A stretch of DNA of 64,000 nucleotides from Pseudomonadota bacterium (GTDB lineage: Bacteria > Pseudomonadota > Gammaproteobacteria > Xanthomonadales > SZUA-38). Under the pieces are notes generated by a model. That model was not told the origin of the DNA. It saw only the letters and a program-made list of their open reading frames with translations, and made no database searches. Positions 1 through 64,000 of the stretch are shown here, one piece after another. The number at the start of each line of letters is the position of its first letter. Within the stretch, counting starts at the first letter, position 1. Location: positions 139,220 through 203,219 of the forward strand of contig JBCDKA010000001.1 of assembly GCA_038747195.1 (NCBI GenBank), given 5' to 3'. The translations under genes were made by a program, and so were the position numbers.

Positions 1-2
1 CT

Positions 3-284
3 GCCGGGTTTGACGCGCAGGACCGGCGGCTGCTCAAGACCATGATCGAGCACTTCGACGGTGGGCCGGTGGGCGTGGACTCGCTGGCCGCCGCAATCAG
101 TGAAGAGCGCGACACGATCGAAGACGTGCTCGAGCCCTACCTGATTCAGCAGGGTTACATCATGCGGACTCCGCGTGGACGCATGGTCACGGGCAAAGGC
201 TATCGCCACTTTGGGCTGAAGCCGCGTCCGGGCACCGGCGGAGATCTGTTCAGCGACCAGGACCCGGGCAGCGACCATGGCTGA
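3..284 (+). CDS. ruvB: Holliday junction branch migration helicase RuvB, C-terminal part (5' end outside window)
   Basis: [41 protein letters not shown] is the RuvB C-terminal winged-helix signature; frame open to the window edge; usual position upstream of ybgC. Confidence 0.95.
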
Positions 285-690
285 GCCCGTCGCCGACTTC
301 GTCTGGCGGGTGCGGGTGTACTGGGAGGATACGGACGCGGGCGGCGTGGTCTACTACGCGAACTATCTCAAGTTTATGGAGCGCGCCCGAACCGAGTGGC
401 TACGGTCGCGGGGTTTGATCCAGAGCCGGCTTGAGGAGGAGCAGGGTGTCGTGATGGTCATGCGCGACATCAGCGCTCGCTACGTCACGCCCGCCCGGCT
501 CGACGACGAGCTGGCCGTGACGGTCACCCTTGAGAAGACCGGCGGCGCGAGCTTCGAGGTGAGTCAGCAGATCTGGCGGATGCCGGACAGCACGCTCCTG
601 GTCGAAGGGCGCGGCAGCGCCGCTTGTCTTAACGCATCGAACTGGCGGCCCTGCCGTTTCCCGGCGGTGCTCCGCGATGCGTTGACATAG
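277..690 (+). CDS. ybgC: tol-pal-associated acyl-CoA thioesterase YbgC
   Basis: [31 protein letters not shown] hot-dog thioesterase motif; overlaps ruvB stop. Confidence 0.95.
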
Positions 691-830
691 TCTGGGTTCC
701 GAAACGGGTGACATCCGCTAAGATTTCCGTTTAGGTACCATCGCCTGGTAAGCCTTAAAGCGAAACTAGGTCCCTTGGTCGGGCGGCTGCGATTACGGAC
801 CGCTAACTTATGGATTCGAGGAATGTCGTT

Positions 831-1637
831 ATGGTTGCTAGATGCCTCATTTTCACTGCGTTGTTTTGTGCTGCCAGCGCTGGCGCTCAGCCGCTGACCA
901 GCGCGTTCACCTACCAGGGTGAGCTGCAGCAGGGTGGATCCCTGGCCAACGGATCATTCGATTTTCAGTTTGAGCTATTCGACGTGGATGCCGGGGGGAT
1001 TGCGCTGACGGCACCGCTAGTTTTCGAGGATGTAGCGGTAGCTCAGGGCGTTTTCACGGTCCTGCTGGATTTTGGCAGAGGACCGTTTGCCGGGGACCGG
1101 CTTTGGCTTAACGTAAGCGTCCGCGAGGGCGCGAGCAACGGCGGGTTCACCGGCCTGCTGCCGCGCCAGGAGATTGTGGTGTCACCCTACGCGCTGCACG
1201 CTGAGATGGTGGCCGCGGGGGCCGTGGGCACGAGCGAAATTGTGCCCAGCCAGGTGCAGCGGCGGGTCACCGGCAACTGCGCGGCGGGAACAATGGTGCA
1301 GAGCGTCAATGAGGACGGCAGCCTCTCATGCGTTCGCAGTCCTGGACAGGCGCTGGCGTGGGCCTATGTGACTTCCACCGGTGTACTCCAGCAGTCTTTT
1401 GGGGTTGACCAGGTGACGCGGCCCAGCACCGGCGAATTTGAGATTACGCTCTCTACCGCGTTTGATGGCTTTCCCGTGGTAATCGCCACCTCTTTCGGCA
1501 GCGCAATCGACAACGAAATTATTCTTGCCAGCTCCGCCGCGAACTCCAGCGTGATCCGAGTGGTCATTGAGGAGGAGGGTTCAGGTTCTAATTCGAACTT
1601 CTACTTTGCGGTCTTTGGGGTACCGGCTGACCCGTGA
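831..1637 (+). CDS. Secreted protein with N-terminal AFTYQG domain and a C-terminal small beta domain (tail-fibre/lectin-like)
   Basis: Signal peptide ending ASAGA; AFTYQGELQQGG..NGSFDFQFELFD; VSPYALHA; GAGGA about 8 nt before ATG 831 (alternative ATG 810). Confidence 0.65.
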   Translation: MVARCLIFTALFCAASAGAQPLTSAFTYQGELQQGGSLANGSFDFQFELFDVDAGGIALTAPLVFEDVAVAQGVFTVLLDFGRGPFAGDRLWLNVSVREGASNGGFTGLLPRQEIVVSPYALHAEMVAAGAVGTSEIVPSQVQRRVTGNCAAGTMVQSVNEDGSLSCVRSPGQALAWAYVTSTGVLQQSFGVDQVTRPSTGEFEITLSTAFDGFPVVIATSFGSAIDNEIILASSAANSSVIRVVIEEEGSGSNSNFYFAVFGVPADP

Positions 1638-1674
1638 GCAATCGCCGCCTGGAGCGATCACGGCTGCGCAACTG

Positions 1675-2343
1675 TTAGTCCAGCGCGACGCTGATGTTGC
1701 CTGTCTGCAGGTCAACCAGCATGTCGCATTCGCCTCGGCCCTCATGCCAGGCGACTTCTGCGCCGACCAGCAATGAGCGGCGCGTGCGCAGGCGCCGTCC
1801 GTCGACGGCCAGGCTGGCGTCGCCGATGCCCGCGTCAAGATCCACGTTGCTGTAGCGAACCGCGCGAGCCCGGACGTTCACGTCACCGGCGCCCATATCG
1901 ACCTCAACGCAGGCGTCTACCGGCCCGACCGACAGCTCTCCAGCGCTGACGTCCAGCGAGAGCTTGCGCACCGGGGGCACCTGCACTGACGCACGCAGAT
2001 GGGCGTCGCGGAAGGAGGTTGCCGCGTTGCGGCTGAGCCGAATCCGCAGCGAGCCGTCATCGTCCTCGCGGGTAACAAATTCCAGGTCGGCCAATCGCCT
2101 GGCGCAGGCGCTGTCCTGGCTCGGACACAGCACCAGCAGATCGATCCGCAGCTGGTCGTCGTTGCCGGCAATCACCTCGATCTCGCCGATCGGAATCCGC
2201 ACCGATACGTCGGAGTCGTCGGTTACGGGGAGCGCGAGCCGCCGCTCAGGGCCGATCGCGACGTCTTTGGTTCTGGCGTCGATGACACAGCCACTGCCGA
2301 GCAGGCAAAGCAGCAGCGTTAAGGAGAGTCGAATCGTCTTCAT
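1675..2343 (-). CDS. Lipoprotein with beta-strand repeats (DUF4097/putative adhesin-like)
   Basis: MKTIRLSLTLLLCLLGSG-C lipobox; repeated V-x-x-x-[AI]-G-[ED] strands (VSAGEL, MGAGDV, AGIGDA, LQTGNI); alternative ATG 2349. Confidence 0.7.
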   Translation of the reverse strand: MKTIRLSLTLLLCLLGSGCVIDARTKDVAIGPERRLALPVTDDSDVSVRIPIGEIEVIAGNDDQLRIDLLVLCPSQDSACARRLADLEFVTREDDDGSLRIRLSRNAATSFRDAHLRASVQVPPVRKLSLDVSAGELSVGPVDACVEVDMGAGDVNVRARAVRYSNVDLDAGIGDASLAVDGRRLRTRRSLLVGAEVAWHEGRGECDMLVDLQTGNISVALD

Positions 2344-2374
2344 GGGCATTCACGTCGGGATTTACCGTTCAGCA

Positions 2375-2400
2375 TACGAATGAGGGCGGCAAAGGTTACA
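2375..2400 (-). promoter_or_regulatory. Candidate ECF sigma factor promoter for the DUF4097-like lipoprotein
   Basis: Minus strand reads TGTAACC-N15-CGTA (AAC-N16-CGT), the general ECF -35/-10 pattern, about 30 nt upstream of the start. Confidence 0.45.
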
Positions 2401-2558
2401 GTGGCTAGGGAGATTGCCCGGTTGCGGGCCGCAAGTGAAGCGCTGATAGTCATACCGGCAGCGGCGGACGATTTTTTGGGTTTGAGGCGTGCTGCCGTAT
2501 TTGCGCGATCCACTTGTGCTAGCGTTCCAGGCTCAACAAGAATCGAGGAGGCAACCCT

Positions 2559-3791
2559 ATGAGGCGGACGGGCTTGGCCCTGGCATTGCTGGGCGGAACG
2601 GTAGCTGTGCAGGCGCAGGTGGATAACCTTCGAATCACCGAGGTTGATCCCGCGACTGGCGAGGTTGAAGTCACCAACGTGGGAGACGAATTCACGACGA
2701 GCGTGAATCGACCTTTCTGCCATCGGTTCGTTTATCAAAACAATATCCCCGCAAACACGCTGTTCGGTGCCGGTGGTATTCAGACTTTTTCGCTCAATAA
2801 CCTGGACGCTTCGGCGAGTGATCTCTGGATCTATCGCTCGAGCCCCTTCGGAAGCGCCGCCAATCTCATCCAGGGACTGCAGTATGGCGCACCGGTCTCG
2901 GGCCGAGCCGGTCTGGCCAGCGGCGATGACAAATGGTCAGGCGCCGACAGCGTAGCGCCGGTGCCGCCGTCGGGCATGACGCTGTCCTGGGATGGCTTCG
3001 GCAACACCGCCTTCGACTGGTATGTCGACGAGACGCCGTCGCTCGGCAGCGCAGAAATGGAGACGCCCGGCACCATTCCTCCAAGCACCGCGTTTCCGGC
3101 CGGCGTGCAGGACTTCGAGTCGCTGCTCCTGGGTGACACCGTGTCGGTGATTCAAAACTGGCCCGTGGTCGACTCAAGCCCCACTGGCGCCTTCACGATT
3201 CGAACCGTCAGCGACGTGCTCGGAACCACCACGCCGCGCAGCATGGACTCAAGCCAGTGGCTGCGGATCCACGACGCGGACCCGGGAGATGTACAGAACC
3301 GGTTCTACGGACCGACCATTGAAGCCGTGGTTGAGTCCAACTATGAGTGGCGCTTCTTCAACGCGGTTGAAGCGCCGCCGCCGGCGAGTGGTGATAACTA
3401 TCCGCGCTACACGATCCAGCATATCGACGGCGGTTTCGCCAACACCTGGGGCATCGAGTATCGCAACGACGGCGTTTATCTGGTGGTGATCGGCTCTGGC
3501 GGTACGCCGGCGTCCACGCTGATCCAGGCCTCCACTTACCCGGATGATCTCGGCGTGTGGCAGGAAGTCTCGCTCATGGTGGACTTCGGCATGGATACGG
3601 TTTCCGCCAGCATCGACGGCCAGACGCCGGTATCGCTGCCGATCAACCTCGCGGCCACCGCAGACGCCACCCGATTCCGTTTCTGCTATCGCGGTGAAGG
3701 GGTCGGCAACGTCGGCACGTTCCTGCTGGACGACGTATCGGTGGCGGTTGACGACCCCCGGCTGATCTTCGCCAACGGCTTCGAGGAGTAA
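2559..3791 (+). CDS. Secreted beta-rich protein ending in LIFANGFEE
   Basis: GAGGAGG RBS; signal peptide (AVQA); acidic beta-rich sequence; no recognised catalytic motif. Confidence 0.8.
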   Translation: MRRTGLALALLGGTVAVQAQVDNLRITEVDPATGEVEVTNVGDEFTTSVNRPFCHRFVYQNNIPANTLFGAGGIQTFSLNNLDASASDLWIYRSSPFGSAANLIQGLQYGAPVSGRAGLASGDDKWSGADSVAPVPPSGMTLSWDGFGNTAFDWYVDETPSLGSAEMETPGTIPPSTAFPAGVQDFESLLLGDTVSVIQNWPVVDSSPTGAFTIRTVSDVLGTTTPRSMDSSQWLRIHDADPGDVQNRFYGPTIEAVVESNYEWRFFNAVEAPPPASGDNYPRYTIQHIDGGFANTWGIEYRNDGVYLVVIGSGGTPASTLIQASTYPDDLGVWQEVSLMVDFGMDTVSASIDGQTPVSLPINLAATADATRFRFCYRGEGVGNVGTFLLDDVSVAVDDPRLIFANGFEE

Positions 3792-3808
3792 CTCCCTTGC
3801 TGGGGCGA

Positions 3809-5242
3809 TTAGCGCACCGCCTGCTTTGACCCACAGCTTGCCGGCAGCCCCTTCAGCTCGACGGATCGCGGCTGGCGCCAGTCGCTGAATCCCGCGTTGT
3901 CGCCAGCGCGACCGGCGTTGAAGCTCGAGATCGACGTTTGGTCCGCGCGGCCTGAGTCAAAAGATGGGGCGAGGTAGCAACGCTGGGAGCGAGCGCTGAA
4001 GATGCCGGTGAGTCCGCAGCGGGCCCACATCAGGCCGCTTGCCGGGTCAAAAACCACCGGCCCGTGCGAGCTGAGATGTTTGCCGCGGATCGGAAAGCAG
4101 GCCTTTTCCGCTGTTTCGAAGCTGGCCGCGTAGATGAGGTCGACGAAGTCGCGGAGGACCACGATTGCGGTGTTTGCCGGCCCGATGAGATAGGACGGGG
4201 ACGGCTGAAGCGTGATTTCGATGGTTTCGTCACCCTCCATGTCGTCGCTGTCGGCCTGGGGCTGGAGATCGAGCTGCAGGGTCAGCTCGTTGGCTCCAAT
4301 CACGGTGCCGCCCGTCACGACAAAGTCCTGCGGCGAGCCGGCGCTGCCGCCGAGGGTGTAGTTCACGGCGATCGCCTGAGTCGGGTCCCCACCGCCGGAA
4401 CGGGTGAGAAGAAAGGCGCCGGGATTGGCTCCGGCCTCGCTCATGTCGGCGTCCAGCACCGATACCTCGATCACCGGTGCGTCGTCCGTGAGCGTGAACG
4501 TCACGGTGTCCGGGTCGCCGGTGATGTACTGTGAGTTGGGCAGAAATGTCACGGTGATGGTCTCGTCACCTTCGACGACGTTGTCGCTCACCGGAGTGAG
4601 CGTAACGCTAGTGCTGGTCTGACCGCCCGCAAAGCTAAAGCTCGTAGCCTGCACGAAGTCGAACAGTGGGGTTGCGGTACCGGTGTACGCTACGGAGCCG
4701 GAAAAACTCTGTTCAATTCGCCCGCCGCTGCGGCTCACTTCAAAGCTGCCTGGGTCCAGCCCGATCTCGGATATGGTGGCATCGGTGATGGCGATGGTGA
4801 GGACCGCCGGGTCGTCTTCGATCTCAAGCGTTGCGGTGGCGTCCGGCCCAACCTCATATTCCGGGAGCGACTGGGGGGTGACCTCCACCGTTTCGGTGCC
4901 CTCGACCAGGTTGTCCGACCGTGGCGTGAGCTCAATCAGCTGCGACTCCACGTTGGCGCCCAGCAGCACCTGAGACGGCGGAGTCTCATAGTCGCCCTGC
5001 AGGGCGACAGCCGTGCCCCCGTAGATCAGATTCACCCGCAGCTCCTGGCTGACGTCTCCGCCCTCGCGGCTGACCAGAAAGCTGCCCGTGTCGAGAGCCG
5101 CTTCGGCCATCTGGGCGTCGACGCTGGTGATGCTGACGACGGGTAGATCCCCGGCAGCGGCGCCGGCAGATGCCAGAGCCAGGGCTGAGAGCCAGGAAAG
5201 ACGGTTGCGGGAAAAAATGAACGGATTGGCGAGCTTTGACAT
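3809..5242 (-). CDS. Secreted protein with three Calx-beta-like repeats and a partial DUF1566 (Lcl)-like C-terminal segment
   Basis: GGAGG RBS; signal peptide; three about 110 aa repeats (GSFLVSREGG, GSFEVSRSGG, GAFLLTRSGG; DNLVEGTET, DNVVEGDET, DDMEGDET); tail DPASGLMWARC...AGFSDWRQP..EL. Confidence 0.8.
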   Translation of the reverse strand: MSKLANPFIFSRNRLSWLSALALASAGAAAGDLPVVSITSVDAQMAEAALDTGSFLVSREGGDVSQELRVNLIYGGTAVALQGDYETPPSQVLLGANVESQLIELTPRSDNLVEGTETVEVTPQSLPEYEVGPDATATLEIEDDPAVLTIAITDATISEIGLDPGSFEVSRSGGRIEQSFSGSVAYTGTATPLFDFVQATSFSFAGGQTSTSVTLTPVSDNVVEGDETITVTFLPNSQYITGDPDTVTFTLTDDAPVIEVSVLDADMSEAGANPGAFLLTRSGGGDPTQAIAVNYTLGGSAGSPQDFVVTGGTVIGANELTLQLDLQPQADSDDMEGDETIEITLQPSPSYLIGPANTAIVVLRDFVDLIYAASFETAEKACFPIRGKHLSSHGPVVFDPASGLMWARCGLTGIFSARSQRCYLAPSFDSGRADQTSISSFNAGRAGDNAGFSDWRQPRSVELKGLPASCGSKQAVR

Positions 5243-5488
5243 AACGGCAGCCTCCAGGCGGCGCGGCGGGGTGATCCCGCCGGTTTCCGCTCATGGTCAC
5301 TGCGGTTGCACCCGTAGTCTCAACGCAATCCTGACGGCCTCCTGACCGGCTTGTGACGGACGCAGTTTGTCGCGCGACAACGGGCAATCCCTGTCATAAT
5401 TCGCCCTGAATTTGCCCCCAAAATGCCATGAACAGCCGAATAATGAAGCGCAATGCATATTTTTCCCGATCCCGAGGTCTGACTGACC

Positions 5489-6163
5489 ATGGGTGATTTC
5501 AATCCGCTGGAGCTGATCCTCCAGGCCAGCACCATGGTGCAGTTTGTGATGCTGATCCTGCTGCTGGCATCCTTTTCTTCCTGGTGGATCATCTTTGGCA
5601 AGCGCAAGGTGATTTCCACCGCCCGCCGCGACGCGGACGACTTCGAGGAGCGCTTCTGGTCCGGTGTTGACCTGGCGGCGCTGTTTCGGGAAATCAGCGC
5701 TGAGCGAAATCGCGTCGCGGGGCTTGAGTCCATCTTCGAGGCGGGTTTCCGTGAGTTTGCCCGAACCCGCCAGAGCAAGCGCACGAGCGGGCGAGTGCTG
5801 GAAAGCGCGGAGCGCGCTATGCGGGTGGCGCTGAACCGGGAGCTGGATCATCTGGAAAATCACCTCAGCTTTCTCGCCACCGTCGGCAGCACCAGCCCCT
5901 ACGTCGGGCTGTTCGGCACCGTGTGGGGCATCATGATCTCGTTCAACGCGCTCTCCAACGTGAACCAGGCGACCATCGCGATGGTGGCGCCGGGGATTTC
6001 CGAGGCGCTGATCGCTACCGCGATGGGGCTGTTTGCGGCGATCCCCGCGGTGGTGGCCTACAACAAGTACTCCAGCGAAGTGGAGCGCCTGGAGGGTCGC
6101 TACGACACCTTTAAAGAGGAGTTTTCCACCATCCTTCACCGACAGGCGGATATGGAAGACTGA
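5489..6163 (+). CDS. tolQ: Tol-Pal system protein TolQ
   Basis: FLATVGSTSPYVGLFGTVWGIM and VAPGISEALIATAMGLFAAIPAV motifs. Confidence 0.97.
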   Translation: MGDFNPLELILQASTMVQFVMLILLLASFSSWWIIFGKRKVISTARRDADDFEERFWSGVDLAALFREISAERNRVAGLESIFEAGFREFARTRQSKRTSGRVLESAERAMRVALNRELDHLENHLSFLATVGSTSPYVGLFGTVWGIMISFNALSNVNQATIAMVAPGISEALIATAMGLFAAIPAVVAYNKYSSEVERLEGRYDTFKEEFSTILHRQADMED

Positions 6164-6585
6164 TGCCGCGCGGCAAACGCAAACAAATAGCGGAGATCAA
6201 CGTCGTTCCCTACATCGACGTGATGCTGGTCCTGCTCATTATTTTTATGATCACCGCCCCGCTGCTCCAGCTGGGGGTCGAAATCGAGCTGCCGGAAGCT
6301 GACGCGGCGCCGATGGACCAGCAGAGCGACGAGCCGGTGGTGGTCAACGTGATGGCCAACGGCGACTTTTACCTGTCGCTGGACGGGGTGGTCGAGCTGA
6401 TCGACAGCGAAACGCTGATCACTAAGGTCTCGGCGTTTGTCCGCAACAACCCGAACATTTCGGTGCTGATCGGCGGCGATCAGTCGGTGCCCTATGGCCG
6501 CGTTTACGAAGCTATGGTTTCGCTGCAGAAAGCGGGCGTGCCCAAGGTTGGTCTGATGTCAGACCCGCTTGAGGTTGAGCCTTGA
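6163..6585 (+). CDS. tolR: Tol-Pal system protein TolR
   Basis: EINVVPYIDVMLVLLIIFMITAP; TGATG coupling to tolQ. Confidence 0.97.
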   Translation: MPRGKRKQIAEINVVPYIDVMLVLLIIFMITAPLLQLGVEIELPEADAAPMDQQSDEPVVVNVMANGDFYLSLDGVVELIDSETLITKVSAFVRNNPNISVLIGGDQSVPYGRVYEAMVSLQKAGVPKVGLMSDPLEVEP

Positions 6586-7442
6586 GCACCGCTTTGGTCT
6601 ACGACGGTTCCGCGGCCGCTCAGTCGCTGCTGCTGCACGGCGTGATCGGTGTGCTTCTGGTCTTCGGTCTGCGCTGGACCTCCGAGACGATCGAACCCAA
6701 GTTTCCCAACGCGATTCAGGCGGTGGTGGTCGATACCAGCGCCATGCGTGAGGCGCAGCAGCAACGTAAGGAGGCCGCGCAGCAGAAGCTGCGCGACCAG
6801 GCGGCAGAACGCCGGCGCCAGGAGCAGACCCGCCAGGCTGAGGCCCAAGCGGAAGCCGAGCGGAAGCGCGCTGAGCAGGAAAAGGTTCGCCAGCAGCAGG
6901 CAGAAAGGCAGCGGGCGGATGATCTCCGGCAGCAGCGCCTGGCTCAGGAGCGCGAGCGCAACGAGGCGCTGGCGCGGAAGCAGGCGGCGCTCAAAGCCGA
7001 ACGGGAAAAGCTGGCGGCGGAGCGCGAGAAGCAGCAGCGCGACCTGGCGGAGATCCAGGCGCAGCGCGAGGCGGACGCTTTGGCCCGGGAGAAGGCGATC
7101 GAAGACGCCCGGCGTCAGCAGCTGCTCGACATCGAAAACCAGCAGCGCCAGGCGCAGCAGGATTTGACCAAGATGGAAGAGTGGGTGGGCCTGATCGCGG
7201 CGCTCGTTCGGCAAAACTGGCGCAAGCCGCCGACGGCAAGATCGGGCGAGCGATGCCGGGTCAACGTCAGTCAGCTCCCTGGCGGCGACGTGATCAGCGC
7301 CACCGTGGCGCCTGGCTGCAACGTTGATGAGGTGACCAAACGCTCGATTGTCGACGCCGTACTGCGCTCCGAGCCGCTGCCCTACCAAGGCTTCGAGCGG
7401 GTGTTCCGGCGCCAACTGACTTTTGAATTTGTGGTGGATTAG
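6582..7442 (+). CDS. tolA: Tol-Pal system protein TolA
   Basis: SLLLH transmembrane motif, Gln/Glu/Ala/Arg-rich helical linker, C-terminal NWRKP...LPGGDV...RSIVDAV..PLP domain; TTG start overlapping tolR stop. Confidence 0.9.
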   Translation: MSTALVYDGSAAAQSLLLHGVIGVLLVFGLRWTSETIEPKFPNAIQAVVVDTSAMREAQQQRKEAAQQKLRDQAAERRRQEQTRQAEAQAEAERKRAEQEKVRQQQAERQRADDLRQQRLAQERERNEALARKQAALKAEREKLAAEREKQQRDLAEIQAQREADALAREKAIEDARRQQLLDIENQQRQAQQDLTKMEEWVGLIAALVRQNWRKPPTARSGERCRVNVSQLPGGDVISATVAPGCNVDEVTKRSIVDAVLRSEPLPYQGFERVFRRQLTFEFVVD

Positions 7443-7443
7443 G

Positions 7444-8763
7444 ATGCAGAGAGTGCTTAGAAACGCCTGTGCGGCCCTGTGCCTTTTTGCCGGCGCAGTG
7501 CTGGCTCAGGACGATGTGGTCATTGTGATTACGCCGTCGGGTGAGGCGGCCGTGCCCATCGCCGTGGTGCCCTTTGCCTGGAGTGCGGAGACCGCGCTGC
7601 GCGAGGTGGACGTGACCAAGGTGGTGACCGATGACCTGTCCCGCAGCGGGCAGTTTCGCACGCTGCCGATGGCCGACATGATCGAGCGGCCGAGCCGTCC
7701 CAGCGATGTTAACTACGGGACCTGGCGGCGGCTGAACGTCGATTACCTGGTGATCGGTGAGGTGACGGGCAGCGACACGCTGGGCTATGGCATCCGGATG
7801 CACCTGCTGAACGTCACCACCGGCGACGCGCTGCTGAGCCTGGAGTTTACCTCCCGCGCCGGCGGCATGCGCTACACCGCGCACCACATCGCGGACACGG
7901 TCTACGAAGCGCTGCTCGACGTACCGGGCTTTTTCCGTACCCGGCTGGTCTATGTGACCCGCAGCGGTGAGGGCGACAACACCGAGTTTTCGCTGATGGT
8001 TGCGGACGCGGACGGCTACGGACCGCAGCCTGTGGTTCGCTCCAAAGAGCCCCTGCTGTCGCCCGCCTGGGCGCCGGACGGCCGGTCGGTGGCTTACGTG
8101 TCCTTCGAGAAGGGCAACTCATCGATCTACACCCAGGAGCTGGCATCCGGACAGCGCCAGCTGGTAGCGAGTTTCAAGGGGATTAACGGCGCCCCGGCGT
8201 TTTCTCCCGACGGAAACCGGCTGGCGCTGGCATTGTCTAGAAGCGGGAATCTTGAGATCTACGTCATGGATCTGGCCACGCGACGCACGGTACAGTTGAC
8301 GCGGCATTTTGGCATCGACACCGAGCCGGCGTGGAGCCCGGACGGGCGATACGTGTACTTCACGTCCGACCGGGGCGGCCGGCCGCAGATCTATCGCGTG
8401 GAGCCCCGATCGGGTGCTGAGGCGGAGCGGATCACGCGGCAGGGTGAATACAACGCGCGCGCCTCGATGTCGCCCGACAGCAGCCAGCTGGTGCTGGTGC
8501 ATGGCAACGACAATAACTATAAGATTGCGTTGCTGGATACGGAGCGAAATATCTTAAGGACCATATCGGACGGTCCGCTGGACGAGTCACCCAGTTTTGC
8601 GCCAAACGGACGGATGGTGCTGTATGCTTCAAGACGTGGCACGCAGGGTGTATTATCCGCGGTGCCGATCTATGGTGCTGCGGCGGCGGGACAAACCGCG
8701 CATCAACTGATTTTTGCGGACGGCGACATCCGAGAGCCGGCGTGGTCGCCCATAAGACAGTAA
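7444..8763 (+). CDS. tolB: Tol-Pal system beta-propeller protein TolB
   Basis: Signal peptide, PIAVVPF, DLSRSGQF, PD40 repeats (SPAWAPDG, APAFSPDG, EPAWSPDG), ends EPAWSP. Confidence 0.97.
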   Translation: MQRVLRNACAALCLFAGAVLAQDDVVIVITPSGEAAVPIAVVPFAWSAETALREVDVTKVVTDDLSRSGQFRTLPMADMIERPSRPSDVNYGTWRRLNVDYLVIGEVTGSDTLGYGIRMHLLNVTTGDALLSLEFTSRAGGMRYTAHHIADTVYEALLDVPGFFRTRLVYVTRSGEGDNTEFSLMVADADGYGPQPVVRSKEPLLSPAWAPDGRSVAYVSFEKGNSSIYTQELASGQRQLVASFKGINGAPAFSPDGNRLALALSRSGNLEIYVMDLATRRTVQLTRHFGIDTEPAWSPDGRYVYFTSDRGGRPQIYRVEPRSGAEAERITRQGEYNARASMSPDSSQLVLVHGNDNNYKIALLDTERNILRTISDGPLDESPSFAPNGRMVLYASRRGTQGVLSAVPIYGAAAAGQTAHQLIFADGDIREPAWSPIRQ

Positions 8764-8794
8764 CGCGCCAACAATCGTAATTGGGAGTTAGACG

Positions 8795-9331
8795 ATGAAG
8801 AATCTGACCCGTTTCACCATGCTGGTGACGGCCTGTTTTGTTCTGGCAGCTTGTGCCAGCAAAGACCCTGCCCCGGTGGAGCCGGCCGAGCCGATGGAAG
8901 CGAAGCCAACCCGGCCCGCCGAGCCGACGGTTACACCGGTTGATCCAACGGACTATACCGATCCTCGGAACCTGGGTCGGGGAGACAGCCTGCTGTCCCG
9001 CCGCGTCGTCTACTTCGATTTTGACCAGTCGCGTATCAAGCCTGAGTATCGCGACATCATCGCCGCCCACGCGACGTATCTCGGGGCCAACGGTGGCGCA
9101 CGTATCACGCTGGAAGGTCACGCCGACGAGCGCGGCACCCGGGAATACAACCTGGGTCTGGGCGAGCGCCGCGGAAACGCCGTTTCTGACCTCATCGACG
9201 CGCAGGGCGCCAGCGCCTCGCAGCTCTCGGTGGTTTCTTACGGCGAAGAGCGTCCCTCCAACAACTGCAGCGAAGAGCGTTGCTGGAGCCAGAATCGCCG
9301 CGTGGAGATCGTTTACACCTCGCAGCAATGA
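8795..9331 (+). CDS. pal: Peptidoglycan-associated lipoprotein Pal
   Basis: Lipobox LAAC; VYFDFD, EGHADERGTREYNLGLGERR, SYGEERP, NRRVE. Confidence 0.97.
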   Translation: MKNLTRFTMLVTACFVLAACASKDPAPVEPAEPMEAKPTRPAEPTVTPVDPTDYTDPRNLGRGDSLLSRRVVYFDFDQSRIKPEYRDIIAAHATYLGANGGARITLEGHADERGTREYNLGLGERRGNAVSDLIDAQGASASQLSVVSYGEERPSNNCSEERCWSQNRRVEIVYTSQQ

Positions 9332-10293
9332 TCGGACGACCCACTTTAGTTTCCCTGACGGCAGCCGCTCTGGCTGCCGTCGTGTTTTTGCAGCCGGCAG
9401 CCGCTCAGCGGCCGCGCGAGACGCTGTCTGAGCGAGTCGCGAGGCTTGAGCAGCAGGCCGCCAGCGCCGGCAACCAGGAAACCCAGCGAACGCTCTCTGA
9501 GCTGCTGCTGCGGATCGATGATCTGCAGCGTGAGGTGCAGGCGCTGCGGGGCATGGTGGAAAACCAGTCCTTCGATGTAGATCAGCTAAAGACCCAGCAG
9601 CAGGATCAGTATCTCGACCTGGATCGTCGCCTGAGTGAGGTGACGCGGAACCCGATCGGCGGTGATCCGTCGGTTGCCGGCGGCACGGTGCGCAGCTTCG
9701 AGCCGATCCCAACCACCGTGGTCGGTAACGGTGACCCCCTCACGAGCACGACCGGTTCAACGCTGGCGTCGCGGCCTGGCACGGCGGTTCAGCCGGTTCC
9801 GCAGGAGCGTCCGGAGGTCCGAGCGCCGATCGACGCGGGGCTGCAGACCACCGGGCTGGGTGAAGACCCGAACCAGGCGGTGGCCTCCGTGGTGGACCCC
9901 GCTGCCGAGAAAGCCGCCTATGACGTGGCCTTCGACGCGCTTAAGCAGGGGCGCTACGCCGAGTCGGCACGGCGCTTCGACGAGTTTTTGAACGCGTTTC
10001 CGGACGGTGAGTACGCCGACAACGCGCAGTACTGGCTGGCGGAATCTTATTACGTCACCGGCAATTACCGCATTGCCCTGGAAGCGTTCCAAGGCTTGAT
10101 CGCCCGCTTCCCCGGCAGCAGCAAGGCGCAGGACGCCACGCTCAAGCTCGCGTTTACGCACTACGAGCTCAAGCAGTGGGACGAGGCTGAGCGGACCCTG
10201 AATCAGGTGCTGCAGCAGTTCCCCAACACCACGGTGGCCAGGCTGGCCGAGAACCGGCTGCGCACGATGCGCATCGAAGGGCACATCCGCTGA
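9328..10293 (+). CDS. cpoB: Cell division coordinator CpoB (YbgF)
   Basis: ATGA overlap with pal; signal peptide; coiled coil (ERVARLE, LQREVQALRGMVE); TPRs (NAQYWLAESYY). Confidence 0.93.
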   Translation: MIGRPTLVSLTAAALAAVVFLQPAAAQRPRETLSERVARLEQQAASAGNQETQRTLSELLLRIDDLQREVQALRGMVENQSFDVDQLKTQQQDQYLDLDRRLSEVTRNPIGGDPSVAGGTVRSFEPIPTTVVGNGDPLTSTTGSTLASRPGTAVQPVPQERPEVRAPIDAGLQTTGLGEDPNQAVASVVDPAAEKAAYDVAFDALKQGRYAESARRFDEFLNAFPDGEYADNAQYWLAESYYVTGNYRIALEAFQGLIARFPGSSKAQDATLKLAFTHYELKQWDEAERTLNQVLQQFPNTTVARLAENRLRTMRIEGHIR

Positions 10294-10305
10294 CCGGAGC
10301 GTGAT

Positions 10306-11016
10306 GTGAGTCAGTCCATTCACGGACCTGAGGTACCCGCTACGCAGCCGGCTGGCCCAGGCGCCGCGCCTCGCGTTAACCAGCTCAAACTTACCGAGAT
10401 CTTCTACTCGATTCAGGGCGAGTCGCGCTCCATGGGCAAACCCACGGTGTTTGTCCGCCTCACCGGCTGCCCGCTGCGGTGCACCTATTGCGATACCGCC
10501 TACGCGTTCCACGGTGGTGAGTGGTACACCTTCGATCAAATTCTCGATGACGTCGCCAGCTTCAACGCGGGCCACGTCACCGTGACGGGCGGCGAGCCGC
10601 TGGCGCAGAAGCGCTGTGTTGAACTTCTCAAACGGCTTTGCGACGCCGGCTATGACGTTTCTTTGGAGACCAGCGGGGCGCTGGATATCGGCTCGGTGGA
10701 CGCTCGCGTTAGCCGGGTCCTGGATCTCAAAACGCCCGCCTCCGGCGAAAGCCATCGCAACCTCTGGGCCAACCTCGAGCTCCTCACCGCGCACGATCAG
10801 CTGAAGTTTGTCATCTGCAACCGCGGCGACTACGACTGGGCCTGCAGCATCCTCAAAGCACATACGTTGCCCGAAGACCTGGAAGTACTGCTGTCGCCGA
10901 GCTTTGGCGAGCAGAACGTCACCGAACTCGCCGAGTGGATCCTGGCCGATCAGCTGAACGTGAGGCTGCAGATGCAGCTGCACAAGCTATTGTGGGGCGA
11001 CGAACCCGGCCGATGA
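10306..11016 (+). CDS. queE: 7-carboxy-7-deazaguanine synthase QueE
   Basis: EIFYSIQGE, radical [28 protein letters not shown]. Confidence 0.96.
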
Positions 11017-11687
11017 ATACCCAGGGGAAGGCCGTGGTACTCCTGTCGGGTGGCCTGGATTCCGCCACGGTGCTGGCTATGGCCCGAGCTGATGGGTTTG
11101 ATTGTCATGCCCTCAGCGTCGACTACGGCCAGCGCCACGAGGTGGAACTCAAGGCGGCGGCGAAGCTGGCTGATCGGCTAGGTGCTGCCGGTCACCGGGT
11201 GGTCAAGATGGACCTTCGGGCCATCGGCGGATCAGCGCTCACGGACGATATTGCAGTCCCGGAGACGCCGACCGAGGGAATCCCCGTCACCTACGTTCCG
11301 GCGCGCAACACCATTATGCTGTCGCTGGCGCTGGGGTTGGCGGAGGTGCTCGAAGCACGAGACATCTTTATTGGCGTCAACGCGGTGGACTATTCGGGCT
11401 ATCCGGACTGTCGTCCCGAATTCATCGCGGCTTTTGCCGATCTGGCAAACCTTGCGACCAAGGCCGGCGTTGAAGGTCAATCGACCCGCATCCGCACCCC
11501 CCTGGTGAGCCTGAGTAAAGAGGCGATCATTCGGCGCGGCATCGAGCTGCACGTTCCTTACGAAGACACCATCTCCTGCTACCAGCCTGATGCTGAAGGC
11601 CGCGCCTGCGGTCGCTGCGACTCCTGCCGACTGCGAGCGGCGGGCTTTCTGGCTGCCGGCGTTCCTGATCCGACGCGCTATCAGTAG
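11013..11687 (+). CDS. queC: 7-cyano-7-deazaguanine synthase QueC
   Basis: [37 protein letters not shown] overlap with queE. Confidence 0.97.
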
Positions 11688-11709
11688 GCCAGCGATTTGA
11701 CGCGGTGAG

Positions 11710-11958
11710 TCAGTCCTTCGACGTCCCGGCACCCGGCGTGAACATCGACATCATTTTCTGAAACTGCTCCATGCTTTGGTTCCCCAGCGGCATGTACATC
11801 TTCAGCAGTTTCTCGGGATCGCTCATGTCCTTAATCGATTCGCTCATGCGGTCATAAATCTCGGCCATCAGCTTCTCCTGCAGGGGTTCAACGTCCGGTA
11901 GCCCCATTGCGGCCCGGGCTTCTTTTGGCGTCAGTTCCAGATTGATGGTGACTTTCAT
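11710..11958 (-). CDS. DUF6489-family small protein
   Basis: MKVTINLELTPKEARAAMGLPDVEPLQ matches this family as I recall it; AGGAA upstream. Confidence 0.75.
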   Translation of the reverse strand: MKVTINLELTPKEARAAMGLPDVEPLQEKLMAEIYDRMSESIKDMSDPEKLLKMYMPLGNQSMEQFQKMMSMFTPGAGTSKD

Positions 11959-12051
11959 GAGGCTTTCCTGTTTCCCTGTCTTGCGTCGCTTCAGTTTACC
12001 TGCTTGCCGGGGACTGTTCGTCGTATACTGAATTTTTATCCTGAGCGCGCC

Positions 12052-14148
12052 GTGACCGAAGCAACCGAAACCCTGGATGTGCAGCACAGCCAGGCGATTT
12101 CCAAAAAGCTGTCAGAAATCGGTCCCTACCAGCTGCTGGAAGTGGTCGGTGAAGGCGGCATGGGCGCAGTTTACCGGGCCCTCCAGGAGCAGCCCATCCG
12201 CCGCGAGGTGGCGATTAAGGTCACCCGCCTGGATCTGACCTCCGTTCGGCGGCTGGCGCGGTTTCAGGCCGAGCGCCAGACGCTGGCGCGGCTCAATCAT
12301 CCCCACATTGCCACCGTGTTTGACGCCGGGGAAACCCCGGACGGGTTTCCCTACATGGTGATGGAGTATCTGGACGGCAGCTCGCTGCTCAAGTACTGCA
12401 ACGCGCATCGGCTGCCGATCGAGCGAAGAATTGAGCTCTTCATCGAGCTCTGCGGCGCCATCGGCTACGCCCACCAGCAGGGGGTGGTACATCGAGACCT
12501 GAAGCCCAGCAACGTGATGGTGACGGAGGTCGACGGACAGCCGGTGCCCAAGGTGATCGATTTTGGCATCGCCAAGATTGCGGACGCTCAGGTTGACCAC
12601 ACGATGGAAGGCGCGCTGCTGGGCACACCCGCCTATATGAGTCCCGAGCAAATCCGGCAGCCGCAGGACGTCGACAGCCGCACTGACGTCTACTCACTGG
12701 GGCTGATCCTGTATGAACTGCTGACGGACAACCTCCCGTTTGAGCGTCGCTCGCGGAGCAACTGGTCTGAGGTGCCCGACCATCCGCTGAAATCACCCAG
12801 CAGCCGGATTCGGACTGCGGATCAGGATGAGGTTGAGGCGCTGGTTGATGCGAGAAGCACGGCTGTCGATACGCTGGTCGGACAGCTCAGGGGGGATCTG
12901 GACTGGGTTGTGCTTAAGGCCGTGCAGGAAGACCCGTCGGCCCGTTATGCCTCGACCGGCGAACTGGCCGCGGACTTGGAGCGCTATCTGTCCCACTATC
13001 CGGTCAGCGCGAGGCCGCCAAGCAAGACCCACGCCGCATGGCGTTTTGTGCAGCGTCACCGGCTGGAGACGGCGGCGGCACTGCTCCTCGTTGCTGGCTT
13101 GGCGGGCGCGGTGGTGGTGTCCACCCGCGCGATGCTGTCAGCCCAGGCGGCGCGCGGCGAAGCGGAGCTTGAGGCGCAGCGCTCGACGGCCATGAACAAC
13201 TTTCTGGTTGAAACGCTGCGGTCAGCTGACCCGCGGGTCGGTGGCCGGGATGTTCGGGTAGTCGACGTGCTGGCCCAGGCGGCTGAGAAGGCGTCGACGA
13301 CCTTTGCCGATCAGCCCAGGCTCGAGGCGACCATGCTGGAGACGCTCGGCTATACCTATGCCGGGCTGGGTCAGCCACAGGACGGCGAGCCGCTGCTGAA
13401 GCGGGCTCTGGAGTTACGCGTCGCTGCGCTAGGTCCAACTCACGAGGATACGCTGACAGCGGAGAACCAGCTGATTGAGACCCAGGCTGGCTACGAGCCA
13501 CTCGAAACGATCGGCCCCAGGTTCGAAGACCTCTATGGCCGGGTAGAGCAATACCTGCCGGCAACGCACCCGTTGATGATGACCATGCTGAACAATATGG
13601 CGTACGTTTACCTGACTCGGGGAATGCAGCAGGAAGACGTCAAATCATTGGAGCGGGGCACAGACTTTGCGCGTCGGTCGCTGGAGGTGCGTGTCGAGGT
13701 TCTTGGACGTGAAGCACCGGACACGAGCCACGCCCGCAATAATCTGGCGAACGGCCTGTTGCGGCTGAAGCGGTTCGCGCAAGCAGAGGCGCTTTTCAGG
13801 GAAAATCTGGAAATCCAGCCGACAATCTTTGGCGAACGCAATCACTATACCCTCAGTACCAGAGCAAACCTGGCGAACGTTTTGATCGAGCTGGATGAGC
13901 TCGACGAAGCAAGAGGGTTGCTCGAAGCGGCGCTGGCCGGCATGGCCGAGGTCAACGGTGAGGACCATCCCGCCTGGCTCCGCGCTGCAGTGGGTCTGGC
14001 GGAGGTTAGGCTCATGCAGCAGCCGAATGACCCCGAAGCGGTCGATTTGATCCGCAAAATCCTGGCGCTAGCTGGCGAGCGACCGGAGGCGAGTACCGAG
14101 GCCGACAATGCGCGCAACCTGCTGACCAAGTTCGATATTGCGCTCTAG
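12052..14148 (+). CDS. Membrane-anchored Hanks-type Ser/Thr protein kinase with C-terminal TPR repeats
   Basis: GEGGMGAVY, VAIK, HRDLKPSN, DFG, GTPAYMSPEQ, DVYSLG; TM helix AAALLLVAGLAGAVVV; TPRs (MLNNMAYVY, ARNNLAN, TRANLAN); start approximate. Confidence 0.93.
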   Translation: MTEATETLDVQHSQAISKKLSEIGPYQLLEVVGEGGMGAVYRALQEQPIRREVAIKVTRLDLTSVRRLARFQAERQTLARLNHPHIATVFDAGETPDGFPYMVMEYLDGSSLLKYCNAHRLPIERRIELFIELCGAIGYAHQQGVVHRDLKPSNVMVTEVDGQPVPKVIDFGIAKIADAQVDHTMEGALLGTPAYMSPEQIRQPQDVDSRTDVYSLGLILYELLTDNLPFERRSRSNWSEVPDHPLKSPSSRIRTADQDEVEALVDARSTAVDTLVGQLRGDLDWVVLKAVQEDPSARYASTGELAADLERYLSHYPVSARPPSKTHAAWRFVQRHRLETAAALLLVAGLAGAVVVSTRAMLSAQAARGEAELEAQRSTAMNNFLVETLRSADPRVGGRDVRVVDVLAQAAEKASTTFADQPRLEATMLETLGYTYAGLGQPQDGEPLLKRALELRVAALGPTHEDTLTAENQLIETQAGYEPLETIGPRFEDLYGRVEQYLPATHPLMMTMLNNMAYVYLTRGMQQEDVKSLERGTDFARRSLEVRVEVLGREAPDTSHARNNLANGLLRLKRFAQAEALFRENLEIQPTIFGERNHYTLSTRANLANVLIELDELDEARGLLEAALAGMAEVNGEDHPAWLRAAVGLAEVRLMQQPNDPEAVDLIRKILALAGERPEASTEADNARNLLTKFDIAL

Positions 14149-14198
14149 CGTCGAGCCGGGCGGGTTTGGTGCGCGCTGCCGGAACCTACGGAAGCCGG

Positions 14199-15176
14199 CT
14201 AGCTGGGTTTTATGTGTCGTTTCGTTGCCACGGCGCCGGTGGTATCCGTCAGTTCTTCGGTTGATATAACCACTCGGTTTCGGCCGGCATCCTTGGCCAG
14301 ATACATAGCCTGATCCGCACTTCGCAGCAGCGCATTCTGAAGCGCCGCCAGATCAGCATTGAGGGGCGCCTCCGGCGGCAGGCTGGCAATCCCGGCGCTA
14401 AAGCTGGCGGCGGGCATGTCGGTGAATTCCTGACACCGCTGCGCCAGATCCTGGTTGATCTTGGTCAGAATCTCAGCGGCATCCTCCGGCGCGGTGTCGG
14501 AAAAAGCGACGGCAAACTCCTCGCCGCCCAGCCGGGCGATCAGGTCGCTGGCGCGCAGGGAGCTCGTGAGGATGCTGGCGAGCAGCTGGAGCACACGGTC
14601 GCCGGCTTCGTGGCCAAACCGATCGTTGATCTGCTTGAAATTATCCAGGTCCAGCAGCGCGACCGACACGTTGCCGCCGCGCCGGTTCCAGTCGGCGAGC
14701 GTGCGGGCGAGGGCGTCAAGAAACAGCAGCCGGTTATTGAGGTTCGTCAGCGCATCGCGGGTTGCCAGCCGATAGCTCCGCTCGTGGTAGCGGGTTTCCG
14801 GCGTCCGGCCGTCCAGGTACTTCAGCGTAGCGTCGCCCACGCGGATGAGATCGCCGTTGTTCAGCTTTACGCCCTCGAGCGGCACCGGCTGCTGGTCGAC
14901 CAGGGCGCCGTTCTTGGAGTTCAGGTCGGCGGCGGTCACCAATGAGCCTTTACGCTCGACGCGAAGATGCCGCCGAGACACGGAAGGCCGCTGCAGGACG
15001 ATGTCGCAGTCGGCGTCTCGACCGACAATCAGGCTGGTGCCGTCGGCAATCGAATAGAATTCGCCAAGACTGCTGCCGGTGATGATGACCAGGCCCGGTT
15101 CGCGGCGGCTTTGGGCCCTGCCGTATTCCATCTCGGCCGTCGCGTCGGTGGACTGCGTTAGCTCGTTGTTCCCCAT
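14199..15176 (-). CDS. FHA domain-containing diguanylate cyclase
   Basis: FHA motifs GR, SRRH, SKNG; DALTNLNN, DLDNFKQINDRFGHEAGD, I-site RASD, GGEEF, KDAGRN; AAAGGAG RBS. Confidence 0.93.
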   Translation of the reverse strand: MGNNELTQSTDATAEMEYGRAQSRREPGLVIITGSSLGEFYSIADGTSLIVGRDADCDIVLQRPSVSRRHLRVERKGSLVTAADLNSKNGALVDQQPVPLEGVKLNNGDLIRVGDATLKYLDGRTPETRYHERSYRLATRDALTNLNNRLLFLDALARTLADWNRRGGNVSVALLDLDNFKQINDRFGHEAGDRVLQLLASILTSSLRASDLIARLGGEEFAVAFSDTAPEDAAEILTKINQDLAQRCQEFTDMPAASFSAGIASLPPEAPLNADLAALQNALLRSADQAMYLAKDAGRNRVVISTEELTDTTGAVATKRHIKPS

Positions 15177-15249
15177 GGCTCCTTTGTTTTACCACAGGGC
15201 GCTGCGAACGTCAGGAGCTTTACCCGCTCATCGGGAGCTTAACTCCCGG

Positions 15250-16470
15250 TCAGGCGGCGTTTTCGACTCCCGGGGAGCTGGGAAGGGCGGCGAGTTCGGG
15301 GTGATCCACCAGCAGCAGGAGGCGCCCATCTTCATCCACCTGGCGGTGTTCACCGAGCATCATCAAGCCTGGCAGCTGATGAATCTCCGGATTTTCCGGC
15401 GCGCTGCCTTGAGCGGCCTGCACCTGCTGAATCGCGAGTTGCAGGATCGGATAGTAGGGGTTCTCCCGGGTTTCCGGATCTTCCGCATCTTCGCCGGCAA
15501 CGTGAAAATCGGCGTCCATATGCCACTTGTTCAGCACCAGCGTGGTGCTGACCGCACGCAGGCTGCTGAGGGTTTCGTTGACCTCCGCGCGCGGCACGTC
15601 GATATCCAGCTGCTCAAGGTAGCCGAGCACCGCCACGGCGCCGACGTTATGCAGCAGGCCGATCATGAACGCTTTTTCCGGGTCAACCGTTACGCCCTGC
15701 GCGTGCTGCGCCAAAATCTTTGAGGTGGCGGCAACCTGGGTGGCGGTCATCCATACGTCTGAGCCAACGGCGTAGAGCGTGCGCGAGCGAAAGATAAACA
15801 TCTCCTGGACGGCCAATGAGATCACCACGCTGCAGGCCCGGGTGATGCCCATGCGAAGCAGCGCTTCCTCCGCGGTGCAGATCTCCGTCCGCCCTCGGAT
15901 CAGGGCCGAGTTGGCGGCGGCAATCAGCTTGCCGGCGAGTGATGGATCCTGCTCAATCAACTTGGCGAGATCTTCGAGGCCGGCATTCTCGTCGTCCATC
16001 AGCTTTCGGACCCGCACGGCGATCTCGGGCATGGCCGGGACGTTGATACGGCCATTGTGGAAGTCTTCGAACAAGGCCCTCACCACGTCCGCGCCGACGT
16101 CATCGATTTCCGTGTCGTGGGCTTCCACGGTTTTGTCGACCGACTGCTCTGCCTGCTCAACGCGCTTTCGGTCGATGCGAATCACCAGCGAATCGATGGC
16201 GAACTTGGCCGTATCGCCGCCGCGCACATCGGGAAATATCGGATCGAGCGCCCGCTCGCTGCTGTCGTCAAAGGTGAACGCCTTGCCTTCGGCAGGAATC
16301 AGCTTGACCTTGCCGTCGACCAGGATAAAGAACCAGTTTCGTTCTTCGAACGAGTCGATCATGGTGCCTTTGGGGACAACCGCGCGCTTGCCACCGTCCA
16401 GCAATTCTTTGCGCTGGCCGGTAGTCAGGTTTTTCAGGGGGCTGATCGATTCGAGCCGCTTGTCGTCCAT
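15250..16470 (-). CDS. HDOD domain protein with N-terminal degenerate cNMP-binding-like domain
   Basis: PAMPEIA, DPSLAGKLIAAANSA, EALLRMG, GLLHNVG; N-terminal FFILVDGKVKL resembles a CAP/cNMP beta-roll. Confidence 0.85.
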   Translation of the reverse strand: MDDKRLESISPLKNLTTGQRKELLDGGKRAVVPKGTMIDSFEERNWFFILVDGKVKLIPAEGKAFTFDDSSERALDPIFPDVRGGDTAKFAIDSLVIRIDRKRVEQAEQSVDKTVEAHDTEIDDVGADVVRALFEDFHNGRINVPAMPEIAVRVRKLMDDENAGLEDLAKLIEQDPSLAGKLIAAANSALIRGRTEICTAEEALLRMGITRACSVVISLAVQEMFIFRSRTLYAVGSDVWMTATQVAATSKILAQHAQGVTVDPEKAFMIGLLHNVGAVAVLGYLEQLDIDVPRAEVNETLSSLRAVSTTLVLNKWHMDADFHVAGEDAEDPETRENPYYPILQLAIQQVQAAQGSAPENPEIHQLPGLMMLGEHRQVDEDGRLLLLVDHPELAALPSSPGVENAA

Positions 16471-16589
16471 TGCGCGCACCGCCAAACAAAAGTGTTCGTA
16501 GATTATCGGCCCGCGCGAGGAAAGCTTGAGGGCGTTGGGCGACTCTGGCGGTGTGCCTTAGTCGCCCCGCAGTAGCTATTGAACGACCC

Positions 16590-19500
16590 CTACAGGCACT
16601 CGTCCTCCAGCCCGCTGAAAAACAGGCTGTCGGTGTCAGCGTCGATCCGAAGGCTGAAAAATCGGGGCGCTCCGGCGCTGGTTACGGTCACGAAATACGG
16701 GGAATTCGGCAGGTCGCCGACAACCGGCGTGCCGGCGATGACGCCGTTGCCTGGGTCGATGGTCAGCGAAGCCGGCAGACCCTGGGCCGCAAAGTTTCCC
16801 TGGGGGTTGTCGAACAGGTCTGCTGCCGGCAATCCGATCGGAAAGCCGACGACTCCCCGGGATCCGCTGGCGCTGCACCGGGCGAACGGTGATTCAATCA
16901 CCGTGATGTTGACCTCTGCGGTTGCGCACAGCACCGGCGGGCCTTCGTCGCAGACTTCGTAACGGAAGCTGTCGCTGGTCAGGTCCGAAGCGGAGTGTTC
17001 GTAGCGAAAGCTGCCGTCAGCAGCGAGCGTGACGGTCCCCTGGCTGGGCGCATCTACCGGGGCCGCAGACACGCTCAAGGTAGCCTGCTCGGGGTCAGAG
17101 TCGTTGTCGGTCAGCCGCACTGCGCTGCTCTCCAGCACCACCGCTTGTCCGCCGCGAACGACGGTCAGGGTATCGTCTCCCGCGCTCGGCGGGTCGTTGT
17201 CGCCGACTACGTTGAACGTCACCGTGCCAATCGCCGACAGCGGGTCCGGCTGACCGCCGCTGGTGCCGTCGTCCAAAACGCTGTAGCTGAACGCCGCAGC
17301 GCCGCTGAACTGCGGTGTCGGCGTAAAGGTGATCATGCCGGCGTCCAGGCTGACCGTACCGCCAACCGGATCGCTCACGCCGGTGAGCGTCAACGACTGG
17401 CCGCTTTCATTGGTAGGCCCAGGGGCGTCGTTCACCACAAGGACTGAGGCGTCAAAGGTGAAGCCGGCGGAATCTTCGAGAACGTCGGGGAGCGTATCCG
17501 CTGCCGGGCGCGGCGGATCGTTTACCTCGATGACCAGAAACTGGGCGCGCGTCACGTCGGTCTGTGGATTGGCGCTGCCTGCGGTGGTTCCGTTGTCCAC
17601 CACGCGATAGTCGAAACCAGCGCTGCCGTTGAAATCGGGCGCCGCGGTAAACACCACGTTGCTGCCGTCGAGCATAACGCTCCCGCCGGCCGGGTTGGCG
17701 GCCAGGTTAACGCTGAGCTGCTGACCGGCCTCGTTGGTTGGCCCCGGTACGTCGTTGGCGAGCAGCAAGCTGAAGGGCACGGTGTAGATCCCGTCTTCCG
17801 CCAGGTTGGCAATGGTCTCCCCCGCAGCAATGGGAGGGTCGTTCACCTCGCTGACCGTGATCGTAACCATCGCCGTATCGCTTAGCGGGTCGTTGGCGCC
17901 GTCGGTGGTGCCATCGTCGGTAGCGGTATAGCGAAAGCTTGCGCTGCCGAAGAAGTCTTCGGCGGGCGTAAAGCGGATGCTCGACGACAACAGATCAGCG
18001 GTGCCGTTCATCTCGCTGTTGACCGCAGTGATGTCCAGCGTCTGGCTGGTACCGATGTCGCCGACCGAGTCGTTGGCGAGCAGGCTGGAAATACTGATGG
18101 TGTCGTCGTCGTCCTCGGAGATCGTTGGGCCAAGGTCGTTGTTCGCGATCGGCGGGTCATTCACTTCGGTGATCGTGACATTTACCTGTGCCTCGGCACA
18201 GAGCACCGGGCTGCCGTCGTCACAGACCTCATAGCGGAAAAGGTCGTTGCTCGAATCGCTGCCGTCATGGGTATAGTCGAAGGTGCCGTTACTGGCGATG
18301 CTCACTGTGCCCGCCCCTGGGTCGGTGGTCGGGTTACGGTTGATGTCCAGATTGTCCCCCTCTGGATCGGAGTCATTGTCCAGCAGGCTGTTGTCTCCGC
18401 TGTCGGTCCGGTCAACTGTGCCGCCTTCGGCCACGGTCAGCGCGTCAGCTACGGGTGTTGGCGGTTGGTTGCCGCAGACTTCGGCCGCGGCCGTACCCCA
18501 GCGACCGATTTCGCCGCCGGTGCCCGATCCGCGGCTGATGGTGTGTTTGTTGTAGACCCAGAAACAGGCGCCGTTGGGGTCCAGCGCTACCGAGGAGTAA
18601 TCGCCCCAGCGAACCTCGGGGCCGCCGAAGGTCAGTTCGTAAGCATCGATGCCGGCGCGAAGCAGCTGGCTACCGCGGTTACTGCCGGCCGCGTCGCCGG
18701 GAAAATGCAGCGCGTAGTGGGAGCCGAGAAAACTGCTGCCGTTGGCGCTGGTGAAGCCAAGCGCCACAACGCCGGCGTCGTTGACGGCGACGGCCGCATA
18801 CGCCGTCTCGGTATTGTTGGCGATGTCCTCACCGCCGAGCAGGCCAAGCTGAATCAGATTGTCGGTCTGCGTGTTGACCTCCGCCCAGTAGGCGGTGGTC
18901 TCGCCGCTGTCCGCGCCGGTTCTGGCCCGGGTCGTTGCGGTGAAATACAGCGAGTTGTCACGCCAGACCGCATCCAGCACGCGGCGGTCCCCAGCATCCG
19001 GGTCGAGGCTGCTGCCGCTCTGGGGTAGATTGCCCAGCGGATTGCTGGGGTCGTTGTCGATATTGCCCAGAGAGACAAACTCGAAGCTGAATGACGTATT
19101 GCCCGTCGGGCTGTTGACCTGAACAACCTGAGCTTCCTCGGTACTGCCGCTCCCGAGGCCGCTTTGCAGCACTAGCCAGGTGCCGGTATTGCCCGCAGGT
19201 GGTGTGCCGAAAATGTGCGCTGGCTGATGCGTTCCGGCAAAAGTGCCACCGCCGGTAAACGGGTTGAAGCGGGTGACGTCCGCGCTGCGGCCGTCATAAA
19301 AGCCGTTGTTGACGTCTTTCTCAACGATGAAAAGCCGCGTGCCGCCAAAGGCGCCGCCGCTGGTTTGATTGAAGAACTGGAACAGATTGGCGGTGATGTA
19401 CACCGCCTCCTCGTCCACCGCGAATCCCGGAAAATCCACCCAGTGATCCTGTCCGCCGACGGTCTCAAACCCGTTGATTTCGGTGACCGTCCAGGAGCCG

Positions 19501-20180
19501 GTGGGATCGTCGGTGTCGCTGACCGCCAGCAGGATTCGTGAGGTGTTGCTGGAATCACCTTCGTCGATGTCCTGCCGTTCCAACGTCAGCACCAGGAAAC
19601 GATTCTCGAACTGATCGAAAAGGACTTTCGGATCAAACGTAAACGTCGGCGGCGAGAGGGGCGAAAAGAAATCCTGGAGTGACTCGCTGCTCACTTCGGA
19701 GCCGGATTTATCGTAGATCGCGATACTGGTGTTGGTGACCGCCACGACGTGGTTCGGGCCCGCTGCCAGGACCGGGTCTGCCGGTATAAACACAAAGCCG
19801 CCCGTGTTGTCAGCGTTGCTGTCGTAGTCCAGCGCTTCGAAGGTGCTGCCCGAAAAGCCTTTCGACTCGACCCCTGGCTGGTTCGCAGGCCAGTCGGGTA
19901 CCTGGCGGTATTTCGGGGTTTTTCGCAGCTGTTTTTGCCGTGGCGGCTCAGCCAGCGTTCGCCCGGGCTGGGCCGTTTTGGCTGGGCCCTCAATACGCGT
20001 AACGCCGACGCTTAAGCGGCTGCTTACGGCGCGATTCCGGTGTGCTTTCGGGCCCGCATCGAGCGGCTGCCCAGGCGGAAACTGGAGAGCGCGACGCTCA
20101 CTTTGGGTCTCGCGAGGCGTGCAGCTGCTGATACTCAGCAGGGTGGGCAGCAGCAGACAGGTAGACAGCAGTTTTTTCAT
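16590..20180 (-). CDS. Large secreted/lipoprotein with five cadherin/Ig-like repeats and a putative Ig domain
   Basis: N-terminal hydrophobic segment ending ISSC; N-domain with PADPVLAAGPNHVV and RWGDY; five N[DQ]PP-initiated repeats; GLPASLTIDPGNGVIAGTP; ends DSLFFSGLEDECL. Confidence 0.85.
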   Translation of the reverse strand: MKKLLSTCLLLPTLLSISSCTPRETQSERRALQFPPGQPLDAGPKAHRNRAVSSRLSVGVTRIEGPAKTAQPGRTLAEPPRQKQLRKTPKYRQVPDWPANQPGVESKGFSGSTFEALDYDSNADNTGGFVFIPADPVLAAGPNHVVAVTNTSIAIYDKSGSEVSSESLQDFFSPLSPPTFTFDPKVLFDQFENRFLVLTLERQDIDEGDSSNTSRILLAVSDTDDPTGSWTVTEINGFETVGGQDHWVDFPGFAVDEEAVYITANLFQFFNQTSGGAFGGTRLFIVEKDVNNGFYDGRSADVTRFNPFTGGGTFAGTHQPAHIFGTPPAGNTGTWLVLQSGLGSGSTEEAQVVQVNSPTGNTSFSFEFVSLGNIDNDPSNPLGNLPQSGSSLDPDAGDRRVLDAVWRDNSLYFTATTRARTGADSGETTAYWAEVNTQTDNLIQLGLLGGEDIANNTETAYAAVAVNDAGVVALGFTSANGSSFLGSHYALHFPGDAAGSNRGSQLLRAGIDAYELTFGGPEVRWGDYSSVALDPNGACFWVYNKHTISRGSGTGGEIGRWGTAAAEVCGNQPPTPVADALTVAEGGTVDRTDSGDNSLLDNDSDPEGDNLDINRNPTTDPGAGTVSIASNGTFDYTHDGSDSSNDLFRYEVCDDGSPVLCAEAQVNVTITEVNDPPIANNDLGPTISEDDDDTISISSLLANDSVGDIGTSQTLDITAVNSEMNGTADLLSSSIRFTPAEDFFGSASFRYTATDDGTTDGANDPLSDTAMVTITVSEVNDPPIAAGETIANLAEDGIYTVPFSLLLANDVPGPTNEAGQQLSVNLAANPAGGSVMLDGSNVVFTAAPDFNGSAGFDYRVVDNGTTAGSANPQTDVTRAQFLVIEVNDPPRPAADTLPDVLEDSAGFTFDASVLVVNDAPGPTNESGQSLTLTGVSDPVGGTVSLDAGMITFTPTPQFSGAAAFSYSVLDDGTSGGQPDPLSAIGTVTFNVVGDNDPPSAGDDTLTVVRGGQAVVLESSAVRLTDNDSDPEQATLSVSAAPVDAPSQGTVTLAADGSFRYEHSASDLTSDSFRYEVCDEGPPVLCATAEVNITVIESPFARCSASGSRGVVGFPIGLPAADLFDNPQGNFAAQGLPASLTIDPGNGVIAGTPVVGDLPNSPYFVTVTSAGAPRFFSLRIDADTDSLFFSGLEDECL

Positions 20181-20318
20181 CAGGGACGACGGTGGTCAAC
20201 AGCAACCGTCATTGTATTTCAGCGGGTGTTTTTGGATGGTTAAACTATGTATCGGCTGGCGCCGCCTGTCTCTGAATCAACCACGCCGGTCCAAAAAGCA
20301 AAAAGGGGTCAGCCTATG

Positions 20319-23300
20319 TCAGTGGAGCGCCGGATCTTGCCACGGGTCGCTGAGCGGGATGATGGCCACGTTGCTGCGATTCCAGTCGCTGTTCGCCAGG
20401 CCGGGATAGCGGGCGGATGAGCTGAAGGTGCCGCTGCGGACGCTATCGAAGCTGAGCGTAAGATCCCCGGCGCTGGTGGATTGTGGCTCAACACGCTCGC
20501 AGTCGGGGCAGAAGCCACTGAAGCTCAGCATCGCGGTGTTCCCTTCTCGGTGATTGTCGCTTTGACCCAGAACCCAGCGGGGTTGACGCTCAGCGTCGTA
20601 GAAATACAGCACCGAAACCCTGACGTCACCCTGGCTGTAGAAGGTTACGCCCCAGCCGCTGTCGTCGGGGTCGTACCAGGTGCCGGTATAGTTGCGCAGC
20701 GTCCGGTCGTTGGACGCAGCGAGAAGCTGGAAGGGCTCGCTGCCGCTGCGCCCGTCCAGGGTCCAGCTGAACTCCGCCCGGCGTGCGTCAACAAAAGCCA
20801 GTGATGCCTGCCCCACAGGCTGACCGGTGGGGTCGCCGGTTGCGCCTCGGGTAAACCGGGAAAGGTCGGCGCTCCAAGACTCGCCATCAAATTCGCCCGC
20901 CGCCTGGTACCAGGTGGGTGTGCCGTCGTCGTTGTAGGTGTACCAGGTAATGAACAGAAAATTGCCCAGGCGCTGCAGATCGAAGCCGTGGCCGCTGCGA
21001 GCGGGGTTGAACCAAAGACCCTGCACCGGCGTGAGAGTCCGGGATGCAGCATCTGCCGGGTTCGAACCGAGCCTGAGCTCTTCGGCATCGGTGAGGCCGT
21101 CATGATCCCGATCGAGACCCAGCCGCTCACCGAGGCCGCTAGAGACCGCAGTAAAGGTGATGGGCGCTGCCGCGCTGGCGCTGGCGCTCAAGTCTCTAAG
21201 CCCAATGGAATCACCTTGCGCAGGGCTGAACTCCAGGCCCTGCTGCACCCAGCTGTTGCCGCTGCCGTGGGCTACCAAATCGATCGCACCGGCGGCTGCC
21301 AGAACCGACAGGGTGTTGAGTTCGGAGGTCGGCGAACCGCCGGTTGAGGTGACCTGACGACCGACTGCGGCATGGGTATCCTGGCTCTGCGGCGCAGTGA
21401 CTGATCCCGGCGAAGGGTCAGGACCAAAATCGGATCCGCTGAAGGCCAGCATGAGCGCGACCAGATCGGCAACGTCCTGATCGGAGTCGAGCTCGAAAGC
21501 CTCGAGCGCCACAAAGCGCGCCAGCGTATCGACGCTGCCGTCGTGCAGAAAGCCAAAGCCGCTGAGGCTCTCGGCGCTTTGCGCGTCCATGCCGACCTTG
21601 TCGTAGAGGTTACGCAGCTGCGCGGTCTTCATGGCGATGTTGGTGTTGCCGTCCACGCTGACGATACCCAGATGATCCTCGCCGTGCGGGCCGTCCGCCA
21701 TCTGCTCACCCCCGGCCTCAACCGCGCCGCCGAGGAGTCGCAGTGGACCGTTCCGGGACATGCCGGTGGGTAGCGTATGGCAGTCCGAGCACTGGAAAGG
21801 CTCGTCCAGACCGCCGGTGGTGTAGAGCAGCAGGCCCCGCTGCGCGTTGCCGTTGGGCAGAGGCTGGTTGGCTGGGCCAAATTTACCCGTGGTGACGTGG
21901 CCGGGGAGCGGCAGGTTGCGAGGCAGCGTATTGTCGAGATTACGGAAAGGATTCGGTGGAAAGGTGATCGTGGCCAGGTGGTCTTCAAAAGCCTGCATGC
22001 CGGCCTCGCTCAGCTCCGCGTCTGCTCCCAGCAGCCCGGTGAAAGCGCCGTTGAACTCTTCCAGGCCGTCACGATCACCACGCCAGTGAAACGGCTCATG
22101 CCCGATGATGTCCTGCAAAGTCTGGGTCATCATGGGGCCCTTCATGGGGTGAAAGTCGGGGCAGGAGTTTCCCTGGACCTCGGTCACGCAGTTCTGATTG
22201 AAGGCCTTCATGTCGCCCGACGGATCACCGAGGTCCCAGGCCAGCCGGTCAGTCCTTCCGTCAACGTGGCAAGACCCGCAGGAAACGTGCCCAAGCCCGG
22301 ACTTCTGTCGGGTGTCGTACAGAAAGCGGCGCCCGTCTCGCATGGCCCGGGGTAGAGGGTTAAAGAGCGCGACGGTGCTAACGCGTCGGCTGGTGGCCAG
22401 CTCGATGACGCTGATCGAGGCCTCGAAGTGATTCCAAACGTAAAGGAGGCCTGCCTCCTCGTTGAGAACTGCCCCGACCGGACCTTCGCCGGTATCGATG
22501 GGGTCACCTACCCGACCACCGTCTGCGTTGATCACAATCAGGTTGCTAGATCCCATGCCGGTGACAAAACCGCGCGTGCCGGCTGCGTTCCAAACGATAC
22601 TGCGTGGATCGCCCAGGGAGCGAAGGCGATTGTCCGCGGTGGTTGTTGACGAGGCATACGTCAGATGAGGATTCAGGTCGCTGACGCTGAGAACCGCGTT
22701 GTCGGTCTCCCGGATCCGCGCCAGGTTTACCCGCAGAAAGCGGCCGTTCAGCAGCGGCTCAAACCGCACTTCGTTGGTAGCGTCAGTGCCGACGACCGTG
22801 ATCTCGCCGCTGGCAGGATTCACCGCAAGCGCCATGTTGATATTCATCAGGGCGGTCACGTAGCTGACTTCGAGGCTGCCTGCGTCAATGACGGCGACAT
22901 CCCGGTCGGGTAGATCCCAACCGTCAATCCGACCCGACTGATTGGCCTGGAAGCCGCTGACGAAGCGCGTCCAGTCACCGCCGATGTCGTCAAGCCAGAC
23001 ACCGTCACCGTTTTTCTTCACGATCGTGCCCACCTGTGGTGGTGGGGGCAGCAGTGGATTAAGGGCGGGACTGAAGCCGGTGCCGGCATTGGGCGCCGGT
23101 GATTCGCCTCCGCTCGGCGTATTGGTCTGCCGGGTGACGTTGGGGGGAAAGGAGATCGTGCCGAGCGATTCGGCGCCACCGCCAAGGACCGTACTCCCGT
23201 TGCCGGACTCAAAGATCGCCGCATAGACTTTGCTGCCATCCGGACTGACCGCGAGGCTCCTTGGGTCCTCGGCGCTAAGGTTGATACGTTCGGGCGGCTG

Positions 23301-23795
23301 CGACAGGTCCTGCACGTTGTAAACCAAGATGGTGTTGGCCTGTGAGCAGCTCACAAACGCGCGCAGCGGATCCCCGGTAAAGACGATGTCGAAGGGTTCA
23401 TCGTCGGTCTGCAGCGTGGCGGTCACCTGACGGCCAGCCAGATCGACCACGCTGACGGTGTCCGAGATGTGGTTGACGACCCACGCCTCATTGTTGCTGC
23501 GAAAACGAACGGACACGGGATCAACGCCGACCACCACGTGTCCGGCAGCGACCGGCAGGCCCTCGCTGACGTCGAACAGCTGCAGCCGATTGTCAGCGGT
23601 ATGGGCGACGGCCAGCAGCGTGCCGTCAGGACTGCTGTCCATGGGGTGAACCGGGTGGTTTTCCCAGTTGACGAATGGGATGTCCGCGCCGGGGCTGGTT
23701 TCCTGCGCGAGGCCATTCGTTGCGATCCAAAGAGCAGCAAGCAGCGCTGTGGTCCGTTTGGCAGTCAACATGCGTGTGTAACGGCGGTCAGCCAT
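20319..23795 (-). CDS. Secreted YVTN/YncE-type beta-propeller fused to a di-heme cytochrome c region and a tandem WxxPxxSG domain
   Basis: AAGGAG RBS before ATG 23795; signal peptide; propeller blades (VGVDPVSV, WVVNHISDTVSVVDL, TDDEP); CGSCH and CSDCH; GLWFNPARSGHG and GTWYDPDDSGWG. Confidence 0.85.
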   Translation of the reverse strand: MADRRYTRMLTAKRTTALLAALWIATNGLAQETSPGADIPFVNWENHPVHPMDSSPDGTLLAVAHTADNRLQLFDVSEGLPVAAGHVVVGVDPVSVRFRSNNEAWVVNHISDTVSVVDLAGRQVTATLQTDDEPFDIVFTGDPLRAFVSCSQANTILVYNVQDLSQPPERINLSAEDPRSLAVSPDGSKVYAAIFESGNGSTVLGGGAESLGTISFPPNVTRQTNTPSGGESPAPNAGTGFSPALNPLLPPPPQVGTIVKKNGDGVWLDDIGGDWTRFVSGFQANQSGRIDGWDLPDRDVAVIDAGSLEVSYVTALMNINMALAVNPASGEITVVGTDATNEVRFEPLLNGRFLRVNLARIRETDNAVLSVSDLNPHLTYASSTTTADNRLRSLGDPRSIVWNAAGTRGFVTGMGSSNLIVINADGGRVGDPIDTGEGPVGAVLNEEAGLLYVWNHFEASISVIELATSRRVSTVALFNPLPRAMRDGRRFLYDTRQKSGLGHVSCGSCHVDGRTDRLAWDLGDPSGDMKAFNQNCVTEVQGNSCPDFHPMKGPMMTQTLQDIIGHEPFHWRGDRDGLEEFNGAFTGLLGADAELSEAGMQAFEDHLATITFPPNPFRNLDNTLPRNLPLPGHVTTGKFGPANQPLPNGNAQRGLLLYTTGGLDEPFQCSDCHTLPTGMSRNGPLRLLGGAVEAGGEQMADGPHGEDHLGIVSVDGNTNIAMKTAQLRNLYDKVGMDAQSAESLSGFGFLHDGSVDTLARFVALEAFELDSDQDVADLVALMLAFSGSDFGPDPSPGSVTAPQSQDTHAAVGRQVTSTGGSPTSELNTLSVLAAAGAIDLVAHGSGNSWVQQGLEFSPAQGDSIGLRDLSASASAAAPITFTAVSSGLGERLGLDRDHDGLTDAEELRLGSNPADAASRTLTPVQGLWFNPARSGHGFDLQRLGNFLFITWYTYNDDGTPTWYQAAGEFDGESWSADLSRFTRGATGDPTGQPVGQASLAFVDARRAEFSWTLDGRSGSEPFQLLAASNDRTLRNYTGTWYDPDDSGWGVTFYSQGDVRVSVLYFYDAERQPRWVLGQSDNHREGNTAMLSFSGFCPDCERVEPQSTSAGDLTLSFDSVRSGTFSSSARYPGLANSDWNRSNVAIIPLSDPWQDPALH

Positions 23796-23818
23796 TGTGG
23801 ACTCCTTCAGCGAATCGC

Positions 23819-24406
23819 TCAGCCGTGTTTCCCGGCATCCCAGCCGGTCTGCCCGATCGTGTCGGCGGCCACCTTGCCCGGCAGCTCTTCCAGTTCGGTG
23901 GCCATCGTGTCGTTCCATCGGTTCAAGTAGCCAAAAAGAGAAATGGTTGCCACCAGCTCGACGATCTCGGCTTCACTGAAGTGTTCCGCGGCGCGAGCAA
24001 AATCGGCGTCGGTGGCGTCGTTGGGTACCAGCGACCCTTTCAGCGCGAGATTCAGCGCCGCCCGCTCAGTGTCGCTGAACAGATCGCTTTCTTCGTATGA
24101 CCAGACGTTGGCGATCTTCTCCGCTGACGCCTGGTAGATGTGAGAAAGGTTGGCCATGTGGGCCTGACAATAGCGGCAGCCGGCCGCCTGCGAGGCAATC
24201 AGGCTGCACAGCATCTTCAGCTCTTCGCTGACGCTTCCCTCGTAGAGCACCGCCTGATTCAGCGCCATAAACGCCTCGGCAATGGCGGGCCGTCGCGCCA
24301 TTGTGCGAATGCTGTTGGGCACAAAACCTCGGGTGTTGCGGTAATGATCAAAGCGCTCTTTGAACTGCGGGGTCTGATCGAACGGAAGCGGATCCATGTG
24401 CGGCAT
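23819..24406 (-). CDS. AhpD/carboxymuconolactone decarboxylase-family protein
   Basis: GFVPNS, CRYCQAH CxxC motif, FGYLNRWND; GGAG RBS. Confidence 0.88.
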   Translation of the reverse strand: MPHMDPLPFDQTPQFKERFDHYRNTRGFVPNSIRTMARRPAIAEAFMALNQAVLYEGSVSEELKMLCSLIASQAAGCRYCQAHMANLSHIYQASAEKIANVWSYEESDLFSDTERAALNLALKGSLVPNDATDADFARAAEHFSEAEIVELVATISLFGYLNRWNDTMATELEELPGKVAADTIGQTGWDAGKHG

Positions 24407-24477
24407 AGCAATATCTCCAGGTTGACGATCGTTGTTGCCGGCTCGTTGGCGAACCGAAAGTATTTTTTGCGCGCGGG

Positions 24478-24945
24478 TCAGGCGGCCTGATCGGACCCGC
24501 TCAAGGCCAGCTCGAGTTCGCGCAGCATCTCCAGCAGGCTGGCTAGACGCCGGCGGCCGAAGCGCTCTTCCAGTTCGCTATAGATCGCTTCGGAATGCGG
24601 GGCAATCTCCTTGAACAACGCCCGGCCTTTTGCGCTCAGGCTAATGGCGGAGCGCCGCTGATCGCTCTCAACCGGGCTGCGTTCGATCAGGCTCGACTGC
24701 TGCAGGTACTGCAGGATGCGGCTCACGCTTGGCCCGAGCAGAATTGCGCGTTCGGCCAGCTCGGTGACTTCGATGCTGGGATGCTGGGCCAGGACTCGGA
24801 TCACCCGCCACTGCTGCTCAGTCAGGTCGTGTTCCCGGAGCATCGGGCGAAAGCGGTTCATGGCGCACTCCCGAGCCCGCAGGAGTGCCAACGGCAGCGA
24901 AGACTCCAGCCCTCGCATGGGGCGTGTAGGGTTTTTGTGAGCCAC
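24478..24945 (-). CDS. hpaR: MarR-family homoprotocatechuate pathway regulator HpaR
   Basis: SLPLALLRARE..M..FRPML..HDLTEQQWRVIRVL, DQRR; start uncertain (GTG 24945 or ATG 24918). Confidence 0.85.
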   Translation of the reverse strand: MAHKNPTRPMRGLESSLPLALLRARECAMNRFRPMLREHDLTEQQWRVIRVLAQHPSIEVTELAERAILLGPSVSRILQYLQQSSLIERSPVESDQRRSAISLSAKGRALFKEIAPHSEAIYSELEERFGRRRLASLLEMLRELELALSGSDQAA

Positions 24946-25085
24946 GACCGGAGGTTAGCAGTAATGCTGAATGCGCGCATCCGGGCTCGGCGCCGCCGGA
25001 CAGTCGCCGGCAATCGATTTGACGAGTCCCGGCTGGCGCGCTTAGCTTGTCGTTGATTCCGCGCGGAAACGAGTAGGTCCAAGCC

Positions 25086-25475
25086 ATGCATCAAGTTGTT
25101 GAGTATTCCGCCAACATCGAGGCACAGCTGGATATTCAGGAGCTGGTCAATGTCCTGCACCAGGCGGCCGCCGACTGTGGGGTCTTCCCGCTCGCCGGGA
25201 TCCGAACCCGCGCTGAGCGGCGCGACTGCTACCGCATTGCCGACGGGCATCCTGACAACGCGTTCATCAACGTCTACGCGAGGATTGGGCCTCGCCCGTC
25301 CTCAGAGCGGAAGCAGGCCCAGGATTTTATCTTCGATCGGCTGCAGGCCTTTCTCGCGCCGATTTACGAGTCGACGCCGCTGGCCGTGTCGATGGAAATG
25401 ACGGAGCTTCCGGAGGATCGGGAAAAAACGGGCAATATTCGCAAGTATCTGGCGCAGCGCGGCGTCCAGAGCTGA
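25086..25475 (+). CDS. 5-carboxymethyl-2-hydroxymuconate isomerase-like protein (HpcD/HpaF family) lacking Pro-1
   Basis: EYSAN, GVFPLAGIRTRA, IADGHPDNAFI; divergent from hpaR; begins MHQVV rather than MPH. Confidence 0.85.
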   Translation: MHQVVEYSANIEAQLDIQELVNVLHQAAADCGVFPLAGIRTRAERRDCYRIADGHPDNAFINVYARIGPRPSSERKQAQDFIFDRLQAFLAPIYESTPLAVSMEMTELPEDREKTGNIRKYLAQRGVQS

Positions 25476-25504
25476 CGCCAGGATGGCACTGTCGTCGTGA
25501 TCGC

Positions 25505-26830
25505 TCAGGGCGCCTGAAACTGCTTCTTCAACCCTCGCCACACCTCCCAATAGTCCCGCTGCCGCTCGGACGCCGCCATCGCCTGCGCAGTCGGCCGCAT
25601 CAGGTAGCGGGACTCGAACATAAACGCCATCGTGTCAGCGAGAAATTCGGGTTTGAGGTCAGCCTCGCCGGCTTTAGTAAACGCTTCCGCATCCGGGCCG
25701 TGTGGCGCCATGCAGTTGTGCAGACTGGCGCCGCCCGGCACAAACCCACCTGACGTCTTGGCGTCGTAGACGCCGGTGATCAGTCCCATAAACTCCGACA
25801 TGATGTTGCGGTGAAACCACGGTGGCCTGAAGGTGTCCTCCATCACCAGCCAGCGTGGCGCAAAGGCAACAAAATCGACGTTGGCGGTGCCGGGTGTGTC
25901 GGACTGGGAAGTGAGCACGGTGAAGATGGATGGATCGGGATGATCAAAGCTGATCGACCCGATAACGTTGAACCGGCGCAGGTCGTAGCGGTACGGCGTC
26001 AAGTTGCCGTGCCAGGCCACCACGTCAAGCGGCGAGTGCTCGGTTTGGCAAACGTAAAGCTGCCCGTCCATCTTGCACACCGTCTCGTAGCTGCCGTTGC
26101 GCTCCTCAAAGGCCGCAACCGGTGCCTGAAAGTCTCGACTGTTGGCCAACCCGTCAGAGCCGATCGGACCGCGCTCCGGGAGCTCAAGCGGCGCACCGTA
26201 GTTCTCACACACGTAGCCTTGGCTGGGCCCGTCCGGCAGCTCCACGCGAAACTTGATGCCCCGGGGGATCACCGCCACAAACTGTGGCGGTACCTCCAGC
26301 ACGCCGCACTCGGTGTGAAGCATCAGCGTGCCGGATTGTGGTACCACCAGCAGCTCACCGTCAGCGTTATAGAAAAAGCGGTTGGTCATCGATTGGTTGG
26401 CAAGATACAGGTGAATCCCGGCGCCGCACTGGGCGTGGGCATCACCGCAGGCCGCCATGGTGAAAAGACCGTCGATGAAGTCTTTGGGCGCTTCCGGCAC
26501 CTCGAAAGGTGACCAACGCAGCGGATCGGGCGGCGTTGCCCCGGCGCCCAGCGGGCCGGTTGCGAGGGACGGGTGTTCCAACGGCTGAAAGCCGCCATGG
26601 CGGACGCTCGGTCTCAGGCGGTAGAACCAGCTGCGCAGGTTGGTGGCCCGGGGCGCGGTGAAGGCACTCCCGCTGAACTTCTCCGCATAGAGCCCAAACG
26701 GGACTTTCTGTGGTGAATTTCGGCCCTGCGGCAGTGCACCTTCGATCGCCTCGGTGGCGTGATGGTTGCCAAAGCCGGTAAGGTACTTCAGCGATGATCG
26801 CTCCTGCTGCGTGTCTGGATTCCCGCTCAT
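25505..26830 (-). CDS. hmgA: Homogentisate 1,2-dioxygenase
   Basis: [68 protein letters not shown]. Confidence 0.97.
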
Positions 26831-26944
26831 GGGATCACTCGTAAAGGTGGCAGAAGCAGGATCATAACCGCATGTTTGCGGGCAAAGAAGACGGCCCGCC
26901 GGTGTGGTTCGGGCAACCTATTCGAAGCGGTGACAATAAGGACC

Positions 26945-28495
26945 ATGGATCCTCAGCATCAGCAGCTGCAACAGCGTGCAGCACAACTCATGAGCATGGG
27001 CAACGTCAGCGGTGCCGGCGAGCTGCTTCAAGAAATGATTAGCCGCTATCCACAGGACTGGCTGTCGGCGGTGCAGCTGGCGGAAATCTATCAGTCTCAG
27101 CAGCGTTTCGACGCCGCGCTGAAGCTTGTTGATCAAGCCTTGGCCATCCAGCCCGACAACGCCAAGCTGATCGCCAAGTACGGCCTGATCGCCCAGCAGG
27201 CCGGCCAGCCGCGTCTGGCGGTGGACGCTTATCAGCGTGCGCTCCGGCGCGCACCGTCCCAGTTTGCCCACCTTCACTTCAACCTGGGCAATAGCTTCTA
27301 CGCCCTAGGAGACTTTGAGTCGGCTGCTCAAAGCTATGAGACGTTTCTCGCGGGCAAGCCGGATCACGTCAACGCGCGCAGCAACCTCGCGATGGCGCTG
27401 GAGCGACTGTTTCGCTTTGACGACGCGGCCGCCCAATGGGAATCGCTCAACGAAGCTGAGCCCCACGAGTCGCGCTGGGCTGTCCTGCGTGCGGCGTTGG
27501 AGCTGAAGCGTGAGAGTCTCGAGGCCGCCGATCAGGCGCTGGAAATCGCTGCGACGCGCGGAGCTGACGATGAGACCTATTTGCTCAATCTTGCTTCCCT
27601 GCGTTTCGAGCAAGGTCGTCATCAGGAGTCTCTTCAGGTCCTCGATCGGCTGGCGGCTAAGACGGGTGGGGCGCCGCAGGACCCGGGCGCCCAGCGGCTG
27701 CGCTTTCTCAACGACTTCCAGGCGGGCCACTACCCCAGCTGCCTGGATCAGGCGGATCAACTGGTTGCCGGATCGAACCGGGAAACCGCGATGATCGTGC
27801 TGTCGCTCCTGCCCCAGGTCTGGCTCGAGTCAGGCGAGGGGGAACGGGCCAGGGAAGCGCAGCGATTCTCTGAGCTGGTTCAGCGGTCGCGTCCTTCGCT
27901 TGATCCAGTGATTTTTCCTGCGCTGGAGGAGCAGATTCTGTGTCATCCGAGTCTCGAGTTTGAGCCGGTGACCACGTCGACCCACAACGGTAGTCAGACT
28001 CAGTCGCTGCTGGTGCCCGGCAGCAGCGAGATCGATGCGCTGCTGGCTCAGCTGCGCTCGGCCGCCGTCGCCCAGGCGAGTCTCATTCGCCGGACCGACA
28101 CGCGCTATGGTTCGCTGCTGCCCGAGTCGGGCCGAATCAAGATGTGGGCGGTGACGCTTTCAAGCGGGGGATTTCAGGGTTCGCACATGCATCCTCACGG
28201 GGTGATCAGCGGTGTGTTCTACCTGAAGGTGCCCGTCGGTGATAACCCGGATGAAGGGGCGCTGGAGCTGGGTTTTCCGGAGCCAAAGTTTCAGCTGAGT
28301 ACGCCGCCGCTTACCTCGCTGCAGCGCGTAGTCACCGGCGACCTCGTGTTGTTCCCGTCCTGGTATTTCCACCGGACGCTCCCGTTCTCCTCAGAAGAGC
28401 GGCGGATCAGTATCGCTTTTGACGTGGTGCCGCCTGACAGCCCGGAGTGGCATGACCCAGGGCTGTCCGACGTTTTCAGTCTAACCGCGTCCTAA
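26945..28495 (+). CDS. TPR-repeat protein with C-terminal putative 2OG-Fe(II) oxygenase domain
   Basis: TPRs (HFNLGNSFY, ARSNLAMAL); GGFQGSHMHPHGVISGVFY, LVLFPSWYFHRT, RISIAFD; AAGGA before ATG. Confidence 0.85.
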   Translation: MDPQHQQLQQRAAQLMSMGNVSGAGELLQEMISRYPQDWLSAVQLAEIYQSQQRFDAALKLVDQALAIQPDNAKLIAKYGLIAQQAGQPRLAVDAYQRALRRAPSQFAHLHFNLGNSFYALGDFESAAQSYETFLAGKPDHVNARSNLAMALERLFRFDDAAAQWESLNEAEPHESRWAVLRAALELKRESLEAADQALEIAATRGADDETYLLNLASLRFEQGRHQESLQVLDRLAAKTGGAPQDPGAQRLRFLNDFQAGHYPSCLDQADQLVAGSNRETAMIVLSLLPQVWLESGEGERAREAQRFSELVQRSRPSLDPVIFPALEEQILCHPSLEFEPVTTSTHNGSQTQSLLVPGSSEIDALLAQLRSAAVAQASLIRRTDTRYGSLLPESGRIKMWAVTLSSGGFQGSHMHPHGVISGVFYLKVPVGDNPDEGALELGFPEPKFQLSTPPLTSLQRVVTGDLVLFPSWYFHRTLPFSSEERRISIAFDVVPPDSPEWHDPGLSDVFSLTAS

Positions 28496-30591
28496 CGGCG
28501 GTTGCCGCCGGCGGCGTCGGTGAGCAGCATCGCAATTTGGCTTCCGGGGGCTGCCTGATTCAGCGGCGTGCGCTGGGTTCTTAGCTCCCGATCGTAGTCT
28601 CCCTCAAGCAGTGGGTCTGCGCCGCGTTCGAGCAGCAGGCCCACCAGGGCGGCGTTGTTGCTCCAGACCGCGTTGATCAGCGGCGTATCGTCGCCTTCTA
28701 CGTGAGCGTTCACGCCCGCACCGGCGTCCATGAGAAGGGCGGCTAACTCCAGGTGTCCGCCCCGGGCAGCGTTGATGAGCGCGTTACCATCGCCACGCAC
28801 CGCCTGATTGACGTCAGCGCCGGCGGCCAGCAGCGCGCTGGCGGTGGCCACATCATTGCGCCTGGCTGCATCGATCAAGGCGGTGCCGTCACCGCTGACA
28901 GCCTCATTGACGCTGGCTCCCGCTTTGAGCAACAGGTTCGCCACGTCGTCGTGGCCGTGGCGAATGGCCAGCATCAGCGGCGTGCCGTCCCCATCAAAGG
29001 TCACGCTCGGATCGACACCGGCATCCAGCAGCAGCTCGACAATTTCCACGTGACCGCCGACGGCCGCGTGGAATAGGGCCGATTCGTCGCCGTTGCTCCA
29101 AGTGTTGGGGTCTGCTCCTGCCGCCAACAGCAGCTCGACGTTCGCGGCCTGGCCGTGGCGAGCGGCGGCGATCAGCGGGGTACCATCACCGTTCATCTGT
29201 TGCCCGGCATCGGCGCCGCGGGCGAGCAGTTCGGTGATCACCGCGGCCGGCGCCCGCCCGCTGGCGGCGATCAAAGCGCTTTCGTCTTTATGATGATGGA
29301 AGTCCACCCGGGCACCGGCGTCCAGCAGCGCAAACATAACGTCCCAGTGGCCGCGCCGAGCAGCGGCGACAAGTGGCGTCCGCGGATCGCGGCGTCCGTT
29401 CACCTGTTCGGGGTCTGCACCGCCGGCCAGCAGCTGTCGGGTTGCCGCAAGATCGCCCGCCCAGGCGGTAAACAGCAGCCCGTCATCAGCCCGCGGCGTA
29501 CGGTCGCGACTGACGTTCAAGGAAACCGCAGCGCCCACCGCTTCTCTCGCGCTGATTCCCAGGTTGACCCACTGGGGCGCGGCCAGCGCCGCGCCGGCAA
29601 AGACGATGGCGGCGGCTGCGGCGGTAAGGCGTCCAGCGCGCAGCGTGGAGTGGCTCTTCTTGACGTCCAGCATGTGTGAAATTCTCCGTCGTAGATGGTT
29701 TTTGGAGCGCAGGCAGGGGATGGCCAATTCCGGCGGCCGGCCTGGCAGCAGCGACGCCGCCACCGAGAGCAGGCTCGATGCGTAGCGTTGCGGCGAGGCC
29801 CCCAAGGAAAGCGCCCAGTCGTCGCAGGCGGCTTCCCGCTCGGTGTTCATTTGGCTGATGACGTACCAGATTCCTGGATTGAAGCTGAACGCCACGCGTG
29901 CGCCGAACTGCAGCCAGACCCACCAGTGATCGCCGCGCTTGATGTGCGCGAGCTCATGGGTGAGCGCGTGACTGACCATCGATGAGCTCGCCTGGGTTTG
30001 CCAGGCCGTTGGGAGCACGATCATCGGAGCTAGCGTCCCGACAGTCTGCGGTGAACCGACCTCCGAACTGAGCCTGACGGTCACCGTACGAGACATGCCC
30101 ATGCGCCGTGCCAAGGTGTTGGCCTTTTGAACCAGATCGTTGGGGGCCCAAGCAGATCGACGGCGCAGGTCCCGGTTGTACCTGAGAGCGCGCAGCAAAA
30201 GCGTCAGCTGCAGGAGGGCGCCGAGAAGCCATGCCGCCGCCAACCACCGACCGAGGCTACCCGCTTGGGTTGCCGTTGGACGGGTCGCCGGGGTTGGTAT
30301 CGAGCCGGAGTCGGTCCTGGCGGCGACCTTGGCGGTCGACTCCCCAGGTGGCGTCGCCACCATCCGTTCGGTGGTGGGTGTCGACGAGCGTACCTCCCAA
30401 TCAGAATCAGGCCAGGCCAGCAGCAGCGGCATCGCGAGCAGCATGACCAGCACCAGTGCCCAGCTGGCGTGCCGGGCCGCGGCACTGTCATAGCGGCTCA
30501 AGGCCAACGCCAACGACACCGCGATAATGAGGCCCGTGCTGAGCGCCAGGTGATGGATCAGCAGGTCGGCTACAAACCCTGTCTCGTTCAT
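28492..30591 (-). CDS. BlaR1-like M56 membrane metallopeptidase with C-terminal ankyrin repeats
   Basis: TM segments, HELAHIKRGD, FNPGIW, EREAACDD, LRRRISHML; about 9 ankyrin repeats (TPLVAAA, GDGTPLIAAA, GDGTPLMLAI, GDGNALINAA, GDDTPLINAV). Confidence 0.92.
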   Translation of the reverse strand: MNETGFVADLLIHHLALSTGLIIAVSLALALSRYDSAAARHASWALVLVMLLAMPLLLAWPDSDWEVRSSTPTTERMVATPPGESTAKVAARTDSGSIPTPATRPTATQAGSLGRWLAAAWLLGALLQLTLLLRALRYNRDLRRRSAWAPNDLVQKANTLARRMGMSRTVTVRLSSEVGSPQTVGTLAPMIVLPTAWQTQASSSMVSHALTHELAHIKRGDHWWVWLQFGARVAFSFNPGIWYVISQMNTEREAACDDWALSLGASPQRYASSLLSVAASLLPGRPPELAIPCLRSKNHLRRRISHMLDVKKSHSTLRAGRLTAAAAAIVFAGAALAAPQWVNLGISAREAVGAAVSLNVSRDRTPRADDGLLFTAWAGDLAATRQLLAGGADPEQVNGRRDPRTPLVAAARRGHWDVMFALLDAGARVDFHHHKDESALIAASGRAPAAVITELLARGADAGQQMNGDGTPLIAAARHGQAANVELLLAAGADPNTWSNGDESALFHAAVGGHVEIVELLLDAGVDPSVTFDGDGTPLMLAIRHGHDDVANLLLKAGASVNEAVSGDGTALIDAARRNDVATASALLAAGADVNQAVRGDGNALINAARGGHLELAALLMDAGAGVNAHVEGDDTPLINAVWSNNAALVGLLLERGADPLLEGDYDRELRTQRTPLNQAAPGSQIAMLLTDAAGGNRR

Positions 30592-30974
30592 GGCGTGTCC
30601 TCGTCCTGTTCGATCATTCGCCGCAGGCGGTCGATCTCGAGCGCATCGACATCATCCGAGCTGAGCAGGTTTTGCACCAGCGCCGTCGGGGATCCTGAAA
30701 AAAAGCGGCTCATCAGGTGCTTCAAGGCTCGACCCTGGGCCGTGCTGCGATCGATCAGCGGCTCGTAGACAAAGGCGCGGCCTTGCTTTCGGTGGCTCAG
30801 GTAACCTTTCTCGGCAAGAATCCCCAGCATGGTCTGCACGGTGTTGTAGGCAACGGGCTCCTGCCGATTCAGCTCATCGGTAACGTCTCGAACCGAGGCT
30901 TCGCCCAGGGTCCAGACAACATCCATGATGCGCAGCTCACCGTCGGTCAAAGTTTGAGATTTCTGTCGAGCCAT
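30588..30974 (-). CDS. BlaI/MecI/CopY-family repressor
   Basis: LTDGELRIMDVVW, SVRDV, AYNTVQTML.IL..KG, FFSGS; ATGA overlap with the M56 gene. Confidence 0.93.
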   Translation of the reverse strand: MARQKSQTLTDGELRIMDVVWTLGEASVRDVTDELNRQEPVAYNTVQTMLGILAEKGYLSHRKQGRAFVYEPLIDRSTAQGRALKHLMSRFFSGSPTALVQNLLSSDDVDALEIDRLRRMIEQDEDTP

Positions 30975-30993
30975 AGCGAATTGACGTCTAAAA

Positions 30994-31058
30994 CCGAATG
31001 AATTAGGACTGAGAAAAGCCTACCGACAAGCGTGTTTCTCGTCAACTAATTCTTTAGG
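30994..31058 (-). promoter_or_regulatory. sigma70-type promoter flanked by two candidate BlaI-family operators
   Basis: Minus strand TTGACG (31045-31040), 17 nt spacer, TAGGCT (31022-31017); related imperfect palindromes ACTAATTCTTTAGG (31045-31058, plus) and CCTAATTCATTCGG (31007-30994, minus). Confidence 0.6.
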
Positions 31059-31155
31059 AGTTTGCTGCGTGAACTGCTCGAAAAGAGGGGCAAGCCTTAG
31101 CTTTGGGCATGGTTCGAGGACACGGGATCAGCCAAGCCTGCGCCCGCGATGTCGC

Positions 31156-32055
31156 TCAGCCGGTGATTTCAAACGCCAGGCTGCGGATTGCCGGCGCTTC
31201 TTTTCTCAGCTTCTCAAACGCGTTGAGCTGACACTCGGCGTCCACCTTCAGCGATGGCAGGAGGTGTCCGTCCGGCTCGAAATCTCGTTGATGGGTGACG
31301 GCAAAACACATCCGGGTGGCGTTGGCGACCACCAGCGTGACCGGCTCCTCGTCGGGGACGAGCGCAGCAGCCTTTTGACGGGCAATGGCGGCACACAAGA
31401 CGTCGGGCAGGCGCCAGTGCTCGGCAAGCTGCTGGCTGATCTCAACATGCCCAAAGCCGCAACATTGTCGGAGTGCGTCGTTGAGTGCCAGGTCTCCGTC
31501 AGCCTGCATTAACGCGATCGCGCGGGCCAGATCCTCGGGGCGGTTTTCGACCAGCCACAGAATGCCCAGCCGAGCCAGCAGCGCGGCGGTGCGGGCTGAC
31601 TCTCGGGACTCCGGAGCCAAAGGCTCAGCGAGCAGGTAGCCCGCATCAGCGGCCAGGAGAGAGCTCGCCCAGAACCGGATCGCGTTAAAGCCGCTGACCG
31701 GGACGGGACGGAAGGGCTGGGAGACGGCCATGGCCACCCCAACGGTTCGAATCATGTTGAGTCCGAGCCTCCGGCAGGCGAGCTCCAGCGACGTGACCGG
31801 CACTGCTGGCGCTGACCAGGCGGAATTCGCCAGCGCCAGGATCCGGCCGGCGATGACCGGCGCTTTCTCGATAACGCCCGGCAGGCTTCGGGCGTCGAGC
31901 TCCGGATCGGATAACCGGTTGACCAGATAGCCCGACGCGGGAAGAAGCGCCGGCAGGCTCGCCGTGCTCACCATCGGCATCGGCTGCGTGTCGGCGGACT
32001 TAGCCGGTTGCGCCGACATGGATCGCCTGGCTGCGAACATCGTCGGTCCGCTCAT
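31156..32055 (-). CDS. Stand-alone HDOD domain protein
   Basis: [45 protein letters not shown]; start uncertain (32055, 32019 or 31980). Confidence 0.85.
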
Positions 32056-35000
32056 TGATCTGTTTGACAGCCTCCGGCACTTCTGCCGCGCTGACCGGCC
32101 GCGAAAAATAGTAACCCTGGATCTGATCGCAGCCCAGCGCTGACAGTGCTGCCACCTGATCTCGATCTTCCACCCCTTCGGCCACTACCGAGAGCTTTAG
32201 CCCTTTCGCCATGCCGATGATCGACCCCATCATGATGGCGTCGCCGGGGTTGTGCATCATGTCGATGACAAAAACGCGGTCGATCTTCAGCGTGTCGATC
32301 GGCAGCTTTTTCAGCGAACCCAGCGACGAGAAGCCGGTGCCGAAGTCGTCAATGGCGATGCTGACGCCGAGTTCGCGCAGCTGCTCCAGTACCGGTAGCG
32401 CGAAATCCGCTCGCTGGACCGCTGCTTCGGTGATCTCGAGCTCAAGCTGCGAACAGGGCAGCCCCGAATCCTGCAGGGTTTGCTGGACCGTATTGACGAA
32501 CCCGGCCTTCAACAGATGGGTGGGTGAGATATTCACCGAAACTACCAGTGAACCGAGCTCAGTCTCGGCCCAGGCCTGTGCCTGGATACACGCCTGTTTC
32601 AGCACCCGTTCGCCGAGCTCACCGAGCAGTCCAAGCCGCTCCATCTCATCGATAAACAGTGCTGGGGAAACGAGGCCATGATGTGGATCGTCCCAGCGCG
32701 CGAGCGCTTCCAGGCCGCAGACCTGGCCGGTGGCCAGATTGATCTTCGGCTGGTAGTGGAGGAGGAATTCATCCTGTCGCAGCGCCCGGCGCAGACGAAA
32801 CTCCATCGACATCCGCTGGGCGACTCGGTCCGTCATCTCCGGCTGATAGAAGGCAATTTCGCCCGCGTCGCCCCGCTTGCGGCTGACCTGGAGCGCGGAG
32901 TCCGCGGCCTTGAGCAGGTCGAAGGGCGTTGCGCCGTCGTCCGGAAAGCGCGAGATGCCGACGCTGATCGTCGGCTCCAGCTGGGTGCCGTTGATGTCCA
33001 GCGGCTGGCAGATCCGGCGGCGGCAGTCCATCGCGAGATGGGCGGCGTCCATGGGACTCTCCAGCGGGTCGACGACAATACAAAAATCGTCTCCCCCGGT
33101 GCGCGCGGCGAAGTCTGTCGGCCGCAACATCGTTCGGAACAGGCCTGCTACGGTTGCGAGCACGGTGTCGCCGGCTTCAAAGCCCAGCGCTTCGTTGATG
33201 TCGCGGAAGTTGTCCAGTTCGATGACCAGCAGCGCAAACGGCGTGTTTCCGTTCGTGGCCATGCGATCCGAAAGCGTCTTCAGAAGCTGGCGGCGGCTGG
33301 CCAGGCCCGTGAGCGGATCAAATGACGCGAGACGCTCAATTTTCTTTTCCGTTTCTCGCCGGTGGGTGACGTCGCGGACGGCGCCCAGCACAACCAGCGA
33401 GTTATTGGGGTTGGTTTCCAGCGCCTGCTCGACCTCCACCGGTGCACCGCCGGGCGGCAGCAATCGATAGCACAGCGTGGCGCCCGCGCCTTTGGCCCGG
33501 TCGTAGCGAAACGACGCCTCGACGCGATCACGGTCTTCAAAATGTACGCGACGTAGAAACTCAGAAAGCTCTATCGTGCGATCGGCTTCGGGCCAGCCGC
33601 AGAGCTTGGCCAGATGGGCGGACACGCTGAGCTGGCGGGATTCGATGTCCCACTGCCAGTAGCCCATCTCGGCGATTCGCTGGATGTTGCGGAACTGCCC
33701 CTGCTGCTCGCGCAGCAGCGCGTCGTTGCGCGCAGACCGCAGGATAAAACGCAGCTGCTGACACAGCAGCGAATACTGGAGCGGCTTGTGCACAAAAGCG
33801 GCGGCTCCCGCCTGAAACGCCGATTCGATCGCGTTGGCGTCGTTCAGTCCGGTCATCATCACCACCGGCAGGTTTTGGAAACTTTCGCGCTCACGCAGAG
33901 CGACGCACGTTTCGAAGCCATCCATGCCCGGCATCTGCGCGTCGAGCAGCACAAGATCAGGATTCAGCTGCTTTTGCGCAGCCAGAGCCTGCTTGCCGCT
34001 GTGGAAAGCGCTGACGCGATAACCTTCGGCGGTCAGGACGTCATCCAGCGACATCCGGAAGTTGGCGTCATCGTCGATGACCATGACAACCGGCTCCGGG
34101 GGGGACGCCTCGTCAGCAGGCACAACGGATGCCGCCATGCCGGGATCTGAATGCCGGTCACCGGGGGTCTGCGGCGTGGCTGCAACCACCGCCAGCTCAA
34201 CCTTAGGGGCCGGAACGGAATCCGTGTTTAGCGTCAGGGCGATCGCGGCTGACACGCTGCCGGCGAGCGCTTGAAGTCGGCCGGCCTGTTCATGGCACTC
34301 GGCCAGGTGGTCTGCCGATGCAGCTTCTTCCAAGGTCCGACAGACCGCAGCAAATTCTTCGGCGCCGACGTTTGCCGAGCTGGATTTGAGGCTATGGGCG
34401 ATGTCTTTCATTGCGCCGCAGTCATCGTTGGCGGCAGCGACACCGAGGAGCTGCATCTGTTCGGGCAGAAACGCCAGGAATCGTCCCAGGACGCGCTCTA
34501 CCACCGTCTCGCCGCCGGCCTGCCGGAGGTTTTCCAAGGCCTCCCGCTGCAGCGTGGGTGGCGCCGAAGATTCCGATGCCTCTCGAGTAGCGGTCGGCGC
34601 CCAGCGCCGTACCTCGGCCCCGAGTTTTTGCTGATCGAAGGGTTTGCTCAGGTACCCGTTCATGCCGGCATCCGCACACTGCTGCTCGATGCCTTTCTGA
34701 ACGTCGGCCGTGAGCGCAACAATGGCGACCGGTGAGTCGCTGTGCTGCTGTTCATGCCGGCGAATCTGGCGCGCGGCCTCAAACCCATCCATGCCAGGCA
34801 TGTGGCAGTCCATCAGGATCAGGTCATAGCGGGTGGTTCTGGCGGCAGCAACCGCTTCGTGTCCATCGTTGGCCACATCTGCTCGGCAGCCCAGCGTCTC
34901 CAGCATGGCGAGCGCAACTTCCTGATTGACCGGGTTGTCCTCTGCCAGGAGCAGGTGCAGCGATGGAAATGCCGGGTCGTTGGCCGGCACCTGTTCCTGC

Positions 35001-36970
35001 GACGCGCTGCCAGTGGTGTCCGGCAAGTGCTGCAGCAGGCCAGCCAGCAGCGTATCTTGCCGCACCGGTTTGCTCATATGCCGGTCGATCCCGGCCGCTT
35101 CGATTCGGCTGCTGGGTATGTCCTGCACCGAGGAACTGAGCACAATCAGCGCGGCCGGCGGGATCTCCGGATCCGTCCGGATGTTTCTAGCCAGGCTCAC
35201 GCCATCGGTGTCTGGCAGGTGCCAATCGAGCAAGATGGCGTCATAGGGGCTGCCCGAGCGGGCCGCCGACTCGACCTTCTCCAGCGCGGTTTCGCCGTTG
35301 ACGGCGACGTCCGGGAGCATGTCCCAGGCGCTGACCTGTCGCTTGAGAATGTCCAGATTAGTCTGCTGATCGTCCACCAGCAAAATTCGTCGGCCTGCCA
35401 GCGACTCGGGGTCAAGCGGATTGTCGCTCTGCGCCTGAGCTGTGTTCAGCGCGATGGAGAAGCTAAAGCAGGCGCCTCGACCCGGCTCGCTAACGACTCT
35501 TAGATGCCCGTCCATCAGTTCGACGAGCTGTCGGGAGATCGCCAGCCCCAGGCCGGTGCCGCCAAAGGCGCGAGACGTAGAACCATCAGCCTGCGAAAAC
35601 GATTCAAAGATCAGCTCAGCCTGCTGCGGATCGATGCCGATGCCGGTGTCACTGACGGCAAAAGACAGCGTCATCTGCCCGTTTGCCTCGTCTACTCCCG
35701 TTTCCAGGATCAGTTTCACCTCTCCCGTTTCGGTGAACTTCACGGCGTTGCCGAGCAGATTGATCAAAATCTGTCGAAGCCGGATGCTGTCGCCGGTCAC
35801 CCAGAGCGCCCCCGGGCGGTCGACGTCAGTGATCAGGCTGAGGCCTTTACGCGCTGCCTGCTCGGCCATCATTTCCATGACGTCGTCGATCAGCACGCGC
35901 AGGTCAAAGTCCTGCTGGCTCAGCTCCAGCCGACCGGCCTCGATCTTGGAGAAATCCAGAATGTTGTTGATGACGCCGAGGAGGTTTTCCGCCGAGCGAT
36001 AGGCGGTTTCCGCCAAATGTCGCTGGCTGTTGTTGAGCGACGTGCCAAGCAGCAGCTCGTTCATGCCCAAAACGCCGTTCATGGGGGTGCGGATCTCGTG
36101 GCTCATCGTTGCCAGGAATTCGCTCTTTGCCTGACTGGCGGCCTCGGCAGATTCTTTGGCTTCCTGCAAATCGACGGTGCGCTCGTGAACCGTTTTCTCC
36201 AGCGAATCTCGATGCCCCGCCAGCTCCAGATCGCGGTCGAGAATCTGCGTCAACATCTCGTTGAACCCGCGCACCAGCTGGCCGATTTCGTCCTGCCCGT
36301 CGTTTTTCACCCGCAGCGTATAGTCGTTTTCGGTCTTTACGCGCGCCATGCCGTCAGCGAGATTGTGGATCGGCCCGGTGATCCGCCTGGCGAGCCTTGT
36401 AGACAGCCAGTACACCAGGAGCAGCAGGCCGCCGATCACGGCACCGAGCAGCTGCGCAAAGCGGGTGAGCTGCTCATACATCGGGGCCATATTGGCCTCG
36501 ACGTACAGTGAGCCGATGACCTCCGTGTCTCGGCTTACCGGCGTCAGCATTTCCAGGTGACTCATGCTGAAGGAGTACTCGAAGCCCGCGTCCGAGCGCT
36601 GCCAGCCAACGGTTTGATCGATTGCCGAGAGGTTGCCGTCTGCCAGCGCCACAAACGGTGTACCGTCAGCAAACATCAGTTGTGCGTTCGCGATCATGGG
36701 TTCGGCGGCGAGCGCACTCAGCACGCGCGAAGCGGTGTCGGGATCTTCGAAAGACAGCGCTGCGCTGGAGTTGGTGGCGACGACATCCGACACCACCGAT
36801 ATTCGATCCAGGAGCGAACTGCGGTAGAACGACAGCTCCATGTACGCGTAGATCGCCGCGCCGCCGACCAGTACACCGGCGCTGACGCCGAAGATCATCC
36901 AGCGGATGCGCGCGGCGATCGACAGGTTTGCTAATACGCCGGAAAGGCTCCGGCGCCGCTGCTGGGTCAT
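32000..36970 (-). CDS. 1656 aa hybrid sensor: CHASE8-like-HAMP-HisKA-HATPase-REC-REC-Hpt-REC-PAS-GGDEF(degenerate)-EAL
   Basis: Two TM helices around [50 protein letters not shown]; receiver Asp motifs [67 protein letters not shown]. Confidence 0.93.
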
Positions 36971-37533
36971 TTGTCGCCCCCCACCACGGTCGAGAGCTCA
37001 AGCAGCGGTGCGGCGATCAGAAGATCGGCAGCAAGCGCGGCGTTGCGGTTGATCAGGAAGCCGAAGCGATTTCGATCTTTTCGGATTTCAATCATGCCGC
37101 CGCCGTAAGCAAAGGCTTCGGCGTCGCTGATGGTGAGGGTCGGCTGATCACGCGTTAGCTCGAGCGCCGACTCCAGATCCTCGACGTTGTCGACGAATAA
37201 CAGGTGGCAATGGTCCGCAACGGGTTCGTCCCGGCTCAGCTCATAAAGCGTTATTGGACGCCCTGCAGCCTGACGTTCCGATAAGGAAGCGAGTGCGCCT
37301 TCTAATGGATTTTCTCCGTAGCCGCAGACATTGAAACGTCCTTCGTCGTCTACCGAGAATGCTTCCTCGGGCCAGGTGACGTAGGCCATGATTTTGTATA
37401 CCAGCGCTGCCTTCAGGGTGTTTTCTGGCTGCGGTGCATCGTTGCCGTAGGCTGATTCGGTGAACAGCACCGAAAGCAGTAAAACCAGACCGGCTCGCCT
37501 GATCCCGGGGGCATTGGCTTCGGAGCTCATCAT
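36967..37533 (-). CDS. YfiR/HmsC-family periplasmic protein (DUF4154)
   Basis: Signal peptide; [38 protein letters not shown] overlap with the kinase gene. Confidence 0.88.
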
Positions 37534-37545
37534 GGGGCGCAGGCC

Positions 37546-39543
37546 TTATTGCCAGCGCATTCTTAGCTGCAGGTACATCATCCGTCCGATATCGGAGGCC
37601 GGCGTGAATGTTTCGCCTAAAAACTCGAATCGGTTCCCGAGCAGGTTCTTGCCCGAAAAGAGCACTTCGAGGCTGTCGTTTTGCCGCCAGGTCAGCGAGG
37701 CATCCAGCCCGGTATAACTCTCCGGGCGGAGCGACGCCGCGAGTTCTGACCCTGGTACGATGGATGCCGGAAGCGCGTCGACGTACTGGCCGCGAACATG
37801 AAGAAACCAGTTGTCGCTCAGGGTCAGATCGCTATCGATGGTCAGCTGATGAGGAGCAGTGTCTGTCGGCAGTCCGGCGAAGACAGTTTCGTTTTGTCCA
37901 CCACTAGCAGGCTCGACGTCGAGGTCGATATAGGTGTAGTTACCGCTGAGACGCCAGCGGTTCATGACCTGCCAGGATAGTGCTGCCTCAAAGCCGTCCG
38001 ACTGTCCCTTGAGATTGTTTCCGAGCGCGAGATCAAGAAGAGGTGGGCGACTTGGCGGAAGCGATAGCCGCGTGCCAATCAGGTCGCGGTATTCGTTGTG
38101 GAAGGCCGTCAGGTCGAGCGACAGCCCGTTGCCCGCCGTAAACCTATAGCCGAACTCAATAGCCATGAGGTTGACAGCACCAAGGTCCGGGTCGCCGAAA
38201 AGCGTATTCGTCGGCGGTGTAAGCAGAAAGGTGCCGTCCTGCTCAGCGCGCGAGGGTGTGCGGACCGCTCTGGCGATGCTTCCCCACACGGTATGCTGAC
38301 CGTTCGGTTGCCAGACCATACGGAGATTGGGCTGATACTCAAATCCAGAGAAGGCGTTTCGATCAAACTTGGAGCCAACGATCATTCGGGTTGTTTCACC
38401 CAGCGTAATTTCGCTTTGCACAAAGGCGCCGTAGTGACTGACCGATCTTTGGCTAGGGTCGAGCGCAAGCACCCCGGCGCTTGTGATGTCGTCTCGAACG
38501 TGCCGATAGCTCAAGCCCCACAGCAGCTCCTGACGTGCGCCCAGCGGCCGGCGATGCTGAAAGTCCAGATCGAACGTGTTGTGGCGCTGTTTGATGAGCG
38601 ATTCGTTGCGGTTCATATGGTCGAAATACGCCTGGACCGAGAAACTCTCGTTTTCATCCAGTGTGCGGGTCCAGCGGGATAGTAGATTCCCACCCTGAGC
38701 CTCGTAGTCATTGAGGAAGGTGTTCGTTCGAATCAGGCCCTCCTGCTGTCGGCCCTTGATGTCATAGCTGTCGCCCTGCAAGGTCCAGGTATCGCGGTCG
38801 GTCGGCTCACTGTCGACTCGAAATCCCACGCGAGCGTTGTCCCAACGCTCATTTGTGTCCTGGTTCGTCAACAGGTTCTCGAACCCCTCGTGCTCGGTGT
38901 ACTTCGCGTAGACCCGGCCGAAGGTCCGGTCTCCAAGCTGCGCCCCATAACGAACGCTGCCGCCGGCTCGTTCCCGGTTGCCGGCGCCAGCAACCAAAAG
39001 GCTACCCTGGGTTTCGGCAGCGCTGCGGGTGATGATATTGATAACGCCGTTGACGGCGTTCGGGCCCCACAGCGTCCCGCCCGGACCGCGGATCACCTCG
39101 ATACGGTCGACGTCATCCAGCAGCGTGTCCAGCTCGTCCCAGTAGACGCCTGAAAACGACGGAACGTAAACGCTGCGGCCATCGACGAGCACCAGCAACT
39201 TGTTGGTGTAGCGCCCCGAAAAGCCCCGGATACTGATGGCCCACTGGGAGGCGTTGATCCGCCCAACGTGAACGCCGGGAACGCCTCGCAAAGCTTCGGC
39301 GATGGTTGTAATGCCCCGCTGACGAATCGAATCGCCCGTGACAACAAAAGTCGCTGCCGCGGTGTCACCCAGCGCCTCGTTTTTGCGCGAAACCGACGAG
39401 ACCTCGATGGACAGCAGGTCTTCGAGCGGTAGATCAAAAAAATCTTCGGGTCCTGCCGTCCCCTGTGCCTGAACACCCGCACACATCAGCGTCCCCACCA
39501 GCGCTGCTATCAGTGGTTGGCATCTCAAAGCAAAAATCCTCAC
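37546..39543 (-). CDS. TonB-dependent receptor
   Basis: Signal peptide; LEDLLSIEVSSVSRK; plug ISIRGF..NKLLVLVDGR, RIEVIRGPGGTLWGPNAVNGVINIIT; aromatic C-terminus MRWQ. Confidence 0.95.
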   Translation of the reverse strand: MRIFALRCQPLIAALVGTLMCAGVQAQGTAGPEDFFDLPLEDLLSIEVSSVSRKNEALGDTAAATFVVTGDSIRQRGITTIAEALRGVPGVHVGRINASQWAISIRGFSGRYTNKLLVLVDGRSVYVPSFSGVYWDELDTLLDDVDRIEVIRGPGGTLWGPNAVNGVINIITRSAAETQGSLLVAGAGNRERAGGSVRYGAQLGDRTFGRVYAKYTEHEGFENLLTNQDTNERWDNARVGFRVDSEPTDRDTWTLQGDSYDIKGRQQEGLIRTNTFLNDYEAQGGNLLSRWTRTLDENESFSVQAYFDHMNRNESLIKQRHNTFDLDFQHRRPLGARQELLWGLSYRHVRDDITSAGVLALDPSQRSVSHYGAFVQSEITLGETTRMIVGSKFDRNAFSGFEYQPNLRMVWQPNGQHTVWGSIARAVRTPSRAEQDGTFLLTPPTNTLFGDPDLGAVNLMAIEFGYRFTAGNGLSLDLTAFHNEYRDLIGTRLSLPPSRPPLLDLALGNNLKGQSDGFEAALSWQVMNRWRLSGNYTYIDLDVEPASGGQNETVFAGLPTDTAPHQLTIDSDLTLSDNWFLHVRGQYVDALPASIVPGSELAASLRPESYTGLDASLTWRQNDSLEVLFSGKNLLGNRFEFLGETFTPASDIGRMMYLQLRMRWQ

Positions 39544-39668
39544 GAGCTGGCCTCGTTAAATCACCAAACCGTATATCGACCGCGAGGTGGCGTCCTTTAG
39601 GATCGCTTGCGATACTCGCGGCATCTCACGGAACCCTGGGAACGGCCGGGAAAAGAGGGTATAGGGTC

Positions 39669-40589
39669 ATGAGGGAGGTGATTGAGCGGCTGACGGTTCC
39701 GGCAATAGCGGCGCCGATGTTTCTGGTCTCTGGACCTGAGCTGGTTCAGGCGACCTGCGAGGCCGGTGTGATCGGGGCGTTTCCGTTTCCCAACGCCCGT
39801 ACGATAGACACCCTGGACGAATGGCTCGGTCGGCTCAGCCACGCGCGGTCGCGCCACCCTGATTCAGCGCCGTTCGCGGCTAACATCACCACACACCGCT
39901 CTTACGACAGGCTGAATTCGGAAATTGATCTGATCAGCCGACACAAACCGCCGATCGTAATTACCGCTCTGGGCAGTCCAGAGCCGGTGGTCGACACGGT
40001 GCACGGCTATGGCGGTACGGTAATCGCTGATGTGAACTCGGTGAGCCTCGCACGTAAGGCTGTCGCCAAAGGCGCTGATGGGCTCGCGCTCGTGTCGGCG
40101 GGCGCCGGTGGACATACTGGCTTTCTCACGGGCTTTTCGTTTGTCAGCGAGGTCCGGCGGTTTTTCGACGGGCTGGTGGTGCTGGCGGGAGGTATCGGAA
40201 CCGGTCAGGCCATCCGGGCTGCTCAGGCGCTTGGCGCTGACCTTTGCTACATGGGGACGCGGTTTATCGTGGCTGAGGAAAGCCTGGCCAGCGACGAGTA
40301 TCGGGACATGGTGGTGGCCGCAACGGCGGAGGATCTCGTGCTCAGCGACAAGCTGACCGGAGCGCCGGCCTACTATCTGCGCGCCAGTCTCGAAAAGATG
40401 GGGCTGGATCCGAATAATCCGGGGCAGCGGTCCGGTATGGACCTGTCAGACTCTCAGGGCCAGATCAAAGCCTGGAAGCACGTATGGTCGGCGGGCCACG
40501 GGGTAGGGTCGATTCACCGGCGTCAGTCGGCCGCGGAGATTGTGGCCGAGCTGCGGCAGCAGTATGACGAAGCTCGCGCCGTCCGCTAA
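39669..40589 (+). CDS. Nitronate monooxygenase/FabK-like flavoprotein
   Basis: AAPMFLVSGPEL, ITALG, GAGGHTG, LAGGI, YMGTRFI, WSAGHGV. Confidence 0.9.
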   Translation: MREVIERLTVPAIAAPMFLVSGPELVQATCEAGVIGAFPFPNARTIDTLDEWLGRLSHARSRHPDSAPFAANITTHRSYDRLNSEIDLISRHKPPIVITALGSPEPVVDTVHGYGGTVIADVNSVSLARKAVAKGADGLALVSAGAGGHTGFLTGFSFVSEVRRFFDGLVVLAGGIGTGQAIRAAQALGADLCYMGTRFIVAEESLASDEYRDMVVAATAEDLVLSDKLTGAPAYYLRASLEKMGLDPNNPGQRSGMDLSDSQGQIKAWKHVWSAGHGVGSIHRRQSAAEIVAELRQQYDEARAVR

Positions 40590-40595
40590 AGTCGG

Positions 40596-42023
40596 CTAGC
40601 TGCCGGCCATCTCCTGGCTGTTGGCCCAGGTGCCGTGAAATCCTAGCGGCACCCGCTGCGGGAGGTGCACCCGGGCTACCGGCCCGGCCGCCATGTCTTT
40701 GGCGTCAAGGACGAGCAGCGCTGAGGTGTCATCCACTGTGTTGGTCACGATGCTGACGACATAGCCGTCGTCTTCGGCGGCAGCGTTTTTTCGCGGTGCG
40801 AAGGCAGGCTCCGAGCCATAGCAGTTCAGCGGAAAACGGTAGGTCTCGCCGGTCTTGGTTTCAAAATCAAACTTCATTACGCCGTCAAAAATCTGGGTGC
40901 TGGTGTCGGGGATCGTCGCCAGGTAGCTATAGCGGCTAGCCTTGCCGGTGTGCCCAAGGTTAATGACCGGAAACTCACTGACCGTATCGTCGAGCTGGGT
41001 CTCGCGGGTTTCGCCGGTCTTCATGTTCATGCGCCACATGTAGATATGTGCGCGAAGAGCGAGCACGTCCACCATCCCGGCATACGGGCCAAATCGATCG
41101 TCCAGTGGCCGACCGTTGTCGAGAAATCGGCATGCGGTCATAACCACCTCGTCGCCTTCCTCCCAGGCGTTGATCACGTGGTAGATGTAGCAGGACTCGA
41201 ACTCAAACCAGCGAATTTCGCCGCCACCGCCGTTTCGCGGCAGCACGCCGAAGCGGGTGTTGAGCTTCGGATCAAAATGAATGTTCCATCGTTTGGCCTT
41301 CAGGGCCTTGTCGGTAAGGACCACCGGCAGATCCATCAGCACCGCGTAGTTCTCGGTGATCGCCATGTCGTGGGGCAGACGGGGACCGGGCAGCTCGATA
41401 TCCGTGAAGTGGGTAAGCCGGTTGTCGCTCGAGACTACGCCAAAGCTGTAACGCGGTTCGAACAGCTGGTAGTCGAAAAACAGAAACTCGCCCGTGGCGG
41501 GATCCACCTTCGAGTGGGCCGACACGTTTTTGGGCAGTTTGCCGCCGAAGGTTTCGGTCCGGATGGTGTCCAGCGTGCGGGCATTCAGCCGCACCGGCTG
41601 ACCGCTCACGTACCAGAGCGCCATCAGTTCGCCGTTGTGAACGAGGATGTCGGTGTTAGCCGTGTCCTTATAGGTGGTCGGTGACCCGTCGGATGTGGCC
41701 GGGTACATGATCCCGCCTTTCTCCAGGTGGCCGGTCCGATCGGCTTCAAAGTCCGCGCTCACCACGTAGCGGTTGACGTAGCGGGCCTGTCCGTTCTCCA
41801 GATAGACACCGTGCACCATACCGTCGCCATCAAACCAGTGATGCATACCGCTCGGCATCGCGAGGGGGTTGGGCCCGTTGCGGAAGTAAGCACCCGCAAA
41901 ATCTGTCGGGAGCTCCCCGGTCACCCGGAGTTCGCTGATATCGAGCTCGCGCTCAACGGGGCGGTAGGGTCCCTGGAGGTAAGGGTTGTAGCTGTTCAGG
42001 TCCAAAGCGGGCTGACTGGCCAT
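40596..42023 (-). CDS. Carotenoid/stilbene cleavage oxygenase (RPE65/CCO family)
   Basis: NPYL, YFRNGPNP, HWFDGDGMVH; four iron-ligand His (SAHSK, LPHDM, IYHVIN, GFHG); EFPVIN, EDDGY; AGGAG RBS. Confidence 0.93.
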   Translation of the reverse strand: MASQPALDLNSYNPYLQGPYRPVERELDISELRVTGELPTDFAGAYFRNGPNPLAMPSGMHHWFDGDGMVHGVYLENGQARYVNRYVVSADFEADRTGHLEKGGIMYPATSDGSPTTYKDTANTDILVHNGELMALWYVSGQPVRLNARTLDTIRTETFGGKLPKNVSAHSKVDPATGEFLFFDYQLFEPRYSFGVVSSDNRLTHFTDIELPGPRLPHDMAITENYAVLMDLPVVLTDKALKAKRWNIHFDPKLNTRFGVLPRNGGGGEIRWFEFESCYIYHVINAWEEGDEVVMTACRFLDNGRPLDDRFGPYAGMVDVLALRAHIYMWRMNMKTGETRETQLDDTVSEFPVINLGHTGKASRYSYLATIPDTSTQIFDGVMKFDFETKTGETYRFPLNCYGSEPAFAPRKNAAAEDDGYVVSIVTNTVDDTSALLVLDAKDMAAGPVARVHLPQRVPLGFHGTWANSQEMAGS

Positions 42024-42172
42024 GAGGTGAACTCCTGGATAACGACCAATGTTTTGCCCGATTATGTCGTAACTTGCATAAACAAACCAACTTCCCCTAG
42101 CATCCAGGGCAATGGGTTGGGCACTGACGCTGTATTCGGCGGATCTGACCCTGCACAACCGAGGAGAGCAGC

Positions 42173-43870
42173 GTGGCCACACCGTATTTCGACCAACACC
42201 AACACACGCTGGCCGCGGCGATTGCGGCCTGTGAGAGTCGGGAATACTGGAGCCCCTTTGTCGAATCGCCCAGCGCGCGTCTGCATCCCGACGGTGCACC
42301 GGAGGCCGGAAAAGCCGCCTTTGAGGCCATGCTTGGCCAACCTTTTGAGCTGGACCAGCCCGGAGAGATTGGGCGCACCGGCGCCGAAATCTCTCCCTAT
42401 ACGCAGCAGCCCCTGGGTATCAGCTATCCAAAGTGCGATGTAGAAGCACTTTACGCTGCGGCCCAGACAGCGTTGAAAGCCTGGAAGAAAGTGCCCTGGC
42501 AGGAGCGAGCCGGCCTTTGCCTGGAGATGGCTTTCGCGCTGGAGAAACAGGCGTTTGCCAACGCCCACGCCACGATGCACACAGCGGGGCAAGGTTTTCT
42601 TATGGCGTTTTCCGGCAGCGGCGCCAACGCGCTGGATCGTGGCGTCGAGGCCGTTGCTTACGCGGCCAAGGCGCTGCAGGAAGTCAGGCCGACCGCGCGC
42701 TGGAGCAAATCGTTCGGTCGGGCCGGCGAGGTCACCTTAAGCAAGACTTATCGAACCGTACCGCGTGGCGTGGCCGCTGTCGTCTGCTGCGCAACTTTCC
42801 CCTTGTGGAACGCCTATCCCGCGCTATTTGCCAATCTTGTGACGGCTAATCCTGCGATCCTCAAACCCCACCCCAACGGCATTTTGCCTGTCGCAATGGC
42901 GGTGAGGGTGTGCCGCGAAGTGCTGGCACAGGCCGGTCATGACCCGAATCTGGTGCTGATGGCGGCCGATACCGCCGACGATCCGATCACAATTGAGCTC
43001 CTGGAGCACCCCGCTTGCGCCATCGTCGACTACACGGGGTCGCAGCGCTTCGGACACTGGATCGAAGAAAACTGCCGGCATGCGCAGGTGTTCACCGAAA
43101 CCGCGGGCTGCAACGGCGTCGTCGTAGAGTCCACCGACAATCTGGATGGGCTGATCAACGGCCTGGCCAACGGGTTCTGCGGGTTTTCGGCCCAGATGTG
43201 CACCAGCCCACAGAACGTTCATGTGCCGGCAACCGGGATCGAGAGTGACCAGGGGCACCTGACCTTTGAGGACTTCGGTCAGCGGCTGATCGCAGCGATC
43301 CGGAATCGGACCGAAGACCCGCTTCACGCGTCCCGCCTGTGCGCCGCAATCCAGGCTGACCAGTCCCTGAACGTGCTCGAGTCCGTGGCGGCTGGCGTGC
43401 AGCAGGCCGGTGGTGCGATCGGACTGCCAAGTCGTCCGTACGTTCACCCCGACTTTCCCGATGCCCGCACCGCAACGCCGCTGGTTTGTCTGGTGACGCC
43501 GGCGCAGCGAGCGTTGTATCAAGAGGAGCACTTCGCGCCGGTGGCGTTTCTCATCGAGGAGCCGGATGCGGAGTCAGCGCTTACACACGCGGCAGACAAC
43601 GCGCAGCGGTTCGGTGCCATCAGCTCCTATGCGTACAGCGCAAATCCGGCGTTTCTGGCGCAGGCGCAGGAGGCATTTGCAGACGCCGGTGCGTCGCTCT
43701 GGTGCAACATGACCGCGCCGATGCCCATCAACTTTGCCGCCGCCTACAGCGATTACCACGTGACGGGACTCAATCCGGCGGGCAACGCTTGCCTGACCGA
43801 TCTGGCGTTTGTGGCCGATCGGTTTCGAATCATTCAGTTTCGCGAGCCGGTAGATCCGGCGGCGGCGTGA
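42173..43870 (+). CDS. paaN: PaaN-like aldehyde dehydrogenase-fold protein
   Basis: EISPY..LGISYP, MHTAGQGFLMAF, CATFPLWNAYPALFA, ILKPHP, YTGS, QMCTSPQN, AAYSDYHVTGLNPAGNA; GAGGAG RBS, GTG start. Confidence 0.85.
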   Translation: MATPYFDQHQHTLAAAIAACESREYWSPFVESPSARLHPDGAPEAGKAAFEAMLGQPFELDQPGEIGRTGAEISPYTQQPLGISYPKCDVEALYAAAQTALKAWKKVPWQERAGLCLEMAFALEKQAFANAHATMHTAGQGFLMAFSGSGANALDRGVEAVAYAAKALQEVRPTARWSKSFGRAGEVTLSKTYRTVPRGVAAVVCCATFPLWNAYPALFANLVTANPAILKPHPNGILPVAMAVRVCREVLAQAGHDPNLVLMAADTADDPITIELLEHPACAIVDYTGSQRFGHWIEENCRHAQVFTETAGCNGVVVESTDNLDGLINGLANGFCGFSAQMCTSPQNVHVPATGIESDQGHLTFEDFGQRLIAAIRNRTEDPLHASRLCAAIQADQSLNVLESVAAGVQQAGGAIGLPSRPYVHPDFPDARTATPLVCLVTPAQRALYQEEHFAPVAFLIEEPDAESALTHAADNAQRFGAISSYAYSANPAFLAQAQEAFADAGASLWCNMTAPMPINFAAAYSDYHVTGLNPAGNACLTDLAFVADRFRIIQFREPVDPAAA

Positions 43871-43894
43871 TGGCGCCACAATGAGGACCCTTCC

Positions 43895-45121
43895 GTGACC
43901 CACACCTATATCTATGACGCTTTGCGTACCCCGCGCGGCAAAGGCACAGCGCCCCGGGAAGGTAAGGCCGGCGGTGCGCTTGCTAGCGTTCCGCCGCAGC
44001 ATCTCGTCTCGCAGCTGGTCGATGCCCTGGCGGAGCGCCATGGTGAAGACGCTTTGGTGAACGTCGCGCGGCTGCTGTTGGGGTGCGTTGGGCAGGTGGG
44101 TTCCCAGGGTGGTCACCTGGCGCTGGTGTCTCGTATCGCCTCGAATCTGCCTGAGACCGTTGTGCCCAAGACCCTCAATAATTACTGCGTTTCCGGCATG
44201 ACCGCCGTGATTGAAGCGGCGCTCCGATCGCAAGCTGGTGATGCCGGGCTCAGTCTGGCGGGCGGCGTCGAGATGCTCTCGCAGGTCCCGTTCCAGGCAG
44301 ACAAAGCGTCCTACTATGCCGATCCTGCCACCAGCGCCCAGCTCAACTGGGTGGCGCCGATCATGGGCGCTGAGCTTATCGCCACCGAAGAAGGTTTTAC
44401 GAAAGCTGACCTGGATCGCTTAACGCTCCGATCTCATCAGCGGGCCGCCGCGGCCTGGGAGGCCGGCAAGTATGGCGCCAGCGTGATTCCCGTTCGCGAC
44501 CGAGACGGCGCAACGCTGCTGGCGCATGACGAGCTGGTCCGTCCGGGCCTCAGTGCTGAGCAGCTGGAGTCGATGCCGCCGGCCTTCGCTGAGCTTGGCC
44601 AGGCGGGGCAGGATCAGCGCGTGCTGGACCATCGGCCGCACCTGTCGGCCATCGACCACGTCCACTCGATCGCCAATTGCCCAGGCATGGCGGACGGCGC
44701 CGCACTGGTCCTGACCGGATCTGCCGAGGCCGGGGAGAGTGCGGGCCTGAGGCCAAGGGCTCGGGTGCTGGCGGTCGCAGAGACCGCCGGCGATCCGGTC
44801 CTGCAGTTCGGCGCCGGCTTCGCCGCGATGGAGCGGGCGTTGGAAAGTGCGGGGCTCGAGCTGGCGCAGCTCGATCGGATTGAGTTTATGGAAGCGTTCG
44901 CCGCGGTGCCGCTGCGCTTTGAGAGCCGCTTCGACGTCTATCCTGAGCGGGTGAACGTCAGTGGTGGACACCTGGCCATGGGGCACCCGATGGGCGCCAC
45001 CGGAGCGATCCTCCTATGTACCTTGCTTAACGAACTTGAGCAAAGTGATACCTCTCTAGGCATGGCGGTGGCGCTGGCCGGTGGCGGACTTGGCACGGCC
45101 ATGATCATCGAGCGCGTGTAG
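43895..45121 (+). CDS. Thiolase-family protein with atypical active-site motifs
   Basis: DALRTPRG, NNYCVSG, GGVE, DGAA, MEAFA, GHPMGATG, C-terminal LAGGGLG..IIERV. Confidence 0.9.
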   Translation: MTHTYIYDALRTPRGKGTAPREGKAGGALASVPPQHLVSQLVDALAERHGEDALVNVARLLLGCVGQVGSQGGHLALVSRIASNLPETVVPKTLNNYCVSGMTAVIEAALRSQAGDAGLSLAGGVEMLSQVPFQADKASYYADPATSAQLNWVAPIMGAELIATEEGFTKADLDRLTLRSHQRAAAAWEAGKYGASVIPVRDRDGATLLAHDELVRPGLSAEQLESMPPAFAELGQAGQDQRVLDHRPHLSAIDHVHSIANCPGMADGAALVLTGSAEAGESAGLRPRARVLAVAETAGDPVLQFGAGFAAMERALESAGLELAQLDRIEFMEAFAAVPLRFESRFDVYPERVNVSGGHLAMGHPMGATGAILLCTLLNELEQSDTSLGMAVALAGGGLGTAMIIERV

Positions 45122-45157
45122 GGTGATTAAAGCGCGTCGCCGAATGCATCGACCGGT

Positions 45158-46138
45158 GTGCGAAACCGGTTAGTGTCCGATCCAGAGACTCAGCAAAGCC
45201 GGTCTATCTGGCGTGCCCTGGATCTGCTCGGTGACTGGGCAACGCTGCTTATCCTGGAAAGCTACTGGCTTGGCGCCCGTCGTTTCGGGCACATGCAGCG
45301 GCTGACCGGCCTGCCCAGAACGGTGCTCAGCAGTCGGCTGAAAACACTGCTGGGCGCGGAGCTACTCCAGCGTCGCGCCTATTCGTCCCGTCCTCCTCGG
45401 AGCGAATATCGAGGGACCAAGAAACTGATGGACCTGTTCCCGGCTGCGCTGGCGATGTACCAGTGGGAAGAACGCTGGGGTCGAAAAGACAGCAAGTTCA
45501 CCATCGTGCTCAAACACAGGTCTTGCGGCGAGTCGATGGCGCCCATAGCGGTCTGTGGACACTGCCGCGAAGACCTCGACCCAAGGGCCTGCGCGTGGAA
45601 GGAGGGTCCGGGTGCTGAGTTTATGCAAAGCGGGTACACCCGGCGACGGCGGCGCCGCGCCGAGACGACAGTACGGAGCGGCCTGCTCGATACGTGTTTC
45701 CAGGTTATCGGCGATCGCTGGTCGGGCCTGGTCCTGCACAGCATTTTCAGCGGTATCAATCGCTACGACGATCTGCTTGGAGCTACCCATGCGGCAAGTA
45801 ATATCCTCTCAGATCGACTGAAGTGGTTATGCCAATCGAAGATCCTCTGCCGCCAGGCATATCAGCACGCACCCGCTCGCTACGCCTACCGGCTGACCGC
45901 CAGAGGACGGGATCTCTACCCAATCCTGGTGGCGCTGCTGACCTGGGGTAACCGCTGGTACCCGGTAGCCCAGGGCGCGCCGATTCTGCTATCTCATCAA
46001 TCGTGCATTCAGCCGCTGAAGCTCGCTTTTGTCTGCTCGGCATGCCGACGGCCACTCGAGCTGGGTGCGATCGAAGCTACCATTTCCATCGATTCACCTT
46101 CCGCGGAACGGGTACTCTCAGCTTCGCTTATCCCCTGA
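45158..46138 (+). CDS. Tandem (double) HxlR-family winged-helix regulator
   Basis: Two HxlR units: SIWRALDLLGDW..RRF..LSSRL..EY and QVIGDRW..RYDD..LSDRL..YRLT..GRDLYP; each followed by H..C...C..C; start approximate. Confidence 0.88.
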   Translation: MRNRLVSDPETQQSRSIWRALDLLGDWATLLILESYWLGARRFGHMQRLTGLPRTVLSSRLKTLLGAELLQRRAYSSRPPRSEYRGTKKLMDLFPAALAMYQWEERWGRKDSKFTIVLKHRSCGESMAPIAVCGHCREDLDPRACAWKEGPGAEFMQSGYTRRRRRRAETTVRSGLLDTCFQVIGDRWSGLVLHSIFSGINRYDDLLGATHAASNILSDRLKWLCQSKILCRQAYQHAPARYAYRLTARGRDLYPILVALLTWGNRWYPVAQGAPILLSHQSCIQPLKLAFVCSACRRPLELGAIEATISIDSPSAERVLSASLIP

Positions 46139-46261
46139 CTGCGGCTACCGGGAAAGTCTCTCGATTGCCCCGGCCATCTTCGTACTCTACCGTGGTGTTG
46201 CTGTTTTTCGAATGGAACAACAGCAAAAATCGCAATAATCAAGTGGAAGGGAGAAACAACG

Positions 46262-46714
46262 ATGAAAAAAATAAAGGTCCTCAGTGCTGCTACGCTGTGC
46301 CTGTTTGCAGCGAGCGCGTTAGCCGATCTCACGCCTTGGACAGACTATGAGCCAAGTCAGGAGGTCTACATGATGACCACCATCAGGGTCGATTCGAATA
46401 TGGAAGACGCATACCTCGAGGGCTTGAAAAAGACCTGGGTGCCGGGCCAGGAGGCCGCCAAGGAAATTGGTCAAATAAAAGACTACAGCATCTACCGCAG
46501 CCAGCTGTCAGAGGCTGGCGATTTCAATCTGGTCCTGGTGGTTGCGCTCAACAGCGCTGACGATATGCAGCCGACCAAGGAACGGTACGATGCGCTGATG
46601 AAAAAGATGGGCGAGACGTTTGCTGAAGAGTCCACTGAATACGCGCAGAAAAACTACCCGGCGATGCGAACCATTACCGGTAACTACATGATGCGCAAGA
46701 TCGAGATGAAGTAG
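46262..46714 (+). CDS. Secreted hypothetical protein
   Basis: GGAG RBS; signal peptide ending ASALA; followed by a terminator. Confidence 0.8.
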   Translation: MKKIKVLSAATLCLFAASALADLTPWTDYEPSQEVYMMTTIRVDSNMEDAYLEGLKKTWVPGQEAAKEIGQIKDYSIYRSQLSEAGDFNLVLVVALNSADDMQPTKERYDALMKKMGETFAEESTEYAQKNYPAMRTITGNYMMRKIEMK

Positions 46715-46738
46715 CGCTTCACTCTACGTGATACCAGC

Positions 46739-46768
46739 AAAGGCCCCAGAAATGGGGCCTTTCTTTTT
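46739..46768 (+). terminator. Intrinsic terminator
   Basis: AAAGGCCCCA-GAAA-TGGGGCCTTT hairpin followed by CTTTTT, 24 nt after the stop codon. Confidence 0.85.
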
Positions 46769-46906
46769 CGTCTGCAAGAAGAGTTCTCTACCTGGTTCGC
46801 AATTATTCGCCGGTGGTCACAGAAGCGTTGTAAGGCCATGGATCTAGACGCGCCCTTCGCGCCCGGACCGATACGTTCCACCGCTGCGTCGTATATAGTG
46901 ACCGCC

Positions 46907-47995
46907 ATGTTCAGGACCACATCCCTTCAAGGCCTCCGATTACGGACCGTCGGCAGCGCGCTGTCGGCCGCTTTGGTCCTGTGTCTGCTGACGGGTTGCT
47001 CTGATCCGGACATCGACGCAACCACCGCTGCCGATCGGCGTGAACGGAGCGTCCCCGTGCGTCTCGAGCCGGTGCAGTTTCAGCCGCGGCGCACGCGTCT
47101 GGACGTGGTCGGTACGTCGCGGGCCGTCCGCTCGGTTGACATCTACCCGGAAGCGGCGGGTGCGGTCGAGACCCTGGACTTCGCGCCCGGAGAGCGTGTC
47201 AGCGCGGGCCAGCTGCTTGTGCAGCTTGAGCAACGCGATGAACAGCTGGCCGTCGAACTGGCACGGGTAACGCTGAAGGATGCTAGGAGGCTGCTCGAGC
47301 GTTATCAGGGTGCCCAGGATTCGGGGGCGGTGCTTCCGACCACCTTCGACGCCGCACAAACCGCGGTCACCGCAGCAGAGATTGCGCTGGAACGAGCGGA
47401 GGTTGCGCTGCGGCGCCGGGTGATACGCGCGCCATTTGCCGGTGTGGTCAGCTTGACGGACGTCGAGCCTGGCGACCGGGTCAATCCAGATACCCTGGTC
47501 ACCACGCTCGATGATCGAGGCACGCTGCTGGTTCGCTTCGACGTACCCGAACAGCTGGTCGGTCAGCTTGCCACCGGCGATCCGGTGAAGGTTCGCACGT
47601 TCACCGGCGCGTCAGAGCTCACGGCCAGAGTGGTGGAGCTAGGGAGTCGGGTCAACGAGGTGACGCGATCACTCAGCGTCCAGGCCAGGCTCGACAACAG
47701 CGCTGACCTGCTGCGTCCCGGCATGAGTTTTACGGTGGCGGTGGAGTCCGCTGAGGGACGCTACGCGCGAATCCCGGAGGTTGCGCTGCGGTGGGGTGCG
47801 GAAGGTGCCTACGTCTGGCGCGACAGCGAGGGGCTGGCGGAGCGCGTCGAAGCGCAGGTCATTCAGCGCGAGGAAGGCTGGGTGTTAGTTGATGCGCCGC
47901 TGCGCGGTACCGATCAGATCATCGTTGAAGGGGTACAGCGGGTACGAGAGGGCAGCAAGCTCGCCGGCCCTGGATCCGGCGCACCGGCTAGCTGA
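46907..47995 (+). CDS. RND efflux periplasmic adaptor (membrane fusion protein)
   Basis: LTGC lipobox-like segment; GERVSAGQLLVQL, IRAPFAGVV, LRPGM, IIVEG; start approximate. Confidence 0.9.
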   Translation: MFRTTSLQGLRLRTVGSALSAALVLCLLTGCSDPDIDATTAADRRERSVPVRLEPVQFQPRRTRLDVVGTSRAVRSVDIYPEAAGAVETLDFAPGERVSAGQLLVQLEQRDEQLAVELARVTLKDARRLLERYQGAQDSGAVLPTTFDAAQTAVTAAEIALERAEVALRRRVIRAPFAGVVSLTDVEPGDRVNPDTLVTTLDDRGTLLVRFDVPEQLVGQLATGDPVKVRTFTGASELTARVVELGSRVNEVTRSLSVQARLDNSADLLRPGMSFTVAVESAEGRYARIPEVALRWGAEGAYVWRDSEGLAERVEAQVIQREEGWVLVDAPLRGTDQIIVEGVQRVREGSKLAGPGSGAPAS

Positions 47996-47996
47996 G

Positions 47997-50900
47997 ATGG
48001 TCGATCTTAAGAGCACCACAGGCGATCTGCCCAGCCTGGCGATCAGGCGACCGGTGCTGGTCCTGGTCGCGAACCTGCTGATTGTTATCGCCGGCCTGGC
48101 GGCCCTCGGAGCGGTTGAGATACGCGAGCTTCCTAACGTGGATCGGCCCGTGGTCAGCGTCCGCGCCGAGTTTCCTGGGGCATCCCCTGAGACCATGGAT
48201 GCCGAAGTGACCAGAATTCTCGAAGGCGCCGTGGCACGGGTGTCAGGCCTGTATCGGCTTCGATCGGCCTCCGAGGAAAACTCCGCCCGAATCTTTGCGG
48301 AATTCAATCCGGGTGTGGACCTCGACGCGGCCGCCGCCGAAGTGCGTGAAGCGGTCAGCCGAGTCAGTCGTCAGCTGCCGGATCGCGTGGAAAACGTCTT
48401 CGTTGTTAAGGCTGACCAGGACGCGCAGCCGGTGATCACGGTCGCTGCAACCAGTGAGACGCTCAGCGATGACGCGCTGGCTCGGGTTGTTGAGCAGGAC
48501 GTGATTCCCGAGCTGATTTCCATCGACGGCGTGGCCGACGTCACGGTGTCAGGCAGTCGCCGGCGCCAGCTTCGGGTGGTGGTCGACCCGCTCCGCCTGA
48601 CCAGCTTTAACCTCTCGATGAATGACGTAGAGGAGGTCCTGCGCGAAGCGCCGTTCGACGTACCTGCCGGGAGCCTGCGTTCGGACGTCCAGGAGCTGCT
48701 GGTACGGGCCAACGCGTCGGTAACGACGGCTCAGCAGGTCCGGGAGCTCATGCTTACACCACAGGTGAGACTCGACGACGTGGCCAACGTGTATTTTGGG
48801 CCGGCGGACGCCAACCAGTACTCTCGTCTGAACGGCCTGTCGGTCATCGGCCTTGGCGTCATTCGACAGGCGGGCTCTAACACCATCAGCATCGCCGAGG
48901 CGGTGCGCAGCCGAAGCGTGCAGCTCGAACGCCAGTTCAAAGATCTTTCGCTGGCGGTTACCGACGACAGTTCGACCTTTATCGTGAAGTCGATTCGCGA
49001 GCTGCTGATCTCCATGGCGCTGACCGTGTCGATTGTGATCTCCACCATCTGGATCTTTCTGGGCTCGGCCCGGGCAACCCTGGTGCCCGCCGTCACGATA
49101 CCGGTTGCCCTGATCGGTACCCTCGCGGCGATCTGGCTCGGTGGATTTTCGGTGAACAACCTGACGCTGCTGGCGTTGCTGCTCGCTACGGGGTTAGTCG
49201 TCGATGATGCCATTGTGGTGCTGGAGAACATTCAGCGGAAGGCCAGTCAGGGCATGGGCGCGCGCGCCGCGGCGGTGATCGGCACCCGGCAGGTCTATTT
49301 TGCCGTGATCGCCACTAGTGCAGTGCTGATATCGGTCTTCATCCCCATCGCCTTCCTGCCCGGCACCGCCGGCGGCTTGTTCCGCGAGTTCGGCTTCGTG
49401 CTCGCCGTGGCGGTGGCCATCTCGAGCTTTGTTGCGCTGTCACTCGTGCCTGCCATGGCTTCCCGGCTGGCTTCGACTCGATCCGCATCCCCGGATTCCG
49501 CGGATAATTCCAAGAAGCGCGGCGGGCTGCTGCTGTCCGTCGGCTCGTTGCTGAAGACGTTTTATCTGGGGACATTGTCCGCGGCGCTGGCGCGGCCGCT
49601 GCTGGCGCTGCTGCTGGCGCTGGGCACCGCCGCGGGTGCCGCGGCTTTGTACCCGCTGCTCGATAAGGAGCTGCTGCCGAACGAGGATCGCGGTTTGGTT
49701 CGGGTAAGGGCCAGCGGTCCAGACGGCGTTGGCCTCGGCTATATCGAGGGTCAGACCCAGCTGATCGAGCGAATCCTGGAGCCCTATCGCGAGAGCGGCG
49801 AGGTCACGGACATCTTCACCGTCGTCGGTACCTGGGACCCCCATCGCAGTGGCGTGACGCTGCCGCTGGCCGACTGGAGTCGACGTGAACGCAGCCAGGG
49901 TGAAATCATCCGGGAGCTCCGCGGCAAACTCGACAACCTGCCCGGTGCGCGGGTCTCGGTTTATGGCGACAACAGTCTCAATCTCCGCGGCCAGGGCGGG
50001 GGACTTGAGTTCGCTGTCACCGGCAGTGACTATGAAGAGATCTTTGAGGGGGCCAAGCTGCTGGCCGCCGCCATCACCGAACAGTCGACGCTTGTACGAA
50101 ACCCCGACATCGGCTTTGCGCCGACCCAACCGCAGCTGGCCATCCAGATCGACCGCCAGCGCGCCAGCGAACTGGGCGTGGAGCTGGCCGGGCTGGCCAG
50201 CACGCTGACGGCCGCCATCGATGGCGTTGAGGTGGTTGATCTGAACATCGACGACGAGGCGGTGCCGCTGCTACTGGAGGCGTCAATCAACCAGATTAAC
50301 GATCCAACGGACCTGATGAGCCTGCATGTGAGCACGGGCGATGGTCAGCTGGTGCCGCTGACAAGTTTGGTAACGGTTACCGAGACCGGCGTCGCCACCC
50401 AGCTCGACCGGCATGGCCAGCGTCGGGCGATCGAAGTGGACGTTGATCTGGCGGCCGGCGTGCCGCTCGCCGACGCGGTGGCCGATATCGAGCGGCTTGC
50501 GGCGCAGGCGTTGCCGGCGGGACTCAACCTGATGTTCCGCGGTGAGGCTGCCACATTAGAAGAATCGACGCGCGGGGTTGCGGTGATTTACGGCGTTGCG
50601 CTCCTGGTGGTGTTCCTGGTGCTCTGCGCGCAATTTGAGGGGTTTATGAGCGCCACAGTTGTGACGCTGACCGTGCCGCTTGGTGTGGCCGCCGCGCTCG
50701 CGGCGCTTTTCCTGACCGGCACATCCATCAATATCTATTCTCAGGTCGGCCTGATTCTGCTGATCGGGCTCATGGCAAAAAACGGCATTTTGGTGGTGGA
50801 GTTTGCCGACCAGCTCCGCGATCGCGGCATGGCGGTCAAGGAAGCCATCGCGTTGAGTGCCGAGGTTCGCATGCGCCCAGTGGCCATGACCATCGTGTCT

Positions 50901-51122
50901 ACCGTGCTGGGCGCGCTGCCGCTGATTCTGGCCAGCGGCGCTGGCGCGGAAGCGAGGGCTGCCATCGGCTGGGTCATTTTCGGCGGGCTGGGTTTTGCTG
51001 CCTTGTTTACGCTTTATGTGACCCCGGTGATCTACCTGCTCCTCGGGCGCTTCGGCCGCGTCCGTTCCGAGGAGGTTCGCAAGCTGGAGACCGAAATTGC
51101 CCAAGCGCAGCAGGCGCGGTAG
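47997..51122 (+). CDS. RND efflux permease (AcrB/AcrD/AcrF family)
   Basis: IRRPV, FPGASPE, GLVVDDAIVVLEN, MAKNGILVVEFA, RMRPVAMT. Confidence 0.95.
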   Translation: MVDLKSTTGDLPSLAIRRPVLVLVANLLIVIAGLAALGAVEIRELPNVDRPVVSVRAEFPGASPETMDAEVTRILEGAVARVSGLYRLRSASEENSARIFAEFNPGVDLDAAAAEVREAVSRVSRQLPDRVENVFVVKADQDAQPVITVAATSETLSDDALARVVEQDVIPELISIDGVADVTVSGSRRRQLRVVVDPLRLTSFNLSMNDVEEVLREAPFDVPAGSLRSDVQELLVRANASVTTAQQVRELMLTPQVRLDDVANVYFGPADANQYSRLNGLSVIGLGVIRQAGSNTISIAEAVRSRSVQLERQFKDLSLAVTDDSSTFIVKSIRELLISMALTVSIVISTIWIFLGSARATLVPAVTIPVALIGTLAAIWLGGFSVNNLTLLALLLATGLVVDDAIVVLENIQRKASQGMGARAAAVIGTRQVYFAVIATSAVLISVFIPIAFLPGTAGGLFREFGFVLAVAVAISSFVALSLVPAMASRLASTRSASPDSADNSKKRGGLLLSVGSLLKTFYLGTLSAALARPLLALLLALGTAAGAAALYPLLDKELLPNEDRGLVRVRASGPDGVGLGYIEGQTQLIERILEPYRESGEVTDIFTVVGTWDPHRSGVTLPLADWSRRERSQGEIIRELRGKLDNLPGARVSVYGDNSLNLRGQGGGLEFAVTGSDYEEIFEGAKLLAAAITEQSTLVRNPDIGFAPTQPQLAIQIDRQRASELGVELAGLASTLTAAIDGVEVVDLNIDDEAVPLLLEASINQINDPTDLMSLHVSTGDGQLVPLTSLVTVTETGVATQLDRHGQRRAIEVDVDLAAGVPLADAVADIERLAAQALPAGLNLMFRGEAATLEESTRGVAVIYGVALLVVFLVLCAQFEGFMSATVVTLTVPLGVAAALAALFLTGTSINIYSQVGLILLIGLMAKNGILVVEFADQLRDRGMAVKEAIALSAEVRMRPVAMTIVSTVLGALPLILASGAGAEARAAIGWVIFGGLGFAALFTLYVTPVIYLLLGRFGRVRSEEVRKLETEIAQAQQAR

Positions 51123-51141
51123 CAGCGGGTCGGCCCCGATC

Positions 51142-52611
51142 GTGCGTCGACCTGTGGCTCTTGGTAAGCGGTTGCCCGGCGTTTTCTGGTTTCTTGTCGC
51201 GCCACTTTTGTGGGCCAACGATTCGCTGGCAGAGGACTCCGTCGCCGCTTTTTCCCAACGCCTTGCAGCGTTGCAAAGCGCATTTTACGTCCCCGGTCTG
51301 GCGGTAGAGATTGTGGCCGGCGTTGATTCGGAAAGCAGCACGGTGCTGTTTCAGGATTACCTGGGTGATCGAGACCTGGCGAGCAAGCAGGCCGTAACGC
51401 CCGACACCCTGTTTCCACTCGCGTCCCTGACCAAGTTTTACAGCGCCGTGCTGCTGGCGGATCTTGCAGAAGATGGTGCGCTGTCATTCACGGACCCGGT
51501 GAGTCGCTGGCTGCCTGATAGTGGTCTCACCAGTAACGTTCAGCTGCGGCACCTGCTGTCCCACACCTCGCAGGGCGATCCTGGCGAGCAGTTTTACTAT
51601 AGCTTTCGGTTTGGCCTGCTTACGGCAATCGCGCAAAAGGCTGGCGGCAAACCGTTTGGTGAGCTGCTGCAGGAACGGGTGCTGCGGCCGCTGTCGCTGT
51701 CGGATACCCACCTCTACCAGGCGGAGACGCTGTCCGAAGCCGACCGCGAACGCCTGGCCACACCTCACGGCTATGAAGGCCAAAGCCTAGCCTTAGATCA
51801 CGAGTTTGGCGTGTCGGCATCAGCCGGCTTGGTCGCAACACCCCGCGACGTGATCCGCATGGGGCAGGCGCTGCTGCGAAAGGATCTGCTGAGCGACCGA
51901 TCCTGGCGGCAGCTCACCACGCCTTTCGGCCCGGATCTTCCCTACGGTCACGGCATTTTTGTGCAGCAGGTGGCCGGCCAGCAGGTGTTTTGGGCTTACG
52001 GGCAATACGATGGCTTTGCCGGTCTATGGGTGATCGTGCCGGCAAAGCAGCTCCAGCTGGTGGCGCTGGCCAACAACAATCTACTCAGTGACGCGGCGCG
52101 ATTGATCAACGGCGACGTGATGACCTCTCCGCTGATGTTGGCGTTTGTTGAGGGTTTTCTGAACGACGAAGATCAGGGCTTCCCCGCCGCCGAGCAGCGC
52201 GCCAAAGCGGATCTCATGACCAGCGCCTTCCTGGCGCGCTATGACGAGGGTCAGTTCGACAAGGCTCAAAACGCGCTGGAACGGCTGTTGCCCACTCCGG
52301 AGCACTGGTTGAAGCGAGCTGATCTGAACGTCATGCACGCCGTGATGTTTCTGAAAACGGTGGCGTTTCATCGCGAGCTTGAGCTTCGCGCCGACTGGGA
52401 CCCGGAGCTGGCTGCCCTGGGCAAAAAGCTGCTGCAAACGGATCCCCAAAATCCCTACGTCCACTATTACCTCGGCGAGCTCTATGCCGGCGCCGATAAT
52501 CGCGCTCGAGCCGCGGGTCATTTTCGCGCTATTGTTGACGCCGAAAATTTCTCGACCCACTGGTATACGCGGGAAGCTCAAAGCTGGCTCGCATCGCACC
52601 CGGATCAATAA
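51142..52611 (+). CDS. Serine hydrolase (class C beta-lactamase/PBP-like fold) with C-terminal helical/TPR-like segment
   Basis: FPLASLTK (SxxK), LLSHTS, PGEQFYYS, SAGL; hydrophobic N-terminus; start approximate. Confidence 0.85.
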   Translation: MRRPVALGKRLPGVFWFLVAPLLWANDSLAEDSVAAFSQRLAALQSAFYVPGLAVEIVAGVDSESSTVLFQDYLGDRDLASKQAVTPDTLFPLASLTKFYSAVLLADLAEDGALSFTDPVSRWLPDSGLTSNVQLRHLLSHTSQGDPGEQFYYSFRFGLLTAIAQKAGGKPFGELLQERVLRPLSLSDTHLYQAETLSEADRERLATPHGYEGQSLALDHEFGVSASAGLVATPRDVIRMGQALLRKDLLSDRSWRQLTTPFGPDLPYGHGIFVQQVAGQQVFWAYGQYDGFAGLWVIVPAKQLQLVALANNNLLSDAARLINGDVMTSPLMLAFVEGFLNDEDQGFPAAEQRAKADLMTSAFLARYDEGQFDKAQNALERLLPTPEHWLKRADLNVMHAVMFLKTVAFHRELELRADWDPELAALGKKLLQTDPQNPYVHYYLGELYAGADNRARAAGHFRAIVDAENFSTHWYTREAQSWLASHPDQ

Positions 52612-52622
52612 AAGGTTTCTCT

Positions 52623-54437
52623 ATGTCGCTGATCGTTAATCGCCGTGATCTGGATTTTTATCTGGACGAGCTGTTCCAGCTTCCAACCCTGCTCGAAGCT
52701 GAGCGCTACGCTGAATACGATCGCGACACGATCACTGCGGTGCTGGATGCCGCCCAGGCGCTCGCCGAAGAGAAGTTTCAGCCGGTGGCCGCCGCCGCTG
52801 ACGCCAGCGAGCCGGCGTTTGTCGACGGTGAGGTCGAAGTGATTCCCGAAGCGATCGAGGCGCTCGACGCGTTTCGCGAGTCGGGTTTTATGGCGGCGGG
52901 TTTCGATAGCGACATCGGCGGGATGCAGCTTCCCTGGCTGGTCACTCAGGCCATCAGCGGTATCTTTATGTGTGCCAACACGGGCGTGGCCAACTACGCC
53001 TTTCTGACCGCCGCCAACGCCAACCTGCTGAAAACCTGCGGCAACGACGCCCTGAAGGAACGATTCCTGGGTCCCCTGCTGGAAGGACGCTGGTTTGGCA
53101 CGATGTGCCTGTCCGAGACGCAGGCCGGCTCTTCGCTGGGAGATATCCGAACGACCGCGGTGCCGGCGGATGACGGCAGCTATCGCCTGAGCGGTTCGAA
53201 GATGTGGATATCCGGCGGCGACCACAACCTCAGCGAGAACATTGTGCACATGGTGCTGGCGCGTACGCCCGACGCGCCGCCGGGCGTGCGTGGCATCTCG
53301 CTGTTTCTGGTCCCGAAGATCCGTGTCAACGACGACGGCAGCCTGGGTGAATTCAACAACGTGGTCGTGGCCGGGCTGAACCACAAGATGGGCCAGCGGG
53401 GGACCAGCAATTGCCTGCTCAACTTCGGTGAGTCCGGAGACTGCGAGGGTTTTCTCGTCGGCCGCGAGAACGAAGGGCTGGCCAATATGTTCCACATGAT
53501 GAACGAGGCGCGGATCGGCGTTGGGCTTGGCTCGGTGGCCGCTGCGCTGGGTGGCTACCTTTATGCCCTCGACTATGCCCGGGAGCGAGCCCAGGGTCGG
53601 CGGCTGGGGAGCAAAGATCCGACGACCCCGCAGGTCAAGCTGATTGAGCACGCTGACGTCAGACGGCTGCTGATGATACAGAAGGTTTTTGTGGAGGGTG
53701 GGCAAGCGCTGATCTTTTACTGCGCCAGCCTGCTGGATCGACAGAAGCTGACCGAGGATCGCCAGGAACACCAGCGGCTGGCGGCCCTGCTGGAGCTGCT
53801 GACGCCGGTGGCCAAATCGTGGCCATCCGAATATTGCCTGGAGGCTAACAAGCTGGCGATCCAGGTGCTGGGCGGCTATGGCTACACGCGTGACTACCCG
53901 GTGGAGCGGCTGTACCGCGACAATCGTCTCAACGCCATCCACGAAGGGGCCCACGCGATTCATGGGCTGGATATCCTGGGGCGTAAGGTTCGGATGGGAG
54001 AGGGCATTGCGCTGCAGGTGTTGCGTGGCGAGGTTCAGTCGGACCTCAACCTGGCAACGGCCAGGGTTGGCCTAGAGGATCTAGCGCAGGAGCTCGAGTC
54101 GGCGTTGACTCAGGTGGACAAAACGGTTCAGACGGTTACCGCCTGCAGCGATCCTGAGCTGGGCATGGCCAATGCCACGCTGTTCCTGGATGCTTTTGGG
54201 CACGTTGTTGTGGCGTGGCTGTGGTTGCGGCAGGCCCTTGCGGCACAGAGTGCGCTGGACGCGGCGGCAGAAGATGAGGGTTCCGGCCATGACCGCCATT
54301 TTTACGAAGGCAAGCTGGCGGCGTGCCGATTTTTTTTCCGCTACGAGCTGCCAAAAGCTCTGCTGGGGCTGCGCACCGTGGCCAGTCTGGACGATACCTG
54401 CATTCAGGTGCTGCCGGAGCAGTTTACCGGCAGCTAA
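52623..54437 (+). CDS. Acyl-CoA dehydrogenase
   Basis: GTMCLSETQAGS, GSKMWISGG, GISLFLVPK, HKMG, MFHMMNEARIG, QVLGGYGY, RDNRLNAIHEG. Confidence 0.95.
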   Translation: MSLIVNRRDLDFYLDELFQLPTLLEAERYAEYDRDTITAVLDAAQALAEEKFQPVAAAADASEPAFVDGEVEVIPEAIEALDAFRESGFMAAGFDSDIGGMQLPWLVTQAISGIFMCANTGVANYAFLTAANANLLKTCGNDALKERFLGPLLEGRWFGTMCLSETQAGSSLGDIRTTAVPADDGSYRLSGSKMWISGGDHNLSENIVHMVLARTPDAPPGVRGISLFLVPKIRVNDDGSLGEFNNVVVAGLNHKMGQRGTSNCLLNFGESGDCEGFLVGRENEGLANMFHMMNEARIGVGLGSVAAALGGYLYALDYARERAQGRRLGSKDPTTPQVKLIEHADVRRLLMIQKVFVEGGQALIFYCASLLDRQKLTEDRQEHQRLAALLELLTPVAKSWPSEYCLEANKLAIQVLGGYGYTRDYPVERLYRDNRLNAIHEGAHAIHGLDILGRKVRMGEGIALQVLRGEVQSDLNLATARVGLEDLAQELESALTQVDKTVQTVTACSDPELGMANATLFLDAFGHVVVAWLWLRQALAAQSALDAAAEDEGSGHDRHFYEGKLAACRFFFRYELPKALLGLRTVASLDDTCIQVLPEQFTGS

Positions 54438-54499
54438 CTCCGCTTAAGCACAACCATTCCGCCGGCCGTACCGGCGCGAAGAGCGGTCGAGACGGCCAG

Positions 54500-56233
54500 C
54501 TATTTGCGCTCGGGCGCAAAGAGCCCCTTAACCAGGTCGGAGAGATTTTTTGTCGCCAGGTCGCGAAACTCACCCGCGTCAAAAAAGGACCCGGTGCACA
54601 CACTGCACTGCTCAAACCAGATGTGACGCTGGTCTGGGTCCACCATCCGGATCATCTCGCCACTGCAGCGGGGGCAGTCATAGCGGTCGATCACATTGGT
54701 TTTTCGACCTTGGTCGGCGTCGCCTAGATCGATGGTGTCCGCGACGCCTGCGTCGCGCAGCCGCTCAACCTCACCCGCGTCAAACCAAAGCCCCTGACAT
54801 TGACTGCAGCGATCGATCTCGACGCCGTTGACCAGGAGGGCGTCCATGTCGGCCCGGCACTTGGGACAGCGCATGGCTCCGGAGAGAAACAGGCCGGCCT
54901 CACTGCCTCCTAAGCCAACCGTGTAGCGGGATCCTGTGGATCTGCGTGTCGGCTGATCTTCGCTTTCTGCCTCCAGCGATGGCGCGCGATGAAAGAGCAG
55001 AGTAATGATCATCAGGACCACAAACGCGCCCAAAAAGGTATAGCTCTCAACGTAGCTCGCCCTCTCCGCCAGCATGCCGTACACCTTTGAGCCGGCCGAA
55101 TGTCCCAGGTTGGCCACCGACATATAGATCGCAAACTGCGTTGCTGAGATGCTGCTGGAGCAGAGCGCCATCGCGAGCGCGATGACACAGACCATGACTA
55201 CGGGAATCAAGATGATCCAGAGCGACAGCATCACCCGGACGTAGGTGCTGTCCTCCCACAGGTGCTGAGTCTGGGCGATCAAGAATGCGTGGATGGCAAC
55301 CAGCGACACCGTCAGAATCAGCATTCGCTTCGCGCCAAATCGGTCAACCAGCGGTCCGAGCGTCAGCGCAATGCCGGCCCCGACGAGCCCCATCAATGCG
55401 ACCAGCTGGGACCACTCGGGCGTCGTGTAACCAAAAAGATTGACCGCCGCAAAAGGCATCAGCGCCTGGCCGTAGCCGGTCACCAGCCCGTCAACGAACA
55501 TGATGACCATGACCACCAGACTGGCCCGGCTCCAGAGCACCTGGTTGAGGGCTTTGAAAACGGTGCCGAACGAGCCGTCCGGCGCCTGGCCCGCCACGGC
55601 CTCGCCCCGGGACCACGGCAGCCTGCGTTCCCCGGCGCGCTCGGTCACCAGGACAAACATGAGCGCCAGCAGGCCGGCCAGGGAGGCCGCCGCGATGGCC
55701 GTCACTTTCATCCCAAAGGTCGCCAGCAGTACGCCACTCACCGCCGCCGTTGCGCTCCAGCCGGCAGCCTTCCCGAAACTCATAAAAGCGTTCAGTCGGC
55801 CCTGCTCGCGCACCGGCGTCAGGTCGATGCACATGCCGTCGACCGCGACGTCTTGCGTGGCGGCAAAGGTGTTGATCAGGACGCCGAGCACCATCAACAG
55901 TCCCACCTGCTCCGCGGGGTTTTCGATCAGCGTCAGCCCCAGCAGCGAAACCGTCAGGCCCAGCTGCGCGGCCAGCACCCAGGGCTTACGTCGCCCCATG
56001 CTGGGCAGCTGATAACGATCCATCAGCGGGCCGGAAAGCAGCTTGAATGCCCAGGGGAGCACGATGACCGCCAGGTAGGAGCCGACTTCTGCTGCCGTAG
56101 CGCCCTGGCTGGCCATCCATGCCGGCAACGCGATCGCAAGAAGTCCCTGGGGAATCCCTTGGGCGAAATACATGACAGCGCCGGTCACATAACGAATCCG
56201 GGCGCTGTCTGACAGAACGAGGCTGACGGCCAT
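54500..56233 (-). CDS. AmpG-like MFS transporter fused to two C-terminal TFIIB-type zinc ribbons
   Basis: MYFAQGIP, LPWAFK, DRY..GRRKPW, ATQDVAVDG, ATQFAIYMS; then CPKC...CSQCQGLWFDAGE and CPRC...CSVCTGSFFDAGE in the same frame. Confidence 0.88.
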   Translation of the reverse strand: MAVSLVLSDSARIRYVTGAVMYFAQGIPQGLLAIALPAWMASQGATAAEVGSYLAVIVLPWAFKLLSGPLMDRYQLPSMGRRKPWVLAAQLGLTVSLLGLTLIENPAEQVGLLMVLGVLINTFAATQDVAVDGMCIDLTPVREQGRLNAFMSFGKAAGWSATAAVSGVLLATFGMKVTAIAAASLAGLLALMFVLVTERAGERRLPWSRGEAVAGQAPDGSFGTVFKALNQVLWSRASLVVMVIMFVDGLVTGYGQALMPFAAVNLFGYTTPEWSQLVALMGLVGAGIALTLGPLVDRFGAKRMLILTVSLVAIHAFLIAQTQHLWEDSTYVRVMLSLWIILIPVVMVCVIALAMALCSSSISATQFAIYMSVANLGHSAGSKVYGMLAERASYVESYTFLGAFVVLMIITLLFHRAPSLEAESEDQPTRRSTGSRYTVGLGGSEAGLFLSGAMRCPKCRADMDALLVNGVEIDRCSQCQGLWFDAGEVERLRDAGVADTIDLGDADQGRKTNVIDRYDCPRCSGEMIRMVDPDQRHIWFEQCSVCTGSFFDAGEFRDLATKNLSDLVKGLFAPERK

Positions 56234-56410
56234 AGTTTTTTTGGTTTGGTTATTCAGGCCAGCGTCGATATTAGCGAATATCCTTCGCGAAGGCCGCCGG
56301 CAAGAAAGGTAAGGGACATTGGGGATTTATGCCCTTGGGATAGTGCCGATCGGAAGGTTGCGCTCACGGATTGCAGTGGGCATATTGAAGCGGCCCTCGC
56401 TGGAAGCCCA

Positions 56411-57880
56411 ATGCCCCAACTCAAAAGACACCTCGGTCTGCTGGGACTGACCGCCACCGGCATTTGCGCCATGCTGGGAGCGTCCATCAACGTAGTACCG
56501 TTTATGGTGCACCGCAGCGTTCCGGGGATCGGTCAATACGTTTTGCCGGCGTTTGTCTTTGCCGCCATTCCGGCGGTGTTTGCGGCTTTTGCGTACGCCA
56601 CGCTCGCCTCGGCCATGCCGCGGCCCGGCGGCAGCTACCTTTACGCAAGCCGCGGCCTGAGTCCGTACCTGGGCTTTATCGCCAGCTTCTCCCAGTGGTT
56701 TGGGCTTTCCATCGTGATCGGCGTCATCGCGTATGTCATTGTGCCGTTTTTGTGGGACATCGCTGCGGCCCTCGGCTGGTCGGACCTTGCTGCTGAACTG
56801 CAGCTTGGCTCGGTTCGAGTAAGCCTCGCGCTTGGCCTCATCTGGGTTTTTGTGTTGATCAACGTGCTGGGCGTCAAGCTTTATGCGCGCACGCTGGTCC
56901 CGATGATGTTCCTCATGTTCGGCCTCGGTTTGATCGTGATCGTCGCGGGTTTCTGGTTTAACCACGGCGACTTCTCCGTCGCAGCCCTGGCGCGGGACAG
57001 ACAGGCTGTGAGCGATGAGCCGGATGCCCCCTGGCGCTGGATGACATTCCTATCGGCGGCAGCGCTGATGTTTTCCAGCTTCATTGGCTTCGACGCGATT
57101 GCCCAGGCGGGCGGCGAGGCTCGTAAGCCGTCCCGCAATCTGCCGCTGGCCATCCTGCTGGCTATCACCGCAGTCGGCGCTTTTTATTTCCTGTTTGCCG
57201 CGGCGGTATATCACGCGGTCCCCTGGTGGTACGTCGCTGAGCAGGCCCAGGCCCGGGATATTTCGGCGCCCGGCCTGCTGGCCTATCTGCTGCCGACCGG
57301 TCTTGGCGCCGCGATCCTGGCCGGCGCGGCGGTCGCACTGATCAACGACCTGCCGGCCATGCTGCTCGCGGTTTCGCGCCTCATGTTCGCCTGGGCGGAG
57401 GACGGAATCTTTCCCCGCGGCGTGGCGAAGGTGCACTCCCGATTTCATACCCCGCACATTGCTCTGGTGCTGAGCGGCGTCATTGCGAGCGTTGGTGTCC
57501 TGGGGAGCCACTTCGCCGGAGATTTTTTTCTGGGTATCGACATTATGGTGACGGCGATGCTCGTGAACTTCCTGCTGATGTGCGTGACGGTGCTGACGCT
57601 GCCCCGGGTCAACGCCCGGCTTGCCGGTGAGATCACCGCGCTGACTTCACGCCTGTCTCAGCAGGTTGTGGGTATCGGCGGAGTGCTCCTGCTGACCGGC
57701 TTTCTGGTCATCCACGTTTGGAAAGACCTCAGCGGTGAGGTAAGCGCCTGGTACTTCCACTCCACCTGGGTTTGGCTGCTGGTGATGGGGCTGGGCACCA
57801 CCGTCTTCGTTTTCCGTCGAGCTCTCCAGATCCGTGCCGGCGATGATTGGCGGGCCCGATTCTCGCAGCTGCCCGACTGA
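56411..57880 (+). CDS. APC-family amino acid/polyamine permease
   Basis: LKRHLG, GASI, LASAMPRPGGSY, FIGFDAIAQAGGE, SRLMFAWAEDG, TPH. Confidence 0.92.
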   Translation: MPQLKRHLGLLGLTATGICAMLGASINVVPFMVHRSVPGIGQYVLPAFVFAAIPAVFAAFAYATLASAMPRPGGSYLYASRGLSPYLGFIASFSQWFGLSIVIGVIAYVIVPFLWDIAAALGWSDLAAELQLGSVRVSLALGLIWVFVLINVLGVKLYARTLVPMMFLMFGLGLIVIVAGFWFNHGDFSVAALARDRQAVSDEPDAPWRWMTFLSAAALMFSSFIGFDAIAQAGGEARKPSRNLPLAILLAITAVGAFYFLFAAAVYHAVPWWYVAEQAQARDISAPGLLAYLLPTGLGAAILAGAAVALINDLPAMLLAVSRLMFAWAEDGIFPRGVAKVHSRFHTPHIALVLSGVIASVGVLGSHFAGDFFLGIDIMVTAMLVNFLLMCVTVLTLPRVNARLAGEITALTSRLSQQVVGIGGVLLLTGFLVIHVWKDLSGEVSAWYFHSTWVWLLVMGLGTTVFVFRRALQIRAGDDWRARFSQLPD

Positions 57881-57882
57881 TT

Positions 57883-59376
57883 TTGGCTTCGGGAATCACA
57901 CCGTCGAGGGCAGCCAGCGCGGTTGAGACCACCGAACTGGCGCCGGGTCTCGTTATTTCGCGGGTCCTCAATGGGCTTTGGCAGATCGCTGACCTTGAGC
58001 GCGACGGTCAGACGCTCGACCCGGAGGCGGCAGCCAATCATATGGCCCCGTTCGTCGAAGGCGGATTCAGTACGTTTGATATGGCCGACCACTATGGTTC
58101 TGCCGAAATCATCGCCGGGCATTTCCGCGCGACACACCCGTTGGGTAACGCCTCCCAGCTGCTCACAAAATGGGTGCCCAAGCCTGGTGCCACATCCCGG
58201 GAAGAGGTACGCCGCGCCGTCGAGCGTTCGTTGACGCGGCTAAAGACCGAGCGCCTCGATCTTCTGCAATATCACGCCTGGCATTACCCAGACCCCTCGT
58301 GGCTCGACGCGCTGTCCTACCTGGCAGAGTTGCAGCAAGAAGGACTCATCGGGGCGCTGGGCGTGACAAACTTTGATGCGGCGCATCTACGCATCGCCTT
58401 GGCGAGCGGTCTGCCGATTGTCAGCAACCAGCTGAGTTTCTCCCTGATCGATCAGCGGGCAGCCGGCGCAATGAGCGAAGTGTGCAGCGAATCTGGGGTG
58501 CGCCTGCTGGCCTACGGCACCCTGGCGGGTGGGTTTCTATCCGAACGCTGGCTCGGTCAGCCGGAACCTGCCAATCCGACGACCTGGTCGCAGATGAAAT
58601 ACAAGCGGTTTATCGACGCCGGGGGCGGTTGGCAGGCGTTCCAGGGTCTGCTGCGCACCGCGGTTGCCGTGGCTCATCGTCATCAGGTCAGTGTTCCGGT
58701 GTTGGCCAGCCGCTACATGCTCGACCAGCCGGCTGTCGCCGGCGTTATTCTCGGCGCGCGTCTCGGCCAGGGCGATCACCTGGCGGAAAACCGACAGATC
58801 TTTACCCTTTCGCTGACTGACGCAGATCGGGCGGCGCTGGCGCAGGCGCTGGAACAGTTCGGACCCATTCCGGGCAATTGCGGTGACGAATACCGCAAGC
58901 CGCCTTTTCTGACGGCAGCGGGAGATCTGAGTGATCACCTGGAGGACGTGCCCAAGGTCTTTGTCTCGGAGGTGGACGCTGCCGGCCGACATCGCGTCTT
59001 CAGCGGTACGTCCTGGGAGCCATTGGCAGGGTACTGTCGCGCGGTTCGAGTTGGGGATCGGATACTGATATCGGGCACAACGGCCACGCACGGAGATCAG
59101 GTGATCGGCGAGGGCGACCCTGCCGCCCAGACCCACTTTGTCATCGATAAGATCGAGGCCGCCATCGAGTCGCTGGGCGGTCGGCTGGAAGACGTGGTGC
59201 GCACCCGCGTCTTTGTCGCGGACGCGGAGCAATGGGAGCCGGTGGCCCGAGCTCACGGCGAGCGTTTTGCTGAGATCCGCCCGGCCAACACGCTGGTCGA
59301 GGCGCGCCTGATCGGCGACCCTTACCTGGTCGAAATTGAAGCTGAGGCGATCGTCAGCGTCGAGTTACCAGACTGA
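57883..59376 (+). CDS. Aldo/keto reductase fused to a C-terminal Rid (YjgF/YER057c/UK114) domain
   Basis: GLWQ, FDMADHYG, TKW, LDLLQYH, GVTNF, YGTLAGG; then SGTSWEPLAGYCRAVRVG..ISGTT..VVRTR..LVEIEAEA; start uncertain (TTG 57847 or 57883). Confidence 0.9.
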   Translation: MASGITPSRAASAVETTELAPGLVISRVLNGLWQIADLERDGQTLDPEAAANHMAPFVEGGFSTFDMADHYGSAEIIAGHFRATHPLGNASQLLTKWVPKPGATSREEVRRAVERSLTRLKTERLDLLQYHAWHYPDPSWLDALSYLAELQQEGLIGALGVTNFDAAHLRIALASGLPIVSNQLSFSLIDQRAAGAMSEVCSESGVRLLAYGTLAGGFLSERWLGQPEPANPTTWSQMKYKRFIDAGGGWQAFQGLLRTAVAVAHRHQVSVPVLASRYMLDQPAVAGVILGARLGQGDHLAENRQIFTLSLTDADRAALAQALEQFGPIPGNCGDEYRKPPFLTAAGDLSDHLEDVPKVFVSEVDAAGRHRVFSGTSWEPLAGYCRAVRVGDRILISGTTATHGDQVIGEGDPAAQTHFVIDKIEAAIESLGGRLEDVVRTRVFVADAEQWEPVARAHGERFAEIRPANTLVEARLIGDPYLVEIEAEAIVSVELPD

Positions 59377-59479
59377 GTTTCCATGGAACCGGTCAAGCGG
59401 CTTGGACTGGCCGCATTTTGGTGTGTGTGCTCTAGAACCATGGTCTAAGCTCGCGGATCATTGGTTCGAAACAAGCCTC

Positions 59480-60724
59480 ATGCCATCTTCCAAAAGCCAT
59501 TCCAGTAAACCTCGCGTCGTCATTATCGGTGCAAATTTCGCTGGTCTGCGGGCAGCAGCCCAGCTTTCCTGCCGCCACCGGGTGACGGTGCTGGACGCGA
59601 TGAGGGAGTTTGAGTGGACCCCTAACATCCATGAGATTCTCTCGGGCGTTAAACGCGCGGATGGCGTCAAGCTGCCCTTTGGTCCCGCCGTTGCCCGCTA
59701 CGGCCACGAATTTGTGCAGGCGCGGGTCAGTCAAATCGACGTCGATGCACAGCAGGTGATCAGCACGGACGGCCGGAGCTGGGATTATGACGCCTGTATT
59801 GTGGCCGCCGGCAGTGAGGGTGCCAGCTTTGGTATCCCGGGCGTTGAGGAACACGCCATGAAACTGCGTCGAGTGGCAGACGCGGAGCGTATCAGCGCAG
59901 AACTTGACCGGCTGGGCCGCCGGAAACGCCCAGCTTCGGTGGTTGTGGTCGGCGGCGGCATCACGGGCATCGAGACTGTCGGGGAGATCCTGCGGCGACG
60001 TCACCGCAACGAGCGCTTTGAGATTCGACTGCTGGAGCAAGAGCATCGGCTGCTGTCCCAGCAGCCTCGACAGGTTGGTGCTGATGCCGCCGAGCGCTGC
60101 GAGGCTTTCGGCGTGGATGTCCTCACCGGGGTTGCCGTGGAATCGGTGCAAGCGAAGACCGTTGTCCTCCAAAACGGCCAGCGCCTTAAGTCCGACCTGT
60201 GCATTTGGACGGCGGGACTCGCACTGCCTGCCTTTCTCCGTGGCGCCGCCCTGAACACATCCGACGATCGGTGGCTGCCGGTTCGAGACACACTCCAGAG
60301 CCAGGCCAGTGACGCACTTTTCGTGGCCGGCGACAGCGCTGCCCTGCGCGAGCCTATCGCCAAGCAGGCGTACCACGCGATGGATATGGGGGAGCTGGCC
60401 GGCAGCAACGTGGGTCGCTTCCTCCGCGGTAGGCCGCTCAAAGACTTCAGGCCGTCGCGTACGCCAACCCTGATTGCTTTTGGCGACGTCACCACGTGGC
60501 TCGTGGCGGGCAATTCAGCGGCCGCCAGCCCGCTGCTGGCGGCAGGCAAAGAGGCGGTGTATCTCGCCACGATGGCTCAGCTGGATTCACCCTGGCGGCC
60601 GGTTGGCTACACGGCCCGCCTGGCGAGCCGCGCAAGCCGCGCCACCTTTGGCCTGCTGCTACCGCAGCTCAATCTCGAATCGATTGTCGCCGGCGCTAAG
60701 GGCAGCCGGATTATGCTCGGCTGA
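59480..60724 (+). CDS. FAD/NAD(P)-dependent oxidoreductase (NDH-2-like fold)
   Basis: VVIIGANFAG, YD..IVAAGS, GIPGV, VVVGGGITGIE, WTAG, FVAGD. Confidence 0.88.
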   Translation: MPSSKSHSSKPRVVIIGANFAGLRAAAQLSCRHRVTVLDAMREFEWTPNIHEILSGVKRADGVKLPFGPAVARYGHEFVQARVSQIDVDAQQVISTDGRSWDYDACIVAAGSEGASFGIPGVEEHAMKLRRVADAERISAELDRLGRRKRPASVVVVGGGITGIETVGEILRRRHRNERFEIRLLEQEHRLLSQQPRQVGADAAERCEAFGVDVLTGVAVESVQAKTVVLQNGQRLKSDLCIWTAGLALPAFLRGAALNTSDDRWLPVRDTLQSQASDALFVAGDSAALREPIAKQAYHAMDMGELAGSNVGRFLRGRPLKDFRPSRTPTLIAFGDVTTWLVAGNSAAASPLLAAGKEAVYLATMAQLDSPWRPVGYTARLASRASRATFGLLLPQLNLESIVAGAKGSRIMLG

Positions 60725-60772
60725 GAGCGCCGTTCACCGCCGATTGACGGCGGCTGTCGCACGCTACGGACC

Positions 60773-62233
60773 ATGATCGAGGTAGTCTGGTTCAAGCGGG
60801 ACCTTCGCACACACGACCATGCAGCGCTTGCCGGCGCGCTGGATCGTGGCCCGACGCTGGCCCTCTACATCATCGAGCCGGAGCTTTGGACGCAACCCGA
60901 TCGGTCCTGGCGGCAGTGGGCTTTCCTCAAGGATTGCCTGAAGTCGCTGGATGCTGAGCTGCGCGAGCAGGGCGGCGAGCTTTGCGTGCGAGTGGGAGAT
61001 GCCCTTGAGGTCTTCGAATCACTGAGGCAGCGCTGCGGCAGCCTGCGGATTCACGCGCACGAGGAAACCGGCACCCGCTGGACTGATCTGCGCGACATCG
61101 CGCTGCGACGCTGGTGCCGCGAGCAGCAGGTGCCGCTGATCGAACACCGTCAGTTTGGGGTGTTTCGGCCGCTGAAAGACCGCAACGGCTGGGCCGGGCA
61201 CTGGAAGCGACAGATGTTGCAGCCGCTGGTCACGCTGCCAGAGCACTTTGAGTGGCAGCAGGAACAGGCGACCGCCGGCTGGGAAGACTGGTCGCCGGAG
61301 CTCGAGCAAGAGGATTGTGCAGTTCAGCCTGGCGGTACCGATCACGGACGCAGGCTCATGCGCAGCTTTTTGGAATCGCGGGGCGAAAGCTATCACCGCG
61401 AGCTATCCAGTCCCGAAACCGCCGAGGACAGCTGCTCGCGGCTAAGCGCCCATCTGGCGATGGGCAGTCTGTCGCTGCGCGAGCTTGCGCAGCGCACCTG
61501 GCGGGCCCAGCAGGGCGCGCGGGGGCGCAGCGGGCCCTGGCCCAGGGCGCTCAAGGCCTTCGAGGGCCGCCTCCACTGGCACTGCCACTTCATCCAGAAA
61601 TTTGAGAGTGAGCCACGAATCGAATTCGAAAACCTGGCGCGCAGCACCGATGGTCTGCGGGAAGACGCTTTCGATCCGGATCGCTTTGAGGCCTGGCGTC
61701 AAGGTCTGACCGGCTATCCGTTTGTCGATGCGTGCATGCGGTATCTCAACGCGACGGGGTGGCTGAACTTTCGGATGCGGGCGATGCTCGCTGCGTTCTC
61801 CGCATACCACCTCTGGCAGCACTGGCGACAGCCCGCGCTGCATCTGGCTCGGTGTTTCACCGACTATGAAGCCGGAATCCATTTCAGCCAAATGCAGATG
61901 CAATCCGGCACTACCGGGATCAACTCCGTGCGGATCTATAACCCGGTAAAACAATCCATGGAGCATGACCCGAACGGCGACTTCATCCGTAGGTGGGTCC
62001 CTGAACTTGAAGGTGTCTCAGCCCAGTGGATTCACGAGCCTTGGCGCATGCCGGCGTCTATGCAGGTGGCCCAGGGTTGTCGTATTCCCGGCAACTACCC
62101 CGCACCGATTGTGGATCATATCGCCGCGGCCAGGACTGCCCGCCGTCGCATGGCAAAGATCCGCGCCCCAGCTGAGGCTTTTCGGGAAAGCAAAGAAATC
62201 TTCCGACGACACGGCAGCCGGCGTCGAAGCTAA
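60773..62233 (+). CDS. Photolyase/cryptochrome-family protein
   Basis: VWFKRDLRTHDH, SRLSAHL, GLTGYPFVDACMR, GWLNFRMRAM, DYEAGIH, RIYNP, FIRRWVPEL, YPAPIVDH. Confidence 0.93.
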   Translation: MIEVVWFKRDLRTHDHAALAGALDRGPTLALYIIEPELWTQPDRSWRQWAFLKDCLKSLDAELREQGGELCVRVGDALEVFESLRQRCGSLRIHAHEETGTRWTDLRDIALRRWCREQQVPLIEHRQFGVFRPLKDRNGWAGHWKRQMLQPLVTLPEHFEWQQEQATAGWEDWSPELEQEDCAVQPGGTDHGRRLMRSFLESRGESYHRELSSPETAEDSCSRLSAHLAMGSLSLRELAQRTWRAQQGARGRSGPWPRALKAFEGRLHWHCHFIQKFESEPRIEFENLARSTDGLREDAFDPDRFEAWRQGLTGYPFVDACMRYLNATGWLNFRMRAMLAAFSAYHLWQHWRQPALHLARCFTDYEAGIHFSQMQMQSGTTGINSVRIYNPVKQSMEHDPNGDFIRRWVPELEGVSAQWIHEPWRMPASMQVAQGCRIPGNYPAPIVDHIAAARTARRRMAKIRAPAEAFRESKEIFRRHGSRRRS

Positions 62234-62255
62234 GGCCGAGAGTTTGTTCCTCGGG

Positions 62256-64000
62256 CTAGCGTAGGCTGCGCCAACCTTCGACCACCCTCAGCTCCCGCGC
62301 GGTTGGCGGTTGATTGTCTCGCAGAATGAGAAAGCCACCGGTGCCAGGGTCCGGCCAATAGGAGTAGCCGCCAACGTTTACCCACCTCGGGTCGTCTAGG
62401 ACTATTTCCGCTTGCCCGAGCACCAGCTCACCGTCGTTCTGGCTTACCGGCACACGGAACAGGCGGGTCCCATAGCGATAGTAAAGGCTGGACATGTCGT
62501 CTGACCAGGTGGGTTCCTCGCCACCCTGGGTCGATACCGGGATCGTGGGACCATCACGAAACAGGGGCATGACGACGACTTCATAGCGGCCTGAGGCATC
62601 GACCGTCAAAGCCATCCAGCGGTGGTCGGGAGAAGCGTGGCCCAGATCTTCCTCGACGTCCGGCTGCTGAGCGATCAATGTTTGCTCCGCGGTTTTGAGA
62701 TCCACGACCGCGTAATCCAAGCCACCTTCGCCGGGCACTGACATGGCGGCGAGGTTGTTGGCGCTCATCCGAACCAGGTAGCTCTTTGTCTCGAGGAAAA
62801 GAGACTTTTCAAACCCGGCGGAAGACGTCGAAGTCCGGTAAACACCCTGTGGTTCGTCGCTGCCCTCGTGGGCAAAGTACAGGGTGTCGCCGTCCTCAGC
62901 CCACTCCGGATGGTGATTGCCACCACCACGGGTCAGACGGCGCGACTCGCCGCTTTCCATGTCGTAAAGGTAGATGTCGGTCTGGTTGCCGTAGACGGTC
63001 GCTGCAACCTGCCGACCATCAGGTGATACGGCCAGGTTTCCGAAACGTTCGTCGGCGATCGCCGTTTTGCTGATACTGCCGTCGAGCCCAACCCTTGCAA
63101 TCTGTAGCTGCAGGTAGGGTCCCCCGGTGGCATAGATGAGCGTCTGGTCCGAGAGCACAAATTGTGGAAGCGTTGCATCTCGCCGTAGCTCTCCGCCAAG
63201 CAGACGAGGCTCGCCGGACACCTGGTTGGTTGCGTTGTCGAAGTCGACGGCAAACAGCTCGTTCGCCATGACGTAGACCAACGCCCGATTGCTGGCCCAG
63301 CCCGAAACCGCCAGATCGATAATGGTTTCAAGCGTGCCACGGGCAGGATCCAGCGCAACCAGTCGCCCGAAAGTCTCGATACCAGGATATGCCACGGTGA
63401 GAACCGTCTCACCGCCCGGCATTGGCCTCATGATGGTGCTGTATTCTATTCTGGCGCCATCCGGCATCGTAGGCTCGGCCAGGGTAAAGGCGTTTGGCGT
63501 TGGGTTGTTGATACTGACCCACCAGGTGAAACGCCCTTCTCGATCGGAATAAATGATCTTGTCGTTACCCCACCAGGCGCCGCCCTGCGGATTGGGTGTG
63601 GCGAGAACCGTACGCACGGTGCCGCCGTCTAGCGGCGCAATTCGCAACTCGTCTTCGGCGAAAAACGCCACCTTGTCACCGTCCGGCGAGACAAAGGGAT
63701 GGTAGGCTCCGCCGGTCCCCGGGATGGCAGTGACAGCAAACTCACTAAGATCTCGGAGAAACAGCTGCGATGTGTCCGTCGAAGACGGCCCGGTGTAAAT
63801 CAGCTTCTGCCCGTCAGGCGTAATGGCCAGCGCCGGTGCCGGGGTGCGCAGCGGCGAGGCCCCGATGAAGGTCACCGGTGCGTCTTGCGGCAGCAGGATG
63901 CCATAGCGACGAACGCCAGCTGACTCTTGTACTGGATCCACCCCAGGTATCGAGGCTGACGCGTCGGACGCCTCATTGGAATTGTCCCGGTTTTGGAAAA
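62256..64000 (-). CDS. C-terminal TolB-like (PD40) beta-propeller region of a larger protein (5' end outside window)
   Basis: ITPDGQKLIY, PFVSPDG, VSPDGRQVA, SPDHRWMA, GGEEPTWS; frame stays open to base 64000; resembles sensor regions of kinase or winged-helix propeller proteins. Confidence 0.8.
   Translation of the reverse strand, partial: FQNRDNSNEASDASASIPGVDPVQESAGVRRYGILLPQDAPVTFIGASPLRTPAPALAITPDGQKLIYTGPSSTDTSQLFLRDLSEFAVTAIPGTGGAYHPFVSPDGDKVAFFAEDELRIAPLDGGTVRTVLATPNPQGGAWWGNDKIIYSDREGRFTWWVSINNPTPNAFTLAEPTMPDGARIEYSTIMRPMPGGETVLTVAYPGIETFGRLVALDPARGTLETIIDLAVSGWASNRALVYVMANELFAVDFDNATNQVSGEPRLLGGELRRDATLPQFVLSDQTLIYATGGPYLQLQIARVGLDGSISKTAIADERFGNLAVSPDGRQVAATVYGNQTDIYLYDMESGESRRLTRGGGNHHPEWAEDGDTLYFAHEGSDEPQGVYRTSTSSAGFEKSLFLETKSYLVRMSANNLAAMSVPGEGGLDYAVVDLKTAEQTLIAQQPDVEEDLGHASPDHRWMALTVDASGRYEVVVMPLFRDGPTIPVSTQGGEEPTWSDDMSSLYYRYGTRLFRVPVSQNDGELVLGQAEIVLDDPRWVNVGGYSYWPDPGTGGFLILRDNQPPTARELRVVEGWRSLR

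What the first reader, a model, noticed from the sequence alone, without database searches (positions are those of the whole stretch)
31156..39543. TonB-dependent receptor-YfiR-hybrid kinase/EAL-HDOD operon: candidate trans-envelope signalling system
Seen: four tightly linked minus-strand genes (12 nt gap, ATGA overlap, abutting or overlapping HDOD). Established: in YfiBNR/HmsCDE the periplasmic YfiR inhibits the CHASE8-HAMP cyclase YfiN and is titrated by the OM lipoprotein YfiB. Here no YfiB is present, a TBDR with no evident N-terminal signalling extension takes its place, and the output is a phosphorelay plus phosphodiesterase. Inference: ligand binding or import at the TBDR is relayed by YfiR to the kinase to change c-di-GMP, a route distinct from FecA/FecR/FecI signalling. 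I recall similar gene trios in other genomes but no mechanistic characterisation.
Basis: partly seen in the sequence, partly recalled or inferred. Interest (0 to 1): 0.72.

Follow-up and report, generated by a model that had tools for sequence, protein, structure and literature searches.

The report
Receptor tail likely docks YfiR repressor
Four linked genes encode an outer-membrane receptor, a small periplasmic YfiR-type protein, a membrane kinase/c-di-GMP enzyme and an HDOD protein; the receptor carries a short conserved tail, found almost only on YfiR-linked outer-membrane proteins, that likely captures YfiR and so would relay a surface signal to c-di-GMP, a common but untested design.

Summary
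Observation confirmed: TBDR, YfiR-like, CHASE8-HAMP hybrid kinase with REC-GGDEF-EAL, and HDOD genes are tightly linked on the minus strand, with no YfiB. The layout is common. Of 182 YfiR loci fetched, 121 have an adjacent TBDR, 13 have YfiB and none has both.

One correction: the receptor does have an N-terminal element, a roughly 15-residue acidic amphipathic helix abutting the TonB box. In this genome, 1 of 40 plug-bearing ORFs has it at that position. It tracks YfiR at genome level, sits on TBDR lineages that do not form one clade, recurs on an unrelated COG4313-type barrel beside YfiR, and survives as a stand-alone signal-peptide mini-ORF in two genomes. TBDR-YfiR co-folding gave weak support only (ipSAE 0.38, best control 0.00; no interface given).

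Best model (0.55): the helix replaces YfiB, sequestering YfiR from the CHASE8 sensor. Ligand and output direction are unknown. YfiB-less YfiR-sensor pairs are published (Malone 2012) and NCBIfam models both proteins, but my searches found no paper on the TBDR link. This scan noted the trio, and the tail, on other genomes before. Verdict: new variant of a known kind.

The parts
37546..39543 (-). TonB-dependent receptor, 665 aa (signal peptide about residues 1-26, plug, barrel); related to NCBIfam TOL_0244 family but below its cut-off
   Evidence: Pfam Plug + barrel; NF053590 594 bits against cut-off 645; AF2 model pLDDT 92, best Foldseek matches Cir, FepA, PirA, BtuB
39403..39447 (-). Conserved acidic amphipathic N-terminal motif (residues 33-47; family consensus D-L-x-x-L-S-L-E-x-L); candidate YfiR-docking element
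   Evidence: short helix in the AF2 model at pLDDT about 66
39391..39414 (-). TonB-box-like strand (about residues 44-51), overlapping or abutting the end of the motif
   Evidence: profile positions 21-22 onward align with Cir and BtuB residue 9 onward; that BtuB residues 6-12 are its TonB box is recalled
36967..37533 (-). YfiR-like periplasmic protein, 188 aa, non-YfiB subtype: keeps the C70/C109 pair, lacks the second cysteine pair of canonical YfiR
   Evidence: PF13689; NF053591 80 bits against NF053586 26 bits; family profile hits P. aeruginosa YfiR structures at E 5e-18
32000..36970 (-). Inner-membrane CHASE8-HAMP-HisKA(H291)-HATPase-REC(D582)-REC(D721)-Hpt(H859)-REC(D1010)-[PAS-like, no Pfam hit]-GGDEF(GGDDF, non-canonical)-EAL(intact)
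36749..36763 (-). AALSF motif in CHASE8 (residues 70-74), equivalent to the YfiR-binding AAVVF of YfiN
   Evidence: AAVVF described in PMC3375315 passages
31156..32055 (-). Stand-alone HDOD protein (likely start 32019); genus-level accessory gene
   Evidence: PF08668; directly downstream of the sensor in 4 of 182 fetched loci, all same-genus

Best explanation
This operon is likely a YfiB-independent partner-switching relay, in which the receptor's short N-terminal helix would bind the periplasmic YfiR protein and so release the CHASE8 sensor kinase that YfiR is predicted to repress. Shown: the genes, the domains, the helix motif and its co-distribution with YfiR, the retained YfiR-binding motif on the sensor, and intact phosphorelay and EAL residues. 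Inferred by analogy to YfiBNR: YfiR represses the sensor through its conserved hydrophobic pocket, and the helix competes for the same surface. Inferred by analogy to other TBDRs: ligand binding frees the TonB-box region, which here carries the helix, so YfiR is pulled to the outer membrane, and TonB engagement of the adjoining strand could reset it. The kinase would then pass phosphate REC-Hpt-REC3 within one polypeptide and tune the GGDEF-EAL module, most likely its phosphodiesterase. The ligand and the sign of the c-di-GMP change are unknown.
For: (1) Exclusivity: of 182 YfiR loci, 121 have an adjacent TBDR, 9 a nearby TBDR, 4 a small barrel, 13 YfiB and 35 none; 0 have TBDR plus YfiB. (2) The motif scores above 9 in 111 of 116 linked TBDRs (training set, so circular), 21 in the held-out window protein, and at least 12 in 72 of 76 out-of-sample metagenome TBDRs; 49 of 53 of those with enough flank have YfiR in the locus. 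(3) Controls: 1 of 40 plug-bearing ORFs in this genome has it at this position. In about 400 class-level genomes, all 46 with a helix-covering match are among the 57 with YfiR. Among 41 relatives with every candidate scored, 12 of 14 YfiR-positive and 0 of 27 YfiR-negative genomes have it. (4) Portability: an AU test rejects one clade for motif-bearing TBDRs (p 0.00026). The motif caps a COG4313/FapF-like barrel at 4 YfiR loci, while 26 of 27 unlinked homologues of that barrel score under 5. In two genomes only signal peptide plus motif remains upstream of yfiR. (5) Co-folding: weak support, ipSAE 0.38 against best control 0.00, contacts agreeing at 56% or more, partner pLDDT 77 or more. The mark was reached by 116 of 157 solved complexes and 2 of 215 mismatches, but at 0.60 or under by only 18 of the 157 and by both mismatches. 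(6) A family member, T. oleivorans TOL_0244, has the motif and is expressed, sevenfold higher on n-C28 than on Tween 80.
Against: No experiment. The complex score is in the range the tool calls more often wrong than right unless the guess was likely beforehand, and no interface was returned, so helix-YfiR contact is not localised. Mutual information between TBDR and YfiR columns (161 pairs) did not exceed shuffled pairings (max z 6.1 against 4.0-6.0). 35 of 182 YfiR loci have no recognisable outer-membrane partner nearby, and for several of those genomes none was found elsewhere (insensitive search). The motif on a non-TonB barrel and on free peptides argues against a ligand/TonB switch being essential. 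The motif is low in complexity: a NusA helix scores 18. The GGDEF is non-canonical in the window, but GGDEF is kept in 4 of 6 orthologous fusions, so the output is ambiguous.
Confidence: 0.55

Rival explanations
1. The helix binds YfiR, but not as a ligand-gated switch. It is a constitutive titrator or envelope reporter: the amount, assembly state or proteolytic release of the barrel's tail sets how much YfiR is free, so the system reads receptor expression or outer-membrane biogenesis rather than an external ligand.
For: The same motif sits on a small barrel of the COG4313 fold, which is not a TonB-dependent type, and on stand-alone secreted mini-ORFs in G156 and G591. Some genomes hold many motif-bearing TBDRs away from YfiR loci (9 matches in G651 and 8 in G734, each with 2 YfiR).
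Against: The great majority of carriers are intact TBDRs with a conserved plug, and the motif is placed exactly against the TonB box. The mini-ORFs may be decaying remnants (the G156 copy has a Leu-to-Pro change in the helix). Many receptors per YfiR also fits a many-ligands, one-relay model.
Confidence: 0.22
2. There is no protein contact. The TBDR imports a small molecule that YfiR or CHASE8 binds in the periplasm, and the helix serves TonB coupling or folding only.
For: YfiR resembles a periplasmic ligand-binding-protein subdomain (PMC4655355 passages). The receptor has an ordinary transporter fold. No covariation signal was found.
Against: This does not explain why the helix is missing from 39 other plug-bearing ORFs of this genome at that position, absent from YfiR-negative genomes, and gained by an unrelated barrel beside YfiR.
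Confidence: 0.15
3. The helix contacts the CHASE8 sensor or another envelope protein directly, or the receptor is merely a co-regulated output of the kinase, with YfiR acting alone on the sensor.
For: Every test of co-distribution with YfiR is also largely co-distribution with the CHASE8 sensor. The helix-CHASE8 pairing was not folded (only one complex job was available).
Against: 18 of 111 well-flanked TBDR-linked loci have no CHASE8 gene detected in the fetched stretch but keep the TBDR-YfiR pair. TBDR-YfiR scored above all three controls.
Confidence: 0.08

Closest known systems
YfiBNR (TpbB/DgcN; Yersinia HmsCDE, name recalled)
   Same: Periplasmic YfiR-family protein upstream of a CHASE8-HAMP inner-membrane sensor that keeps the AAVVF-type YfiR-binding motif; a third, outer-membrane component; link to c-di-GMP.
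   Different: No OmpA lipoprotein YfiB; a TBDR with a short helix instead. YfiR lacks the C145-C152 disulfide pair (present in 13 of 13 YfiB-type, not among the common residues of the 130 TBDR-type) and has a different first helix. Output is a fused phosphorelay plus GGDEF-EAL, not a lone GGDEF.
YfiB-less YfiR-YfiN pairs described in silico by Malone et al. 2012 (PMC3375315)
   Same: Divergent systems lacking yfiB, with histidine kinase, Hpt or GGDEF-EAL outputs and conserved YfiR-binding residues (passages).
   Different: [quoted passage not shown]
NCBIfam TOL_0244 (NF053590) and TOL_0243 (NF053591) families, Thalassolituus oleivorans
   Same: Best NCBIfam hits for the receptor and YfiR-like protein; TOL_0244 has the same N-terminal motif and TOL_0243 is YfiR-like (supplement rows).
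   Different: The window proteins fall below both equivalog cut-offs. The paper (PMC6304351) treats TOL_0244 as a possible alkane importer and does not mention YfiR in its main text.
Cell-surface signalling, FecA/FecR/FecI type (features recalled)
   Same: A TBDR whose periplasmic N-terminus would pass a surface signal inward.
   Different: No STN signalling domain, no anti-sigma or ECF sigma gene in the operon; a 15-residue helix and a soluble repressor acting on a kinase instead.
OmpS of Alcanivorax dieselolei (Wang and Shao 2014, known here only through citing papers)
   Same: A TBDR reported to sense alkanes and trigger signalling; reported as 40.3% similar to TOL_0244.
   Different: Whether OmpS has the motif or a yfiR neighbour was not testable; the paper is not held.

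Membership tests
YfiBNR | Periplasmic YfiR-family (PF13689) protein | tested here: met
   PF13689 E 3e-32; profile hits YfiR crystal structures
YfiBNR | Canonical YfiR: NF053586 cut-off and second disulfide (C145-C152) | tested here: not met
   26 bits against cut-off 85; Ala142/Glu149 at the two Cys columns
YfiBNR | CHASE8-HAMP sensor with the AAVVF-type YfiR-binding motif | tested here: met
   AALSF at residues 70-74; Phe invariant
YfiBNR | Output is a lone GGDEF diguanylate cyclase | tested here: not met
   hybrid kinase-Hpt-REC-GGDEF-EAL, GGDDF motif
YfiBNR | OmpA-domain lipoprotein YfiB in the operon | tested here: not met
   no OmpA hit in the operon genes; 0 of 130 TBDR-linked loci have one
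YfiBNR | YfiR represses the sensor and is sequestered by an outer-membrane partner | tested here: inconclusive
   weak co-folding pass for TBDR-YfiR only; repression needs experiment
TonB-dependent receptor | Plug plus large beta-barrel | tested here: met
TonB-dependent receptor | Functional TonB box | tested here: inconclusive
   a box-like strand aligns to the Cir/BtuB N-terminus, but its first residues are replaced by the helix end; the genome has 8 TonB_C matches
FecA/FecR/FecI cell-surface signalling | STN N-terminal signalling domain on the receptor | tested here: not met
   only Plug and barrel families hit; mature chain has about 33 residues before the plug
FecA/FecR/FecI cell-surface signalling | Adjacent anti-sigma and ECF sigma genes | tested here: not met
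   neighbours are YfiR, kinase, HDOD, a BlaI/M56 pair and a divergent nitronate monooxygenase
NCBIfam TOL_0244 / TOL_0243 equivalogs | Curated score cut-offs (645 and 125 bits) | tested here: not met
   594 and 80 bits: same wider family, not the equivalog

The most novel reading that the evidence does not exclude
The helix is a portable 'YfiR-docking tag' that turns any outer-membrane barrel into the input of a YfiR/CHASE8 relay. This tag-based route, not YfiB, is the ancestral and majority mode of YfiR signalling in Pseudomonadota: a third general way for TBDRs to signal across the envelope, gated by competition between YfiR and TonB for the receptor's N-terminus, with several receptors able to feed one kinase.
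Probability: 0.35. Interest if true: 0.88.

Novelty: new variant of a known kind. Interest (0 to 1): 0.64.

Why it matters
YfiBNR is studied as a three-part system, yet in this sample YfiB accompanies only 13 of 182 YfiR loci while a TBDR accompanies 130. Malone et al. 2012 noted that many YfiR-sensor pairs lack YfiB and left their input open. A 15-residue candidate docking motif makes that question testable with a synthetic peptide and one small soluble protein, including in a cultured organism where the genes are expressed (T. oleivorans TOL_0244/TOL_0243). If true, it adds a TBDR-to-kinase/c-di-GMP signalling route distinct from sigma-factor cell-surface signalling.

Tried and rejected
Inter-protein covariation (161 TBDR-YfiR pairs, MI-APC): no signal above shuffled pairings. 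Expression in this organism: no RNA holder listed, which is no evidence either way. Promoter/terminator scan: 1 promoter-like site against 2.3 expected and 11 terminator-like sites against 7.7 expected, uninformative. A 22-position motif profile over 10 genomes whose YfiR locus lacks a TBDR found distant motif-bearing TBDRs in 2 (G331, G519) and the mini-ORF in G591, but missed a known one in G011, so blanks there mean little. The own-genome COG4313-type homologue (C18) lacks the N-terminal motif; its score of 14 is an internal match. The one OmpA-domain ORF among 77 metagenome loci is MotB-like, not YfiB. Rejected: that HDOD is a core part (4 of 182 loci directly downstream, all same genus); that the region is foreign DNA (GC 0.60-0.63 like its flanks); that the aromatic-catabolism neighbours name the ligand (I did not test their conservation beyond the genus). 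Literature searches that found no paper on the TBDR-YfiR link: (listings only; the library lacks most subscription papers, and bioRxiv supplements are closed).
Full report
OBSERVATION. The four minus-strand ORFs are present as described: TBDR 39543-37546, YfiR-like 37533-36967, a 1656-aa signalling protein 36970-32000, and HDOD 32055-31156. Spacing is 12 nt, a 4-nt ATGA overlap, and a 56-nt overlap to the first HDOD ATG; orthologue starts point to the ATG at 32019. Pfam gives Plug + barrel; DUF4154; CHASE8, HAMP, HisKA, HATPase, three REC, Hpt, GGDEF, EAL; and HDOD. The stretch before GGDEF looks PAS-like to me but has no Pfam hit. The genome (89% complete) has one YfiR and one CHASE8 protein.

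CATALYTIC CHECK. H291 (SHEIRTP), D582, D721, H859, D1010 and the EAL motifs (EAL, DDFGTG, EGVE) are intact. The cyclase motif reads GGDDF, with Glu at the first metal-ligand position. Four of six orthologous fusions keep GGDEF, so phosphodiesterase activity is likely and cyclase activity is uncertain. The sensor has AALSF where YfiN has the YfiR-binding AAVVF (PMC3375315 passages). That Phe is invariant in 106 of 106 TBDR-linked sensors.

NEIGHBOURHOOD SURVEY. PF13689 was found in 14 of 41 relatives, 95 of 401 phylum-level genomes and 57 of 400 class-level genomes. I listed 213 strong matches, leaving out the 13 weakest rows and 3 as well as the window's own. I fetched 182 of them, from 137 genomes; the 31 dropped were contig-edge or redundant same-genus or same-genome loci. 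With profiles built locally (YfiB seed checked as OmpA), 121 have an adjacent same-strand TBDR (105 upstream, 9 downstream, 7 after the sensor), 9 a TBDR nearby, 13 YfiB, 4 a small barrel and 35 none. No locus has both TBDR and YfiB. Among 159 well-flanked loci the table is 0/12/111/36 (Fisher p 2e-7, overstated because kin are not independent). All 12 well-flanked YfiB loci have CHASE8-HAMP-GGDEF; TBDR loci have kinases, hybrids, GGDEF-EAL or GGDEF. HDOD directly follows the sensor in 4 loci, all same-genus.

THE N-TERMINAL MOTIF. Aligning 116 linked TBDRs showed a conserved acidic amphipathic segment just after the signal peptide (window residues 33-47; L43 94% conserved), followed by a TonB-box-like strand. 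The strand aligns with the Cir and BtuB N-termini, and no solved TBDR matches the helix positions. In the AF2 model (pLDDT 92 overall) the segment is a short helix at pLDDT about 66 ahead of an ordinary plug and barrel. I found this motif before consulting earlier scan notes (precede).

CONTROLS FOR THE MOTIF. Of 40 plug-bearing ORFs in this genome, only the window receptor has it at that position (score 21, held out of training); one other scores 12.7 much further upstream. In the class-level sample, 46 genomes have a match covering the helix and all 46 are YfiR-positive. The 17 YfiR-negative genomes with any match align only from position 15 or later. Caveats: many linked receptors were in the profile, at most 16 candidates were scored per genome, and one of the 17 negatives, G039, is unpublished data. 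Among 41 relatives with all candidates scored, 12 of 14 YfiR-positive and 0 of 27 YfiR-negative genomes have it. Out of sample, 77 metagenome loci were chosen by plug-region patterns and ranked by similarity to the window receptor: 72 of 76 scorable receptors score at least 12, and 49 of 53 with 600 nt or more downstream have YfiR in the locus. This samples the main clade only. The motif is low in complexity (a NusA helix scores 18), so its position after a signal peptide is part of the definition.

PORTABILITY. With the motif removed, linked TBDRs need three label changes on a 103-row tree (69 of the linked receptors plus 34 from this genome). On a 20-row subset chosen after seeing that tree, the AU test rejects one clade (p 0.00026; long branches are present). 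Its model is a barrel matching COG4313 (4rl8) and FapF. In the phylum sample, the 3 YfiR-linked copies carry the motif, and 26 of the 27 other fetched homologues score under 5 (27 of 57 other matches were fetched). In G156 (same genus) the TBDR gene has collapsed to a 123-codon ORF keeping signal peptide and motif. In G591 (another family) a roughly 76-aa signal-plus-motif ORF sits upstream of yfiR. These may be functional titrators or decaying remnants.

YFIR SUBTYPE. TBDR-, small-barrel- and partner-less YfiRs share a K-A-A-aromatic first helix and lack the second cysteine pair that all 13 YfiB-type YfiRs have. In P. aeruginosa, YfiB binds a conserved C-terminal surface by strand pairing with beta7 and by inserting Met59 into a hydrophobic pocket that overlaps the proposed YfiN site (PMC4655355, first part and passages). 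The equivalent columns stay hydrophobic here, so a leucine-rich helix plus strand is a plausible substitute. That step is inference.

COMPLEX PREDICTION. Full-length mature TBDR with YfiR, each as a 115-row alignment, gave weak support: ipSAE 0.38 against best control 0.00, contact agreement 56% or more, partner pLDDT 77 or more. The mark was reached by 116 of 157 solved complexes and 2 of 215 mismatches, but at 0.60 or under by only 18 of the 157 and by both mismatches. No interface was reported. Covariation gave nothing above shuffles.

MECHANISM. The best reading (0.55) is partner switching: YfiR holds the CHASE8 kinase off, and the receptor's helix, exposed when the TonB-box region is freed by ligand, captures YfiR. 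The kinase then relays phosphate to REC3 and tunes the EAL domain. Rivals are a ligand-independent titrator or envelope reporter using the same contact (0.22), import of a ligand without contact (0.15), and contact with another partner or mere co-regulation (0.08). The first two readings share helix-YfiR binding (0.77 together). The ligand is unknown. The only functional hint is that T. oleivorans TOL_0244, which has the motif, rises sevenfold on n-C28 against Tween 80, and YfiR-like TOL_0243 was detected at a low, non-significant level (PMC6304351 passages and supplement rows).

RELATION TO WHAT IS KNOWN. It works like YfiBNR but fails membership on YfiB, on the canonical YfiR features and on output. 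It fails FecA-type membership on the STN domain and the sigma/anti-sigma genes. Malone et al. 2012 described YfiB-less pairs with kinase or GGDEF-EAL outputs but do not mention TonB in the main text or the held supplements. NCBIfam has separate TOL_0243 and TOL_0244 models, which suggests curators have seen the pair; all 115 aligned YfiRs hit NF053591. Eight paper searches (listings only) showed no study of the link; subscription papers are largely missing, and Wang and Shao 2014 was not held (seen only through PMC6304351 and PMC5174103 passages). This scan has 95 earlier findings in at least 86 genomes with the words YfiR and TonB-dependent receptor, several noting the tail. They are not independent evidence.

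VERDICT. A real, widespread and experimentally untested variant of YfiBNR with a specific, cheaply testable docking hypothesis. This window's particular features are the single-chain phosphorelay-to-GGDEF-EAL fusion and the HDOD add-on. New variant of a known kind; interest 0.64.

Noticed in passing
L059:6480-6851 (G156, same genus) and L092 about 265 nt upstream of the YfiR match (G591): The TBDR is replaced by a mini-ORF of signal peptide plus motif (123 aa and about 76 aa) upstream of an intact yfiR-sensor pair; several deletions in G156 keep the frame for most of the ORF.
   Followed up: partly
L126, L174, L215, L218: A roughly 355-aa COG4313/FapF-like barrel subfamily carries the same motif beside YfiR; 93 of 113 full-length close homologues score at least 12, and their neighbourhoods were not checked.
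   Followed up: partly
G022, G651, G734, G779: Genomes with 8-10 matches to the receptor N-terminus profile, many away from any YfiR locus; possible many-receptor input to few relays.
   Followed up: no
L133, L209, L211, L221: YfiR domain fused directly to a histidine kinase in one ORF.
   Followed up: no
window 28492-30974 (-): BlaI/MecI-type repressor plus a peptidase M56 fused to many ankyrin repeats, 181 nt downstream of HDOD; similar DNA lies downstream in the three same-genus loci compared that cover it, as far as the unlabelled blastn output shows.
   Followed up: no
window 24478-26830, 39465-45121: Aromatic/lipid catabolism neighbours: MarR regulator, homogentisate dioxygenase, nitronate monooxygenase (divergent), RPE65-type oxygenase, aldehyde dehydrogenase, thiolase.
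   Followed up: no
window 54500-56233 (-): MFS transporter with two C-terminal TFIIB-type zinc ribbons.
   Followed up: no
window 12004-23918: Ser/Thr kinase-TPR gene and two roughly 1200-aa minus-strand proteins, one with Ig/cadherin repeats and one with weak beta-propeller/TSP3 hits.
   Followed up: no
G000:C18:31158-32243: Own-genome homologue of the COG4313-type barrel without the N-terminal motif; serves as an internal control.
   Followed up: yes
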